From positions 900,001 through 932,000 of the forward strand of contig MGBH01000001.1 of the NCBI GenBank assembly GCA_001790095.1: a stretch of DNA of 32,000 nucleotides, given 5' to 3'. The notes under the pieces were generated by a model. That model ran no database searches. It saw only the letters and a list, made by a program, of their open reading frames with translations, and was not told the DNA's origin. A program made the translations under genes and the position numbers. The DNA comes from Candidatus Saccharimonadota bacterium (GTDB taxonomy: Bacteria > Patescibacteriota > Microgenomatia > UBA1406 > GWC2-37-13). This document shows, one piece after another, positions 1 to 32,000 of the stretch; positions within the stretch are counted from its first letter, which is position 1; each line of letters begins with the position of its first letter.

Positions 1-591
1 AGCGTCACATTCATCAAACGCCGTCTTATTTCCAAGACTTATAAAGTAGGAAAACCCGAAGTTTTTATGATCTGCCATATAATCCACCATCAAACTTCCC
101 AATGCTCCTGATTGAGAAATACATCCAATATTGCCAACCGGCGCAGAGTGTTTTAGAAATGTCACGTTCGTACCCGAGACAGTGCTTACAAATCCAATAC
201 AGTTTGGTCCGAGCAGGTTCAAGTCGTATTTTTTTATTTTTTGAGCTAAGACCTCTTCTTTCAAAGCGCCCTGTTCACTCGTTTCTTTAAATCCAGCCGC
301 AAATATAACTACATTTTTACACCCATTTTCTTTTACCTCATCAAGCATCTTGAGAGCTATATCTCCCGGGACGGCTAATACAACCAGGTCAACCTGTTTC
401 CCAACTGATGCAAGGGAGGGATAGACCTGTTTGCCAAGAAGCTCTTTGTATTTCGGATTAATAAAATATACCTCTCCTTTGTATCCTTGGTTAAGAAGGC
501 TTCTTGCCACCAAATAGCCTACTTTTTTTACATCCTCAGATACTCCAACGATGGCAACAGAGCTCGGATTAAAAAAAGATTGAAGAGACAT
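1..591 (-). CDS. ADP-forming acetyl-CoA synthetase / NDP-forming acyl-CoA synthetase, N-terminal part (rest of gene is outside the window)
   Basis: Manual minus-strand translation from the ATG at 589-591 gives MSLQSFFNPSSVAIVGVSEDVKKVGYLVARSLLNQGYKGEVYFINPKY...VDLVVLAVPG...VVIFAAGFKE...LLGPNCIGF...ISQSGALG. This is the CoA-binding plus succinyl-CoA-synthetase-like pattern. The frame is open for 197 codons to the window edge. It is missing from the ORF track because there is no stop in the window. Confidence 0.8.
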   Translation of the reverse strand, partial: MSLQSFFNPSSVAIVGVSEDVKKVGYLVARSLLNQGYKGEVYFINPKYKELLGKQVYPSLASVGKQVDLVVLAVPGDIALKMLDEVKENGCKNVVIFAAGFKETSEQGALKEEVLAQKIKKYDLNLLGPNCIGFVSTVSGTNVTFLKHSAPVGNIGCISQSGALGSLMVDYMADHKNFGFSYFISLGNKTAFDECDA

Positions 592-597
592 ATGTAA

Positions 598-605
598 AGT
601 ATACA
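598..605 (-). promoter_or_regulatory. Extended -10-like element 6 nt upstream of the ATG (candidate leaderless promoter)
   Basis: The minus strand reads TGTATACT-ttacat-ATG (ATG at 589-591). Confidence 0.35.
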
Positions 606-1418
606 TAAATTATGAGGGTGTAGTATATAGATATATACGAACCTGATGATTATCCCCCTTCGTTCACGTTCGTCTTACAGTTATCCGCCGCATCTTCCTT
701 CTCGCCTTTTCAGTTCTATTCGAACACGGCTCGAAGAGCAATGCTTGGCGGATTTGGTCTCAGTATTTCTAAAATTTCATTTTAGAAACTGATCCCAAAC
801 AAAACGCGCCCTGCCTTTCACCAATGTGGGAAAAACAGGGCGGCGCTTAAAGTGTCTCAATCATTTATCCAGGACTATATCTTTTACCGTTAAACCATGA
901 CATCCTGAATAAGGTTATAAGGTCTAAGATGATACTCATATATTTTAAGATTTAATTGTTAAAGGTGCGATTTTGAAGAGTGTGAGAGCTTTTTTCAAGT
1001 TGGCCTTATATAAGGCTATGTTTGTTGAGTTGGTTTGACCGTTTGTTTACTCAACCTTTTTTTGAAAAATTCCCCGCCTTCTCTTCTTGATCCTTAAGAA
1101 ACTGCCTATGTATTGTTTGCTTATTGTTGAAAACTTTTCTAGATAAAGTTTTCACTCATCCCGGGTTTGCTAAGCAAATTTTGAAAAAGCGTTTCTTGGA
1201 TCTAACTTATAATATTTTTTGAAGAGATTTTAATTTTTCTCTTCATAATATCAGAATAAAGTATATTTTTAATTTTGTCAAGGGGTATTTTATCTTATAG
1301 TTAAAATACTAGGGTCTTTGAAGCTAAAATACAAATATAGTTCGTCAAAAATACTTAATACCTATAATAAATATTATGTTTTTTGAAAAAAATATAAACT
1401 CTTATTTATTCTCTCGTT

Positions 1419-1427
1419 TGTTACACT
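1419..1427 (+). promoter_or_regulatory. Extended -10 (TGtTACACT) 6 nt upstream of the transketolase ATG
   Basis: TGtTACACT-aaatat-ATG(1434). The same 9-mer and spacing occur upstream of the ORF at 23728. Confidence 0.4.
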
Positions 1428-1433
1428 AAATAT

Positions 1434-3596
1434 ATGACTAGTATCTTGACTCTTAAAGCATTAAGTAAACGTATCCGCTACCAAATCCTTTCTTCAACTA
1501 CTGCGGCCGGGTCTGGTCATCCAACATCGTGTCTCTCAGCTGTTGAGCTCATGACTACCCTCTTTTTCGGAGGGTTTCTGAAGCAAGATATACAAAATCC
1601 CCAAAATTATGAAAATGATCGGGTTATTTTTTCCAAAGGCCATGCTGCTCCCCTTTTATACTCTTTATACGAGACAGCGGGGGTGCTCACTCAAAAAGAA
1701 CTGATGACACTCCGCAAGTTTGATTCGCGCCTCCAGGGCCATCCCACCCCTGAGTTTCCATGGGCTGATGTAGCAACGGGCAGCTTGGGGCAAGGATTGT
1801 CTATCGCTGTTGGCATGGCTCTTGCTTTAAAAAACTTTCGGTCACTACTTCCTAATATATATGTTCTCCTGGGTGATTCTGAGCTTGCTGAAGGACAAAA
1901 TTGGGAAGCACTTGAAATAGCCTCATATTATAAACTCAATACTATCGTTGGCATTCTTGATATGAGTCGTTTAGGCCAACAGGGACAAACTATGCTCGGA
2001 TGGAACACACATGCCTACGCAAAAAGAGTTGAGGCTTTTGGATGTCAGGCCATTGTGGTAGAAGATGGCAACGACCTAAAACAGGTATATAATGCGTTTA
2101 TGCAGGTTGAAAGCTTACGTCTTACCTCCCATAAGCCTATTCTTATAATCGCTAAAACGATCAAAGGAAAAGGGGGTTCTTTCTTGGAAGATAAAGACGG
2201 TTGGCACGGGAAAACACTTTCCTCAAAACAGCTAACAAAAGCACTTGAAGAACTTGGACCTGTGGATTTGAAACTCAAAGGAACTATCAAAAAACCAAAC
2301 TACGCTTTTGCATGTCATCCCGGCGAAGGCCGGGATCCAATCTATAAATACAACAGCTGTAATTATAGTCTAGATTCCCGCCTACGCGGGAATGACAAAA
2401 TAAGCTCTTTACTAAAAAAACTGGTAGTTTCATCTCAAATGAAAGTAGCTACTTCTAAAAAAGCTTTGTGTACTACACATTATTCGCTAAACGACTCAAT
2501 CGCCACTCGTGAAGCATTTGGCGATGCACTTTTTGATATGGGCCATGACGAAAAAATCGTTGTGCTTGATGCTGAAATGTCAAATTCCACTTTTGAAGAT
2601 AAGTTTAAAAAAAGATTTCCTGAGCGTTTTTATGAGATGTTCATCGCTGAACAAAATATGATGTCAACGGCTCTTGGTATGGCTAAAATAGGGCATATCC
2701 CTTTTGTCTCAACATTTGCTGCATTCCTTACTCGAGCATTTGATCAAATACGGATGTGTCAATATTCTATTCAAACTGCGATAGGCGGCGAAAATTCAGG
2801 CAAGAATTTGAAACAGAATCTATCGCAATCAAACACTCTCAATATTATTGGTTCACACTGTGGGGTATCAATTGGGGCAGATGGACCATCTCAGATGGGT
2901 CTTGAAGATATTGCCATGATGCGTGCAATCAATCAGAGTACAGTCCTCTATCCTGCAGATGCTGTATCCAGCTACAAACTCACCCGTCTTATGGAGACAA
3001 ATCCCGGCATCAATTACCTGCGCACCACCCGTGAAAAAACACCGATTATTTATAACAATGATGAAGAATTCCATGTGGGAGGATTAAAGATACATTACCC
3101 AAACCCAAATAAATTACAAATCACAAATAACAAATTACAAACAAATCACAAATCCCAAAATTCAAAACTACAAACAAAATATAAAATCAAGGCAATAGTT
3201 ATTACCGCTGGGATTACACTACACGAAGCTTTGAAAGCGCAAAAAGAACTTGAAAAAGAAAAGATATATATAACGGTCGTAGATCTTTATAGCATAAAGC
3301 CGTTGGACGTGAAATCATTACAGACGGCTATAAAAGATGTAAAAAAAATAATCGTGGTTGAAGACCATTATGAAGCGGGAGGAATAGGAGAGGCTATATT
3401 ATCAATAACCAATTTTCAATCAAACTCTAATAATTCAATGATCAATGAAAATTCATTGAAAACTGAAAATTGCAAAATTACAAAATTTACTCACCTCTGT
3501 GTCCGTAAAACGCCCCGTTCAGGTACGCCTCAAGAGCTACTTCGCTTTGAAGGAATCGATAAAGAAGCTATCAAAAATACTGTTATCTATGAATGA
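1434..3596 (+). CDS. tkt: Transketolase, with N-terminal (TPP-binding) and C-terminal (pyrimidine-binding plus C-terminal domain) sections in a single ORF carrying four in-frame inserts
   Basis: AAGSGHPTS, SKGHAAP, GSLGQGL and GDSELAEGQNWEA (TPP motif) lie in residues 1 to about 290. ATREAFGDAL, VVLDAEMSNST, FIAEQNM, GSHCGVSIGADGPSQMGLEDIAMMR and VVEDHYEAGGIG lie in residues about 355-720. Confidence 0.85.
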   Translation: MTSILTLKALSKRIRYQILSSTTAAGSGHPTSCLSAVELMTTLFFGGFLKQDIQNPQNYENDRVIFSKGHAAPLLYSLYETAGVLTQKELMTLRKFDSRLQGHPTPEFPWADVATGSLGQGLSIAVGMALALKNFRSLLPNIYVLLGDSELAEGQNWEALEIASYYKLNTIVGILDMSRLGQQGQTMLGWNTHAYAKRVEAFGCQAIVVEDGNDLKQVYNAFMQVESLRLTSHKPILIIAKTIKGKGGSFLEDKDGWHGKTLSSKQLTKALEELGPVDLKLKGTIKKPNYAFACHPGEGRDPIYKYNSCNYSLDSRLRGNDKISSLLKKLVVSSQMKVATSKKALCTTHYSLNDSIATREAFGDALFDMGHDEKIVVLDAEMSNSTFEDKFKKRFPERFYEMFIAEQNMMSTALGMAKIGHIPFVSTFAAFLTRAFDQIRMCQYSIQTAIGGENSGKNLKQNLSQSNTLNIIGSHCGVSIGADGPSQMGLEDIAMMRAINQSTVLYPADAVSSYKLTRLMETNPGINYLRTTREKTPIIYNNDEEFHVGGLKIHYPNPNKLQITNNKLQTNHKSQNSKLQTKYKIKAIVITAGITLHEALKAQKELEKEKIYITVVDLYSIKPLDVKSLQTAIKDVKKIIVVEDHYEAGGIGEAILSITNFQSNSNNSMINENSLKTENCKITKFTHLCVRKTPRSGTPQELLRFEGIDKEAIKNTVIYE
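2314..2396 (+). mobile_element. MITE/REP-like 83-bp double-hairpin element, copy 1, inside the transketolase ORF and read in frame
   Basis: Termini are GTCATCCCGGCG...CGCGGGAATGAC (imperfect terminal inverted repeats). There are two perfect 8-bp stem / 4-nt loop hairpins at 2317-2336 and 2374-2393. By eye it is about 85 percent identical to the inverted copy at 22226-22307. Confidence 0.7.
2778..2826. repeat. 49-bp palindromic insert inside the conserved pyrimidine-binding domain of transketolase
   Basis: GCGATAG (2778-2784) pairs with CTATCGC (2820-2826). The inner pair is AAATTC (2792-2797) with GAATTT (2804-2809). It encodes the extra segment ..AIGGENSGKNLKQNLSQ.., which is absent from the usual DQIR..N..GSH spacing. 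Confidence 0.5.
3098..3190. repeat. A/C-rich low-complexity insert (imperfect repeats of about 22 nt, aaattacaaa(t/c)..caaat) in frame in transketolase
   Basis: It encodes PNPNKLQITNNKLQTNHKSQNSKLQTKYK. It shares the strings aaaattcaaa and atataaaatc with the secE-nusG spacer element. Confidence 0.5.
3408..3492. repeat. AT-rich palindrome-containing insert in frame near the transketolase C-terminus
   Basis: It contains the palindrome tcaatga-aaat-tcattga. It encodes TNFQSNSNNSMINENSLKTENCKITKF, between the conserved GGIGEA and PRSG motifs. Confidence 0.45.
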
Positions 3597-5484
3597 AGCT
3601 TGGTATTCTCTTTATTCTATTTATCATAAAAGCTTCAATATCACGCATCAGCTCTTCTTGAATATCTGCTGGTATTATTTTTTGCTGTTTTATTCTATTA
3701 AGAAGTTTATTAATTCGCTCATCCCATCGTTTTCCATTAAAAAATTGCCATAAAAGAGTATCCAATGTCGCTTTACCTTCAAAAAATTCGCTTTTTACTA
3801 TTGAGTCAAACATTAATGCGGTAGGATGCATACGTGAGAGGTATTTTTGTGCACGAAGCAAACTAATTATGCTATCATAAAAATTATCTTCAGCTGCAAT
3901 GAGTACATCATGATATGAAGAGATCGGATCTTCAGGCTTGATCAAAACATGAGCATTACCCAGGGGGAGTTGAATTTTACGTTCCGCTTCATTTTGACCT
4001 AAAGAAGATGATAGATTTTGTATGCTGGCAATTGCTTTTCGTGTACTTTCGGAAAGTACTTTCGGATCGCCACGAACTCCAATCAAAAATGTACCTCCGT
4101 ATCTGCCGAAAATAAGATGTTCTCGCTCTTCAGGTTTGATTGAACTGCTTATTTTATTCCATAAAGTAACGATCGCATCATCTGCATCAACATAGCTAAT
4201 ATAATCATTCATTTCTTTGATAAACTTCAGATCCACCACATACATCTCACGTACCTCTCCCCGCGTCACATGCTCCTGAAAATCATATTTTGAGTATACG
4301 GTATCACCCAAAAGCTTATCGTAAACAATATTCTCAATAAAATGCAGAATAGCTTCTCTCCGATGCTTTACAACTGGATTGTGATCTTCTGCTCTTGGAG
4401 TAGAGCTTTTTCTCTGCTCATCATACCTGACTTTTTGTTCTTTAAGATCAAGGTCTTCTGCAAGAAATAGTGCCGTTGCGAGTTCTGGATGCATTTTAGC
4501 AAGATGCAAGATCTTTTTTCTCATTTTTTCATGCTCATTTTTTTCTTCTTGGATATCAGTTGGATAGATGGAGTTTTCTATAGCTTCAATAGAGGAGGTC
4601 CTTCTCCCTTGTATCTTCATCGCTTGTTCTTGATTAAGTATTAAGCCTCGCGAAAGATAGGAAAGGGTGGTGTCCCGTATGGGAGAAGGTGAATCTTTGG
4701 TAATATCAATCCAATCTACCTTGTCGCCTTTGAGCAAGATCTCCTCTTGTACTATACCTTTATTTTTCCTATAATACCCGCCCCGAGTTGCTAAATGCCT
4801 TTTTACTCTTGATTCAATCTCAGCTTTAATATCAGCTTTTCCTGAAACTTGTTTGAAGTCGCCAATAAGAGCCAATACAAACTCATCTCCTCCGTATCGG
4901 CCAAAATAATAATCTCTTGATTGATCTTTTCCTAGATCAAATTCTTGCCAGACTTCATCGATAGCCTGTTGAATAGCTTTTGCTGAACGATTTACGATAA
5001 GATCAGCAGATCTGTGAGGACTCCCCTCAACAGCAAAATCAGCTCCACGAAGATCTTTGATATCAAACATCCCCAACTGCAAAGAAGCTCCTTCATATTT
5101 ACCATTGGGAGCAACTTTCTGAAGCACTTCATGAAAAAAAGCAGACCTTCCAAGGATAGGAAACCCTTCTTCCTGTATCGGTTGTTCTCCTGGAGGTGAA
5201 AACGTAATATCACGCATTAATCCTGTATCTAAGGCTCTGCTGAAAAAAGACTCAAGGATGTTTGTTGCGGTATTATATCCTTCTTTACTGGGCTCAGGCA
5301 TCTCAAAATGATTTATCTGTCCCCGGTAAATCCTTTCAAGAAAGTTATATGCTGATGGAGACATCGCTTTGTATTTATCAAGCATACGGCTTGCTTCATG
5401 GCGCGCAATATCAGGCGTATGAAGCTTGGCAACTTTGCTTTCAGCCGGTTCAATCAGAGTTTGTTCAGGAAATGTAACTCCCAT
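3583..5484 (-). CDS. Protein with two tandem GGDEF/Palm-like nucleotide cyclase domains (first has RYGGDEF, second has RYGGTF) and a helical C-terminal region
   Basis: Domain 1 reads FDIKDLRGADFAVEGSPHRSADLIV...FGRYGGDEFVLAL, with GGDEF at 4879-4893. Domain 2 reads VDLKFIKEMNDYISYVDADDAIV...FGRYGGTFLIGV, with GGTF at 4087-4098. Both align by eye to the DxDxFKxxNDxxGHxxGD...RxGGDEF pattern. The ATG at 5482-5484 is preferred over the track's TTG at 5523 because TATACT lies 6 nt upstream. Confidence 0.6.
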   Translation of the reverse strand: MGVTFPEQTLIEPAESKVAKLHTPDIARHEASRMLDKYKAMSPSAYNFLERIYRGQINHFEMPEPSKEGYNTATNILESFFSRALDTGLMRDITFSPPGEQPIQEEGFPILGRSAFFHEVLQKVAPNGKYEGASLQLGMFDIKDLRGADFAVEGSPHRSADLIVNRSAKAIQQAIDEVWQEFDLGKDQSRDYYFGRYGGDEFVLALIGDFKQVSGKADIKAEIESRVKRHLATRGGYYRKNKGIVQEEILLKGDKVDWIDITKDSPSPIRDTTLSYLSRGLILNQEQAMKIQGRRTSSIEAIENSIYPTDIQEEKNEHEKMRKKILHLAKMHPELATALFLAEDLDLKEQKVRYDEQRKSSTPRAEDHNPVVKHRREAILHFIENIVYDKLLGDTVYSKYDFQEHVTRGEVREMYVVDLKFIKEMNDYISYVDADDAIVTLWNKISSSIKPEEREHLIFGRYGGTFLIGVRGDPKVLSESTRKAIASIQNLSSSLGQNEAERKIQLPLGNAHVLIKPEDPISSYHDVLIAAEDNFYDSIISLLRAQKYLSRMHPTALMFDSIVKSEFFEGKATLDTLLWQFFNGKRWDERINKLLNRIKQQKIIPADIQEELMRDIEAFMINRIKRIPSFIHR

Positions 5485-5490
5485 ACATGT

Positions 5491-5496
5491 AGTATA
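5491..5496 (-). promoter_or_regulatory. -10-like TATACT 6 nt upstream of the ATG at 5484
   Basis: The minus strand reads ggcccTATACT-acatgt-ATG. There is no good -35 (TTGATC at a 21-nt spacing). Confidence 0.3.
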
Positions 5497-5531
5497 GGGC
5501 CTAGAAGTGAAAAAAGCGATCAAACTGAGAT

Positions 5532-5567
5532 AAAAAAACCACGGGCTCTAATTGCCCGTGGTTTTTT
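5532..5567. terminator. Bidirectional rho-independent terminator
   Basis: A7-CCACGGGC-tctaatt-GCCCGTGG-T6: an 8-bp GC-rich stem flanked by an A-run and a T-run. It lies 21 nt past the stop of the 1,898-aa ORF. Confidence 0.7.
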
Positions 5568-5587
5568 GTTTGTTCTCTGTTATTTCC

Positions 5588-8500
5588 TTATTTTTCTTCA
5601 GGAGAAACTTCAATAATAACACGACCATCTCCTCCCTCTGGCAACGCTTCCTGTGTTTTTGGATTTGGCGTATTACCAACCAATTGAGCGATGTTTTGTG
5701 CTGCTTCTACACCTCTCGTTTCTGCAATCAAAGCTTGAGGAGTAGGAGGTGTCAACACTACACCAGGCAATCCAACTGAGGCAAAATGGGCACGATAATC
5801 ATCTAGAAGAGTAACAAAAGGACTCTCAGAATCAGATAGTGTTTTTATCCATTCCCCATATTCTCGTAAAAACTTTATCATTGCATCAGGTCTCGTAAGG
5901 ATTGACTTCAGATAATCAAGCATAAGCGTAGGCAATCTATCTTCAAGTTGTTTTAGCGTATTCTTTGCAGCTGTCAAATATGCTTGTCTTGTCCCTTTAA
6001 ATAATCCCCATTCTGCTTCCATCTGTGTAAGAAGGTCCGTTTGATTTGTGGTTGCAAGTTCAATTACTTTTTTATCGTAAGCTGCTTGAAGTACGGCTGT
6101 CTGGTTTATCATCGCCGCTTCTTGTCTGAACATACCTGTTCTTGCCTCTCTTAATATTTTTTCTCTTTCTGCCTCGTCAGTGAGAGCAGCAGCAACCAAA
6201 TCCAAAGCAGCTATCCGAAGTTTATTAATCCCCGCGGTTAATTCAACATCACCTGTCTCTTTAAGCATACCTGCAAGCAGTTCTCTTACATTGGCCCGAT
6301 CAGCAAATGCTGCTTGGAGTGTACCTCTTACAGCATCTGCGGTAACCGCTTGATTTTGACTTCTTTGCGCTGCCATATAAGATGCTACCGTCAAAAACTC
6401 TAGTGCTTGGTTTGCCCTATCTCCTCCGATAGCTATTCCTACATTACCTCCCCCAACCCCCCCACCCTCACCTGTAGGAAGAGGAGGTGTTTGATCTTGT
6501 TGTAATAATAATTGTAATTCTTGACCGATAACTCCTAAAATCTGACCAAAATCCACTTGCCCACTTCCCAACTTTTCAACAAGAGAAGCGGCTAAGGAAA
6601 GACCTGAACTGTTAGGAGCTGCAGAAACCGTTTCTGATGTAAATCCTGAGGCTGTCTCTTCATGTGCCTCTATATTTGTGTCCTTTCGTAATTTTTCATA
6701 TCTTTGATTTGCTTCTGCAACCAGCTGTGCTGTTAAAGCAGGAGCTCCTTCAATGCTTTTGATTAATCCAGTTGTTGGATCAATCTCTATTCCTGTAGCC
6801 ATTCTTCCTCTCACCATATTGATGACTTGAGATAATTGATCTGCCACAGTCAAAGCAGCTTGTGCGATCTGGCTCGTTACTGCTTCTGATTGTGCTATTA
6901 AACCGGTCGGGTCCATAGGTGGTCTCATATCCTTATGGGTAGTTGCATAGATTAATAGATCATCTTGACCCAATCGTCTTAGAGTTGGTATAAGTCTTAC
7001 CCTTGCAGCTTCTGCTGGACAACTACCTTCAACTGCATCAAGAGTAACATCTCCAAACTGCTTTATAAATGCAACAGCTGAATGCAGAAAAGATCTCCCT
7101 AATGTTCCATCTTTCAGTGATAGATGTCCTGCATCATCAACCACCAATAGGGACTTTGGGGGTTTAATTAAACCTGTTTCAACAGGTATAAGTTCGTATC
7201 CGTTTTCTCCTTTTCGATATATTTCAACTTGATCATGTACTGCAGTTCCGATAGGTGATCTTCTAGCCATACCTCCAATTGCAGCATAACGCTCAAGTAA
7301 ATCTAAGGTTGCCCCAAGAACTATACGAGCTTGTGCTTCACGATATGGCGGTTTTGCACCACCCTCTATGGCTGTGTTTGCTTTCAAAGCAGTTGCACGA
7401 GCAATCCCTAACCATGTAGTCCCATCATCAATCTTCCAATGAGCACCTGTATTTTCTCTTAGTTTTTGAACTAACATGTCATACATAAGAGTCAATGATT
7501 CATTGCTATAATTTCCCGCCCATTGATGTAATACTTCAAGCGCAGCACGTCGGACCATAGGATTAAATGTTCTGCCTTGTGTATCAAGCAATATATCAGT
7601 TAAATCGTCAAAAAATAGTTGTCTTGTTTCCTCTTTTACTGGATCAAAAGTTCCTTCTCTCGTTGCATAGAGAGCTCCATTCATAAGTAGCTGAGTAGCA
7701 AGACGTGCCTGCATTTTCGCATTTAACAACCCTGTGCTTTCTTGCTCTGTCAATGTGACTGGTGGTTTTGCTCTAAGTTTTGCAAGAGCATCCTGCCATA
7801 GTGGATAATCTAATGATCGGTTCAAAGCAGAAGCTCGCAGTTGATCATGAAACAATCCATACATTGTTCGTAATAACCCTGCGGCTACTTCATGACCTTC
7901 AGGTGAGTTTTTAAGATCTGGATCTGAGAGCCATGACATACGTTGATTTGGATCTCTAAGAACTACTGCAATATCACCGGTATGCCTGAACAGTGTTTCA
8001 AAACCTCCACCTCTTGCTTTTGGATTACTTGCAGACATATCATCTGCCAAATCAAGTATTGCTAATATGTCACCATCCCATGCTCTTTGAAGTTCTTTAT
8101 TCAAAGGAATAGTACCAGTACGCTCATAATATGCATATGCTTTTTGCGCTTGAGTCCATTCCGAATGTTCGGCAATTTCTCTTTGAGCCTGTAAACGGAC
8201 TTCACGTTTTCCTTTTCTTGCGTCTTTTGCAATTCTTCCTGCAACAAGTGGGGATGCTATTTCAAAAACAGCAAGTGGATCAGCCATCATATAAAATGAC
8301 TCTACTTCCATCCATGCTGAGTCTAGCCCGCTACGCATGATTCTATAAGCATTTTCAATCGAAGCAACTGTAGCTTCAACCAACACATTCCATTTCTCAG
8401 CTTGAACCGGCGTACCAGCTGCATGAGTTAAGGTCTCAAACCGTGCAAGAGCAAGCAGCATAACAAATAAAGCTTGCTCTTCTGGAGGTTTTTTATTTTT

Positions 8501-11284
8501 TGTTTCAATATATGGAAGCATTCTCTTAAATATTTCAGGATTTAGCCTTGCAGCTCGTATCACCTGTTCTGTTACTATTTCACCGATTGTTTTTGTCGCT
8601 TTGGCACCTTGCCCCGAAGCTTCTCTTGCATCAAGCGCAATAGCGATAGGTGAATTAATGACATCATGAATCACTTGATATGTAAGTCTCATTTGAAGAT
8701 CTAGATTGGTTGTTTTAACCATCATGTCAAAAGCATTCTGTACTTCAGCCTCAAGAAATGCAAGTGATGATTCTGAGTCCATAAGAGCAATTCTTTGAGC
8801 TAAAGCATCTCGTTGTCTTTGCAAATATCCGTCCAAATCAATTACTCCACCAGCTCTATATCTAGGCGCATCAAGTAATCTCATATGTTCACTCCAAAAT
8901 CCATTACTTCTCTCAACTGCTTGATCAGGCTGACCAACTATTTGTAAAGCTATTTGGCTGAACGCTTCTGTCAACTGCTCTGTAGCTGTCAACACTGCTA
9001 CCAATCTTTTCCCATGACCTTCGGTTAATTTACCTGGCATATCATCGCCAGTTACTACTCGTTGAGTATTTATCACAATATACATCTGCTGTGCCGGCTC
9101 AAAAGTTTGAGCTAAGCTTAGTAAACGTCTTTGTTCTTCAGCAAGAACATCATTAATCCTTTGATATTCTGTTCCTATTCCATAAGTTCTATCAAACAAA
9201 GCATCTACCAATCCTTGAGGGTATGCCACAGTAGTACCAACTGTGCGGAAATATTCATTGGCACCAACTGTTAATGCACCATTTTTTACTACAAGAGCAT
9301 CAAGGTCATCAATCATTCCAGTATGTGGCATTATGCGTACCCCTCCCAAATATGTATCTTTTCCAAGAGCATATGTATCTTTTAAGGCAGGAAGATTCTG
9401 TGTTCTGCCTAATACATTAAGGGCTTCTTGAACAATCCTTTGATCAGCTTTATACAATCCATTTTGTTCTGTACCTTTTGCTAAGCCATAAAACGGATTT
9501 CCAGAACAATCAACAAGTCGTTGCCACATTTCACGTATTGGTCCTTGTCTAAGGGCCATTTCAGCTTGATTTTGTATTTGCTCTTTTTGTCTTTGATCAT
9601 TTCCCTTATATAGCTTTAAAGCATCTGCACGAGCTTGTTCGATATTAGTGTTTAACTCAGCATTTCCATTTTCATAATGTACGGTTATGTCTTGTGCCAA
9701 ACCTTCAGCAAGTCTTGGAAGTCTTTTTTCAGTGGTTGCTTCGTTGTACATACGAATCAACTGTCCTTGTGTTGCTAGATCCTGTACTTGGGTAATTGCT
9801 GGTTTAATTTGTTGAAGAGCCTGATACACATGAAGTTGTGCATAAGGATCAAAGGGAGCTGCCGCTTCGGCAAGCGCATTCAGATCTCTTACGATTTCAT
9901 CTTGTACACAAGCTCCTGGTTGATTTGGATGTACTGGATATCCAAGAGCACCATATATTGGATTTCGCATTTGAGCAACCAACTCAGCTACTCGCCGTTG
10001 TGGATCTGCAAGATAAACTTGTTGATTTAAATAATCTCTTCCTGCTCTAAGTCCATCACGGTTCAAATCTTGAAGCAATGTCACCAAATCTCGAACTGGA
10101 TATCTTTCAAGTGCTCCTTGAGTATGATTTACTGTTGGCAAAGTAGTATTTGCACCAAAGACGATCTCATTCCCTCCTAATAAAACTTCTTTACCAGCAC
10201 TGATAAATGCTGCTTGTGTAGGAGCATCAAAAGTGCCAAGATTTACAACAGTTTCAGCAATTTCTCTTCTTGCTGCTTCAATTGCAGCCATACTTCCTCC
10301 AGGTAAGCCAGACAAAGGATGAGTAACGTGCTCTATCTGTTCGTTCCAGAAAGCTAATGCAACCGAACGTAATGCATCATAGGTTGCCCTATGCGCATCA
10401 ACACTATTAGTTTGTGCTTGTGCTTCTGTTAAGCTTACTCCTCTTAAAGCTTGGCTTAAAGCATTTTCTCGTTGTTCTAAAATTCGAACAGAAAAATTAT
10501 GAGCTCCTACTTCAAAAGTCTGTTTTGTTCCGGCTATCATTTCAGCTACAATAGCCCTTGCTTTTATACGTTTTCCAGACTTTGATGTGACTCGTGCATT
10601 TGTTTCATTAAGCAGTGTCAATAAATTGCCACCGACAGCAGCGCGTGCATCACCCTCTAATTCATTAACCGCTTGAGACGCAAGAAATGCATCATACTCT
10701 ACTTGAACGGGAGATTTATCCACATCGTCATATCCTTCTGGAATGATAAGTGGATGCGTCCCATCAGGTCCCATCTTCGTATGAGTTATTAATGAAGCTG
10801 CACGAGGAATGATTAAACCACTTTTTGTTGCTACATCTGCTGGAATACCTTGCTGTAGTAATTCAACTTCTTGTAAAAATCTTCTTTCCCAACCATGTTC
10901 AATATGTGGATTTGAAAGCAGTTCCGCGTATAACTCTTTAATTCTAGCTCTTACTACAGGCTCTCCTGTATTTGCATAAATATCTTGAAGGACTCGCTCT
11001 CCATATGTGATAAAAGGAACAACATTATCTCCTGGTTCACTTGCTAATCCTTGCATTCCAATTACGGGTACCTGCACAACACCTCTTGATTTATCAAAAT
11101 AGCGACTCGTAACACCAAGTGTAGAATTATCCAAACTATAAAGTGGATCCCAGTAAGATGCAGGGTTTGTAACCGGCCCTCTTAATAATGTTCCTACTCT
11201 TTTTTGAATGGGAATTGTAAACGCTGGTTCAAATCTTCTTAACCCTAAAAATCCTGCTCCCTTTCGTTCAGTAATTTTACTCAT
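5588..11284 (-). CDS. Giant hypothetical protein, 1,898 aa, predicted cytoplasmic, with no domain recognised
   Basis: An uninterrupted 5.7-kb ORF with an ATG start. I could find no signal peptide, hydrophobic segment of 20 aa or more, Walker A or HExxH. The sequence is rich in A/L/Q/G/T/R and poor in Lys, with a Gly-rich hinge PTGEGGGVGGGNVGIAIGG. Confidence 0.85.
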   Translation of the reverse strand: MSKITERKGAGFLGLRRFEPAFTIPIQKRVGTLLRGPVTNPASYWDPLYSLDNSTLGVTSRYFDKSRGVVQVPVIGMQGLASEPGDNVVPFITYGERVLQDIYANTGEPVVRARIKELYAELLSNPHIEHGWERRFLQEVELLQQGIPADVATKSGLIIPRAASLITHTKMGPDGTHPLIIPEGYDDVDKSPVQVEYDAFLASQAVNELEGDARAAVGGNLLTLLNETNARVTSKSGKRIKARAIVAEMIAGTKQTFEVGAHNFSVRILEQRENALSQALRGVSLTEAQAQTNSVDAHRATYDALRSVALAFWNEQIEHVTHPLSGLPGGSMAAIEAARREIAETVVNLGTFDAPTQAAFISAGKEVLLGGNEIVFGANTTLPTVNHTQGALERYPVRDLVTLLQDLNRDGLRAGRDYLNQQVYLADPQRRVAELVAQMRNPIYGALGYPVHPNQPGACVQDEIVRDLNALAEAAAPFDPYAQLHVYQALQQIKPAITQVQDLATQGQLIRMYNEATTEKRLPRLAEGLAQDITVHYENGNAELNTNIEQARADALKLYKGNDQRQKEQIQNQAEMALRQGPIREMWQRLVDCSGNPFYGLAKGTEQNGLYKADQRIVQEALNVLGRTQNLPALKDTYALGKDTYLGGVRIMPHTGMIDDLDALVVKNGALTVGANEYFRTVGTTVAYPQGLVDALFDRTYGIGTEYQRINDVLAEEQRRLLSLAQTFEPAQQMYIVINTQRVVTGDDMPGKLTEGHGKRLVAVLTATEQLTEAFSQIALQIVGQPDQAVERSNGFWSEHMRLLDAPRYRAGGVIDLDGYLQRQRDALAQRIALMDSESSLAFLEAEVQNAFDMMVKTTNLDLQMRLTYQVIHDVINSPIAIALDAREASGQGAKATKTIGEIVTEQVIRAARLNPEIFKRMLPYIETKNKKPPEEQALFVMLLALARFETLTHAAGTPVQAEKWNVLVEATVASIENAYRIMRSGLDSAWMEVESFYMMADPLAVFEIASPLVAGRIAKDARKGKREVRLQAQREIAEHSEWTQAQKAYAYYERTGTIPLNKELQRAWDGDILAILDLADDMSASNPKARGGGFETLFRHTGDIAVVLRDPNQRMSWLSDPDLKNSPEGHEVAAGLLRTMYGLFHDQLRASALNRSLDYPLWQDALAKLRAKPPVTLTEQESTGLLNAKMQARLATQLLMNGALYATREGTFDPVKEETRQLFFDDLTDILLDTQGRTFNPMVRRAALEVLHQWAGNYSNESLTLMYDMLVQKLRENTGAHWKIDDGTTWLGIARATALKANTAIEGGAKPPYREAQARIVLGATLDLLERYAAIGGMARRSPIGTAVHDQVEIYRKGENGYELIPVETGLIKPPKSLLVVDDAGHLSLKDGTLGRSFLHSAVAFIKQFGDVTLDAVEGSCPAEAARVRLIPTLRRLGQDDLLIYATTHKDMRPPMDPTGLIAQSEAVTSQIAQAALTVADQLSQVINMVRGRMATGIEIDPTTGLIKSIEGAPALTAQLVAEANQRYEKLRKDTNIEAHEETASGFTSETVSAAPNSSGLSLAASLVEKLGSGQVDFGQILGVIGQELQLLLQQDQTPPLPTGEGGGVGGGNVGIAIGGDRANQALEFLTVASYMAAQRSQNQAVTADAVRGTLQAAFADRANVRELLAGMLKETGDVELTAGINKLRIAALDLVAAALTDEAEREKILREARTGMFRQEAAMINQTAVLQAAYDKKVIELATTNQTDLLTQMEAEWGLFKGTRQAYLTAAKNTLKQLEDRLPTLMLDYLKSILTRPDAMIKFLREYGEWIKTLSDSESPFVTLLDDYRAHFASVGLPGVVLTPPTPQALIAETRGVEAAQNIAQLVGNTPNPKTQEALPEGGDGRVIIEVSPEEK

Positions 11285-11291
11285 AGTATGT

Positions 11292-11320
11292 ATTATAACA
11301 AATAACTATAGTATTTTCAA
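11292..11320 (-). promoter_or_regulatory. Consensus sigma70-type promoter of the giant gene, leaderless layout
   Basis: The minus strand reads TTGAAA(11315-11320)-17 nt-TGtTATAAT(11292-11297)-acatact-ATG. The spacer contains the 8-bp palindrome ACTATAGT. Confidence 0.5.
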
Positions 11321-11404
11321 CTTTTACTATAGACTATTAAACTAAGTTATATATTAATTAATAATAAAAAATTTAAATATATATAATATACTTATAATAA
11401 ATTA

Positions 11405-14191
11405 TTAGAGGAATGACAATACTTCTAATAATCGCTCTCTTGTAAATCTGGGATATGTTATTCCATCAATTTGAAATAGTATTACGTTTTCTGGATTAAG
11501 TAATAGATGTATACATTCTCGCAATCTCCTTTTATTCATTTCTTGTTTTACAGATAGCGATCCTCTTACCTTACCACTATCCATAAAACGATCAACGTCT
11601 GTATGTATTTTTTCCAGGACTTGAACCATAGTCTGAATCACTAGGCCTTTGTGAGCTTCAGTATCTTTTGTTCTTAACATATTAATAAGTATAGTTAGAC
11701 TTTCTGCATAATCCAGCTTGATTGACTTTTTTCTCTCTTTTCCTTTTGTTGCTCTACGAATTTTTTGTTCGGGTACATGTTGAAATGCTGGATTGACAAG
11801 AGCTAAAGCTTTTGAAAGCCGTACTTTATTACCGAACGTACTACCATATTCTTTTTTTTGCCCTGGAGTTAGATGTTTTGAGTTCAATCCTTCTCTTATT
11901 CTTAACAATTTATCTGGTGGTATATGACCAACTTGTAACTCATCTATCGCTGCTTTTAATTTTGGTGGATACTCCTTTTTCTGCTTCCTTTCATAGATAG
12001 CTACACCAAGAGCAGTTGCCACAGTAGTATTAAAAAGTCCAAGTCCAATGATACCAACTTCAGCAGATACTTCGACAACCTTTTGTAATAATGGATCAAC
12101 ATCTGGAGCTTGAGCTTCGGCTACAAATTGTGCCGGATGCCCTGCATCATCATACATAGTTAGAGTAATCGTCGCTTTATTTTCCAACCATGGCGTATCG
12201 CACGTAACCGTTGACTGACTTCTATCTTGTGCTACTGAAGCTAGGTGACAAATCACCTGATCATTATTTCCTGTGATATCTTTAGTTTGTGTGCGAATCC
12301 ATAGTAATATCTCTGAAAGCGGCTGACCAAATATGTGGGTATCTTGCCAGGGAGCAGGTTGAGAACCCTGAGATTGTGTTATATCCAATGCAAGATTATG
12401 TTGAGGATCAGGATGAATAAGAAGTATATTTATCGTACGTCCGCCATGATCGTTTGGCTGCTGAGAAACGACCTGGACTGTTACTCCGGCAAATGGAGAG
12501 TACCCTGGTTCAAGGACGCTTAACTGCTCACTACAGTTACCCAATATTCCACACGCCTGTACAAAACTTGTTCTTCCTGTATCTCCTGGTTCAGGCCTAT
12601 CGGTAAACAAAGCAACACCCAACTCATTTACTCCTGAAGATTCTGCTTGATTATCTACTGTTCGTGTTACTGAACATGGATCGCCAACAGGAGTCTCCGC
12701 ACAAGTTGCATCAAGTACTCTCGTGGCATCTTGTATTGCTACATGTATGGCCGTTAGGGTAGGTGGAGGAAGAGATCTCATAAATGCTTCAAATGCAGTG
12801 TTTTGACCTGAGAACTGTACCTCACCCGCTACTCTTCCATCTGGGTCACTTATGGAAATCGGTATGATGGCCATATGAGTATCTGCACCTATTGAAATAC
12901 GAGTTCCATCTTCCAATACGATGTCCCCCATCCCATTACATAAAACTGGAAAATTAACTGTATTTGAGGCAGCGTCAAACTGTGCTCCGTCTGCACCTTC
13001 TCCTTGTAGACAGGTAGTAGGAAGCGCTGCGGTTGTTTCTCCTGAATTTTCATTTCCATGATTATCTATTGTGGTAAATCCTCGGGTCCGAATTGATCCA
13101 TCGATGGGTAATATAGCGGTGCCGTCTTCTATTACTACTCTATCTCCTCCGTCTGTAGGTATTATCCTCCCCTGTCCATCACAAGTAAGCGCAGCGGCAC
13201 CTTCACCCACAATGCCTGTTTGAATACAAATTGTTTCCTTGGTATCAACTTCTCCTGTTATCAAAGCAGCATCTCGAGCTCCTTCATCACATCCTCCTTG
13301 TCCATCTAGTGGCGCCATTGAAACAGTTAAAGCAATGGGTCCTTCTTGACCATCTACCGGTATGATATCTAGGCCAAGCCCTCCATCATCCAGTGTCACC
13401 TCTGCGCTTTGTACTGGAGATAAAACACCTTCTATTGTTGCGCATGCAGGAGACATTTCGTTACTACGGTTCCCATCAAGAACAACACGAGTTGGATCAA
13501 CTATCGTCTCCCCAAGAGCAACATCATCAATCTGAGGTGGTTCGGGTGGCATGGGAACATCAACAGATATTTGTACTAATCCATCAGGAGAAGGCTCACC
13601 ACAGATCGGTTCTCCTTGGCTTGACGCATTTAAACAATTTTCTGCGTTAACCTGTAGGGTCCCTGACCCTACTATTCCTAAATCAAAACATTGTTCACCA
13701 GGAGCTTGATCAGGTAAAGCCACTTGAACAAGTGAGATAACAGCGCCATCCATAGTAACACCACTGACTTGAGGTATTATGTCTGGGTTCGGAAGCTTTA
13801 TCCCTAAACTATTTGCAACAGCTGAAACACCAAGCAAGTGTGCGGTTTCATCTGTTTGAGATAAACCCACACAAACTTGTACAGGTGATCCTAATGGCAG
13901 ATTGCCACTTGAAGGAAAAAACCTAACATCAGGCGATCCTAATTCGCTTTGAATTGCAGCAACTTGCTCTGCACTTAAGTTTAAATCTTCTAAATCTGTA
14001 GTAGATTCTACAGCTGGGGCAGAACCATTACAAGCAGTGGTAGTTAGTGCTAACGCTGTTCCTGAGACAATGAATTGCACAGGTCCTTTTGACGGAAGAT
14101 GACCCTGACCACCACCCACTTTTACACCTTCACCAGATACATCGGTTGGGGGGTTCATTTTAGCAGAATGTCTTATGTGGAGCTCTCCCAT
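11405..14191 (-). CDS. Membrane-anchored Cys-rich surface protein (about 928 aa): lipoprotein-like signal, large ectodomain, one TM helix and a basic cytoplasmic tail
   Basis: The N-terminus reads ..SKGPVQFIVSGTALALTTTAC (lipobox-like). I count 17 Cys between track residues 66 and 676. The TM helix VGIIGLGLFNTTVATALGVAIY (11993-12061) is followed by ERKQKKEY... and a K/R-rich tail of about 195 aa. The ATG at 14189-14191 is preferred over the track's TTG at 14227, which coincides with a -35 box. Confidence 0.8.
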   Translation of the reverse strand: MGELHIRHSAKMNPPTDVSGEGVKVGGGQGHLPSKGPVQFIVSGTALALTTTACNGSAPAVESTTDLEDLNLSAEQVAAIQSELGSPDVRFFPSSGNLPLGSPVQVCVGLSQTDETAHLLGVSAVANSLGIKLPNPDIIPQVSGVTMDGAVISLVQVALPDQAPGEQCFDLGIVGSGTLQVNAENCLNASSQGEPICGEPSPDGLVQISVDVPMPPEPPQIDDVALGETIVDPTRVVLDGNRSNEMSPACATIEGVLSPVQSAEVTLDDGGLGLDIIPVDGQEGPIALTVSMAPLDGQGGCDEGARDAALITGEVDTKETICIQTGIVGEGAAALTCDGQGRIIPTDGGDRVVIEDGTAILPIDGSIRTRGFTTIDNHGNENSGETTAALPTTCLQGEGADGAQFDAASNTVNFPVLCNGMGDIVLEDGTRISIGADTHMAIIPISISDPDGRVAGEVQFSGQNTAFEAFMRSLPPPTLTAIHVAIQDATRVLDATCAETPVGDPCSVTRTVDNQAESSGVNELGVALFTDRPEPGDTGRTSFVQACGILGNCSEQLSVLEPGYSPFAGVTVQVVSQQPNDHGGRTINILLIHPDPQHNLALDITQSQGSQPAPWQDTHIFGQPLSEILLWIRTQTKDITGNNDQVICHLASVAQDRSQSTVTCDTPWLENKATITLTMYDDAGHPAQFVAEAQAPDVDPLLQKVVEVSAEVGIIGLGLFNTTVATALGVAIYERKQKKEYPPKLKAAIDELQVGHIPPDKLLRIREGLNSKHLTPGQKKEYGSTFGNKVRLSKALALVNPAFQHVPEQKIRRATKGKERKKSIKLDYAESLTILINMLRTKDTEAHKGLVIQTMVQVLEKIHTDVDRFMDSGKVRGSLSVKQEMNKRRLRECIHLLLNPENVILFQIDGITYPRFTRERLLEVLSFL

Positions 14192-14198
14192 GGGGTGT

Positions 14199-14227
14199 AT
14201 TATACCAAAAACTATAGGAACTTTCAA
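14199..14227 (-). promoter_or_regulatory. Consensus sigma70-type promoter of the 928-aa gene, leaderless layout
   Basis: The minus strand reads TTGAAA(14222-14227)-17 nt-TGgTATAAT(14199-14204)-acacccc-ATG(14191). The spacer contains CTATAG. Confidence 0.5.
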
Positions 14228-14295
14228 TCTATACTAAATATGTATATATTATAAAGAAAGTACCTTGTCTTGAGATCGTTTATATCGCAATTTAT

Positions 14296-16842
14296 TTATT
14301 GCATCTTTTCAACTTTCTTTACCAACTTTATACCTATAAAAGATAAAGAAGAGATAAAAACAAATATGACGTAGGTCGTTGGTGAGACGGCTGATATTTT
14401 AAACCATTTTGCAATGGACGGCGTGATAACGATGAAAAACTGAGTCAGAAATGGAAAAGAAAACGCAACCAAAAATACAGGAGTAAGAAGATGCGATAGG
14501 TTCGTATGAAGTGAACGATGGCTTAACCATAGGTCAATAAGGATAAAAGACTGCATAAGAGTCAACACTGAAAAAGCGGCCGCATCAGCGATCCCGTCGG
14601 TCGTAAATCTAAGAAAAACTAAGAAGCTGATCAAGATAAGCAAAGCACCTATAATGCCTAAATATAGGATATATTTACGTTCGTGTGGTTTTAACAAAGT
14701 CATTGATCTGTCAGGTTTTTCACTCATGAGATGAGGGTTGCGCGGGGAAAAACCAAGAGATAGGGCTGGTATACCATCTGTCACCAGGTTGATATAAAGA
14801 AGTTGGATAGGAAAGAAAATATGGTTGAACCCTAAAAGCAACCCTCCAATAAGAGCTATTGCTTCTGTAATATTGCATGAAAGGAGATATTTTATGGCGT
14901 TTTTAAGATTCTTGATGATGTTTCTTCCCTCTTCTATCGCGTTGATTATGGATGCAAAGTTATCATCGGTTATGACCATATCTGCGGTCTCTCGAGCTAC
15001 ATCAGTTCCAACCAGTCCCATCGCAACCCCAACATCTGCCTGTTTGAGCGCTATTGCGTCATTCACACCGTCTCCCGTAACCGCCACTATCTCCCCTAAT
15101 TCTTGATATAGTTTGACGATACGATGTTTGTGGAATGGAGAGGTACGTGCAAATATTTTTACTCGAGGAAGTATTTTTAATAGTTCCTTATCAGAATAAT
15201 TTTCGACTTGCTGTCCGGTCAAAATCTCTCCCCCCTCTTCAATGATGCCAGCAACCACTCCAACTGCCTCTGCTGTTTTCTCATTATCGCCGGTGATCAT
15301 AACCACATTTATTCCTGCATTTTTCGCTCTTGCAACGGCTTCATTCACCTCAGGTCGAGGAGCATCATGGATCGCGACCAGACCTAAGAAAGTCAGGTCA
15401 GTTGAAATCAGCTGAGATCGGCTAGGATCGGTTTTTGTTTGGGCTGATTTCAACTGTTTATAACTAAAAGCAAGCACTCTCAACCCTTTTTTTGCCCACT
15501 TCTCCATCTGATCTTCTATTTTCTTTCTTTCTTCAAGAGTTAATGGTTCTGCCTTGTTTCCTTTTTGTATCGTATTTGATATCTCAAGTATCGATTCTGG
15601 CGCCCCTTTGGAAAAAAGAAGCTTTTCTTTCTGATGACTAACAACAACACTCATCCTTTTTGTCACACTATCAAAAGGGTTTTCGTCTATCGTCACCCAT
15701 TTTTTTCGTACCTCCTCTGTCTGTATCCCTACTTCATGTGCAAGATAAAGAAGCGCTCCTTCAGTCGGATCACCAAGCACGTCATATCTACCATGATCAT
15801 GGACATAAACAAGCGAAGCAGTAGAACAAACAATACCGTTTTGCACCAGCAAAGAGAATGGATGATTTTCCAAACGAGGGAGGTTGTGTATCTCATATAG
15901 TTTGTCATCAACGAACAATTCTGAGACCTTCATCTTATTGGTAGTAAGAGTCCCTGTCTTATCTGTTGCAACAAGAGTAACGCTTCCGAGAGCCTCAATC
16001 GCAGATAATTTGCGAACGATTGATTTGCGCCGCGACATCTCCTTTACGCCAAGAGACAAAGTTATAGTCATAACAGCCGGAAGTCCCTCCGGTACGACAG
16101 CAACCGCAAGAGAGATGGCGAGAAGAAATGCTGGAAAATATCCCGATCCTCTGAAAAATGAAATGATGAATACAAAGATAGCAGCTCCAATACCAATAAG
16201 ACCAATAAGACGTGTAAGATCTTCCAGTTTTTTTTGCAGGGGTGTTTTACTGTCATCTATGACTGATAGATCTTGAGCAATCTTTCCGAATTTTGTTTCC
16301 ATGCCGGTTTTGTTTATCTGAAAGAATCCTCTTCCCTTTGAGACAATCGTCCCTGAAAAAACCTCCTCGTCTTTGCTTTTGGGAACCGGCAATGACTCAC
16401 CGGTCAAAACAGATTCATTAAGTTCTAGATTCATCCCTTCAATGATCACGCCATCTGCCGGAATTTTCACTCCTTCCTCGATAAAACAAACATCTCCACG
16501 TACAAGAAATTTACTTTCTATCTCCGTTTGGATACCATCGCGTATAACTCGTATCTTGGTAATGGTGATTTTTTTCAATGCTTCAATCGCTCCCTCAGCT
16601 TTTGCTTCTTGATACAGACCAAATAATGCATTGAGTATGACGATTGAGACAATAAGGACTCCATCTATAACCTCACCGATGAGCAAAGAAAATAGTGCCG
16701 CCACTATGAGAAGAATTGTTAAGAAGTTGGTAAACTGTGAAAAAAATTTCACCAGTAAACTTTTCTTTTTTTGTTCTGATATGGTATTTAGACCATGTTT
16801 TTTAAGTAGTTCTTCTGCCTGGAGAGTAGTTAAGCCCTTCAT
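14296..16842 (-). CDS. Cation-transporting P-type ATPase, P2 (Ca2+-ATPase-like) type
   Basis: Motifs TGES, PEGLP (TM4), DKTGTLT, TGDN and GDGVNDAIALKQADVG are present. There are about 10 hydrophobic segments over 848 aa. Confidence 0.9.
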   Translation of the reverse strand: MKGLTTLQAEELLKKHGLNTISEQKKKSLLVKFFSQFTNFLTILLIVAALFSLLIGEVIDGVLIVSIVILNALFGLYQEAKAEGAIEALKKITITKIRVIRDGIQTEIESKFLVRGDVCFIEEGVKIPADGVIIEGMNLELNESVLTGESLPVPKSKDEEVFSGTIVSKGRGFFQINKTGMETKFGKIAQDLSVIDDSKTPLQKKLEDLTRLIGLIGIGAAIFVFIISFFRGSGYFPAFLLAISLAVAVVPEGLPAVMTITLSLGVKEMSRRKSIVRKLSAIEALGSVTLVATDKTGTLTTNKMKVSELFVDDKLYEIHNLPRLENHPFSLLVQNGIVCSTASLVYVHDHGRYDVLGDPTEGALLYLAHEVGIQTEEVRKKWVTIDENPFDSVTKRMSVVVSHQKEKLLFSKGAPESILEISNTIQKGNKAEPLTLEERKKIEDQMEKWAKKGLRVLAFSYKQLKSAQTKTDPSRSQLISTDLTFLGLVAIHDAPRPEVNEAVARAKNAGINVVMITGDNEKTAEAVGVVAGIIEEGGEILTGQQVENYSDKELLKILPRVKIFARTSPFHKHRIVKLYQELGEIVAVTGDGVNDAIALKQADVGVAMGLVGTDVARETADMVITDDNFASIINAIEEGRNIIKNLKNAIKYLLSCNITEAIALIGGLLLGFNHIFFPIQLLYINLVTDGIPALSLGFSPRNPHLMSEKPDRSMTLLKPHERKYILYLGIIGALLILISFLVFLRFTTDGIADAAAFSVLTLMQSFILIDLWLSHRSLHTNLSHLLTPVFLVAFSFPFLTQFFIVITPSIAKWFKISAVSPTTYVIFVFISSLSFIGIKLVKKVEKMQ

Positions 16843-16848
16843 ATATGA

Positions 16849-16854
16849 ATTATA
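16849..16854 (-). promoter_or_regulatory. -10 TATAAT 6 nt upstream of the ATPase ATG
   Basis: The minus strand reads tacTATAAT-tcatat-ATG(16842). Confidence 0.35.
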
Positions 16855-16859
16855 TAGTA

Positions 16860-17378
16860 TTAATTATATTGCATGAGCCTGTTTTTTACTCTCATCAGTT
16901 TTAACTCATTGTAAGCTTCCCTCATCGTCTCAAGGATCTCCTCTATAGTCTGCTCTGCCGCTCTGAAAGAAACTGCTTTTAGATTGTGGGGGAAATAATG
17001 AAAGATTTCGTTGCGTCCAAGTTTCCATGTTTGCCAGATCCGTTTTGCAAGCGCTTCACTGCCGCACTCTGAGACTTTTCTATATAAAGATCTCTCTCCA
17101 AGTCGGATTTCAAGATGAGGTGAAAGCAGTTTACCAAGACGCAGATGATCTGAAATATAGTCTAGATGTGATATAAATTTCACATCTTTGAAAAGCTGTT
17201 TGAGAAATCCTTCATATGTCTTTGCAAAAGGAAAAATAAGAAATGAGTAGTCTTTAAAATGAAAAGCATGATCGCGAATAATGTCTTGTGTAAGATACTG
17301 CCCTTCCAAAACTAAGTCTTTTTGCGTCTGTGAAAAATAGTTCCAAAGCGGTTCTTGCTGTAAAATATGTTTGTCCAT
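16860..17378 (-). CDS. Hypothetical protein with a HEPN-like RNxxxH motif (about 172 aa)
   Basis: WKLGRNEIFHYFPH (RNEIFH at 16998-17015) lies in the C-terminal half of a small, apparently helical protein. The start was moved to the ATG at 17376-17378, which removes the overlap with the divergent gene and places TGcTATATT 5 nt upstream. Confidence 0.4.
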   Translation of the reverse strand: MDKHILQQEPLWNYFSQTQKDLVLEGQYLTQDIIRDHAFHFKDYSFLIFPFAKTYEGFLKQLFKDVKFISHLDYISDHLRLGKLLSPHLEIRLGERSLYRKVSECGSEALAKRIWQTWKLGRNEIFHYFPHNLKAVSFRAAEQTIEEILETMREAYNELKLMRVKNRLMQYN

Positions 17379-17383
17379 ACTTA

Positions 17384-17409
17384 AATATAGCATAAATCGC
17401 TGTATACTA
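17384..17409. promoter_or_regulatory. Back-to-back divergent extended -10 elements
   Basis: The minus strand reads TGcTATATT-taagt-ATG(17378). The plus strand reads TGtATACTA-tctatc-ATG(17416). Confidence 0.35.
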
Positions 17410-17415
17410 TCTATC

Positions 17416-18984
17416 ATGAACCGTACTAAGGAGTTTGTCATCATCCTTATCCTTATAGCTTTCATCACCTACCTTCCCTCCCTTTTTGGCAACTTTGTAT
17501 GGGATGATGAAGATGTACTTTATGAAAATTCATATGTCAAAGATCTAAGAATTGATACATTTTTTACCAAAAACGCATTGGCTGGGAGGGGAAAAACTTC
17601 CAATTATTATCGCCCTATCCAGCTTCTTTTCCATAGTCTTATCTATCAAGGATTTGGTCTTCAATCATGGGCCTTTCATCTTACATCCATCCTGATGCAT
17701 ATAATAACAGGAATAATAGTGTTTATATTTTTGTGCTACATTCTGCAGGATGAAGTAGTTCCACTACTTACCGCTCTTTTTTTCCTTATTCACCCTATCC
17801 AGACTGAGGCTGTAAGTTATATTGCAGGCATAAACGATCCTCTGTATGTATCGTTTATGATGCTTGCGCTTCTTGTCTTTTTTATTCACAAAAATATCAA
17901 ACAAGCCATGTTTTGTATACTGTTTTTTTGCCTTGCACTGCTTTCTAAAGAACTTGCTGTGGTCGCAATCGGCATCATCTTTATACATGAGGTTTTATTT
18001 CACCGTTCTTTTGCCACAAAAAAATACGTTCTTTTTGCAATCATTGCAGGTATTGGAACCCTTTATATCATCGCTCGTCTAACCGTACTCCAGTTTTCCG
18101 ATATTTCCCTTTATTGGAGAGAAAGTGTCTATGGGACAAGTCTTTTCGTACGTTTGGCTACTTTTTTCCGCATCTTTTTTATTACGTTGGGTCTTTTTAT
18201 ATTTCCTAGAGAACTTCATTTGGAACGCGACTTCACAACGCCTATTCTAACCAACATCCTCAACCCATGGACGCTTTTTTTCGTTTTATTAAATGCAGGC
18301 ATTATCATCGGTGTCATTAAGTTCATGTCAACTGATATTCAAAGACGAAACACTGCTCTATTTTTGTGGTTTTCATTTCTCATATCGCTTCTTCCTTTTT
18401 CCGGCGTCATCCTTCTTAACGGGATCTTTTATGAGCATTATCTTTATCAGGCTTTGATATGGTTTTTTGCCTTTGTTTTATATTGTGTAAAACCCCTGTT
18501 AAAGCATAAAATAAGCATACTAATCATTACGATAGTTGTAATACTTTTTGTAATACGCTCCTATATCCGCCAATATGAATGGATCGATAATATACGTCTG
18601 TACAAACATACACTTACCTTTGCCCCCAAAAGCATACGGGTACTTAATAATCTAGGGTTTGAACTGGCCAATGTTGGAGCTCTCGATGAAGCAATTGGAA
18701 TCTACGGCAAAGCTATAAAGATTGATGATACAAAACCACAGATATATCATAATCTTGCCAATATCTTTGTTACAAAAAAGCAGTATGAAAAAGCGGAAAG
18801 CTATTTTCTCAAGGCTATCCAAATAGATCCTAATTTTTATTACTCTTACTATGCGTTACTAAATATGTATATGCAGACAAATAATAATAAAAAGGCAATT
18901 GCACTACTTGAAAAAGAGATGTTGCCTCGATATCCAAACGATGATGCATTGCGACAAATCTATAATAAACTTGGAGATAAATAA
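17416..18984 (+). CDS. TMTC-like polytopic membrane glycosyltransferase (GT-C/PMT-like) with C-terminal TPR repeats
   Basis: The N-terminal motif is FVWDDEDVLYENSYV. There are about 10 hydrophobic helices, then TPR-like repeats (..AIGIYGKAIKIDD..YHNLANIF..AESYFLKAIQIDPN..). The start is set at ATG 17416 (MNRTKEF..). Confidence 0.65.
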   Translation: MNRTKEFVIILILIAFITYLPSLFGNFVWDDEDVLYENSYVKDLRIDTFFTKNALAGRGKTSNYYRPIQLLFHSLIYQGFGLQSWAFHLTSILMHIITGIIVFIFLCYILQDEVVPLLTALFFLIHPIQTEAVSYIAGINDPLYVSFMMLALLVFFIHKNIKQAMFCILFFCLALLSKELAVVAIGIIFIHEVLFHRSFATKKYVLFAIIAGIGTLYIIARLTVLQFSDISLYWRESVYGTSLFVRLATFFRIFFITLGLFIFPRELHLERDFTTPILTNILNPWTLFFVLLNAGIIIGVIKFMSTDIQRRNTALFLWFSFLISLLPFSGVILLNGIFYEHYLYQALIWFFAFVLYCVKPLLKHKISILIITIVVILFVIRSYIRQYEWIDNIRLYKHTLTFAPKSIRVLNNLGFELANVGALDEAIGIYGKAIKIDDTKPQIYHNLANIFVTKKQYEKAESYFLKAIQIDPNFYYSYYALLNMYMQTNNNKKAIALLEKEMLPRYPNDDALRQIYNKLGDK

Positions 18985-19068
18985 TGAATCAGCCTTGAAA
19001 TCATGCAATATAAAAGATTATTATCTTATTGCATAATTTATAAAAAGTACTAGAATAACTTTACTCAT

Positions 19069-19746
19069 ATGAAAAAGCTGTTTGAACTTATTAATAAAAA
19101 TTTTGATTCCTTTCATTTCCTTGATGTCTTTCGTGGCAAAGACAAGCAAGAACTTCCAATCATCACCATTTCACGAGAAAAGGGATCTGGCGGAAGACCT
19201 ATTGCTTTTCTTTTAATAAAAAAACTGGGAGGAAGCTGGAAAGTGTATCATAAAGATATCGTAGATGAGATCGCAAAAGAAGCAAATCTTGAAAAAGAAC
19301 TCATAGAGGAAGTAGATGAAGAAAATGTCCCTCTTATTGAACAAATGATAGACAATGTCCTTGGAAAAGAATATATGAATCTGTCGACGTATTACAAACA
19401 TCTCGTCCGTGTTCTTTCTACTATCGGTAACCGTGGGCACGCTATCATCATTGGCCGTGGGGCCAACTTTCTTTTTCCTGATGCTTTAAAAGTCCGTATC
19501 GTTTGTGAGATGGATGAACGGATCCAAAAAGTTATGAAATATGAGAAGCTTTCTCAAAAAGACGCAATAGATATCATCAATGAGTCAGACAAAAAACGAA
19601 CAGCTTTTGCCAAATCTCTTTTTCAACACGATCCTCGCAAAGCACATCATTATGATCTTATCATCCGAACAGGTAAGAAAGTCTCCCTTGAAGACGCTGC
19701 CGACCTCATCGTCAACGCTGCAAAACAGAGGTTTGGTGGTCGTTGA
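19069..19746 (+). CDS. Cytidylate-kinase-like (AAA/NMP-kinase fold) family protein
   Basis: A P-loop-like ITISREKGSGGRPIA sits near the N-terminus, followed by IIIGRGANF. Size and layout are typical of the Cytidylate_kin2-type family. Confidence 0.55.
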   Translation: MKKLFELINKNFDSFHFLDVFRGKDKQELPIITISREKGSGGRPIAFLLIKKLGGSWKVYHKDIVDEIAKEANLEKELIEEVDEENVPLIEQMIDNVLGKEYMNLSTYYKHLVRVLSTIGNRGHAIIIGRGANFLFPDALKVRIVCEMDERIQKVMKYEKLSQKDAIDIINESDKKRTAFAKSLFQHDPRKAHHYDLIIRTGKKVSLEDAADLIVNAAKQRFGGR

Positions 19747-19770
19747 TAATCCTATAGTATATGGTATAAT
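19743..19770 (+). promoter_or_regulatory. Promoter of the Fic-like gene, leaderless layout
   Basis: TTGATA-16 nt (contains CTATAG, 19752-19757)-TGgTATAAT(19765-19770)-taagga-ATG(19777). Confidence 0.45.
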
Positions 19771-19776
19771 TAAGGA

Positions 19777-21444
19777 ATGCCCGAACCTCTTAAACTTAAA
19801 GAAGTTGCCCATTTAGATCATATTAAAAGATGGATTACTCTTAGCCGCAGTGGTACTGTGACTGATGAATTAATACGTTCACGCAATATGCTTGTTGATC
19901 TCCTTAACCCATCGTTTTCTTCGTTTGTCTCATATTCTCAAGATATGCCTCCTCTTCATAACTATATTGTTCAGATGTCAGAAAAACACAGGCTTATTGA
20001 GCTTCAACCGGATCTCGAAAGAGCCCTAGAAGATCTACCTAAAGATATGCGCGCACTAAACAAACCTCAGCAAGAACTTATCGGATTTGCGTCAATTGTA
20101 TTGGAAGGATGTAATATTGATACTCAGATAGAACCGACAACATATATGAATCCTTCACGCCTGAATAGTCGCATGAAAAATGCTGTTCACTTTCAAACAG
20201 AAGAAGATTGGCTTGAATCAGCATCGTTTGTAGCAAACTACCATGGTACAAGCTACGAGCAGGTTTGCAAATCAGAAAGCATAAAACAAATGGAACGCTA
20301 TTTAGCTCCAATCTCGCGAAATGTTACACCTGAACACATAGAACACCTTTTTAAACTATTTACAGATCACGTATATCCACCAAGCCATACCGGTTCTTTT
20401 CAAACTCCCGCAATCAGATCAAGAACTATCCCATTCTATGCTCCAAACAACGTGGATCAGCACGTATGGGCAATTATGGATTTGGAACAAAATATCGCAT
20501 ACGAACTTGGAGTCTTGATCCCCTATCATCCAACTCCTGAAAGCAAACAAAGAGCAATGGATTATTATCTTGAGCTTTTCTACAACCCTTTACTTGAAGT
20601 AAGTCATCAAACTGATTATTTCGAAGCTTTGAGCATGCTTTATACGCTGTATCTATGTCTGCATCCGGCACTTGACGGAAACGGTACTATTGCTAAAGCT
20701 CTCGTAAATCATTTTATGACAAATAAAGGCCTCCAACCGCTTGATTGGGATAAAATAAAATCAAACCCACGCAAACTAAAAGAAGGACAATCGGCGGTAT
20801 TAGAGTGGATCAAAGATAACAGAAGGCCACTTCAAGATTGGTTTAAAGCTTTGACTGAACCAGAAAGAACTCCTTTTACTGTATTGGAATACGACTCTAT
20901 TGGTATCGTAAGAACTCCTGATGGAATACGAATATATGGAATCCCCAAAGATCAGTCATTAAAACCTAAAGATGTGACTTTGCTTACAGATCAAGATTTA
21001 AAGGATCCTCAGATGGTTCAGCAAATCATTGAACAGGGGTGGCTTGACATAGTTGAATTAAAAATATCAAAAGAATCATACAACCCTCTTGCATACCAGC
21101 GATTTTTGGAACTTTTACAACTCGCTGGAGAGCGCTATCAAGAAGCCCTGGATACAACCGCACAAACAGGTAATAAAATTAATCCCGATGATCCTCACGA
21201 GCGCCTTCGTCTGGTTGGCGAATACAGGAAATCAGCAGCAATAGCATCTGGTCTATCTAAAGATCCATGGTATGTCGAGCTATCAGCCAATGTAGGATTT
21301 GTATGGAGACAGTACTTACATTATGATCCACAAGGCAGATTAGTTACAGACGTAGACAGACTGCACGCTGAGGTCGATTGGCTTCATGAACCCGATGGAA
21401 TAACACAAAGAGCGATCGGAAGGGTAAACTGTCTAGGTCGATAA
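19777..21444 (+). CDS. Fic/Fido-like protein with a degenerate active-site motif
   Basis: HPALDGNGTIAK (20662-20697) compares with the canonical HPFx(D/E)GNGRxxR. The His, Asp and GNG are kept, and the two Arg are replaced by Thr and Lys. The rest of the 555-aa protein is unrecognised. Confidence 0.5.
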   Translation: MPEPLKLKEVAHLDHIKRWITLSRSGTVTDELIRSRNMLVDLLNPSFSSFVSYSQDMPPLHNYIVQMSEKHRLIELQPDLERALEDLPKDMRALNKPQQELIGFASIVLEGCNIDTQIEPTTYMNPSRLNSRMKNAVHFQTEEDWLESASFVANYHGTSYEQVCKSESIKQMERYLAPISRNVTPEHIEHLFKLFTDHVYPPSHTGSFQTPAIRSRTIPFYAPNNVDQHVWAIMDLEQNIAYELGVLIPYHPTPESKQRAMDYYLELFYNPLLEVSHQTDYFEALSMLYTLYLCLHPALDGNGTIAKALVNHFMTNKGLQPLDWDKIKSNPRKLKEGQSAVLEWIKDNRRPLQDWFKALTEPERTPFTVLEYDSIGIVRTPDGIRIYGIPKDQSLKPKDVTLLTDQDLKDPQMVQQIIEQGWLDIVELKISKESYNPLAYQRFLELLQLAGERYQEALDTTAQTGNKINPDDPHERLRLVGEYRKSAAIASGLSKDPWYVELSANVGFVWRQYLHYDPQGRLVTDVDRLHAEVDWLHEPDGITQRAIGRVNCLGR

Positions 21445-21457
21445 CAAATAGTACTTC

Positions 21458-22216
21458 TTATATTTTCTCCAGATCAATCCTTATGCTGGGAGTCATGGTA
21501 GAGGTAAGAAATGCATCTAAGATATTTATCTTTCCAACAGCGTTCATAAAGACCCTGATGTTTTCAATAAGTTTTTTGTCCTCATAGGAAAGCTTACCAA
21601 CCATTTGGTGAATAAGAGGAAACTTGTTTTCTGTTTTGTAGCGAAGTGTTCCTTTTAAGAATTTTTTTGCGATTTCTTCAGGATTTGGAGAAATAGTACC
21701 TGCTTTTGGATTGGGCATAAGACCTTTGGGACCTAGTATCTTTGCATATTTTGCAAGACGCGGCATAAAGGATGGGTGAGTGATAAGAATGTCAAAGTTC
21801 ATCCTACCTGACTCAAGCTCTAAAAGCACTGCATCATTCACGATCGCAACACGGACCGTCTTACCTGTGCTGTGAGGAAGTTCAATCTCACCCCTAATAC
21901 CAGTCTTTCCAACATTTAGATGTAGATCAACTGATTCATCAAAGGAAACATACTTCATCTTTTTTAAAAGAATGATCGCATCTTCAAGGCTATATTTCTT
22001 TTTTTTATCAACTTGTTTTTTTGAGGCAAGATATTTTTTTCCGCGTCCACTTTGTCCTTTTTTTTTGGTGGTGCTTGATGTTTTTTCAACCTTTTTTTCT
22101 TTTACTTCGATCTTTTCTGATGACTCTTTTTTTTCCATTGCCTTTTTTTTCTGCTCTTCTTTTTGTTGTTTTTCAACGTCTTCTACTCCTAAAGCTCGTG
22201 GTTTCATTTTTCCCAT
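21458..22216 (-). CDS. rplA: 50S ribosomal protein L1 with an N-terminal extension of about 55 aa rich in Lys and Glu
   Basis: The canonical L1 core runs from ..GKKYLASKKQVDKKKKYSLEDAIILLKK..VDLHLNVG.. to the end. It sits immediately downstream of rplK. Confidence 0.9.
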   Translation of the reverse strand: MGKMKPRALGVEDVEKQQKEEQKKKAMEKKESSEKIEVKEKKVEKTSSTTKKKGQSGRGKKYLASKKQVDKKKKYSLEDAIILLKKMKYVSFDESVDLHLNVGKTGIRGEIELPHSTGKTVRVAIVNDAVLLELESGRMNFDILITHPSFMPRLAKYAKILGPKGLMPNPKAGTISPNPEEIAKKFLKGTLRYKTENKFPLIHQMVGKLSYEDKKLIENIRVFMNAVGKINILDAFLTSTMTPSIRIDLEKI

Positions 22217-22225
22217 AATATTTTT

Positions 22226-22307
22226 GTCATTCCCGCGAAGGCGGGAATCTAGACTATAATTTCAAATTTGTATTTTGAGACTGGATCCCGGCCTCCGCCG
22301 GGATGAC
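22226..22307 (-). mobile_element. MITE/REP-like double-hairpin element, copy 2 (inverted relative to copy 1), in the rplK-rplA spacer
   Basis: GTCATTCCCGCGaaggCGGGAAT...ATCCCGGCctccGCCGGGATGAC. It has the same two 8-bp/4-nt hairpins and the same central attatagtctagatt core as 2314-2396. Confidence 0.7.
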
Positions 22308-22317
22308 CTCGCTGGGG

Positions 22318-22743
22318 TCATTTCTCTACATCTATCCCCATGCTTCTTGCTGTCCCTGCAACTACTTTCTTTGCTGCTTCAATATTGTCTGTATTAAGAT
22401 CTGGTAATTTTTCCTTTGCTATTTCCTCCAGTTGAGACTTTGTCAACTTACCGACTTTCTCCGTATTTGGTCTGCCGCTCCCAAGTTTTAATCCTATCTT
22501 TTTTTTAATCATAGCTGCAACGGGTGGAAGTTTGGTAATAAATGTAAATGACCGATCTTCATAAACAGTTATAACAGCTGGAATAATCTGTCCCTTTAGC
22601 TTAGCAGTGCGTGCGTTATACTCTTTGATAAACTCCATGATCGGAATACCGTGTTGACCCAAAGCAGGACCAACTGGTGGAGCAGGTGTTGCTTCTCCGG
22701 CTGAAAGATTAAGTTTGATAAGTGTCTTTACTTTTTTTGCCAT
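22318..22743 (-). CDS. rplK: 50S ribosomal protein L11
   Basis: [33 protein letters not shown]..., 141 aa. Its ATG lies 1 nt after the nusG stop. Confidence 0.95.
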
Positions 22744-22744
22744 A

Positions 22745-23332
22745 TTATAATTTTGTCACTTGTAAAAAATCTAGCTCAACTGGTGTTTCTCGGTCAAAGA
22801 TAGAGACCAATACACGGACTTTCCCGCGCTCTTCATCGATTGCCTCAATCGTACCTAAAAAGTCGGCAAACGGACCCTCGGTGATCTTAACCGCTTCTCC
22901 AACTGAGAACTTGGTCTTGAATTTGGGTTGTTCTTGCGATACAAACTTCATAATCGCCTCAACTTCCTTATCAGAGATGGGAGTGGGTTTAAGACCTGCA
23001 CCCACAAATCCGGTGACTCCTTCTGTTGTACGTACGACAAGCCATGAGTCATCATCTAGTATCATACGGACCAATACATAACCTGGAAATACTTTTTCGA
23101 TGGCCTTTGCTTTTTTGCCTTTTTTTATAGCTACTACTTCACGAGTGGGGATAACAACGTCAAATATCTTGTCTTCAACACCCAAACTCTTGACTCTTTG
23201 TACAAGCGCCTGTTTCACTTTATTTTCATACCCTGTTTGGATATGGATAACATACCACTTCGGCTGTACTCCCAAGACGGGAACATTTTTTAATGCTTCT
23301 TTTTGTTCTTTAGCAAGATCTGTCGCAATCAT
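22745..23332 (-). CDS. nusG: Transcription termination/antitermination factor NusG
   Basis: The NGN domain ([15 protein letters not shown]) and the KOW domain ([21 protein letters not shown]) are present. It lies in the conserved secE-nusG-rplK order. Confidence 0.9.
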
Positions 23333-23340
23333 ATATTAAA

Positions 23341-23460
23341 AAATTCAAATGTCAAATCTCAAAACTCAAAACTCAAATCTATATATGAAATATAAAATCT
23401 TAAGATAGACATTTAAGATTTTAGATGTAGATCTGATATTTGAACTTTGAGATTTAAGAT
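23341..23460. repeat. Composite inverted-repeat/microsatellite element filling the secE-nusG spacer
   Basis: The outer imperfect arms are aaatctcaaaactcaaaactcaaat and atttgaactttgagattt. The inner perfect hairpin has a 10-bp stem, aaaatcttaa (23394-23403) with ttaagatttt (23413-23422). CTCAAAA heptamers are present. Confidence 0.5.
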
Positions 23461-23467
23461 TACTCTC

Positions 23468-23665
23468 TTATCTAAATTTCGTAACCATCTCAAGTCCTTT
23501 TGCCAACAAGACATCTATTATACCTATATAAAATCCAATAATCAAGGATATTGCGATGACAATTGTTGTTAAACGAACTGTCTCTTTGCGGGATGGCCAC
23601 GTTACTTTTTTAAGTTCATCGATTATGTCCCGTGCAAATGCGGGGGTTATAGTTGTTTTTTGCAT
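23468..23665 (-). CDS. secE: Preprotein translocase subunit SecE
   Basis: A 65-aa protein reading ..ELKKVTWPSRKETVRLTTIVIAISLIIGFYIGIID.., with a single TM helix. It lies upstream of nusG. Confidence 0.85.
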   Translation of the reverse strand: MQKTTITPAFARDIIDELKKVTWPSRKETVRLTTIVIAISLIIGFYIGIIDVLLAKGLEMVTKFR

Positions 23666-23675
23666 GATAGACCTA

Positions 23676-23721
23676 ATTGTAACATAAAATTTTTAATAGG
23701 GAGCACAAAATATGTTACACT
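23676..23721. promoter_or_regulatory. Divergent extended -10 elements for secE and for the 23728 operon
   Basis: The minus strand reads TGtTACAAT (23676-23684), 10 nt from the secE ATG. The plus strand reads TGtTACACT (23713-23721)-gatagt-ATG(23728). Confidence 0.4.
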
Positions 23722-23727
23722 GATAGT

Positions 23728-24381
23728 ATGAATATCGAAATCATCCATTCCGTCATACTCATCTTTACTATAGGCCTTTCTTTTCTTTTTCCTGCCTCAT
23801 TATTCGCCCGTTTTGACTTACAGATTGCGGCTTTTTTATTTATCGTTTTTTTTGTTGTCCGTAAGATCGTAGGTGACCGATTGAGATCGCGGCTTCTTGA
23901 GTCTGTGATCTTTACCTTTGTCATCTTGTTAACGATAAACACAACAGGAGGTCTCCATTCTTCATTTTTTTTTCTTCTCTATTTTCTTCTTTTTTCTCTT
24001 TCGCTGCTCCTTGAACCTGTAGTATCCATTACCTCAACTCTTGCGCTTATGATCTTTTTCATGGTCTCACTTCCGCCAAATCAGGACTTAAAGACGCTGT
24101 TGCCTATTTTTTCTCTTGCATTCCTCACGCCGTTTGCCCTTTTTATGGGACAAGAATTCATAGAAAGTCAAAGGTTAAAAGTCAAAAGTCAAAAGTTGGA
24201 AACAGACCTGGAAAAAAATAAAGAAGAGACGTTTCTGTTTCTTTCCCTTATGCTGAAAAACCATCTTAAAAGCATTATTCATGCTATCGATAATTTTATG
24301 GGTGATCATGAGCTTCATTCAATAAAAAAGCACGTCCGTAATATGGAAAAATTGATTGAAAAGTATGAAAATAGTCAATAA
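23728..24381 (+). CDS. Hypothetical polytopic membrane protein with a C-terminal coiled-coil/DHp-like tail
   Basis: About 5 hydrophobic helices are followed by a charged helical region (..EETFLFLSLMLKNHLKSIIHAIDNF..). No kinase catalytic domain is present. Confidence 0.55.
   Translation: MNIEIIHSVILIFTIGLSFLFPASLFARFDLQIAAFLFIVFFVVRKIVGDRLRSRLLESVIFTFVILLTINTTGGLHSSFFFLLYFLLFSLSLLLEPVVSITSTLALMIFFMVSLPPNQDLKTLLPIFSLAFLTPFALFMGQEFIESQRLKVKSQKLETDLEKNKEETFLFLSLMLKNHLKSIIHAIDNFMGDHELHSIKKHVRNMEKLIEKYENSQ
24167..24201 (+). repeat. Heptanucleotide tandem repeat (GTCAAAA-like, about 5 units) inside the CDS
   Basis: The units are gtcaaag gttaaaa gtcaaaa gtcaaaa gttggaa. They encode ..SQRLKVKSQKLE.. 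at the junction of the membrane domain and the tail. Confidence 0.6.
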
Positions 24382-25189
24382 TTTTGCACACATTTGCTTT
24401 TCTCTCTTACTACTTACTACTTTCTACTTGCTACTATCAAGTAGTTCACATGCCGTAAACATGGACTCAGAGAGATATAAAATCCAGTATGGCAATATCA
24501 ATATCGGAGGGAAAAAATCAAGCGATCTTGATGATGGAACATACAATCTCTCTGCTACTTTGGGACAGGTGGCAGCTGGACAGTTTGAATCAAACGGCTA
24601 TATCGTAAAGGCTGGATTTCAATATATATATTCTAAAATTCCATTCACTTTTTCCCTCTCAAGTATAAGGGCAGATCTCGGAACGCTTTTTCCAAGCACA
24701 CCCTCTACCACCTCAATACAGTTAACCGTGTCATATGGAGGAGCCGGACAGTATGTCGTTACTGCAGGAGAACAAGGAACAATGCAAAATTTTTCCTATG
24801 ATCCAATCCCCAATACCACCTGTAACGGAGGTGCAGATACATGCTCAAGAACACTTGCTAAAATATGGACCTCTACATCCTCATATGGGTTTGGCTACAG
24901 TATGTCAGGAGAAGATATTCCAGCTGATTTCATCGACTCTACCTACTATCGACCTTTTGCTGATCTCACTGTTCCGGAGGATCCCGTTTCCATTATGCAA
25001 AGTGCAAATGTAACACAAAATCTTATTCCAACTCCAAATCCGTCATATACCCCAGCTCCCCTTCTAACAGGTACGCCAAGAGATATTACTCACACATCAA
25101 CTCTTACTTTTAAAGCAAACATTTCCCCCCTTCAACAAGCTGGAAGCTATACTACTGTTGTTCATTTCACCGCAACACCATCGTTTTAG
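24365..25189 (+). CDS. Secreted beta-rich surface protein (putative fibre/pilin-like subunit), paralogous to the C-terminal half of 29485-31065
   Basis: The signal peptide is MKIVNNFAHICFSLLLLTTFYLLLSSSSHA. The protein shares LTVSYGG..GQYVVTA, C..G...C, W....SYGFGYS and the terminal ..AGSYTTVVHFTATPSF pattern with the 526-aa protein. The ATG at 24365 is preferred over the track's TTG at 24356. Confidence 0.65.
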   Translation: MKIVNNFAHICFSLLLLTTFYLLLSSSSHAVNMDSERYKIQYGNINIGGKKSSDLDDGTYNLSATLGQVAAGQFESNGYIVKAGFQYIYSKIPFTFSLSSIRADLGTLFPSTPSTTSIQLTVSYGGAGQYVVTAGEQGTMQNFSYDPIPNTTCNGGADTCSRTLAKIWTSTSSYGFGYSMSGEDIPADFIDSTYYRPFADLTVPEDPVSIMQSANVTQNLIPTPNPSYTPAPLLTGTPRDITHTSTLTFKANISPLQQAGSYTTVVHFTATPSF

Positions 25190-25211
25190 TATTAAGTAGA
25201 AAGTATAAAGT

Positions 25212-26210
25212 ATGAAAATAAACAAAAACACAATACAAACCTGTTTCTCTTTCTTGCTACTTACTACATTCTACTTCCTACTAACTACTACAACTTACGC
25301 GCAACAAGTCACTCTTTCTATCTCCCCCCCTATCGTAGAGACTCTTGTCAAACCAGGAAAAAGCATGTTGATCGGTTACACCATACAAAATTTGGCTGAT
25401 CCAACCGCCATTATAGTAAAGGTACGTTCCTTTTCTCCACGTGGAGATTATGGAGAAATGCTTATTGATACCGAACTCATTTCTCCCGTCCGTTTTTCAC
25501 TCGACAATACCAATATACAACTTGAACAACCCATTTTAATGAAGCAAAGAGATACCACTCAGGCCTTGGTACGGATCCGTATACCTGAAGGCACCCCTGA
25601 AGGCGATTATTATTTTACTGTTCTTGCAGAAACACAGCCCATTGCAGCAATAGGTGGAGCAACTGCTTCCCTTGCAAAGGCGTCTATCGGATCTACTCTT
25701 CTTATAACGGTTACCAAATCGGGCTTTGTTGAAACAAAGGGTCGGATTGCCCTTTTTGATATTATCCCAAATTTTACGATGAAGCTTTTTGGAAAAACAT
25801 ACAAAATTATTGAAAGTTCAAGTAAAGTTCCAGTTGTCCTCATCGTACAAAATCTAGGGAAAAATCTCATCAAACCTCAAGGCGAAGTTACTTTACGCAA
25901 TTCATGGGGAGAAAAAACAATCTTTCCACTCCTTTCCCAAAATATCTTAAGTGATTCTAAGCGTTTGGTAAAAAGCACCGAAGGCGTAAATACAAATCCC
26001 TTTCATTCCTTTACCATATCTGGATACTTTATTGGCCCTTATACACTTTCATCTCGAGTACACTTCGGAACAGACAATACCCAGCTTTATGCAACGACAT
26101 CTTTTATTGGTGTGCCTATCCGGTTTGGCATCGCGCTTCTTTTTATACTAATCATCTCAACTATTATTATAGTAGGGTTGAAAAAAAGAAATTCAAGTAC
26201 TATCACATAA
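25212..26210 (+). CDS. Cell-surface protein with an N-terminal signal and a C-terminal TM anchor (DUF916/DUF3324-like architecture, tentative)
   Basis: The signal peptide ends ..FSFLLLTTFYFLLTTTTYA. The body looks Ig-like (IPEGTPEGDYYFTVLAE). The C-terminal helix IALLFILIISTIIIVGL is followed by KKRNSS. It is a paralog of the ORF at 31123. Confidence 0.55.
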   Translation: MKINKNTIQTCFSFLLLTTFYFLLTTTTYAQQVTLSISPPIVETLVKPGKSMLIGYTIQNLADPTAIIVKVRSFSPRGDYGEMLIDTELISPVRFSLDNTNIQLEQPILMKQRDTTQALVRIRIPEGTPEGDYYFTVLAETQPIAAIGGATASLAKASIGSTLLITVTKSGFVETKGRIALFDIIPNFTMKLFGKTYKIIESSSKVPVVLIVQNLGKNLIKPQGEVTLRNSWGEKTIFPLLSQNILSDSKRLVKSTEGVNTNPFHSFTISGYFIGPYTLSSRVHFGTDNTQLYATTSFIGVPIRFGIALLFILIISTIIIVGLKKRNSSTIT

Positions 26211-26271
26211 TTTATATCCTTACAAGACTCTATTTCCCTTTTTTTGTTGTATAGAATCCATTGATTTAGTG

Positions 26272-26952
26272 ATGCTTCTTAGTGAAAATGATCATATGGA
26301 TGGATTTATATCGTCTCTCTTGCCATTTTTTCGCAGGTTTTTCGTGGAATCACTTCTCTTGGGAGCGGCTTTTATCATCACTTTTATATCTATCACTATA
26401 TATATACATACTACTCAAAAGGAGGAGGATGTTGAGATACCTCCTCTCTATAAATCTTCTACTTCCGAGGAACAGAAAAAAAGTATCATGATAGACGTAT
26501 CAGGAGCAGTGAATAAGGAAGGGGTGTTTGAGCTGTCTCAAGGAGCAAGACTTAAAGACGCACTTGACCTTGCAAAAGGCATATCAAACGATGCAGATAA
26601 GGGTTTTTTTAACCGTAACTTTAACCTTGCTAGATATGTATTGGACCAAGAAAAAATATACGTCCCCTCGCTCCAAGAGACTGAAACAGGTATAATATCC
26701 GAACGCAAACAATTAGTAGATTATTTACTGCCTCAGACTATCCCATTAACTCAAATAGACGAATCTCCTCAAGAGAGAATCAAGATCAACTCAGCCTCAA
26801 GTGAGGAAATAGACACACTTCCCGGTATCGGCCAATCAACCGCTGAAAAGATTATTCAAAATAGACCATTCACCACAATCGATGAGCTTTTGACGAAGAA
26901 AATTCTTAAGAAAAACGTGTTTGAACAGGTTAAAGAATTGGTGGATCTATGA
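26272..26952 (+). CDS. comEA: Competence protein ComEA (membrane-anchored SLBB plus helix-hairpin-helix DNA receptor)
   Basis: An N-terminal TM helix is followed by VSGAVNKEGVFEL (SLBB-like) and the C-terminal INSASSEEIDTLPGIGQSTAEKII HhH motif. Confidence 0.8.
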   Translation: MLLSENDHMDGFISSLLPFFRRFFVESLLLGAAFIITFISITIYIHTTQKEEDVEIPPLYKSSTSEEQKKSIMIDVSGAVNKEGVFELSQGARLKDALDLAKGISNDADKGFFNRNFNLARYVLDQEKIYVPSLQETETGIISERKQLVDYLLPQTIPLTQIDESPQERIKINSASSEEIDTLPGIGQSTAEKIIQNRPFTTIDELLTKKILKKNVFEQVKELVDL

Positions 26953-27728
26953 ACATAACCCCTTCTATCTTCACCTCTGTTATCAACTCATATCTTCCTG
27001 AGCCCCACGCATCACTTCTCAATGGCATTTTGTTTGGTATTCCTTTAAGATCGACCAAGATCTTGTATCAACAGCTTCAGGTCGTTGGACTATTACATCT
27101 TGTTGTTTTATCTGGCATGAACATCACTATCTTAGGGGCTATCGTCGGACTTGCTACAAACAAGTTGCCAAAAAATCTTAGTCTTTTTTGTACTATTGGC
27201 TGCATTGTGGCTTTTTCTTTTTTTGTTGGACCCCAACCTCCTATCGTGCGAGCGGCTGTTATGGGCACTCTCTCTACCATAAGCATTATCTACGGCAAAA
27301 GAAATACCGCTCTTGTGAGCCTCCTTTGTGCTGTTTTGGTCATTGCTATATTTAAAAAAGACTGGCTTTCGGGTATATCATGCCAACTATCAGTAGGCGC
27401 TACATTTGGCATAATCCTTTTTGGTAAAGGAAGGGGGGGTAATGCAGTTATTCAAGATCTTCGCACTTCACTTGCGGCACAGATCTTTACCGCTCCGCTT
27501 ATCTTTATTTTTTTCAAACAAATTTCCCTTATCTCTCCCCTTTCCAATCTTGCAGTCTCCTTTCTTATTCCACCTCTTATGATATTTGGTTTTCTCACCG
27601 CGATCCTAGGGAACATACATTGGCTTTTGGGCTTACCCTTAAGCTATATATGTTACGGATTATTAAGCTATATGATATTTGCCATTAAGATACTGTCAAA
27701 AGTCCCTTTTGCATTCGTACAGTTTTAA
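26949..27728 (+). CDS. comEC: ComEC/Rec2 competence (membrane channel) domain protein: N-terminal piece of a split ComEC
   Basis: A polytopic 259-aa protein with ..LLNGILFG.., LQVVGLLHLVVLSGMNI and ..FKQISLISPLSNL.., typical of the Competence domain. An ATGA overlap joins it to comEA. Confidence 0.75.
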   Translation: MNITPSIFTSVINSYLPEPHASLLNGILFGIPLRSTKILYQQLQVVGLLHLVVLSGMNITILGAIVGLATNKLPKNLSLFCTIGCIVAFSFFVGPQPPIVRAAVMGTLSTISIIYGKRNTALVSLLCAVLVIAIFKKDWLSGISCQLSVGATFGIILFGKGRGGNAVIQDLRTSLAAQIFTAPLIFIFFKQISLISPLSNLAVSFLIPPLMIFGFLTAILGNIHWLLGLPLSYICYGLLSYMIFAIKILSKVPFAFVQF

Positions 27729-27730
27729 CG

Positions 27731-28564
27731 ATGCAAAACCCCATCACCAAAAAAACACTTTTTTTTGCTTTACTATTTTCATGCATAATACTTGTAATTG
27801 TTTTTTGTAATCAGTACTTTAGTAAGCAAACCATACTAGTGTTTTGCGACGTTGGACAAGGGGATGGCACCTATATGCGTATACAAAACAAGATTGATAT
27901 TGTTATTGACGCAGGTCCAGCAAATAATAAAATGCTGCACTGTTTAGGTACCTATATGCCCTTTTACGACAGAACCATTGAGTATGCATTCATCTCACAT
28001 TCACAAACAGACCATTATGGGGGATTTATTGAGATATATAAAAGATATAAGATAGATGCACTGTTTGCTCTTCCTCTAACTGGTAGCAGTAACAATATTG
28101 AGATTCTTAAACAGTTGATAAATAACCATCAAACCCATCATATTATCCCAACTACAGGTGATACTGTCTCCCTATTAAACACCCGCCTCACTTTTTTATC
28201 TTCTTCCAAGGCGTTGCCTTCCATCATATATGCCAAAGACCTCAATGCGTTTTCAGTCATCGTTGAGATTAGGACCTCAGACAAGCGTATCTTATTTACC
28301 GGAGATGCAACGATCTCCACGCTATATAATCTCTCTCTTTCTCCCTACAGTGGTAAAACAATACTTAAAGTGCCCCATCATGGATCACAAAACAGTATTT
28401 CGGAATCCTTTTTAAAGCAAATTCATCCTGACGTTGCGATCATAAGCGTTGGGAAAAATAATTCTTATGGGCACCCATCGAAAAGAGTATTAGATTTCTT
28501 AAAAAAAATGGGGACTCAAACACGACGGACGGATAAGGAAGGCGACATTGTTATAAAGTTATAA
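27731..28564 (+). CDS. comEC: ComEC C-terminal metallo-beta-lactamase domain protein: second piece of a split ComEC
   Basis: One N-terminal TM helix, then DVGQGDG, HSQTDHYGG (HxHxDH-type), FTGD and VPHHGS. The ATG lies 2 nt after the preceding stop. Confidence 0.8.
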   Translation: MQNPITKKTLFFALLFSCIILVIVFCNQYFSKQTILVFCDVGQGDGTYMRIQNKIDIVIDAGPANNKMLHCLGTYMPFYDRTIEYAFISHSQTDHYGGFIEIYKRYKIDALFALPLTGSSNNIEILKQLINNHQTHHIIPTTGDTVSLLNTRLTFLSSSKALPSIIYAKDLNAFSVIVEIRTSDKRILFTGDATISTLYNLSLSPYSGKTILKVPHHGSQNSISESFLKQIHPDVAIISVGKNNSYGHPSKRVLDFLKKMGTQTRRTDKEGDIVIKL

Positions 28565-28568
28565 CTAA

Positions 28569-29309
28569 TTAGCTAAGAAGTATTCCTCGTATTTCTTTGA
28601 AGATATTTATTGCCTCAAATCCAATCCATGATTGACCCATAAGTTCAACAGGAAGACCAGGATCATCTCGAAGAAGGGTGATGTACTCATTTATGACTTT
28701 TGAAAACTTCTCTATTTTATCTCCGTCTTTGGATAAAATCTCATGCCATTTCTTAAAAAGCTCACGATATTTTTTATCCAGAGCCGATTTTCCCCATACT
28801 TTTTCGATTAAGACTTCACGATCGCCAAATGTATGATCTGATTCAAATGCTTGTATGTACTGTTCTTCTGCTTTGCCTGTTACAAGATCCTTTAGATTCT
28901 GAATAACAGGATGGGGAGTAAGCCAAAATGATCTATGCCAAGGCCCCAAACCCCACCCCTGCATCTCGCGTCGCAAACGGTCACGCAGTTCACGCTTACT
29001 TTCAGGTATCTCGTAAGATATGATTCGCCATTTCAAATCCCATTTGAGTTTCAAAAAGCGAAAAAAGGGGAACTCAAAGCTGAGCTCTTCAAATCCCTTT
29101 TCGGTCAAAACATATTCCTCTTCTTTTTCTGATGTTTTTTTAATTGCATTTTCTTTTAACAGTAAGGAAAGGGTTGTTTTGGTTTTTTGATTGAGAGAGT
29201 AATCGAATATTTTTTGAACATTTTCATCTAGCTTAATGCTCTTAAATTCAACGTCTGACAGAAGAAAAAGTGATAGTATAATCTTCGTTCGTCTTTCTTT
29301 TATTCCCAT
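28569..29309 (-). CDS. PaaX-family-like transcriptional regulator (tentative)
   Basis: The core reads WRIISYEIPESKRELRDRLRREMQGWGLGPWHRSFWLTPHP and is followed by a helical C-terminal domain. This resembles the PaaX-like pattern W..v.f.ip...R..R..L...GfG.l...vw..P. Confidence 0.5.
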   Translation of the reverse strand: MGIKERRTKIILSLFLLSDVEFKSIKLDENVQKIFDYSLNQKTKTTLSLLLKENAIKKTSEKEEEYVLTEKGFEELSFEFPFFRFLKLKWDLKWRIISYEIPESKRELRDRLRREMQGWGLGPWHRSFWLTPHPVIQNLKDLVTGKAEEQYIQAFESDHTFGDREVLIEKVWGKSALDKKYRELFKKWHEILSKDGDKIEKFSKVINEYITLLRDDPGLPVELMGQSWIGFEAINIFKEIRGILLS

Positions 29310-29420
29310 ATCAAGTTAACTTTAACAGACGAAAAAATATATGTCAAGAGGAATATATGATAAAATAATGCAGTCGTGATTCATTACCTTCACTTCTAAA
29401 TATTTTTTTCTCAATTACAC

Positions 29421-29475
29421 TTGACTTTTTCTCCGTATTACTATTTAATGAAACTATTACCTATTTTTTTACACT
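29421..29475 (+). promoter_or_regulatory. Candidate promoter region for the 29485 gene, with two alternative -10 elements
   Basis: One option is TTGACT(29421-29426)-17 nt-TTTAAT(29444-29449). The other is TACACT (29470-29475), 9 nt from the ATG. Confidence 0.3.
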
Positions 29476-29484
29476 GGAACACAT

Positions 29485-31065
29485 ATGTTTCATCGAAGAT
29501 TAAGATCACTATATAAGATAATCCTTTTCTTTTTTCTTGTAGCTCAACTACAGTTTGTCACCCTACTTGATCTACCAATATTCACTATCCCCGGAACAGA
29601 CATTCGCCTTAATCCTCAAAGGCTTTCATTATTAAAACCGAGTGCCCTTGACGGAGCAGGTCTTTCATCCGCCTCAGCAACTCTTGCTAATCCCCGTCTT
29701 TCTTTTCAAGGACGAGTTTCAACTGGATACGCAAGAGGAACCAATGTTATTACGCTTGCAACAACGCCAAATACATTTGGTGATATAAATACTAATAACC
29801 TTTTCCCAAATGATACCGTTGCAGTTGGAATCAACGGCAACATTCCAGTTGCAAGTATTAGTAGTGCTACCGTATTTACTTTAAAGAATGCTCTTGCGGT
29901 CACAGTAGGAGCTACCACAAATATATATGCAACACAGTCTGGCACATTGACCTTATCATTTTATACCGGAGCAGCCATACCGGTCGGTGGAAGTATACGG
30001 ATTGAGCTACCTGCATCAAATGGTTCCATATCAGGAAGTAATGTTGATGGGGCTCCCGATACAACAGCCGCAACAAACACAAATGGTTTTGATTTAAACG
30101 GTATGACCAATGCAAATGTAACCTGTCCTAACGGAGCTTTTGCCGCTGGAACACTTACAGCAGGAGCTGGAGGCATAGGAGCTCCACATATCGTAAGTTG
30201 TAATTACTCAGGTGCTGTTGGTATACCAGCCGGTGCTAATTTAAGTATCGTAATCGGATCTGGAACAAAACCCCTAGTGAATCCTGCCCCTATAAACACA
30301 GGTCACACACAGGGACTTGCAGACGTCTATCCTATGACGATCTATACTAAAGATGCCGCCAATGGTACTGGTAATAATATTGAGTCAATCCAAGTACGAG
30401 CAGCGCCTATTGAGGGAGTGTTGGTGACAGCTACTGTTGATGAGACGTTAAGCTTTCAAATATCAGGTGTTGCTGTCGGATCAACCTCATTCTGTGGAGT
30501 TGCGCACACGGCCGGTCTTACCACAACCGCAACATCAGTCCCTTGGGGAATTGTTAACTCAAACTACACCGCAGACAAAAATGAAGCAGTGCAGCAATTG
30601 ACCGTCACAACTAACGCTCCAACCGGTTATAACGTATATGCAGAGGAAAATGATCAGATGGGAAAAGATGGCGTAACATGTACGGGAGCAGCCCCTTCTG
30701 TTGGAGAGTATACGTTTGGATCTAATACGTGTATCAGAGATTATGCCAACGCTGCAACTCATACTTCGGCCACTGATTGGACTGCGGCTCCTGGATCAAA
30801 CTATGGTTTCGGATACACTCTAGCCAATCAATCTGGCACTGACGCGAGATTTTTATACAATAATGGCGGTGCTTATATGGCAAAACAGTTTGCCGATCAA
30901 GAAAATTCAGAAAGCAAATATGATACTAATGCCGATCTTATGTATAATGTGGGACCAGTCAGCGGATCGTCTGTTTACGTCTGTTATCGTATCCATGTAC
31001 CAGCCACACAGCCTGCCGGATTTTACTTTAACAAGTTGAAATATACCGCTGTTGCAAAGTTCTAG
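29485..31065 (+). CDS. Large secreted or anchored surface protein (526 aa); the C-terminal half is paralogous to 24365-25189
   Basis: The N-terminal hydrophobic segment is IILFFFLVAQLQFVTLL. The body is G/T/A/N-rich and looks beta-rich. The C-terminal motifs are LTVTTNAPTGYNVYA, C..G..C, DWTAAPGSNYGFGYT and ..PAGFYFNKLKYTAVAKF. Confidence 0.65.
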   Translation: MFHRRLRSLYKIILFFFLVAQLQFVTLLDLPIFTIPGTDIRLNPQRLSLLKPSALDGAGLSSASATLANPRLSFQGRVSTGYARGTNVITLATTPNTFGDINTNNLFPNDTVAVGINGNIPVASISSATVFTLKNALAVTVGATTNIYATQSGTLTLSFYTGAAIPVGGSIRIELPASNGSISGSNVDGAPDTTAATNTNGFDLNGMTNANVTCPNGAFAAGTLTAGAGGIGAPHIVSCNYSGAVGIPAGANLSIVIGSGTKPLVNPAPINTGHTQGLADVYPMTIYTKDAANGTGNNIESIQVRAAPIEGVLVTATVDETLSFQISGVAVGSTSFCGVAHTAGLTTTATSVPWGIVNSNYTADKNEAVQQLTVTTNAPTGYNVYAEENDQMGKDGVTCTGAAPSVGEYTFGSNTCIRDYANAATHTSATDWTAAPGSNYGFGYTLANQSGTDARFLYNNGGAYMAKQFADQENSESKYDTNADLMYNVGPVSGSSVYVCYRIHVPATQPAGFYFNKLKYTAVAKF

Positions 31066-31090
31066 ATAGTAGTTTAAATAATGATTGGCA

Positions 31091-31118
31091 GTTAGTAGTT
31101 AGTAGTTAGTAGTTAGTA
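31091..31118 (+). repeat. Perfect tandem heptamer (GTTAGTA)x4 immediately upstream of the start codon at 31123
   Basis: gttagta gttagta gttagta gttagta aaat ATG, read directly from the sequence. Confidence 0.9.
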
Positions 31119-31122
31119 AAAT

Positions 31123-32000
31123 ATGAAAAAAATTAAAAATATATTGATTGCTTTTGCCTTTGCCATTGTATTATCTGTATCATTAATACTTTCTACTAAC
31201 TATTCACACGCTCAAGACATCCTTCCCCTTACAGTTGGCCCAGCAAGACAACAAATCACGGTTAATCCGGGTGAACAAGCTGCTTTTTCTATTAAATTCT
31301 ATAATGAAAGCGATTCTCCACTGACAGGCATCGTAAGAGTGGCTGATTTTGTAGTACAAGATAAGGACGGATCGCCCCGCATAGTAGATGATGTTTCACA
31401 AGGCTCACCGAAGTTTTCCGCATCTGCATGGGTCACGCTTCCATACGACCGCATGTCAATACCATCCAATGACAAAGTGACTGTACAGGCTAGTTTAGCT
31501 GTTCCTCAAGACGCTCGTCCAGGAGGTCGCTATATTGCCGTATATTTTGAACCTTCCATCCCTGTTCCACAAGCAGTGGGCAGTGAAACGGTCGGTCAAG
31601 GCATATCTCCACGCATCGCTTCTCTTCTTTATGTAAGAGTATCAGGACCCATCACTGAAAGCGCAATCATCTCAAATTTGTTTGCCAAATCGTTCTATGA
31701 ATATGGACCAATCCAAATAAATGCAGAGATACTTAATAGAGGTGATTATCATATACGTCCTCGCGGAGTCCTGACGCTTGTTGATCCTATAGGTAGCACC
31801 ACTGAACAAACATCTCTTAAAGAAGAAAATATTTTTCCTGATGCTGCACGAGCTTATGAAAATAAATTGGGAACCAAGTGGATGATGGGAAGATATAAAA
31901 TCACCCTTGCCGCCTCTTACGGCGAAAAAGGACAAGCTATTGAAAGGTCTGTATTTGTTTGGGTATTTCCTTGGAGAGTTGCAACCGTTATACTTCTCTC
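31123..32000 (+). CDS. Cell-surface protein, paralog of 25212-26210 (DUF916-like, tentative); the 3' end is outside the window
   Basis: Manual translation gives MKKIKNILIAFAFAIVLSVSLILSTNYSHAQDILPLTVGPARQQITVNPGEQAAFSIKFYNESDSPL...VPQDARPGGRYIAVYFE...NAEILNRGDYHIRPRG... The frame is open to the window end. It is missing from the ORF track because there is no stop. Confidence 0.65.
   Translation, partial: MKKIKNILIAFAFAIVLSVSLILSTNYSHAQDILPLTVGPARQQITVNPGEQAAFSIKFYNESDSPLTGIVRVADFVVQDKDGSPRIVDDVSQGSPKFSASAWVTLPYDRMSIPSNDKVTVQASLAVPQDARPGGRYIAVYFEPSIPVPQAVGSETVGQGISPRIASLLYVRVSGPITESAIISNLFAKSFYEYGPIQINAEILNRGDYHIRPRGVLTLVDPIGSTTEQTSLKEENIFPDAARAYENKLGTKWMMGRYKITLAASYGEKGQAIERSVFVWVFPWRVATVILL

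Follow-up and report, generated by a model that had tools for sequence, protein, structure and literature searches.

Do three adjacent minus-strand genes in a 32,000-nt stretch of DNA (the window, analysed at its full length) from a candidate-phyla bacterium form one signalling system, acquired from elsewhere? The original prediction, made from the sequence, had proposed so: a surface sensor, a giant cytoplasmic scaffold and a nucleotide-signal generator working from the outside in, and of foreign origin. The three open reading frames (ORFs) are present as described, with products of 928, 1,898 and 633 aa:

11405 to 14191, minus strand: gene (i), a 928-aa single-pass surface protein (ORF; topology, composition, homologues)
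5588 to 11284, minus strand: gene (ii), a 1,898-aa soluble giant of an undescribed family (ORF; no transmembrane [TM] segment; 14 remote homologues)
3583 to 5484, minus strand: gene (iii), a 633-aa tandem GGDEF-like protein (profile, AF2, Foldseek, alignment)

Our analysis leads to a different reading, which we consider probable: the interval would hold two separate things, a fast-evolving, vertically inherited, envelope-spanning module made of (i) and (ii), and an independent cyclase-type gene, (iii).

Gene (i) encodes a receptor-like surface protein

The architecture proposed for protein (i), with 17 Cys in a D/G/T/P-rich ectodomain, one TM helix and a K/R-rich tail, was borne out in full by composition and hydropathy.

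11993 to 12058, minus strand: TM helix of (i), aa 712-733 (hydropathy; aligns with the TM segment of homologues)

Averaged over 19 residues, the hydropathy of this helix peaks at 1.83, and there is no second such segment in the protein. All 17 Cys lie between aa 54 and 664, in an ectodomain some 650 aa long that contains 8.1 percent D, 10.0 percent G, 7.9 percent T and 7.4 percent P and shows recurring DxxGN (xDxxGN) strand-end motifs. The cytoplasmic tail, of about 195 aa, is basic (K 10.3, R 8.2 percent) and ends in a conserved YP[HR][LF]TRE motif. The lipoprotein-like signal stood only in part. The N-terminus is basic and is followed by a hydrophobic stretch and then by TTAC, which contains Cys54; the motif resembles a lipobox but departs from the canonical [LVI][ASTVI][GAS]C in its atypical Thr at -3. 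The homologues carry the canonical LLASC and LLAAC, or LLATAC.

Three homologues, L022_774 (BLASTP E 5e-22), L025_842 and L004_1028, share the topology of (i), and 8 Cys columns are kept across their alignment. An identical (i) protein is present in Roizmanbacteria MAGs, and the database copies of the ORFs are identical in sequence. Protein (i) resembles the Big/HYR-type Ig-like adhesins in being exported, in its Cys- and Thr/Gly/Asp/Pro-rich ectodomain and in its xDxxGN motifs. Unlike these adhesins, it relies for anchoring on a C-terminal TM helix followed by the 195-aa cytoplasmic tail, with no wall-sorting signal or autotransporter domain, and it has no match in Pfam or among PDB sequences at any threshold tried; no cadherin profile of Pfam matched the ectodomain either. 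The family as a whole had no match in Pfam, NCBIfam, PADLOC, PHROGs or PDB sequences. Taken together, these features support a surface, receptor-like, single-pass protein.

Gene (ii) encodes a soluble giant with a predicted solenoid core

No TM-like segment had been seen in protein (ii), and we agree: the maximum hydropathy over 19 residues is 1.43. The protein had also been called an orphan, which is not the case, since remote homologues exist for (ii) and also for (i). A word-indexed homology search with either protein returned self-clusters only, and the relatives were found by exhaustive HMMER searches (phmmer). For (ii) there are 14 of them (P0026 to P0039, 564-1,916 aa), which form a coherent family in an all-against-all phmmer comparison. 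One further locus, L004, encodes a 1,221-aa protein that belongs to this family (hhalign probability 98.3 percent; hmmsearch E 3.7e-27). Direct comparison of the window pair with the L004 pair, by BLASTP and by Smith-Waterman with shuffles, gave nothing significant; the link is visible only through the family profile and with L022 as an intermediate.

7265 to 8887, minus strand: conserved core of (ii), about aa 800-1340 (conservation profile; AF2; Foldseek)

Seven residues in this core are invariant: D862, S878, E977, P1003, R1023, A1196 and R1315. The AF2 model of the core is all-alpha, with pLDDT mostly about 80-95 over aa 719-1288 and 58-88 by aa 1340. Foldseek matched it to HEAT/ARM proteins only, among them beta-catenin, CAND1, karyopherins and an ARM protein made by design, with probabilities of up to 0.99, at TM-scores (normalised to the query) of no more than 0.16; these generic solenoids indicate the fold class only. 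None of the 15 family members matched an ARM or HEAT profile of Pfam. As a fold class, then, the conserved core is predicted to be an ARM/HEAT-like alpha-solenoid. Such a fold fits a scaffold; the solenoid matches themselves carry no specific functional information.

Protein (ii) matched nothing in Pfam, NCBIfam or PHROGs, and its family gave nothing significant in Pfam, NCBIfam, PADLOC or PHROGs and no sequence match in the PDB. The sole PADLOC match of (ii), to DrmD, is at chance level (E 0.011), and a defence-system reading of the pair was rejected on this result. A phage tape-measure or tail protein was likewise rejected for (ii): there is no PHROG match, and the matches among viral structures (BFVD) have probabilities below 0.5 and TM-scores below 0.1. 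Thus neither (i) nor (ii) turned out to belong to a well-described family in any of the collections searched. Both families are undescribed; their newness consists in having no relative among described families or systems, not in a demonstrated mechanism.

Genes (i) and (ii) form a conserved pair

An i-like gene lies directly upstream of the giant at L022 (and at L023, a second contig with the same giant), L024, L025 and L004. The locus is constant across the relatives: the pair follows a P-type ATPase gene and precedes transketolase or GGDEF-like genes. Between the window and L022, the ATPase is 72 percent identical, the small ORF o202 71 percent and transketolase 50 percent, against 32.5 percent for (ii) and 24 percent for (i). 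At L026 the giant has no i-like gene, and at L027 only a 210-aa membrane-type ORF stands upstream, so the partner is not obligatory. As judged from sequence, the data support (i) and (ii) as a real conserved pair, found in Roizmanbacteria-type candidate-phyla bacteria only.

Each of the two genes was said to have a near-identical consensus promoter, and both promoters are present:

14199 to 14227, minus strand: promoter of (i), with TTGAAA, the spacer element CCTATAGT and TGGTATAAT
11292 to 11320, minus strand: promoter of (ii), with TTGAAA, the spacer element CTATAGT and TGTTATAAT

Both have the form TTGAAA-17-TATAAT with an upstream TG and agree with the consensus at 11 of 12 positions. The -10 box ends 7 nt before the ATG in each case, which for (i) means a transcript that is leaderless or nearly so; the two promoters are strong and apparently leaderless. 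They conform to the host's own promoter layout, in which the -10 box stands directly before the ATG. A composite pattern (TTGaAA, CCTATAGT, TGnTATAAT) occurs 10 times in 229 kb, where about 0.33 matches are expected by chance. All ten occurrences are directly before i-like genes, ii-like genes or a Fic-like ORF, o555, and none is before an iii-like gene at any locus. Both genes have retained the element in the window, L004, L022 and L025, which represent four organisms whose proteins are at most 33 percent identical. Since (i) and (ii) each have their own promoter with this module-specific CCTATAGT element, the two genes are probably switched together.

The homologous pairs, the shared locus and the shared promoter element support the conclusion that (i) and (ii) belong together. 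The alternative is that they are functionally unrelated, lineage-specific and fast-evolving, and adjacent only through the synteny of the clade. Every example comes from one lineage with conserved gene order, which makes adjacency weaker functional evidence than it would be across unrelated genomes, and the giants of L026 and L027 lack an i-like gene, as this alternative would allow. It is made unlikely by the unusual promoter element, which marks both genes in the four organisms and, outside the module, only o555 in the 229 kb, and by the compositional signature that (i) and (ii) have in common, low GC3 with low Lys.

Gene (iii) is a cyclase-type neighbour, probably independent of the pair

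Gene (iii) had been credited with two GGDEF/Palm-like domains, which are present in tandem:

4699 to 5208, minus strand: palm domain 1 of (iii), aa 93-262 (alignment A1; profile; AF2 with Foldseek)
4879 to 4902, minus strand: GRYGGDEF of palm 1, aa 195-202 (invariant in A1, 11 sequences)
3943 to 4290, minus strand: palm domain 2 of (iii), aa 399-514 (alignment, profile, AF2)
4087 to 4098, minus strand: GGTF of palm 2, aa 463-466 (replaces GGDEF)

The family profile built from A1 matched solved GGDEF domains among the PDB sequences at E 1e-5, and the AF2 model (pLDDT 77.7) matched diguanylate cyclase structures with a Foldseek probability of 1.00. Profile support for the cyclase fold is thus obtained with the family; the single sequence stays under the curated cut-offs of Pfam PF00990 (20.9 vs 23.8 bits) and TIGR00254 (24.8 vs 37.4 bits). 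In palm 2, DLKFIKEMN and D435 are retained, and GGTF is also conserved in the alignment.

Profile and structure alike match both domains to the palm fold of GGDEF diguanylate cyclases (PleD, WspR, DgcZ, DosC and the T. maritima enzyme). The metal-binding Asp and GRYGGDEF are retained in domain 1, and DxxFKxxN and the D in domain 2. In contrast to those enzymes, (iii) has its palms in tandem, the second without the DE of GGDEF; the position of the guanine-contacting Asn reads as Asp in domain 1 of the alignment; and no sensor domain is recognisable. An RxxD allosteric I-site is common, though not universal, in GGDEF diguanylate cyclases. This inhibitory site is absent upstream of GGDEF in (iii), which has QSRDYYFGRYGGDEF with R and D out of RxxD register, and the corresponding columns are not conserved in A1.

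A second comparison is with Cas10/Csm1. These too have two palms per chain, one of them catalytically complete, with helical domains between and after the palms, and they gave full-length Foldseek matches with a probability of about 0.8 at a TM-score of only about 0.18. The order of active and degenerate palm is reversed in (iii), however, and (iii) has GGDEF and GGTF instead of GGDD, no HD domain, and no Cys at all and therefore no zinc finger. Moreover, no cas-like family was found among the scanned neighbours, which include transketolase, the giant and the ATPase, and membership of (iii) in Cas10 was rejected on these grounds. We propose that (iii) is a pseudo-dimeric enzyme of the nucleotide cyclase type, in which one GGDEF palm is catalytically complete and the other is degenerate but retains the nucleotide-binding residues; it would probably produce, independently of the pair, a nucleotide signal (c-di-GMP or a related compound).

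If the three genes were one outside-in system, with (i) as sensor, (ii) as scaffold and (iii) as signal generator, they should travel together. In the window they follow one another on a single strand; at L004 and L025 no more than about 2 kb separate an iii-like gene from the pair, which leaves room for a loose functional tie; and (iii) evolves fast as well, with 24-32 percent identity between relatives. Homologues of (i) and (ii) do co-localise in the relatives, as a three-gene system would have it, but (iii) also occurs without them. Iii-like genes stand with the ATPase and/or transketolase genes at L001, L002, L003 and L007, where there is no i-like or ii-like gene; the block in such relatives runs small ORF, P-type ATPase, transketolase, (iii). 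Transketolase separates the giant from (iii) at L004 and L025, and the available sequence around the L026 and L027 giants contains no iii-like gene. Scans for further copies added little to this. A scan of a genome collection with the (iii) alignment found mostly ordinary GGDEF genes and one true relative. A DNA-pattern scan of metagenomes for DLKFIKEMN found six stretches, of which L020 is a short iii-like contig and L021 probably an iii-like ORF; the three examined among the other four were all non-relatives, and none of the six gave usable module context.

Transcription signals in the window also separate (iii) from the pair. Two of these had been noticed in the original prediction and are found where they were expected:

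5533 to 5567, no strand assigned: bidirectional intrinsic terminator 3' of (ii) (14-bp perfect stem, 7-nt loop, flanking A and T runs)
5496 to 5491, minus strand: TATACT box of (iii), 6 nt before its start

The strong terminator stands between (ii) and (iii), (iii) has its own -10 box, and at every locus it is without the promoter element of the module. An Rfam scan of the window found nothing. A single system of all three genes is hence very unlikely, and the data support (iii) as an independent, lineage-wide neighbour gene that is not part of the module.

The pair appears to be inherited vertically

Foreign origin had been suggested from a raised GC content and from Lys-poor proteins, and each of these observations holds in part. 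In 1-kb windows, GC ranges from 0.39 to 0.45 within the module and from 0.33 to 0.45 over the rest of the window; the contrast is small and arises from codon positions 1 and 2. GC3 is 0.24 in (i) and 0.22 in (ii), lower, not higher, than the 0.29-0.38 of the neighbours. Lys is scarce in (i) and (ii) (3.3 and 3.7 percent), though not in (iii) (7.4 percent). The GC content of the pair tracks that of the host, about 40 percent here and about 56 percent in L022, with the same GC3 offset everywhere. Presence of the giant follows ATPase similarity: the ATPase is 65-72 percent identical to that of the window at giant-bearing loci and 60-61 percent at loci without the giant. Marks of an island are missing: neither end of the pair carries repeats, the window has no tRNA gene, and a scan of 13 ORFs turned up no integrase-like family.

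Recent acquisition of the pair from a foreign source, be it as a mobile element, as a defence system or as what is left of a phage with a tape-measure-like giant, might be argued from the atypical codon usage, from its presence in some relatives and absence from others, and from the rearranged ATPase neighbourhood in several of them, but it is highly improbable given the same chromosomal slot in all relatives, the dependence on host GC and ATPase similarity, the promoters of host layout, the missing repeats, tRNA gene and integrase, the lack of significant PADLOC or PHROGs matches and of phage families among the scanned neighbours, and viral-structure matches too poor to mean anything. Vertical inheritance with very fast evolution is the best explanation of these sequence patterns.

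A possible envelope-spanning complex

How might a module of (i) and (ii) work? Protein (i) would be exported and held in the membrane by its one C-terminal helix, perhaps with an N-terminal lipid as well, displaying a disulfide-rich, beta-type ectodomain outside and a basic tail with a conserved end motif in the cytoplasm. Protein (ii) would be a cytoplasmic giant with an ARM/HEAT-like alpha-solenoid core. We infer that the ectodomain may bind an outside target, for example the surface of a host or partner cell or a matrix, and that the tail may dock onto the solenoid, which in turn would anchor or organise cytoplasmic partners. The pair would most likely be an envelope-spanning adhesion or anchoring complex.

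By analogy, this arrangement recalls cadherin/beta-catenin and integrin/talin, in that a large ARM/HEAT-like protein is encoded next to a single-pass protein whose ectodomain is putatively of beta type and whose cytoplasmic tail is short and conserved. The Foldseek matches of the (ii) core include beta-catenin and plakoglobin in complex with cadherin tails, with probabilities of 0.85-0.93. Unlike cadherin and catenin, the pair shows no sequence homology to these proteins and no cadherin or ARM match in Pfam, and the TM-scores are very low; the likeness would be one of working, not of membership. A gene for a TMTC-like GT-C glycosyltransferase is located near the pair; TMTC enzymes O-mannosylate cadherins. 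A bolder version, which we regard as doubtful, is that Roizmanbacteria-type CPR bacteria, and they alone, have an envelope-spanning apparatus for attachment or sensing that would be the prokaryotic counterpart of cadherin-catenin. In it the tail of a disulfide-rich receptor, possibly glycosylated by the TMTC-like enzyme, would be docked in the solenoid; a dedicated CCTATAGT regulon would include the Fic-like o555 in this genome; and the very fast evolution would come from an arms race, or from the matching of specificity, with host or partner cells. A literature search on Roizmanbacteria with GGDEF, on giant proteins of the CPR and on leaderless transcription in Patescibacteria found nothing relevant.

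The record for this locus is thereby corrected on three points: the giant has relatives, the cyclase-like gene stands outside the module, and a recent foreign source of the island is not supported. CPR bacteria, whose genomes measure about 1 Mb, are generally regarded as living in attachment to other cells. To our knowledge, almost nothing is known of the attachment mechanism of Microgenomates beyond pili. Genes (i) and (ii) take up about 8.5 kb, about 0.7 percent of a 1.2-Mb genome. They represent undescribed families at one clade-wide locus, diverge at several times the pace of the genes around them and have a private promoter element, and this combined pattern is what an apparatus for interaction with a host or partner would show. 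The tail motif of (i), the solenoid core of (ii) and the promoter element offer concrete targets.

Locus structure and neighbouring genes

Consistent with the original prediction, the ORF listing places three consecutive open reading frames on the minus strand between a transketolase and a cation ATPase:

1434-3596, plus strand: transketolase, flanking the trio on one side
3583-5484, minus strand: gene (iii), tandem GGDEF-like protein
5588-11284, minus strand: gene (ii), giant of 1,898 aa
11405-14191, minus strand: gene (i), Cys-rich surface protein
14296-16842, minus strand: P-type cation ATPase, flanking the trio on the other side
16860-17468, minus strand: o202, small conserved ORF past the ATPase

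Beyond the ATPase and o202 lie genes for a TMTC-like membrane/TPR protein, a cytidylate-kinase-like protein and ribosomal protein L1; ORFs near L1 occupy slots that hold L11 and NusG in relatives L001 and L022. Exact look-up found identical copies of (i), (ii) and (iii) in several MAGs of Candidatus Roizmanbacteria (RIFOXY..._38_12 type), where they lie on contigs as long as 1.2 Mb and are annotated as hypothetical proteins for (i) and (ii) and as a GGDEF domain-containing protein for (iii).

The small ORF o202 is 57-71 percent identical among relatives, always stands immediately before the ATPase gene, and resembles the RnlA-toxin DNA-binding domain only faintly (E 6e-4, under the cut-off). 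Transketolase and (iii) converge, with 3' ends overlapping by 14 nt (3583-3596); because the two genes are divergent in L001, L002, L003, L004, L006 and L025, their order has been rearranged in the window genome. L003, a single-cell genome (GCA_000402195.1), carries a 42-aa piece of the ATPase N-terminus (781-906) beside the small ORF, and three unrelated genes (VTT domain, an unknown and UPF0182; 901-5082) lie ahead of the full ATPase gene. Insertions and rearrangements seem to arise readily around the ATPase.

Gene (i) and its homologues

Gene (i) encodes a protein of exported, single-pass topology with conserved cysteines. A basic N-terminus is followed by a hydrophobic stretch and TTAC, which includes Cys54. 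Sequence checks agree with the earlier description of a D-, G-, T- and P-rich ectodomain with 17 Cys (the last at residue 664), one TM helix (residues 712-733) and a Lys/Arg-rich tail. The L022 locus runs from the small ORF through the ATPase, a 774-aa protein and the giant P0026 to transketolase. An alignment of 614 residues (E 5e-22) joins the 774-aa protein to (i), and this protein serves as a bridge to an 842-aa protein of L025 (E 6e-27), a 1,028-aa protein of L004 (E 7e-7) and a partial protein of L024, each of which is encoded directly upstream of a giant. In all members with a sequenced N-terminus, a basic start leads into a hydrophobic stretch that closes with A-C (or AS-C), and the Cys count is 12-18; a single TM helix and a tail in the cytoplasm are present in every member, the two partial ones included. 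The family shares eight conserved Cys columns, recurrent DxxGN motifs and the tail end YP[HR][LF]TRE; Pfam and PDB sequence searches returned no match.

The TMTC-like protein (window 17371-18984, plus; L022 2725-4308, minus) has TPR repeats and a sub-threshold PMT_2 match (E 3e-4). In a very small sample, its gene neighbours the small ORF and ATPase at two loci bearing the (i)-(ii) pair, the window and L022, and is missing from that position in L001 and L007, which lack the pair, and in L026, which has a giant without an (i) homologue. Glycosylation of the (i) ectodomain is a possible role for it.

The giant family

A hydropathy check of (ii) for TM-like segments found none, as expected from the first reading, and searches of Pfam, NCBIfam, PADLOC and PHROGs gave no significant match. 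A word-indexed search recovered nothing but the query; exhaustive phmmer with residues 699-1898 recovered 14 relatives of 564-1,916 aa, led by P0026 (E 1.7e-209) and P0027 (E 7e-62), and (ii) is no longer the orphan that it had been taken for. The family is coherent in all-against-all comparison. Conservation peaks at residues 800-1340, and D862, S878, E977, P1003, R1023, A1196 and R1315 are invariant. A 1,221-aa protein of L004, in which BLASTP and Smith-Waterman detect no similarity to (ii), joins the family by profile (hhalign probability 98.3 percent; hmmsearch E 3.7e-27). Members match Pfam and NCBIfam at chance level only, and the family profile found nothing among PDB sequences.

The AF2 model from a 15-sequence alignment (mean pLDDT 68) gives the soluble giant a solenoid core: the model residues corresponding to (ii) aa 710-1340 are all-alpha, with pLDDT mostly 80-95. 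Foldseek against the PDB matched this model to generic HEAT/ARM solenoids only (CAND1, karyopherins, neurofibromin, beta-catenin, plakoglobin and a designed ARM protein), with query-normalised TM-scores of at most 0.16; comparison with viral models gave nothing credible. The predicted fold class fits a binding platform without identifying a function.

A partner of the (i) family is frequent and not obligatory, since in L026 the giant directly follows the ATPase with no such gene and in L027 only a 210-aa ORF lies upstream of the giant.

Gene (iii) is independent of the pair

Eleven relatives of gene (iii) are 24-32 percent identical to it. Alone, (iii) scores under curated family cut-offs; the cyclase fold is supported because its family profile matches solved GGDEF domains and its AF2 model (pLDDT 77.7, pTM 0.76) has diguanylate cyclases as top matches. 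The two GGDEF-like domains originally proposed are thus upheld by profile and model, one palm being complete and one degenerate: GRYGGDEF is invariant in domain 1, and in domain 2 an invariant DLKF...N...D signature is followed by GGTF where GGDEF is expected. Gene (iii) is a variant within the GGDEF kind, and would be a pseudo-dimeric enzyme in which only one catalytic centre is complete, making a nucleotide signal on its own account. Full-length matches to Cas10/Csm1 are weaker (probability about 0.8, TM about 0.18), and Cas10 was rejected for want of an HD domain, any cysteine, a GGDD motif and cas context.

The original prediction joined all three genes in one outside-in signalling system. 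This does not hold, as (iii) homologues occur without the pair in four loci. L001 and L002 carry the small ORF, ATPase, transketolase (opposite strand) and (iii) homologue with no large unknown gene; L003 has the same block with its unrelated insertion ahead of the ATPase; and in L007, a Roizmanbacteria MAG, the (iii) homologue directly follows the small ORF and ATPase. Moreover, (ii) and (iii) are divided in the window by the strong terminator noted earlier, a 14-bp perfect hairpin 3' of (ii) flanked by A and T runs. In L004 and L025 transketolase separates the giant from the (iii) homologue, and none was found in the stretches compared around the giants of L026 and L027. Of the ordered co-occurrence expected for the trio, the part that stands is the pairing of (i) homologues with giants (L022, L024, L025 and L004); (iii) is not tied to it. 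The side-by-side placement of (ii) and (iii) in the window is derived and local, and (iii) is a tandem palm protein independent of the pair, quite unlikely to be a functional part of a module with it.

A common promoter element

As first described, (i) and (ii) have near-identical consensus promoters, each TTGAAA-17-TATAAT with an upstream TG (11/12 positions matching), the -10 box ending 7 nt before the ATG. A -10-like hexamer 5-8 nt before the start codon, without a Shine-Dalgarno sequence, is common among window genes (e.g., upstream at 1422-1433, 14297-14310 and 19765-19776), so leaderless expression looks like the host norm rather than a property of the module. Transcripts of this organism may thus typically be leaderless or nearly so; nothing on leaderless transcription in Patescibacteria came up in a literature search.

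The distinctive part of the module promoter is the spacer element. An alignment of 12 upstream regions from 7 organisms, which has invariant columns, gives the consensus ATTGaAAA, N, CCTATAGT, N, TTTGnTATAAT. Co-regulation of (i) and (ii), to the exclusion of (iii), is argued most strongly by the distribution of this composite pattern in 229 kb (window plus loci): 10 sites were observed vs 0.33 expected, all immediately upstream of genes (four before (i) homologues, five before giants, one before the Fic-like o555), and none precedes a (iii) homologue. Genes (i) and (ii) represent two homologous, syntenic gene families with a common promoter element.

The ORF o555 (555 aa, 19777-21444, plus; 19743-21444 with its promoter) has no significant Pfam match; it contains LHPALDGNGTIAKAL, a degenerate Fic motif, and its Pfam Fic match is sub-threshold (E 0.0044). 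Its promoter (19743-19770) is of the same CCTATAGT/TGGTATAAT type as those of (i) and (ii). It lies between cytidylate kinase and L1, a position with no gene in L022 and with a Y1 transposase in L001, and no o555 homologue was found in any of the loci compared.

Composition and origin of the pair

Foreign origin had been argued from GC content and Lys-poor proteins. Lys-poverty holds for (i) and (ii), not for (iii). The GC argument fails: 1-kb windows overlap (0.39-0.45 in the module vs 0.33-0.45 elsewhere), the excess lies in the first two codon positions and hence in amino-acid content, and GC3 is 0.24 for (i) and 0.22 for (ii), with the rest of the window at 0.29-0.38 and none lower. Recent foreign origin is unlikely, because overall GC of the pair tracks the host (40 percent in the window, 56 percent in L022) and searches found no repeats at the pair ends, no tRNA gene in the window and no integrase-like family among the ORFs scanned.

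In every genome examined, GC3 of the pair is below that of most or all neighbours. The offset reaches about 0.16 (window, L004, L022, L025 and L026) and is seen in genomes of about 40 and about 55 percent GC alike. Weak codon selection, a different expression level and mutation bias in fast-evolving genes are candidate causes.

Identity between window and L022 proteins
ATPase: 72 percent
o202: 71 percent
Transketolase: 50 percent
TMTC-like protein: 45 percent
(ii): 32.5 percent
(i): 24 percent

Identity to the window ATPase is 65-72 percent at giant-bearing loci and 60-61 percent at loci without a giant, a split that fits a single gain in a sub-clade and vertical descent thereafter.

A candidate cell-surface apparatus

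Genes (i) and (ii) probably form a functional unit. The tail of (i) could dock on (ii) to give an envelope-spanning adhesion or anchoring complex, and the fast evolution of the pair might mirror interaction with host or partner surfaces; we hold this adhesion/scaffold mechanism tentatively, as somewhat less likely than its being wrong. The nearest comparison, by analogy only, is eukaryotic cadherin-catenin or integrin-talin coupling. The pair had no match to a described family or system in any library searched; we set it outside known kinds on that ground, and not on the strength of a demonstrated new mechanism. As a candidate for a cell-surface apparatus of CPR bacteria, it is concrete and testable.

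What the first reader, a model, noticed from the sequence alone, without database searches (positions are those of the whole stretch)
3583..5484. Tandem GGDEF-like domains with complementary degeneracy (possible intramolecular pseudo-heterodimeric cyclase)
Domain 1 keeps the catalytic RYGGDEF signature (4879-4893). At the position of the base-contacting Asn of the DxDxFKxxND motif it has Ala (FDIKDLRGAD), and PHRSAD replaces GHxxGD.

Domain 2 keeps the ND and the downstream Asp (KEMNDYISYVDADD). It has lost the acidic pair, reading RYGGTF (4087-4098).

GGDEF enzymes act as homodimers. Cas10 and class III cyclases instead use two unequal Palm/cyclase domains in one assembly to build a single asymmetric site. 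A one-chain arrangement like this could make a product other than c-di-GMP, for example a mixed or linear oligonucleotide. Alternatively, one domain could act as an allosteric or receptor site. The N-terminal region (about 140 aa) and C-terminal region (about 110 aa) are unassigned.
Basis: partly seen in the sequence, partly recalled or inferred. Interest (0 to 1): 0.7.

Follow-up and report, generated by a model that had tools for sequence, protein, structure and literature searches.

The report
Tandem GGDEF protein, second domain catalytically dead
This Candidatus Roizmanbacteria gene encodes an uncharacterised but widely conserved protein with one intact and one catalytically dead copy of the domain that makes the bacterial signal c-di-GMP, so one chain may hold both halves of the enzyme, but this is untested.

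Summary
The ORF (3583-5484, minus strand, 633 aa) is real and conserved. It does contain two GGDEF-fold domains. D1 (about aa 76-284) keeps RYGGDEF and the metal Asp. D2 (about aa 386-545) keeps the canonical substrate-binding set D418, K423, N426 and D435 with exact canonical spacing, but reads GGTF instead of GG(D/E)EF. This pattern holds in 114 divergent full-length relatives; 144 clusters match at E<=1e-30. The window protein's 90%-identity cluster carries Candidatus Roizmanbacteria names.

One detail of the finding is mis-registered. The canonical base-contacting Asn aligns with D149, not A148. That position is Asp in 79 and Asn in 32 of 114 relatives. D1 is therefore nearly canonical, and the "complementary degeneracy" is mostly one-sided.

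No Cas10 or mCpol relationship appears, and no defence context. Neither domain has an RxxD I-site, and there is no recognisable sensor domain. AlphaFold2 gives a compact, confident monomer (pLDDT 88, pTM 0.89), but I could not obtain coordinates, so D1-D2 packing remains untested.

Best reading (about 0.4): D1 is the only catalytic half-site and D2 is a built-in, non-catalytic GTP-holding partner. Close rival (about 0.35): a conventional D1-D1 dimer with D2 as a GTP sensor. I class it as a new variant of a known kind, of moderate interest.

The parts
3583..5484 (-). Complete CDS, 633 aa plus stop (stop codon 3583-3585). An alternative TTG start lies at 5523. The 3' end overlaps the convergent transketolase gene by 14 nt (3583-3596).
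   Evidence: The window protein shares a 90%-identity cluster with P0154, which carries accessions OGK62826.1/OGK64025.1 and others of Candidatus Roizmanbacteria.
5260..5484 (-). N-terminal helical region, aa 1-75. It is poorly conserved. A low-confidence linker spans aa 61-75.
   Evidence: AF2 helices 15-21, 24-40 and 43-60, with pLDDT falling to 58 at aa 61-70. The family alignment is gappy here.
4633..5259 (-). D1: catalytically intact GGDEF domain, aa 76-284. It includes the split N-terminal motif D86-x-G88-L ... L-N-R113.
   Evidence: Profile A2 matches PDB GGDEF chains at E 1e-4. Conservation. AF2 secondary structure.
5146..5148 (-). R113, the equivalent of the 'NRR' cross-dimer Arg of diguanylate cyclases. 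Conserved in 113 of 114 relatives.
   Evidence: Role of the Arg taken from PMC6456294.
5002..5064 (-). D1 substrate motif, D141-D161. D141 is the metal Asp. R146 aligns with PleD K332. D149 sits at the canonical Asn position. D161 is the Watson-Crick-face Asp.
4879..4899 (-). D1 R196-Y-G-G-D200-E201-F202, the catalytic hairpin. There is no RxxD I-site upstream (position 192 is I/V/L/Y).
4330..4632 (-). Helical linker region, aa 285-385. No family assignment.
   Evidence: AF2 helices 285-292, 309-312, 317-331, 333-359 and 374-387. Couplings H332-H405 and H332-D401 link it to D2.
3850..4329 (-). D2: degenerate GGDEF domain, aa 386-545. It starts with the D389-x-L391-L-G N-terminal motif.
   Evidence: Profile A3 matches PDB GGDEF chains at E 5.9e-7. 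Conservation.
4180..4233 (-). D2 substrate motif, D418-D435. It holds D418 (D/E), K423, E424, N426, D427 and D435 at exact canonical spacing.
4087..4104 (-). D2 R461-Y-G-G-T465-F466. T465 replaces the Mg-binding acid and F466 replaces the general-base Glu.
   Evidence: Roles of the two acids taken from PMC6456294.
3586..3849 (-). C-terminal helical region, aa 546-633.
3715..3744 (-). Conserved C-terminal motif F581-F-x-G-K585-R586-x-x-E-R590. Of 114 relatives, 93 keep K585, 110 keep R586 and 109 keep R590. It is coupled to the D2 helices that flank the base pocket.
   Evidence: Couplings S430-F582, A437-F581 and G409-F582.
5533..5567 (.). A 14-bp G+C-rich hairpin flanked by an A-run and a T-run. 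It looks like a terminator between the upstream 1898-aa gene and this gene, which would make this gene its own transcription unit.

Best explanation
Shown:
- This is a soluble tandem-GGDEF protein with no recognisable sensor domain. It belongs to a sizeable uncharacterised family. The window protein's 90%-identity cluster carries Candidatus Roizmanbacteria names, and a second member lies in another Roizmanbacteria genome.
- D1 has every residue that a diguanylate-cyclase half-site needs. These are the metal Asp D141, R146 in place of the transition-state Lys, D/N149 and D161 for the guanine, R113 as the in-trans Arg, D200 for Mg, and E201 as the in-trans general base.
- D2 keeps the full guanine and phosphate binding set (D/E418, K423, N426, D435, R461, GG). 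It has Thr/Ser and Phe/Ile/Leu where the Mg ligand and the general base should be.

Inferred:
- D2 binds a guanine nucleotide but cannot catalyse. A nearly invariant basic motif (K585, R586, R590) from the C-terminal helices probably helps hold its phosphates.

Inferred, and my preferred mechanism:
- The chain is a self-contained asymmetric pair. E201 of D1 activates the 3'-OH of the GTP held in D2.
- That 3'-OH attacks the alpha-phosphate of the Mg-GTP held in D1, forming one 3'-5' bond and giving pppGpG.
- The reciprocal bond cannot form in place, because D2 lacks both acids.
- The product is therefore either the linear dinucleotide, or c-di-GMP made in a second round after the intermediate rebinds the other way round.
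- With no I-site and no sensor domain, output would depend mainly on GTP supply and on expression.
For: - Fold and family.
- Conservation: in 114 full-length relatives sharing only about 20-35% identity with the window protein, G198/G199/D200/E201 are kept in 111-113 (F202 in 98), R113 in 113, D141 in 113, N426 in 113, D435 in 113, K423 in 110 and E424 in 107. Position 465 is T/S in 91, and position 466 is F/I/L in 104. So D2's binding residues are as constrained as D1's catalytic ones, while exactly the two catalytic acids are gone.
- Residue roles: the third motif residue holds Mg on the domain's own GTP. The fourth, Glu, deprotonates the 3'-OH of the GTP in the opposite half-site. An Arg acts across the dimer on the opposite base (PMC6456294).
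- No dimerisation device: Pfam finds no recognised sensor or dimerisation domain. No continuous stalk helix enters D1. A short helix (aa 76-84) follows a low-confidence linker, and a hairpin is inserted inside the DxLTGLxNR motif.
- Compact monomer: the AF2 model has pLDDT 88.1 and pTM 0.89.
- Inter-domain covariation exceeds a row-permutation null. Observed top scores are 1.12, 1.09 and 1.00, against null maxima of 0.70-1.05. V227-Y462 and Y237-I449 survive restriction to one subfamily.
- No RxxD I-site in either domain.
- Precedent from general knowledge: tandem or heteromeric palm cyclases with one degenerate site, such as mammalian adenylyl cyclase C1/C2, soluble guanylyl cyclase and Cas10.
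Against: - D1 is a complete canonical half-site, so a conventional inter-chain D1-D1 dimer would work just as well. As far as I know, every characterised diguanylate cyclase works that way.
- The relative orientation of D1 and D2 in the model could not be read, because no coordinates were returned.
- The two inter-domain couplings that survive subfamily restriction link D2's hairpin to helix alpha-3 and strand beta-4 of D1. That surface is not obviously the face where two active sites would meet.
- Several other couplings vanish when one subfamily is removed, so they reflect phylogeny rather than contact.
- A pseudo-symmetry test was positive (r = 0.062, p about 5e-4). It is confounded, however, because the same columns are conserved in both domains.
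- Degenerate GGDEF domains that merely sense GTP are documented, for example in FimX (PMC8846402).
- There is no biochemical evidence of any kind.
Confidence: 0.4

Rival explanations
1. Conventional diguanylate cyclase with a GTP-sensing accessory domain. Two chains associate so that two D1 domains form the usual symmetric active site and make c-di-GMP. D2 binds GTP or GDP as an allosteric sensor or clamp docked on D1, tuning activity to the guanine-nucleotide pool.
For: - D1 has all canonical catalytic and substrate residues, including the cross-dimer Arg.
- Degenerate GGDEF domains that bind GTP and regulate a neighbouring catalytic domain are documented. In FimX, the PDE activity is stimulated by GTP only when the degenerate GDSIF motif is intact (PMC8846402).
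- The most robust inter-domain couplings place D2's hairpin (Y462, F466) against alpha-3 and beta-4 of D1 (V227, K220, Y237). By position (GGD + 20, my own mapping to PleD R390), that surface is the I-site face rather than the active-site face.
- One relative has an HD_5 (HD-GYP-type) gene 0.5 kb away, a hint that c-di-GMP-type turnover exists in this lineage.
Against: - No recognisable dimerisation or stalk element was found.
- The known GTP-sensing degenerate GGDEFs regulate an EAL domain, which is absent here.
- The model is confident as a compact monomer.
- Sensor duty alone does not obviously explain why D2 keeps GG, R461 and D/E418 yet has lost exactly the two catalytic acids.
Confidence: 0.35
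2. D2 is a receptor for the product or for another nucleotide. It would bind c-di-GMP, pGpG or (p)ppGpp in its former active site together with the C-terminal K585/R586/R590 motif, giving feedback control in place of the missing I-site.
For: - Neither domain has an RxxD I-site.
- An RxxxR-like basic motif (R586-x-x-x-R590) is nearly invariant. It co-varies with the D2 helices that flank the base pocket.
- PleD structures with ppGpp or pppGpp bound exist among the fold matches, showing that GGDEF proteins can bind alarmones.
Against: - From general knowledge, known c-di-GMP-receptor GGDEF domains (PelD, PopA) use the I-site, which is absent here.
- D2 keeps the substrate-type residues at exact substrate-site spacing.
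- No binding data exist.
Confidence: 0.12
3. Cas10- or mCpol-like oligonucleotide synthase. The two unequal palm domains would polymerise or cyclise ATP or mixed NTPs into oligonucleotide signals for a defence system.
For: - The domain layout alternates palm and helical regions.
- Weak full-length Foldseek matches to Csm1/Cas10 were found (9g9a_A at E 4.5e-3 and probability 0.69, 7v02_F, 9lq8_B).
Against: - No sequence-profile match to any palm family other than GGDEF, even at E<=10.
- TM to Cas10 is about 0.17, no better than a single-domain match.
- Both base pockets keep the guanine-specifying Asp (D161, D435).
- The order of active and degenerate palms is the reverse of Cas10.
- Neighbours are housekeeping genes: transketolase, P-type ATPase, acetyl-CoA synthetase, DHFR/thyA and frr. 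No CARF, SAVED, Cas or effector genes are present, and PADLOC finds nothing.
Confidence: 0.03

Closest known systems
Canonical GGDEF diguanylate cyclases (PleD, WspR, DosC, DgcR; Pfam PF00990)
   Same: - Both domains have the GGDEF fold.
- D1 has the metal Asp, RxGGDEF, the Watson-Crick-face Asp and the NR Arg.
   Different: - The single sequence scores below the Pfam and TIGRFAM cut-offs.
- Two GGDEF domains sit in one chain, and the second is catalytically dead.
- There is no I-site and no sensor or stalk.
- D1 has Asp, not Asn, at the sugar-face position in the window protein, Arg for the Lys, and a hairpin inserted in the N-terminal motif.
- There are extra helical regions, and a conserved C-terminal FFxGKRxxER motif.
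Degenerate GTP-binding GGDEF domains of GGDEF-EAL phosphodiesterases (FimX GDSIF; PdeA/CC3396 GEDEF)
   Same: A non-catalytic GGDEF domain retained as a guanine-nucleotide-binding module next to a catalytic domain (PMC8846402; PdeA from my own knowledge).
   Different: The partner here is another GGDEF domain, not an EAL domain. D2 keeps an unusually complete substrate-binding set.
Tandem or heteromeric class III nucleotide cyclases (mammalian adenylyl cyclase C1/C2, soluble guanylyl cyclase alpha/beta)
   Same: A duplicated palm-type cyclase domain in one assembly, where one of the two symmetric sites has degenerated. This rests on my own knowledge. It is a working analogy only.
   Different: - It is a different branch of the palm superfamily.
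- In class III cyclases each site is built from both domains and acts on one NTP.
- In GGDEF enzymes each domain holds a whole NTP and the two NTPs react with each other. Losing one site therefore removes one of two bonds rather than one of two sites.
Cas10 (Csm1/Cmr2) two-palm cyclic-oligoadenylate synthase
   Same: One chain with one active palm (GGDD) and one degenerate palm, interleaved with helical domains.
   Different: - No profile similarity.
- TM is about 0.17.
- The active palm comes first here and second in Cas10.
- The pockets here are guanine-type.
- There is no CRISPR context.
Hypr GGDEF enzymes (GacA, Bd0367) that make cGAMP
   Same: A GGDEF enzyme whose base-pocket substitutions change product chemistry. 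The residue roles used here come from the paper on these enzymes (PMC6456294).
   Different: Hypr enzymes have Ser/Thr at the Watson-Crick-face position. Here both domains keep Asp there (D161 in 104 of 114, D435 in 113 of 114), so promiscuity toward ATP is not predicted.

Membership tests
GGDEF domain superfamily (PF00990 / TIGR00254) | Sequence-profile match at or above the curated cut-off | tested here: not met
   The window protein scores 21.0 bits against a 23.8 cut-off for PF00990, and 24.9 against 37.4 for TIGR00254. All 8 close homologues hit PF00990 at E<=1, best 3.1e-8.
GGDEF domain superfamily (PF00990 / TIGR00254) | GGDEF fold for each of the two domains | tested here: met
   The D1 and D2 profiles match GGDEF/diguanylate-cyclase chains almost exclusively in the PDB, at E 1e-4 and 5.9e-7. 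The AF2 model (pLDDT 88) has diguanylate cyclases as its best Foldseek matches, most at probability 1.00.
Catalytically active diguanylate cyclase | GG(D/E)EF motif plus the metal-binding Asp on strand beta-1 | tested here: met
   Met for D1 only. Of 114 relatives, 113 keep D141, 114 keep R196, and 111-113 keep G198/G199/D200/E201 (F202 in 98). D2 has GG[T/S/A][F/I/L], so it does not meet the criterion.
Catalytically active diguanylate cyclase | Guanine recognition by Asn (sugar face) and Asp (Watson-Crick face) | tested here: inconclusive
   D1 has D149 at the Asn position (Asp 79, Asn 32 of 114) and D161 at the Asp position (104 of 114). D2 has N426 and D435, each in 113 of 114, at canonical spacing.
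Catalytically active diguanylate cyclase | Active site formed by two GTP-loaded GGDEF domains, with c-di-GMP as product | not testable with these tools
   This needs model coordinates, oligomeric-state measurement and enzymology.
Catalytically active diguanylate cyclase | RxxD inhibitory I-site five residues before GGDEF (common but not obligatory) | tested here: not met
   Position 192 in D1 is I/V/L/Y and position 457 in D2 is V/I/L/F. Asp is not among the six commonest residues at either position in 114 relatives.
Cas10 / mCpol palm polymerases | Profile or structural similarity to the Cas10 or mCpol palm, with a GGDD motif | tested here: not met
   Pfam at E<=10 gives no palm family other than GGDEF. 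Foldseek matches to Csm1/Cmr2 have probability 0.44-0.69 and TM about 0.17. The motif here is GGDEF.
Cas10 / mCpol palm polymerases | Genomic association with CRISPR-Cas, CARF, SAVED or effector genes | tested here: not met
   Neighbours in the window and in seven related loci are housekeeping genes or unknowns. PADLOC finds nothing.
Hypr GGDEF (cGAMP synthases) | Ser/Thr at the Watson-Crick-face position in place of Asp | tested here: not met
   D161 and D435 are Asp. The criterion comes from PMC6456294.
GTP-sensing degenerate GGDEF of GGDEF-EAL proteins | A degenerate GGDEF domain coupled to an EAL output domain | tested here: not met
   Pfam and NCBIfam detect no EAL or HD-GYP domain in the protein. 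D2 does meet the feature 'degenerate motif with binding residues retained'.

The most novel reading that the evidence does not exclude
The family is a single-chain, intrinsically asymmetric GGDEF pair that can form only one phosphodiester bond per encounter. Its physiological product would then be a linear 5'-triphosphorylated dinucleotide (pppGpG) or another non-c-di-GMP guanine dinucleotide. That would be a lineage-specific signal, or a primer, in a group of ultra-small bacteria. It would also be the first GGDEF counterpart of the adenylyl cyclase C1/C2 and Cas10 'one live site, one dead site' design.
Probability: 0.2. Interest if true: 0.75.

Novelty: new variant of a known kind. Interest (0 to 1): 0.5.

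Why it matters
GGDEF enzymes are the textbook case of a cyclase that must dimerise, and their regulation is usually explained as control of that dimerisation. This family has a live and a dead half-site fused in one compact chain. It has no recognisable sensor and no product-inhibition site. It is conserved in at least 144 sequence clusters, at least two members of which lie in Candidatus Roizmanbacteria genomes. Two outcomes are possible:
- It may show how a GGDEF pair works asymmetrically, with a possible non-cyclic product.
- It may be a minimal cyclase gated by GTP supply in organisms that are generally thought to depend on scavenged nucleotides.

Either outcome would give a first experimental handle on nucleotide second-messenger signalling in Candidate Phyla Radiation bacteria. 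The literature searches I ran found nothing on that subject.

Tried and rejected
- **Reading D1-D2 packing from the model.** The structure tool returns no coordinates, and /data holds none. The key geometric test could not be done.
- **Mean-field DCA on 151 relatives.** Inter-domain couplings exceed a permutation null. Many of them (F117-F459, F116-W442, G195-D389) disappear when the N149 subfamily is removed, so they are phylogenetic. The two survivors do not define the interface.
- **Pseudo-two-fold symmetry test on the coupling matrix.** It is nominally significant (r = 0.062, p about 5e-4). It is confounded, because equivalent columns are conserved in both domains. I rejected it as evidence.
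- **My own first reading.** I corrected this after seeing that D141 + 8 = D149 in the HMMER alignments, and that a subfamily carries Asn there.
- **D2 lacking a cross-dimer residue.** I rejected this. Position 399 aligns with R113 and toggles with position 462 (F-R in 48, R-F in 20).
- **Second word-index homologue search with the family profile.** It added only one fragment.
- **Conserved partner gene.** Small ORFs downstream of relatives are unrelated to one another. The giant neighbouring ORFs are not homologous between loci. Adjacency to transketolase is common but changes orientation and is absent in P0007, P0008 and L005, so I read it as lineage synteny rather than an operon.
- **Database scans.** PADLOC, Rfam and tRNA scans found nothing.
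- **Literature.** Searches for tandem or dual GGDEF, CPR or Patescibacteria with c-di-GMP, and pppGpG found no description of this family.


Full report
**1. What is there**

An ORF runs from 5523 (TTG) or 5484 (ATG) down to 3583 on the minus strand. From the ATG it encodes 633 aa. I translated the quoted coordinates directly:
- 4879-4899 gives RYGGDEF.
- 4087-4104 gives RYGGTF.
- 5002-5064 gives DIKDLRGADFAVEGSPHRSAD.
- 4180-4233 gives DLKFIKEMNDYISYVDAD.

The gene sits downstream of an 1898-aa ORF. A 14-bp G+C-rich hairpin with flanking A and T runs (5533-5567) separates the two, so this gene is probably its own transcription unit. Its 3' end overlaps a convergent transketolase gene by 14 nt.

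The window protein shares a 90%-identity cluster with P0154, which carries Candidatus Roizmanbacteria accessions (OGK62826.1 and others). The sources name these 'hypothetical protein' or 'GGDEF domain-containing protein', and the longest contig is 1.2 Mb. Roizmanbacteria belong to the Candidate Phyla Radiation (Microgenomates), to my knowledge.

**2. Are both halves really GGDEF-like?**

Yes.
- The single sequence scores just under the curated thresholds. PF00990 gives E 3.2e-4 and 21.0 bits against 23.8, in two stretches. TIGR00254 gives 24.9 bits against 37.4.
- A word-index search found eight homologues at 24-32% identity. All eight hit PF00990.
- I cut the family alignment into a D1 profile (A2) and a D2 profile (A3). 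Each matched diguanylate-cyclase/GGDEF chains almost exclusively in the PDB, apart from one weak unrelated chain each. Best E values were 1e-4 and 5.9e-7.
- The two domains are only remotely alike (hhalign E 1.1e-3, probability 20%). The duplication or fusion is therefore old.
- AlphaFold2 with an 84-sequence alignment gave pLDDT 88.1 and pTM 0.89. Each half shows the beta-alpha-alpha-beta-beta-alpha-beta pattern expected of a GGDEF domain, and helical regions lie before, between and after them.
- The best Foldseek matches are diguanylate cyclases, most at probability 1.00. Cas10 chains appear only at probability 0.44-0.69 and TM about 0.17, which is no more than a one-domain match.

**3. Size of the family and its constraints**

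An exhaustive profile search of 1.84 billion cluster representatives found 144 proteins at E<=1e-30. Most are 550-650 aa and are matched end to end. A further tail of ordinary GGDEF proteins brings the total to 740 at E<=1e-3.

I aligned 114 full-length representatives, which share about 20-35% identity with the window protein.

D1 conservation, out of 114:

| Residue | Count |
|---|---|
| R113 | 113 |
| D141 | 113 |
| R146 | 73 (otherwise G/S/F/Y/K) |
| D161 | 104 |
| N165 | 92 |
| R196 | 114 |
| Y197 | 106 |
| G198, G199, D200, E201 | 111-113 |
| F202 | 98 |

D2 conservation, out of 114:

| Residue | Count |
|---|---|
| D/E418 | 76 / 30 |
| K420 | 99 |
| K423 | 110 |
| E424 | 107 |
| N426 | 113 |
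| D435 | 113 |
| R461 | 103 |
| G463, G464 | 103, 100 |
| position 465 | T 75, S 16, A 7 |
| position 466 | F 59, I 34, L 11 |

Neither domain has the RxxD I-site. Asp is not among the commonest residues at position 192 or 457. A C-terminal motif, FFxGK585R586xxER590, is almost invariant.

**4. Correction of one detail in the finding**

Three lines of evidence place the Asn position at D149 instead:
- Both printed HMMER alignments, to 3ign and 4zve, put D149 opposite the Asn and A148 opposite the preceding hydrophobic residue.
- The spacing from the metal Asp agrees. D141 + 8 gives D149, just as D418 + 8 gives N426.
- Position 149 is Asp in 79 and Asn in 32 of the 114 relatives. Its identity co-varies with A/G160 more strongly than any other pair in the protein (D-A 78, N-G 31).

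About a quarter of the family therefore has the canonical N...GD arrangement. The window protein has a conservative Asn-to-Asp change. D1 is close to a canonical half-site, so the degeneracy is mainly on the D2 side.

The N-terminal '140 aa unassigned' also shrinks. D86-x-G88-L and L-N-R113 are the DxLTGLxNR motif of GGDEF domains, interrupted by an inserted hairpin at aa 93-105.

**5. Mechanistic reading**

Residue roles come from the GacA structure paper (PMC6456294).
- Asn contacts the sugar face of the base, and Asp or Ser contacts the Watson-Crick face.
- The third GGDEF residue holds the Mg on the domain's own GTP.
- The fourth, Glu, is the general base for the 3'-OH of the GTP in the opposite half-site.
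- A conserved Arg stacks on the opposite base.

D1 has all of these. D2 has everything needed to hold a guanine nucleotide, but it lacks both acids.

If D1 and D2 face each other, one bond can form. The 3'-OH of D2's GTP, activated by E201, would attack the alpha-phosphate of D1's GTP. The reciprocal bond cannot form. The product would be pppGpG, or c-di-GMP after the intermediate rebinds the other way round.

If instead two chains pair through D1, the enzyme is a normal cyclase. D2 would then be a guanine-nucleotide sensor, as documented for the degenerate GGDEF domain of FimX (PMC8846402).

**6. Attempts to discriminate between the two models**

Coordinates of the model were not available. 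I therefore computed mean-field DCA on 151 relatives.
- Intra-domain top pairs look like true contacts, for example D141-D200, F140-L204, V417-L508 and D389-R461.
- Inter-domain couplings exceed a row-permutation null.
- After removing the N149 subfamily, only V227-Y462 and Y237-I449 stay above the null. R146-E589, K220-F466 and A160-L392 remain in the top 0.1%.
- These pairs link D2's hairpin to alpha-3 and beta-4 of D1. That does not clearly match an arrangement with the two active sites facing each other.
- A symmetry test was nominally positive but confounded.
- Couplings of F581 and F582 with S430, A437 and G409 place the conserved basic C-terminal motif next to D2's base-pocket helices. 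This is consistent with the motif helping to bind D2's ligand.

The following favour a self-contained pair:
- Pfam finds no recognised sensor or dimerisation domain.
- No stalk helix runs into D1.
- The monomer model is compact.
- D2's binding residues are as constrained as D1's catalytic ones.

The following favour the homodimer:
- D1 is complete.
- All biochemical precedent points that way.

I put the two at about 0.40 and 0.35.

**7. Genomic context**

Neighbours are housekeeping genes.
- In the window: transketolase, two unknown giant ORFs, a P-type ATPase, and an ADP-forming acetyl-CoA synthetase that runs off the left end.
- L003, L004, L012 and L013 share the transketolase, ATPase and acetyl-CoA synthetase synteny. 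However, the orientation of transketolase relative to the GGDEF gene differs from the window.
- The P0007 and P0008 loci place the gene between DHFR/thyA and frr.
- In a second Roizmanbacteria genome the gene lies between the ATPase and acetyl-CoA synthetase.
- No defence or CRISPR genes are present, and PADLOC finds nothing.
- One relative has an HD_5 (HD-GYP-type) gene 0.5 kb away.

**8. Comparison with known systems and novelty**

The protein works like a GGDEF dinucleotide cyclase, and both domains belong to the GGDEF fold. It is not a Cas10, mCpol or Hypr enzyme, because defining features of each were tested and not met.

I found no description of this family, or of a characterised GGDEF-GGDEF* single-chain enzyme, in the searchable literature. 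Tandem GGDEF architectures do exist in databases, to my knowledge.

I rate it a new variant of a known kind, with interest about 0.5. It rests on solid, family-wide sequence evidence, and the follow-up experiment is simple and decisive. The exciting part, asymmetric single-chain catalysis with a non-cyclic product, remains unproven.

Noticed in passing
window 5588-11284 and 11405-14227 (minus strand): Two very large ORFs (1898 aa and 940 aa) have no Pfam or PADLOC match. At the same syntenic position (between the P-type ATPase and the transketolase/GGDEF pair), related genomes carry other giant ORFs: 1028 and 1221 aa in L003, and more than 922 and 1230 aa in L013. The one pair I compared (the 1898-aa ORF against the L003 1221-aa ORF) shows no detectable similarity, so this may be a hypervariable giant-gene slot.
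   Followed up: partly
window 5002-5064 (D149/A160); family alignment: The family splits into two D1 active-site types that co-vary tightly. One has Asp149 with Ala160 (78 sequences). The other has Asn149 with Gly160 (31 sequences), and the second type mostly lacks a basic residue at position 146. This may reflect two substrate- or metal-binding solutions.
   Followed up: partly
window 4099-4101 (Y462) and 4288-4290 (K399): Within D2, an Arg and an aromatic residue swap places between position 399 (equivalent to the NRR Arg) and position 462 (the x of RxGG). The pairs are F-R in 48 sequences and R-F in 20. This looks like a compensated cation-pi pair. D1 has the fixed version, R113 with Y197.
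   Followed up: partly
window 5533-5567: A perfect 14-bp G+C-rich hairpin is flanked by an A-run on one side and a T-run on the other. It could act as a two-way intrinsic terminator between the giant ORF and the GGDEF gene.
   Followed up: partly
window 1434-3596 (plus strand): The transketolase is a single fused 720-aa protein carrying low-complexity insertions, for example NPNKLQITNNKLQTNHKSQNSKLQTKYK. That makes it 43-92 aa longer than its counterparts in related loci (628-677 aa). Its stop overlaps the GGDEF gene's 3' end by 14 nt.
   Followed up: no
window 609-1433: An approximately 820-bp stretch has no ORF of 50 aa or more and no Rfam match. It lies between an ADP-forming acetyl-CoA synthetase gene (minus strand, running off the left end) and transketolase. 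That is unusually long for such a compact genome. It contains AT-rich direct and inverted repeats (TTTTTTGAAAAA twice).
   Followed up: partly
L012 7207-7953 (minus strand): A 248-aa HD/HD_5 protein (HD-GYP-type, PF13487 E 2.2e-20) is encoded 0.5 kb downstream of a family member. It is a possible partner phosphodiesterase. I saw it at one locus only.
   Followed up: partly
window 16860-17468 (minus strand): A 202-aa ORF gives weak, sub-threshold hits to the RnlA toxin DBD and the RNase LS-like HEPN domain (E 6e-4 and 2.5e-3). PADLOC finds nothing. It overlaps the start of the next ORF (17371-18984, PMT_2 plus TPR) by about 100 nt.
   Followed up: no
window 5480-5500: A TATACT hexamer ends 7 nt before the ATG at 5484, and there is no obvious Shine-Dalgarno sequence. 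The mRNA may be leaderless or nearly so. The simple promoter scan found no full sigma-70 match here.
   Followed up: no

Follow-up and report, generated by a model that had tools for sequence, protein, structure and literature searches.

A dimer of CGTC-1-type REP hairpins read in frame within the interdomain linker of a single-chain transketolase from a Candidate Phyla Radiation bacterium

The stretch of DNA analysed here (the window, 32,000 nt) derives from a groundwater bacterium of the Microgenomates, within the Candidate Phyla Radiation (CPR), and contains two copies of a short palindromic element in very different settings. Copy 1 lies inside an ORF encoding a transketolase, in which Pfam recognizes Transketolase_N (residues 12-275), Transket_pyr (from residue 355) and Transketolase_C (from residue 586), the element falling between the first two of these domains. 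Copy 2 occupies the spacer between the genes for ribosomal proteins L11 and L1. Features of both loci are compiled in Table 1.

Table 1. Coordinates of the two element copies, their component parts and the neighboring genes in the window
Feature	Position	Strand	Description or basis
Transketolase ORF, single chain, host of copy 1	1434..3596	+	720 aa; ORF list, Pfam
Copy 1, head-to-head dimer of CGTC-1 REP / NTS-like hairpins	2314..2396	+	83 nt
Left hairpin unit	2314..2339	+	core pattern match and fold
Left arm, tag	2314..2316		GTC
Left arm, first stem strand	2317..2324		ATCCCGGC
Left arm, loop	2325..2328		GAAG
Left arm, second stem strand	2329..2336		GCCGGGAT
Left arm, tail	2337..2339		CCA
Spacer with conserved subterminal sequence	2340..2370	+	alignments of family copies
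Right hairpin unit	2371..2396	-	reads (T)GTC ATTCCCGC GTAG GCGGGAAT CTA
Right arm, first stem strand	2374..2381		ATTCCCGC
Right arm, loop	2382..2385		CTAC
Right arm, second stem strand	2386..2393		GCGGGAAT
Right arm, tag	2394..2396		GAC
Junction peptides of the insert			PNYAFACHPGEGR, DPIYK, YNSCNYSLDSR; from translation
rplA (ribosomal protein L1), downstream of copy 2	21458..22216	-	Pfam Ribosomal_L1
Copy 2, intergenic	22226..22307	-	82 nt; inverted relative to copy 1
rplK (ribosomal protein L11), upstream of copy 2	22318..22743	-	Pfam Ribosomal_L11_N and Ribosomal_L11

An initial reading of the sequence, hereafter the first-pass annotation, had described copy 1 as 83 bp long and as containing two perfect 8-bp hairpins, and inspection of the sequence bears this out: both stems are perfectly paired, and the stems of the two arms differ, making the element a heterodimer. 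Folding as single-stranded DNA yielded free energies of -21 to -23 kcal/mol with z-scores of -4.9 to -7.1, and none of 200 shuffled sequences folded equally well. The spacer, read on the minus strand, contains ..CTAGACTATAATTAC.., which includes a TATAAT hexamer. Over the window as a whole, a pattern for the hairpin core gave four matches, the SRM motif gave two (against 0.06 expected per dinucleotide shuffle, with a maximum of one in 100 shuffles), and Rfam models at gathering thresholds gave none.

Aligned with copy 1 over 83 columns, copy 2 is identical in 74 (89%), somewhat closer than the approximately 85% estimated by eye in the first-pass annotation, which had correctly placed a second, inverted copy in the rplK-rplA interval. 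All six of its reading frames are closed, and its outer tags are TGTC and GGTC, those of copy 1 being TGTC on both arms. The corresponding spacer in a relative whose rplK is 82% identical has a similar length and lacks the element; it is filled by other simple repeats and so offers no clean empty site.

The architecture of these copies is that of a described class of repeats. CGTC-1 REPs comprise a CGTC tag (often TGTC or CCTC), an 8-bp stem with complementary A-T at its first and second positions, a 4-nt loop and an unpaired tail near CCA, and occur mostly as head-to-head dimers with the tags outside and spacers of 20-100 bp (Di Nocera et al. 2013, PMC3733652). Correspondingly, the arms of copy 1 bear tags of the (C/T)GTC type, stem-loops ATCCCGGC-GAAG-GCCGGGAT and ATTCCCGC-CTAC-GCGGGAAT, and tails of CCA on the left arm and CTA on the other (CCA in most relatives), the two units standing head to head with about 35 nt between them. 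Stems are 100% paired in 11 of 11 aligned family members; the left stem covaries among them, and three pairs of the right-arm stem have changed in a compensatory manner. Intragenic CGTC-1 dimers encoding 20-30 amino acids have already been published (PMC3733652; BMC Genomics 14:522), a range that accommodates the approximately 28 residues encoded here. Three differences are evident. The hosts listed by Di Nocera et al. (2013, PMC3733652) are Proteobacteria, Chlorobi, Bacteroidetes, Spirochaetes and Thermotogae, and the present host, a CPR bacterium of the Microgenomates, falls outside these phyla; in addition, the stems of the two arms differ, and the spacer of the window element has a conserved ..AGACTATAATT.. 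block in common with sequence upstream of ssn (described below).

Related repeats known under other names also match. Exact dRS3 sequences (ATTCCC-N8-GGGAAT) occur at 2374-2393 and 22229-22248, and the SRM matches lie at 2370-2397 (minus strand) and 22225-22252 (plus strand). Of the 28 positions of the NTS consensus, the right arm of copy 1 matches 26 and the arm of copy 2 at 22225-22252 matches 27; with the arms off at two and one positions, respectively, the strict NTS pattern has no exact match in the window. Judged by these sequence features, the element consists of two CGTC-1 REP hairpins joined head to head, and belongs to the family called dRS3/NTS in Neisseria and SRM elsewhere and, by published classification, RPE-6 in Rickettsia conorii.

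Comparison with established systems delimits this assignment. NIMEs of Neisseria are dRS3-RS-dRS3 units in long intergenic arrays (a gonococcal example spans 4001-4107 of locus L125); the window units likewise have inverted dRS3 hairpins flanking a short repeat segment of lower GC content, but there are two isolated units, one of them intragenic, and no array. Neither are these dimers clustered around surface-protein genes, as NTS are in Neisseria. REPIN/RAYT systems pair GTAG-tagged REPs with a Y1 transposase (RAYT), and IS-derived MITEs are associated with a DDE transposase. Both resemble the present family in having a short, non-coding, inverted hairpin pair in many copies, and in a single-copy gene flanked by the same hairpins; the tag here, however, is CGTC rather than GTAG, and the protein is of the GIY-YIG type rather than Y1 or DDE. 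We therefore rejected a REPIN/RAYT identity on the basis of the (C/T)GTC tag. The term "MITE-like" used in the first-pass annotation is appropriate to the inverted ends and goes no further: no direct repeat indicative of target-site duplication flanks any of 11 full copies, and the gene in a longer related unit is for a GIY-YIG nuclease rather than a transposase, for which reasons a classical MITE was also rejected. Rickettsia palindromic elements (RPEs; Ogata et al. 2000, 2002) are reportedly inserted in frame in genes for functional proteins, and copy 1 resembles them as a palindromic repeat standing in frame, in an intact host ORF with confident domains, and apparently tolerated as a surface segment, the host differing in phylum and lifestyle. 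RPE-1, at about 150 bp, is unrelated to the window element in sequence. The analogy to Rickettsia drawn at first reading was nonetheless apt, as Di Nocera et al. (2013, PMC3733652) class RPE-6 of R. conorii with CGTC-1, which is the source of the equivalence used here.

The family is widely dispersed. A scan of metagenomes retrieved 66 stretches bearing it in approximately 42 distinct contexts, a copy count that, together with copy 2, supports the proposal that the element is a repeat and not native coding sequence; the more general two-hairpin pattern was present in at least 120 stretches from many phyla, among them a locus of Tisiphia (Rickettsiaceae; L038). Further in-frame copies in groundwater metagenomes were identified in genes for LeuRS, LepA, TGT (two copies) and a PfkB kinase (three hairpin-bearing inserts), and a gene for a GT2 glycosyltransferase contains a single in-frame hairpin; in each of these, the insert has Pfam matches on both sides. 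A 60-aa query joining two versions of the element peptide gave three weak matches in a word-indexed search unsuited to such a query, and a profile search of 1.84 billion representative sequences gave 144 matches, 77 of them shorter than 100 aa, as would be expected if repeats had been miscalled as ORFs. No hairpin signature is present in the three longest matches (T9SS surface proteins and a CotH protein), which were discarded as false positives. Collections of plasmids and phages contained no close copy of the element, and yielded partial hairpin matches only (Azospirillum, Legionella, Neisseria, Sphingomonas and a Microcystis phage). For purposes of annotation, the peptides VIPAxAGIQ, SFPRRRES, HSREGGNP and LDSRLRGND in CPR proteins should be taken as marks of repeat insertion rather than native sequence; such insertions lengthen proteins and disturb both alignments and structure models.

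Within the transketolase gene, the ORF crosses the element without a stop codon, as ..ACHPGEGRDPIYKYNSCNYSLDSRLRGNDK.., yielding the uninterrupted chain that the first-pass annotation had noted. The element contributes 28 residues, at positions 294-321 of the protein. Two of the six frames of copy 1 are open; its length of 83 nt is not divisible by 3, and its spacer contains one base more than the 82-nt intergenic copies, which shifts the frame past a TAG. This base sidesteps a codon that would otherwise close the frame, which suggests that an open frame has been selected for. An AF2 model of the ORF (pTM 0.83) assigns the insert (residues 293-320) pLDDT values below 50 between confidently folded domains, and the insert is accordingly predicted to form a disordered surface loop in the PP-to-Pyr interdomain linker.

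We consider it very probable that a CGTC-1 dimer was inserted into a hypervariable linker of a transketolase already consisting of one chain, and that it is translated and tolerated there. By this sequence of events, a CGTC-1-type dimer would have entered the PP-to-Pyr linker; its translation product, a disordered surface loop of some 28 residues, would be tolerated; the enzyme is predicted most likely to remain functional; and the additional spacer base would keep the frame open under selection. The element at this site is most likely a passenger having no function of its own.

A different role, in which the element persists because it serves at the level of DNA or RNA (as an Ssn site limiting recombination of single-stranded DNA, as a recombination hotspot diversifying the linker, or as a source of antisense transcription from TATAAT), we regard as improbable. 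In Neisseria, NTS together with the nuclease SsnA lower transformation by NTS-bearing DNA (Chenal et al. 2025, Nat Commun 16:2388). Consistent with such a role, transketolase linkers of several lineages have gained elements independently, at two sites, and approximately 10 of 24 single-hairpin contexts have the subterminal TATAAT 6-25 nt ahead of a start codon. The recurrence is nevertheless explained equally well if linkers alone tolerate inserts of about 30 residues; scans for sigma-70-type promoters and for terminators called none at either window copy; and the element is absent from most homologues.

These homologues also bear on the proposal, made in the first-pass annotation, that adjacent genes for the N- and C-terminal sections of transketolase became joined when the element removed an intergenic stop codon. 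The element does stand at the boundary where the split transketolases of other lineages are divided, and it is followed by an ATG at 2439 that was taken to be the original start of the C-terminal section. We find this fusion highly improbable. The 120 best homologues (from Roizmanbacteria and Gottesmanbacteria, CPR; 48-58% identity) are without exception single chains of 615-833 aa containing Transketolase_N, Transket_pyr and Transketolase_C together, so that comparison of tkt loci revealed no split genes in this set, with or without the element, and hairpin peptides occur in only eight of them, at two linker sites. The linker is hypervariable among homologues and accumulates simple tandem repeats as well. 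The residues that follow the element (ISSLLKKL...) align with a semi-conserved linker helix (..LLxKL..) in the continuous ORFs of relatives, which identifies Met335, encoded by the ATG at 2439, as an internal methionine rather than a former start codon. Three relatives (L122, L123 and L124) bear the family elsewhere in this pre-existing linker, after the helix and in the orientation opposite to copy 1; their different position and orientation indicate independent insertions. On the strength of these comparisons, the transketolase was already single-chain before the element arrived. The tkt copy yielded no allele with an empty site, and the closest element-free transketolase, just 58% identical, is too distant to fix the exact insertion boundaries or the compensating change.

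An accidental in-frame reading, in a pseudogene undergoing decay or in a chimeric assembly, is scarcely credible: roughly 100 additional residues, spread over four or five AF2 segments of low confidence, and the element length noted above, could be cited in its favor, but the 720-codon frame is intact, 134 columns invariant over 55 homologues are preserved in the window protein, the modeled domains are confident, the spacer indel specifically dodges an in-frame stop, and an independent JGI contig (L001, 4843 bp; metagenome 3300009296) matches positions 1479-6195 of the window at 99.98% identity across the site, excluding an assembly artefact.

A candidate link to an enzyme comes from the Ssn system. 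SsnA of Neisseria is a GIY-YIG nuclease that cleaves single-stranded DNA, with NTS as its target, and Ssn genes encode a single GIY-YIG domain (cd10448) and are typically flanked by hairpins (Chenal et al. 2025, Nat Commun 16:2388). A role of Ssn in hairpin spread is a hypothesis of that study that we also propose here; CPR bacteria and in-frame coding copies are not mentioned in it. The likeness of the present family to this system lies in arm sequence (26-27 of 28 positions) and in a hairpin-flanked 97-aa homologue in related groundwater contigs. In one of these, L179, a plus-strand hairpin is followed by CCAGACTATAATTAC, the 97-aa GIY-YIG ORF and a minus-strand hairpin; its left end is identical to copy 1 at 37 of 38 positions, and the subterminal sequence of the copy 1 spacer also precedes ssn. 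The encoded protein has its best homologues in Roizmanbacteria and shares 54% identity (E = 5e-28) with the sole gonococcal homologue, located in a 3.3-kb region containing 10 NTS. An ssn gene flanked by hairpins and a tkt gene with an in-frame hairpin occur together on one Roizmanbacteria contig (JACRPE010000001.1). A six-frame motif search detected no ssn/GIY-YIG gene in the 32-kb window, and the GIY-YIG motif produced two chance matches, and no plausible ORF, in the 120 genomic loci examined. We infer that the hairpins may be recognition sites, in single-stranded DNA, for an Ssn-family nuclease encoded elsewhere in the genome, and that hairpin-ssn-hairpin units may have given rise to the short dimers or may assist their spread. 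As for mobility of the ssn unit itself, the one ssn gene whose contexts were compared (encoding P0141) occupied the same conserved tpiA/uvrD locus in many samples, which does not support multi-copy spread.

A broader and distinctly speculative proposal is that CPR CGTC-1/NTS dimers are deletion derivatives of hairpin-ssn-hairpin units spread by Ssn, that they frequently enter essential housekeeping genes in frame (as about half of the sampled full-length copies do), and that a single hairpin with its TATAAT acts as a portable promoter 6-25 nt upstream of start codons. If this were true, Ssn would be the long-missing mobilizing enzyme of repeats of the dRS3, NIME and RPE-6 type, and the left end common to the short dimers and the hairpin-ssn-hairpin unit offers a testable handle on Ssn-driven repeat spread. 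The observations reveal neither a new kind of element nor a mechanism of gene fusion; what is new is the phylum for a known family. They extend CGTC-1/NTS hairpins and the Ssn nuclease to the Candidate Phyla Radiation, show that in-frame colonization of housekeeping genes, known from Rickettsia, occurs also in free-living ultra-small bacteria, and mark transketolase interdomain linkers as recurrent insertion targets.

The element is an 83-nt sequence with a perfect 8-bp hairpin, closed by a 4-nt loop, at each end (GTC-ATCCCGGC-GAAG-GCCGGGAT-CCA ... TAG-ATTCCCGC-CTAC-GCGGGAAT-GAC), and it is read within a single transketolase (tkt) frame as ..KKPNYAFACHPGEGRDPIYKYNSCNYSLDSRLRGNDKISS... It supplies residues 294-321 of the protein, and the Pfam domain bounds therefore place it in the linker separating the first two domains, Transketolase_N and Transket_pyr. 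A second, inverted copy, the same as the first in 74 of 83 aligned columns, is flanked by rplK and rplA in the minus-strand row secE-nusG-rplK-rplA. Folding energies of the two copies, computed for single-stranded DNA, are -21 to -23 kcal/mol (z-scores -4.9 to -7.1 relative to shuffles). The two-hairpin sequence, in-frame reading and inverted second copy are all as the first-pass annotation described. The assembly error that it listed as a possible refutation is ruled out: with an independent JGI contig of 4.8 kb that spans the copy 1 site, the window agrees at 99.98%, and the site is therefore no artefact.

Coordinates of features in the window and of domains in the encoded transketolase
Feature	Position	Strand	Description
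tkt ORF	1434..3596	+	720 codons, single frame; host of copy 1
Transketolase_N	residues 12-275		Pfam
Transket_pyr	from residue 355		Pfam
Transketolase_C	from residue 586		Pfam
Copy 1	2314-2396		83 nt, within tkt
TATAAT-type site	2355-2372	-	spacer of copy 1
In-frame tkt insert	3106-3178		tandem repeats, periods 7/25/33
In-frame tkt insert	3432-3487		tandem repeats, periods 7/8/18
Large ORF	3583-5523	-	646 aa
Large ORF	5588-11284	-	1898 aa
Large ORF	11405-14227	-	940 aa
Large ORF	19777-21444	+	555 aa
Copy 2	22226-22307		inverted, rplK-rplA spacer
TATAAT-type site	22250-22262	+	spacer of copy 2
A/C-rich repeat	23339-23399		intergenic
Inverted repeat	23348-23461		nusG-secE spacer

Full-text searching for the hairpin brought up the work of Chenal et al. 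2025 (PMC11893778), where the 28-nt Neisseria NTS is defined as CGTCATTCCCGCGMAVGCGGGAATCYRG, containing the classical dRS3 repeat ATTCCC-N8-GGGAAT, and where SsnA, a 94-aa GIY-YIG nuclease, binds NTS as single-stranded DNA and cleaves a few nt upstream. The window arms share 27 and 26 of the 28 bases of the NTS consensus, match dRS3 exactly and fit the degenerate SRM pattern of that report, for which 0.06 matches are expected per shuffled window. Hairpins of this kind were classed by Di Nocera et al. 2013 (PMC3733652) as CGTC-tagged REPs, whose CGTC-1 type (the dRS3 of Neisseria and RPE-6 of Rickettsia conorii) has an 8-bp stem starting with two A-T pairs, a 4-nt loop, a CGTC/TGTC tag and a tail of about CCA, and occurs mostly as head-to-head dimers with tags outside and spacers of 20-100 bp, encoding 20-30 amino acids when intragenic. 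The window element has every one of these features, and is built like one unit of the neisserial NIME, dRS3-RS-dRS3 (NIME-type gonococcal example, L125 4001-4107). It belongs to a described family, and its in-frame intragenic dimer is described behaviour; new are CPR/Microgenomates as host phylum, the repeated targeting of transketolase linkers, and a hairpin-ssn-hairpin unit having an end in common with the dimers.

The first-pass interpretation, that an RPE-like repeat had joined split transketolase halves, stands as regards the repeat and its likeness to RPEs; the gene fusion is refuted. Each of the best 120 homologues (48-58% identity; Roizmanbacteria, Gottesmanbacteria, Microgenomates or Patescibacteria where names are given) has all three transketolase domains in a single chain, 615-833 aa long. 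Variability along the protein, in a MAFFT alignment, peaks in the PP-Pyr linker, which is packed with low-complexity and repeat-derived peptides and in most sequences lacks the hairpin element. Because the residues after the element (ISSLLKKL...) align with a short semi-conserved helix of relatives' linkers, and AlphaFold2 also predicts a helix at 321-331, the ATG at 2439, previously taken as the probable original start of the second half, is a codon internal to the old linker and no former start.

Coding copies elsewhere measure 90 or 120 nt, the window's 83-nt copy being the exception; intergenic copies measure 65, 82, 82, 82, 88 and 90 nt. One extra spacer base, relative to the 82-nt intergenic copies, puts copy 1 in the open frame ..LDSRLRGND.. 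instead of one with a TAG (..ATAGTCTAGATTCC..); two of six frames are open in copy 1 and none of six in copy 2. An AlphaFold2 model (55 aligned homologues; pTM 0.83, mean pLDDT 80) drops below pLDDT 50 over six longer stretches, 293-320 (element), 330-346 (remaining linker), 449-464, 476-485, 563-576 and 667-680, and the insert is thus predicted to form a disordered loop separating intact domains. Of these stretches, 563-576 and 667-680 fall at degenerate tandem repeats of the DNA. Such repeats make up the two further in-frame tkt inserts, NPNKLQITNNKLQTNHKSQNSKLQ.. and ..SNSNNSMINENSLKTENCKI.., both of low AlphaFold2 confidence. The Pyr-C linker, a site of hairpin elements in relatives, holds the first of them, and the intergenic A/C-rich repeat is related to these inserts.

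Transketolases of three relatives (L122, L123, L124) carry a 90- or 120-nt subfamily member in the PP-Pyr linker, as in the window, but past the linker helix and in opposite orientation (..VIPAQAGIQTMISNTKM.HLRLDPCLRRDD..); their insertions hence arose independently of that in the window. Hairpin peptides occur in eight of the 120 best homologues, at two sites, the PP-Pyr and Pyr-C linkers. Long ORFs enclose six or seven of the roughly 14 distinct full-length copies. Pfam domains are matched on both sides of the insert in leucyl-tRNA synthetase (L128), LepA (L144), tRNA-guanine transglycosylase (L151, two copies) and PfkB kinase (L159, three hairpin-bearing inserts); the seventh in-ORF copy is in a probable membrane protein that gave no Pfam hit (L132), and a GT2 glycosyltransferase (L178) has one single in-frame hairpin. 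A profile of the element peptide matched 144 representatives out of 1.84 billion proteins, most of them short ORFs, as spurious gene calls across repeats would give; the few real proteins are a class I aminoacyl-tRNA synthetase, an MmeI-type methyltransferase and an ABC ATPase.

The ATTCCCGC hairpin loop itself hosts nested insertions (L124 2700-2790; L128, L151, L159; L150, L177, L189, L133). Copies in tkt, LeuRS, TGT and PfkB share a 30-nt loop insert, TCGTCCAAAGGGCGATTGACCTCTGGTCAAAA (translated ..SSKGRLTSGQK.. or ..LLTRGQSPFGRR..), and the 120-nt variant therefore propagates as a unit; other hairpin loops contain different small palindromes. The L122 transketolase also bears in its second linker a peptide (HFERSEKSR...LDFSVAKNSFEMT) characteristic of a different hairpin family, and its first linker ends with four tandem TTACAAG heptamers, translated ..MLQVTSYKLQ... 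Linkers of many tkt homologues terminate in ..NYKLG/SYKLQ.., which probably derives from similar simple repeats.

No GIY-YIG ORF occurs in the 32-kb window. On a groundwater contig (L179), a hairpin is followed by CCAGACTATAATTACCTTAT and immediately by the ATG of a 97-aa GIY-YIG ORF (Pfam 2.5e-16), with a further hairpin, inverted, past the stop codon of this ssn-like gene; the left 38 nt match window copy 1 at 37 positions. Homologues of the ORF number in the thousands, the best being annotated as Roizmanbacteria or Patescibacteria GIY-YIG nucleases (70-88% identity); it is 54% identical to the lone homologue of a gonococcal chromosome, around which lie 10 NTS hairpins in 3.3 kb. One Roizmanbacteria contig (JACRPE010000001.1) has both ssn with three flanking hairpins and a transketolase with a single in-frame hairpin (GMDSRLRGNDK). 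The short dimers resemble a non-autonomous element beside its parent, the ssn unit. An identical Ssn-type protein (P0141) is always at one tpiA/uvrD locus, giving no evidence of movement of the ssn unit, and no target-site duplication flanks the dimers; their spread through Ssn is therefore an inference here, as it was for Chenal et al. 2025 (PMC11893778). The L179 ORF is 70% identical to an Ssn homologue named from Sulfuricaulis (P0219; Gammaproteobacteria), and the hairpin arm is near-identical from Neisseria to CPR; these sequence similarities suggest that the ssn/hairpin pair has passed horizontally between phyla. Upstream of ssn in L194-L196 lies an IS3-family insertion (rve and HTH_Tnp_1 genes), missing in other population variants (L193).

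The two-hairpin pattern retrieved at least 120 matching stretches from species-representative genomes, those listed including Alpha-, Beta- and Gammaproteobacteria, Parcubacteria, Falkowbacteria, Omnitrophica, Chloroflexi, Actinobacteria, Planctomycetes, Acidobacteria and a Tisiphia endosymbiont. The subfamily-specific pattern GCGGGAATCYARACWATRATT retrieved 66 metagenome stretches (about 42 distinct contexts), many from groundwater, e.g. Hainich wells. Among 11 full copies no variation occurs in the left arm or in about 14 nt of subterminal sequence, which in part follows from how the search pattern was built; the right-arm stem shows compensatory variants (CCCGGC, CCCTGC, CCCCTC, CCCCGT, with complements), 100% of cells being paired.

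In about 24 contexts (including L126, L127, L133, L137, L145, L183, L189, L163 ahead of rplK and L179 ahead of ssn) one hairpin is followed by CCAGACTATAATTAC. In about 10 of these an ORF of at least 60 aa begins 6-25 nt past the TATAAT box, which suggests that the hairpin-linked TATAAT may act as a portable -10 element for leaderless or near-leaderless mRNAs. TATAAT-type sequence occurs in both window copies, at which a simple promoter scan called nothing. Pfam scans of the 646-, 940- and 555-aa ORFs gave no match. In a relative whose rplK is 82% identical, the rplK-rplA spacer (L163 2995-3091) is without the hairpin element and contains other short repeats, AATTACGAATT and AATCCGTAAT. The inverted repeat in the window's nusG-secE spacer has 51-nt arms, 76% complementary and 12 nt apart, composed of CAAAT/CTCAAAA-type simple repeats.

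Follow-up and report, generated by a model that had tools for sequence, protein, structure and literature searches.

In Mycoplasma, whose genome is reduced, HMW1 and HMW2 are helical, Cys-poor cytoplasmic proteins of ~ 1,800 aa that position membrane adhesins such as P1, HMW2 being mainly a continuous coiled coil, and giant helical proteins serve such reduced-genome bacteria as a cytoskeleton. CPR cells are thought to have no outer membrane and hence no classical T1SS. Their genomes are ~ 1 Mb in size, and little is known about the ways in which these bacteria attach to other cells and rely on them. Giant surface proteins have been described from CPR bacteria, e.g. Vampirococcus, where they are predicted to lie in the membrane or at the surface and carry WD40, TPR, PKD and similar domains (PMC8080830). 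Here we analyzed a giant gene within a 32,000-nt window, i.e. the whole stretch of DNA under study, from a ~ 1.2-Mb CPR genome, of which this gene alone takes up ~ 0.5% and is among the largest. In NCBI, its product is a 'hypothetical protein' (OGK62827.1 and others) assigned to Candidatus Roizmanbacteria bacterium RIFOXYD1_FULL_38_12 and its sibling bins, and no description of the family was found in the literature on giant Roizmanbacteria proteins. We infer, tentatively and at somewhat less than even chances, that it is a lineage-restricted, probably cytoplasmic alpha-solenoid scaffold or connector for the surface protein encoded next to it.

Judged by its sequence, the giant gene is real, as the initial annotation had proposed, and under strong purifying selection. 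Its product is collinear with that of the relative P0002 across 1,892 aa at 32.5% identity, the closer relatives keep a length of 1,826–1,979 aa, and several relatives sit in the same chromosomal position, between a P-type ATPase and a transketolase. Selection was measured on the homolog pair P0010 and P0023 (91.4% aa identity; dS = 1.16, dN = 0.049, omega = 0.042), with omega at 0.026–0.054 in all six 330-codon windows; the nearest variant of the window's own protein differs from it at 2 aa and the relative after that shares only 33% identity, so that dS is saturated in its own comparisons. An omega of 0.04 over the whole length indicates that the family is functional. The probability that the gene is instead a relic without function, a spurious ORF or a recent acquisition from a phage or mobile element, e.g. 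of the tape-measure kind, is close to nil, and this reading is effectively refuted on sequence grounds. The initial annotation had named decayed copies in related genomes as the sign of a relic, and such copies do exist, i.e. a same-strain contig whose gene copy (P0015 + P0019) is identical but for one frameshift and the locus L011, where the gene is split into 1450 + 113 aa, but they are isolated against strong purifying selection elsewhere, and the relic is thus rejected. The atypical GC3 of 0.22 and the weak tail and tape-measure matches (TM <= 0.09) in a BFVD fold search that returned nothing significant (E >= 1e-3, TM <= 0.14) would also fit a mobile or phage origin. They are outweighed by the selection, the retained length, the conserved chromosomal position and the identical protein carried by 22 contigs from several samples; moreover, tblastn against phage and plasmid collections, the IMG/VR scan and PHROGs gave no match and no phage genes lie nearby. 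A prophage or tape-measure protein is ruled out by the synteny and by these phage-collection and PHROG results.

The gene is its own transcription unit with a strong predicted promoter. This promoter had been called perfect; it is indeed strong and the gene's own, but with 11 of the 12 consensus positions matched it is better described as near-perfect, since TTGAAA agrees with TTGACA in five of six bases. The ATG lies 7 nt past the −10 box and a Shine-Dalgarno sequence is absent, so the mRNA is probably leaderless. Most genes of the window, however, have a −10-like box 6–8 nt 5′ of the ATG and none has a Shine-Dalgarno sequence; the spacing is therefore the usual start style of this genome and carries no special weight for the giant gene. 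The orthologs in L007, L009, L013 and L016 are followed, like the giant gene itself, by a terminator-like hairpin (Table 1). Rfam and Tandem Repeats Finder found no match in the giant-gene region, which is free of DNA tandem repeats.

The family is small and narrowly distributed. An exhaustive HMMER scan with aa 1–1200 as the query (1.84 billion representatives, E < 1e-3) returned 12 clusters, consisting of the query's own and 11 relatives, ten of 1,400–1,980 aa and one a 564-aa fragment, and every member for which an organism is named belongs to the Roizmanbacteria/Microgenomates (CPR), the Roizmanbacteria being ultra-small bacteria of groundwater. For the last 700 aa, the search was made with a word-indexed tool and domain libraries. 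The word-indexed search found only the protein's own cluster, both with the full protein and with the family alignment, in the latter case missing the alignment's own members. Degenerate-pattern scans with the single protein had no match in GTDB representative genomes, JGI metagenomes or IMG/VR, while a 4-sequence alignment recovered only the known Roizmanbacteria contig in the genome scan and nothing in the metagenome scan. The initial annotation had allowed that segments of the protein might belong to known families, but none matches one: Pfam, NCBIfam and PHROGs were negative, and PDB sequence searches, single-sequence as well as profile, gave nothing beyond helical noise of low complexity (designed helical bundles, a lectin neck). 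An NRPS/PKS megasynthase is ruled out by the negative Pfam and NCBIfam searches, and an anti-phage defense protein by PADLOC, whose only match, DrmD (E 0.011 over 80 aa), is noise with no other DISARM genes around it. A polymorphic toxin is likewise ruled out, as the C-terminal ~ 70 aa are conserved rather than variable across the family, no toxin domain is present, and the gene downstream differs between loci.

Two AF2 models based on alignments of the family (pLDDT 71.5 and 67.9; pTM 0.57 and 0.60) predict 68% helix, 1.7% strand and more than 80 helices, in agreement with a composition of 11.8% A, 11.2% L, 6.1% Q, 6.9% E and 6.4% R and with the earlier description of a largely alpha-helical protein rich in these residues. 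The Foldseek search suggested at that time returned only alpha-solenoids, the top matches all being of the HEAT/ARM type (Kap121p, importin-beta, transportin, CAND1, beta-catenin, SF3B1, TRRAP), but the matches are weak (E 4e-4 to 1e-2, probability up to 0.99), and with TM-scores of only 0.1–0.2, the term solenoid stands here for a fold class and not for homology. AF2 and Foldseek together place the protein in the HEAT/ARM-type alpha-solenoid structural class at that level only. It does not fall into the HEAT/ARM Pfam clan, as no Pfam match at E <= 0.01 was obtained for the seven members scanned, and the sole HEAT/Arm-type Pfam match was HEAT_2 in one member, at E 0.59 (12 members, E <= 1). 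The best reading of the models is that the giant protein would represent an undescribed family within the known alpha-solenoid fold class.

Comparing the family members revealed cryptic repeats in the solenoid. The N-terminal ~ 830 aa form ~ 7 degenerate modules of 100–155 aa with the signature W..NPxYGxGG, whose sites lie near aa 45 (YWDPL..LG), 172 (MGPDG), 326, 445 (NPIYGALG), 600 (NPFYGLAKG) and 702 (RTYGIG). An HMM of the last repeat found extra copies in P0012 (4e-10 and 5e-5), P0007 (4e-7), P0009 (7.5e-5) and P0004 (7e-4), and its match to aa 308–364 of the window protein went from E 0.39 to 1.8e-14 after iteration, the latter being a self-trained value. The last repeat itself is kept in 11 of the 12 family members, the 564-aa fragment P0011 having only its final ~ 20 residues. 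The initial annotation had called the protein non-repetitive by eye, which is fair for the single sequence, because self-BLAST similarity is marginal (aa 216–375 against 504–652, E 0.007 in a one-sequence database) and DNA tandem repeats are lacking, but does not hold at the level of the family. Similarly, the Gly-rich hinge that had been noted does fall within a linker that is modeled with low confidence (pLDDT 27–48) and is probably flexible, but it is not the main divider of the protein, since boundaries also separate the solenoid, core, mixed segment, linker and C-terminal long-helix domain (Table 1).

Table 1 Coordinates of the giant gene, its neighbor and the predicted parts of the giant protein (positions in the window)
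Feature	Residues	Position	Strand	Remarks
Giant gene	1,898 aa	5588..11284	(-)	ATG to TAA, intact ORF
Giant-gene promoter TTGAAA-17-TATAAT		11292..11320	(-)	TG-extended −10; conserved spacer element ACTATAGT
Intrinsic terminator hairpin		5533..5567	(-)	14-bp stem then T-run; directly 3′ of the giant-gene stop codon
Basic N-terminal segment	aa 1-35	11180..11284	(-)	pLDDT 24-28; low-confidence or disordered, not hydrophobic
N-terminal alpha-solenoid	aa 36-789	8918..11179	(-)	Degenerate modules every 100-155 aa
Best-preserved internal repeat copy	aa 308-364	10193..10363	(-)	FWNEQ...PLSGLPGG...QAAFISAG
Last repeat	aa 790-848	8741..8917	(-)	FWSEH..LDAPRYRAGG..D...SLAFLEAEV; runs into core
Conserved all-alpha core	aa 820-1330	7295..8827	(-)	AF2 pLDDT 75-95
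Mixed helical segment, lower confidence	aa 1331-1554	6623..7294	(-)	Short predicted strands ~aa 1352-1395, 1499-1511
Low-confidence linker, probably flexible	aa 1555-1696	6197..6622	(-)	pLDDT 27-48
Gly-rich hinge PTGEGGGVGGGNVGIAIGG	aa 1603-1621	6422..6478	(-)	Inside linker; 277 aa after it
C-terminal domain, very long helices	aa 1697-1870	5675..6196	(-)	Helices of 42 + 69 residues, coiled-coil-like
Family-conserved tail motif	aa ~1815-1870	5675..5842	(-)	(S/D)xPxG...Y....GL....P.P..L...G; end of C-terminal domain
Upstream partner gene	928 aa	11405..14191	(-)	From ATG at 14191
Partner-gene promoter TTGAAA-N2-CCTATAGT-N6-TATAAT-N7-ATG		14199..14227	(-)	Same architecture as giant-gene promoter

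In the family alignment, conservation of the core is far above that of the solenoid arms. The core carries the motifs SPIA..L..RE.xGxGxKxTxT(I/L), IET, ASIEN, RK, FYA.Y..GK.P, PG, FN, VR.MA.EV and PYWS.E, and D862, S878, A881, T899, I926, E977, P1003, A1196, L1199, K1217, L1228 and A1248 are invariant, with R887, E888, E993, E1262 and R1315 nearly so. It can be hypothesized that the giant protein is an unrecognized enzyme or ligand-binding machine, in which the 500-aa core would be catalytic or bind a nucleotide or other ligand and the solenoid arms would position substrates. The contrast in conservation between core and arms, the invariant D862, S878, T899, E977 and K1217 together with the nearly invariant residues, and the Gly/Lys/Thr-rich loop, whose pLDDT is below that of the confident helices on either side, are what such a site might look like, and the invariant polar residues and the RE.xGxGxKxTxT loop could equally well mark a catalytic or ligand site. 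However, no enzyme family was matched in Pfam, NCBIfam, PDB sequence profiles or Foldseek, and metal-binding and nucleophile motifs are absent. In addition, the core is all-alpha, and the AF2 models put a helix on either side of the GxGxKxTxT loop and no strand ahead of it, which does not fit a P-loop NTPase; this candidate is ruled out by that position and by the missing Walker A motif. Considering both sides, the enzyme reading appears improbable.

The giant protein is probably cytoplasmic, as it is predicted to have neither a TM segment nor a signal peptide and is poor in Cys compared to the partner protein. The Kyte-Doolittle 19-residue mean reaches a maximum of only 1.43, from which we conclude that there is no TM segment, and sequence scans found no signal peptide, hydrophobic N-terminus, LPxTG or RTX nonapeptide motif and no Walker A, HExxH, GxSxG or CxxC motif, the protein having just 3 Cys. 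Thus the initial annotation was right that recognizable domains, secretion signals, TM segments and these motifs, Cys clusters included, are all missing. A repetitive secreted adhesin is ruled out by the absence of a sorting signal or RTX motif, the 1.7% strand and the lack of DNA tandem repeats, and an RTX/T1SS substrate by the absence of nonapeptide repeats, the cell being taken as monoderm. Sequence nevertheless leaves some room for non-classical export, e.g. via the C-terminal tail motif, and the protein might then act at the host as a surface fiber or effector, with the membrane neighbor as its exporter, receptor or anchor. It is elongated, Cys-poor and acidic (net charge −41), has a conserved C-terminal motif of ~ 60 aa and a Gly-rich stretch, diverges fast compared to its housekeeping neighbors and is encoded beside a surface protein, and CPR giant proteins are generally thought to serve host attachment (PMC8080830). 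Against this, the surface giants published from CPR bacteria have TM segments as well as adhesion domains, of which the giant protein has none, and the signals and motifs scanned for are all absent. Neither an outer membrane nor a classical T1SS is to be expected in a CPR cell, and secretion-system genes were not found within the 32-kb window. Finally, the uniform omega of 0.04 is atypical of host-exposed proteins, the exposed partner showing 0.11. We therefore assign export only a small probability.

The connector reading rests on the gene directly upstream. In its product, a lipobox-like signal (LALTTTAC) is followed by an ectodomain rich in Cys, one TM helix at aa ~ 714–732 and ~ 200 aa of basic cytoplasmic tail, and this product contains 18 Cys, mostly in the ectodomain, against 3 in the 1,898-aa giant protein. 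In seven of the nine family members examined, the giant gene lies directly 3′ of a gene for such a lipoprotein-like single-pass surface protein, a membrane gene being found directly 5′ of it in the window and in L007, L009, L010, L011, L013, L015 and L016, and the window's partner is orthologous to the gene preceding the giant gene in the other loci. The pairing recurs in three or more distinct wider gene contexts and is absent in L014 and L017, the two most distant members examined. The partners share the layout of lipobox, ectodomain, TM helix and tail, and most share the tail domain SWFW...YPHLTRE...FNP, although an HMM of the tail built from the other loci did not recognize the tail of the window's own partner. 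One and the same promoter type, with the conserved spacer CCTATAGT, precedes both genes, even in loci whose proteins share just 20–33% identity. They are also the fastest-diverging genes of the syntenic block, with identities of 32.5% for the giant gene and 24% for the partner, against 71–93% for NusG, L11, L1, the ATPase and a cytidylate-kinase-like gene, and they have the lowest GC3 in the window. The partner has an omega of 0.11, and its identity is much below that of the giant protein.

Considering these findings, it can be envisioned that the giant protein is a large protein-protein interaction scaffold at the cytoplasmic face of the membrane, where the tail that the surface protein extends into the cytoplasm would dock onto the solenoid surface or onto the conserved core, oligomerization would be brought about by the long helices at the C-terminus, and the linker would provide reach. 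Such an arrangement would couple a fast-evolving cell-surface protein, in contact with the host or with particles, to the cell interior, by analogy with catenin and cadherin, talin and integrin, the apicomplexan connector GAC, or the Mycoplasma HMW proteins and their adhesins. For the giant protein as an adhesin-tail connector, the coupling found is genomic only, i.e. adjacency and the shared promoter, which could reflect co-expression without contact. Alternatively, the protein could be a general cytoskeletal or organizing scaffold for shape, division or the nucleoid, unrelated to its membrane neighbor, with the adjacency as historical synteny. The missing partner in two distant members, the long C-terminal helices, which suggest self-assembly, and the Mycoplasma precedent of a cytoskeleton made of giant helical proteins are in line with this, but the pair persists in three wider gene contexts with a conserved promoter element, and 12 clusters in 1.84 billion representatives is a very narrow distribution for a core housekeeping function; we regard this alternative as unlikely. 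The connector reading can also be extended to a two-component, envelope-spanning attachment module specific to one clade of Roizmanbacteria, in which the diversifying ectodomain would contact host or substrate, and the giant solenoid, with its undescribed ~ 130-aa repeat W..NPxYGxGG, would bind the tail and self-assemble via its C-terminal helices as a counterpart of catenin, talin or GAC. In this full form the proposal is possible, if doubtful.

With the giant protein, the alpha-solenoid class gains a new type of repeat. If the coupling to the surface protein is physical, the pair would be a new type of connector from cell surface to cytoplasm in ultra-small bacteria and a concrete protein pair for tests of host attachment; if it is not, the giant protein is one more lineage-specific hypothetical protein, now with a defined architecture and family. 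Like the CPR giants of the Vampirococcus type, it is encoded by one of the largest genes of its genome and is linked to a cell-surface gene, but it differs from them in lacking TM segments, a signal peptide and known domains. With the Mycoplasma HMW proteins it shares the restriction of the family to one lineage, whereas it is mainly a solenoid, coiled-coil-like at the C-terminus only, and showed no sequence similarity to them in any search. The apicomplexan glideosome-associated connector GAC, a giant ARM-repeat protein, talin and the catenins are, as proposed here for the giant protein, helical cytoplasmic proteins that engage the tail of a single-pass protein, but this likeness is by analogy only, as the giant protein is not homologous to them and comes with neither an actin system nor a PH or FERM domain, and GAC (8c4a) is among the weak Foldseek matches at rank 50 (E 0.15). 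The HEAT/ARM scaffolds such as karyopherin-beta, CAND1 and beta-catenin differ in having repeat units of 40–50 aa rather than of 100–155 aa with W..NPxYGxGG, while the giant protein is bacterial, confined to one CPR lineage and equipped with an extra 500-aa core and a C-terminal long-helix domain. Nevertheless, in both, helical hairpins are stacked along more than 1,000 residues, as far as the giant protein is predicted, and the repeats are degenerate and hardly visible in sequence. By analogy with the HEAT/ARM scaffolds, the giant protein would be expected to offer an extended surface to which partner proteins or tails bind.

The 1,898-aa frame reported in the initial annotation is intact from start to stop codon. 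A, L, Q, E and R are abundant in its product, which has only three Cys and a net charge of -41. Its maximum 19-residue Kyte-Doolittle mean is 1.43, so that it carries neither a transmembrane (TM) helix nor a signal peptide, as had been read by eye, and, lacking an export signal, it is probably cytoplasmic; a non-classically exported fibre or effector is a rival reading that we consider quite unlikely. A motif scan bore out the stated absence of Walker A, HExxH, GxSxG and Cys-cluster (CxxC) motifs. Likewise, no domain could be recognised, since Pfam, NCBIfam, PHROGs, PADLOC and PDB sequences gave no meaningful match, and neither DNA-level tandem repeats nor Rfam matches were found for the giant-gene region.

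Word-indexed and pattern-based searches with the giant protein recovered only itself. An exhaustive HMMER scan of residues 1-1200 against 1.84 billion cluster representatives (E < 1e-3) returned 12 proteins, including the query's own cluster, P0001. The relatives comprise P0002 (1,883 aa; 34% identity, E 9e-163), P0003 (1,870 aa), P0004 (1,826 aa, truncated by the contig end), from Candidatus Roizmanbacteria bacterium CG_4_10_14_0_8_um_filter_39_9, and eight more distant proteins (seven of them 1,400-1,979 aa long, the eighth a 564-aa fragment) that align chiefly with aa ~790-1110. None of the 12 members has a Pfam domain. The family is real and full-length, and its distribution is extremely narrow. 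The identical protein is found on 22 contigs, including MGBF01000001.1 (1.217 Mb, GCA_001790045.1), and is labelled 'hypothetical protein' of Candidatus Roizmanbacteria bacterium RIFOXYD1_FULL_38_12 and sibling bins by NCBI and UniRef. The organism is a Candidate Phyla Radiation (CPR; Microgenomates) member from Rifle groundwater, a source with which the neighbouring genes are consistent (NusG-L11-L1, ComEA, split ComEC, P-type ATPase, transketolase and a mannosyltransferase-like TPR/PMT_2 protein).

AlphaFold2 models built on family alignments of 10-12 sequences (aa 1-830, pLDDT 71.5, pTM 0.57; aa 800-1898, pLDDT 67.9, pTM 0.60) together contain 68% helix and 1.7% strand, in line with the largely alpha-helical character first proposed. 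The predicted fold is an all-helical solenoid that includes a conserved core, a probably flexible linker and a domain of long helices at the C-terminus. The Gly-rich hinge, previously taken as the single divider of the protein, does lie within a low-confidence linker, but the models have six parts. Foldseek searches of the PDB with both models returned alpha-solenoids only (Kap121p, importin-beta, transportins, CAND1, beta-catenin, SF3B1, TRRAP), with best E of 4e-4 for the N-terminal and 1e-3 for the C-terminal model and TM-scores of 0.1-0.2, a likeness of fold class and not homology; the protein is placed in the helical solenoid class with no confident assignment to a known family, and a BFVD fold search found no match. 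The core carries the family motifs SPIA..L..RE.xGxGxKxTxT, IET, ASIEN, FYA.Y..GK.P, VR.MA.EV and PYWS.E. Such conservation could be that of a novel enzyme or ligand-binding core, a reading that we consider unlikely.

The description of the protein as non-repetitive holds by eye and fails for the family, since repeat copies are detectable in relatives. The family alignment contains a recurring signature, W..y....l.(N/D)P.YG.GG..d(l/v)s ... QAAF..G, and an HMM built from the last copy alone (window protein aa 785-850 and the aligned columns) finds further copies in the relatives P0012 (4.4e-10, 4.8e-5), P0007 (3.6e-7), P0009 (7.5e-5) and P0004 (6.8e-4). The copies are very degenerate in the window protein, and their number varies among relatives, the N-terminus of P0004 being longer by ~270 residues.

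Table. Coordinates of the features discussed
Feature	Window position	Strand	Residues	Remarks
Giant ORF	5588..11284	-		ATG to TAA, 1,898 aa
Disordered segment			1-35	AlphaFold2
N-terminal helical region			36-789	~38 helices, AlphaFold2
Signature sites			~45, 172, 326, 445, 600, 702, 812	102-155 aa spacing
All-alpha core			~820-1330	pLDDT 75-95; best-conserved region of family
Mixed segment			1331-1554	few short strands, AlphaFold2
Probably flexible linker with Gly hinge			1555-1696	pLDDT 27-48
Gly-rich stretch PTGEGGGVGGGNVGIAIGG	6422..6478	-	1603-1621	277 residues after it
C-terminal long helices (42 + 69 residues)			1697-1870	family-conserved tail motif at end
Hairpin, 14-bp stem and T-run	5533..5567	-		after giant-gene stop codon
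TTGAAA-17-TATAAT promoter, giant gene	11320..11292	-		11/12 match, TG extension
Conserved-spacer promoter, giant gene	11282..11320	-
Partner gene	11405..14191	-		928 aa from ATG at 14191
Conserved-spacer promoter, partner	14189..14227	-
Conserved-spacer promoter, Fic-like ORF	19751..19770	+		same class as giant gene
Fic-like 555-aa protein	19777..21444	+		degenerate Fic motif
633-aa protein, 3' of giant gene	3583..5484	-		two GGDEF-like modules
ORF pair (mechanical listing)	16860..17468 / 17371..18984	- / +		overlapping 5' ends
Split ComEC	26949..28564	+		two adjacent ORFs adjoining ComEA

P0002, P0005 and P0010 (the last from a 'Microgenomates group bacterium') occupy the same chromosomal slot at loci L007, L011 and L013, where, as in the window, the order is P-type ATPase, uncharacterised membrane protein, giant gene, transketolase. 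Compared gene by gene with L007, protein identity falls from NusG (93%), L11 (88%), the cytidylate-kinase-like gene (78%), the ATPase (72%) and L1 (71%) to transketolase (50%), the TPR/PMT_2 protein (45%), the giant protein (32.5%, collinear across 1,892 aa) and the upstream membrane protein, its partner (24%). Thus the last two diverge fastest in the syntenic block, and despite this their length and order are maintained. The nearest variant, P0017, is only 2 aa apart and therefore too close for dN/dS, so that two homologues with 91.4% aa identity, P0010 and P0023, were used; dS is 1.16, dN 0.049 and omega 0.042 (Nei-Gojobori), with 0.026-0.054 in every 330-codon window (n=6), linker and C-terminus included, and 0.114 for the upstream membrane gene. 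Purifying selection is thereby confirmed. Split versions, named in the initial annotation as a possible sign of decay, do occur in two cases. P0015 and P0019 are the two pieces of a gene that one frameshift breaks on one contig of the same strain and that is identical in all else. L011 has one split each in the giant gene (1450 + 113 aa; 10001..14687) and in its membrane partner (681 + 137 aa; 7428..9898), which may be due to assembly indels or to both genes decaying locally in this lineage. The small ORFs of L011, a JGI contig, bear conserved tail motifs. Because omega is low along the whole gene, a relic is ruled out, and a relic or mobile gene is the most far-fetched of the readings. GC3 is 0.22 in the giant gene and 0.24 in the partner, the window minimum (other genes 0.29-0.38), and GC1, at 0.58-0.59, is the highest; this means Ala/Gly/Arg-rich proteins on strongly AT-biased codons, a pattern for which the candidate causes are expression level, mutation bias and the origin of the genes.

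After a short basic N-terminus and a lipobox-like signal (LALTTTAC), the partner has an ectodomain enriched in Cys, Gly and Asp, then one predicted TM helix (aa ~714-732) and a predicted basic cytoplasmic tail of ~200 aa; the full protein contains 18 Cys. A gene of this layout lies directly 5' of the giant gene in L007, L009, L010, L011, L013, L015 and L016, even in loci with other surroundings (toxin-antitoxin genes upstream in L010, unrelated genes in L015). Most partners have a conserved C-terminal cytoplasmic domain, SWFW...YPHLTRE...FNP; the window partner's tail is too diverged to match the tail HMM, and the protein aligns with its L007 orthologue through the TM helix into the tail. The giant gene is thus genetically coupled to that of a surface-exposed single-pass protein. 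In L014 and L017, the most distant members examined, it has no partner-type neighbour, as would suit a general cytoskeletal scaffold unrelated to its neighbour, which the seven paired loci make unlikely.

Both genes have a promoter of the form TTGAAA-N2/3-(C/A)CTATAGT-N6/7-TATAAT, with a conserved spacer element that is kept 5' of the orthologues of both in L007, L009, L010, L013, L015 and L016, where protein identity is only 20-33%. This element could be an operator to which a common regulator binds, or else the strong-promoter consensus of the lineage. The giant-gene promoter had been called perfect, and its spacing and boxes are indeed present, with a TG extension in addition, the match being one position short. 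The hairpin and T-run beyond the stop codon point to a monocistronic unit. The ATG lies 7 nt past the -10 box and is not preceded by a Shine-Dalgarno sequence, which is nothing special to this gene: in most window genes a -10-like box (TATAAT, TACACT or TATACT) ends 6-8 nt ahead of the ATG, and Shine-Dalgarno sequences are absent from all gene starts in the window. The pattern suggests leaderless mRNAs as the norm in this Roizmanbacteria genome. Orthologues of the giant gene in other loci have leaders of 9-25 nt, likewise lacking a Shine-Dalgarno sequence.

Elsewhere in the window, the 633-aa protein carries RYGGDEF at aa ~196 and, at aa ~461, a degenerate RYGGTF, and its GGDEF matches all stay below threshold (Pfam E 3e-4). 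It is possibly a diverged CPR diguanylate cyclase or nucleotide cyclase, and a homologue adjoins transketolase in L013. The 555-aa protein has HPALDGNGTIAK where the Fic consensus has HxFx(D/E)GNGRxxR, matches PADLOC candidate PDC-S04 (6e-8) and Pfam Fic (0.004) weakly, and is missing from L007. The ComEC ORFs encode a Competence domain (259 aa) and a metallo-beta-lactamase domain (277 aa). Within the ORF pair, the called genes of 172 and 522 aa are divergent, with two back-to-back -10-like boxes in the short intergenic region, and the 172-aa protein has faint, sub-threshold RnlA/HEPN-like matches only.

Considering these findings, the giant protein is functional and lineage-restricted, and the selection signal and conserved pairing together provide a testable hypothesis for its role. 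Tentatively, it can be envisioned as a scaffold for protein interactions on the cytoplasmic side of the membrane, where it would engage the partner's tail and might self-associate through its C-terminal helices. Lineage-specific hypothetical giant proteins are common in CPR genomes. The giant CPR proteins described to date belong to the membrane or cell surface and have interaction domains that can be recognised (PMC8080830); this protein differs from them. It belongs to a known solenoid fold class, yet without the sequence features that define HEAT/ARM or any other known family, and its repeat unit, signature and core are undescribed within the libraries and literature searched. Connector-adhesin pairs are known in other systems, and the proposed pairing of scaffold and tail would resemble catenin-cadherin, talin-integrin, GAC-MIC2 and the Mycoplasma HMW proteins with P1.
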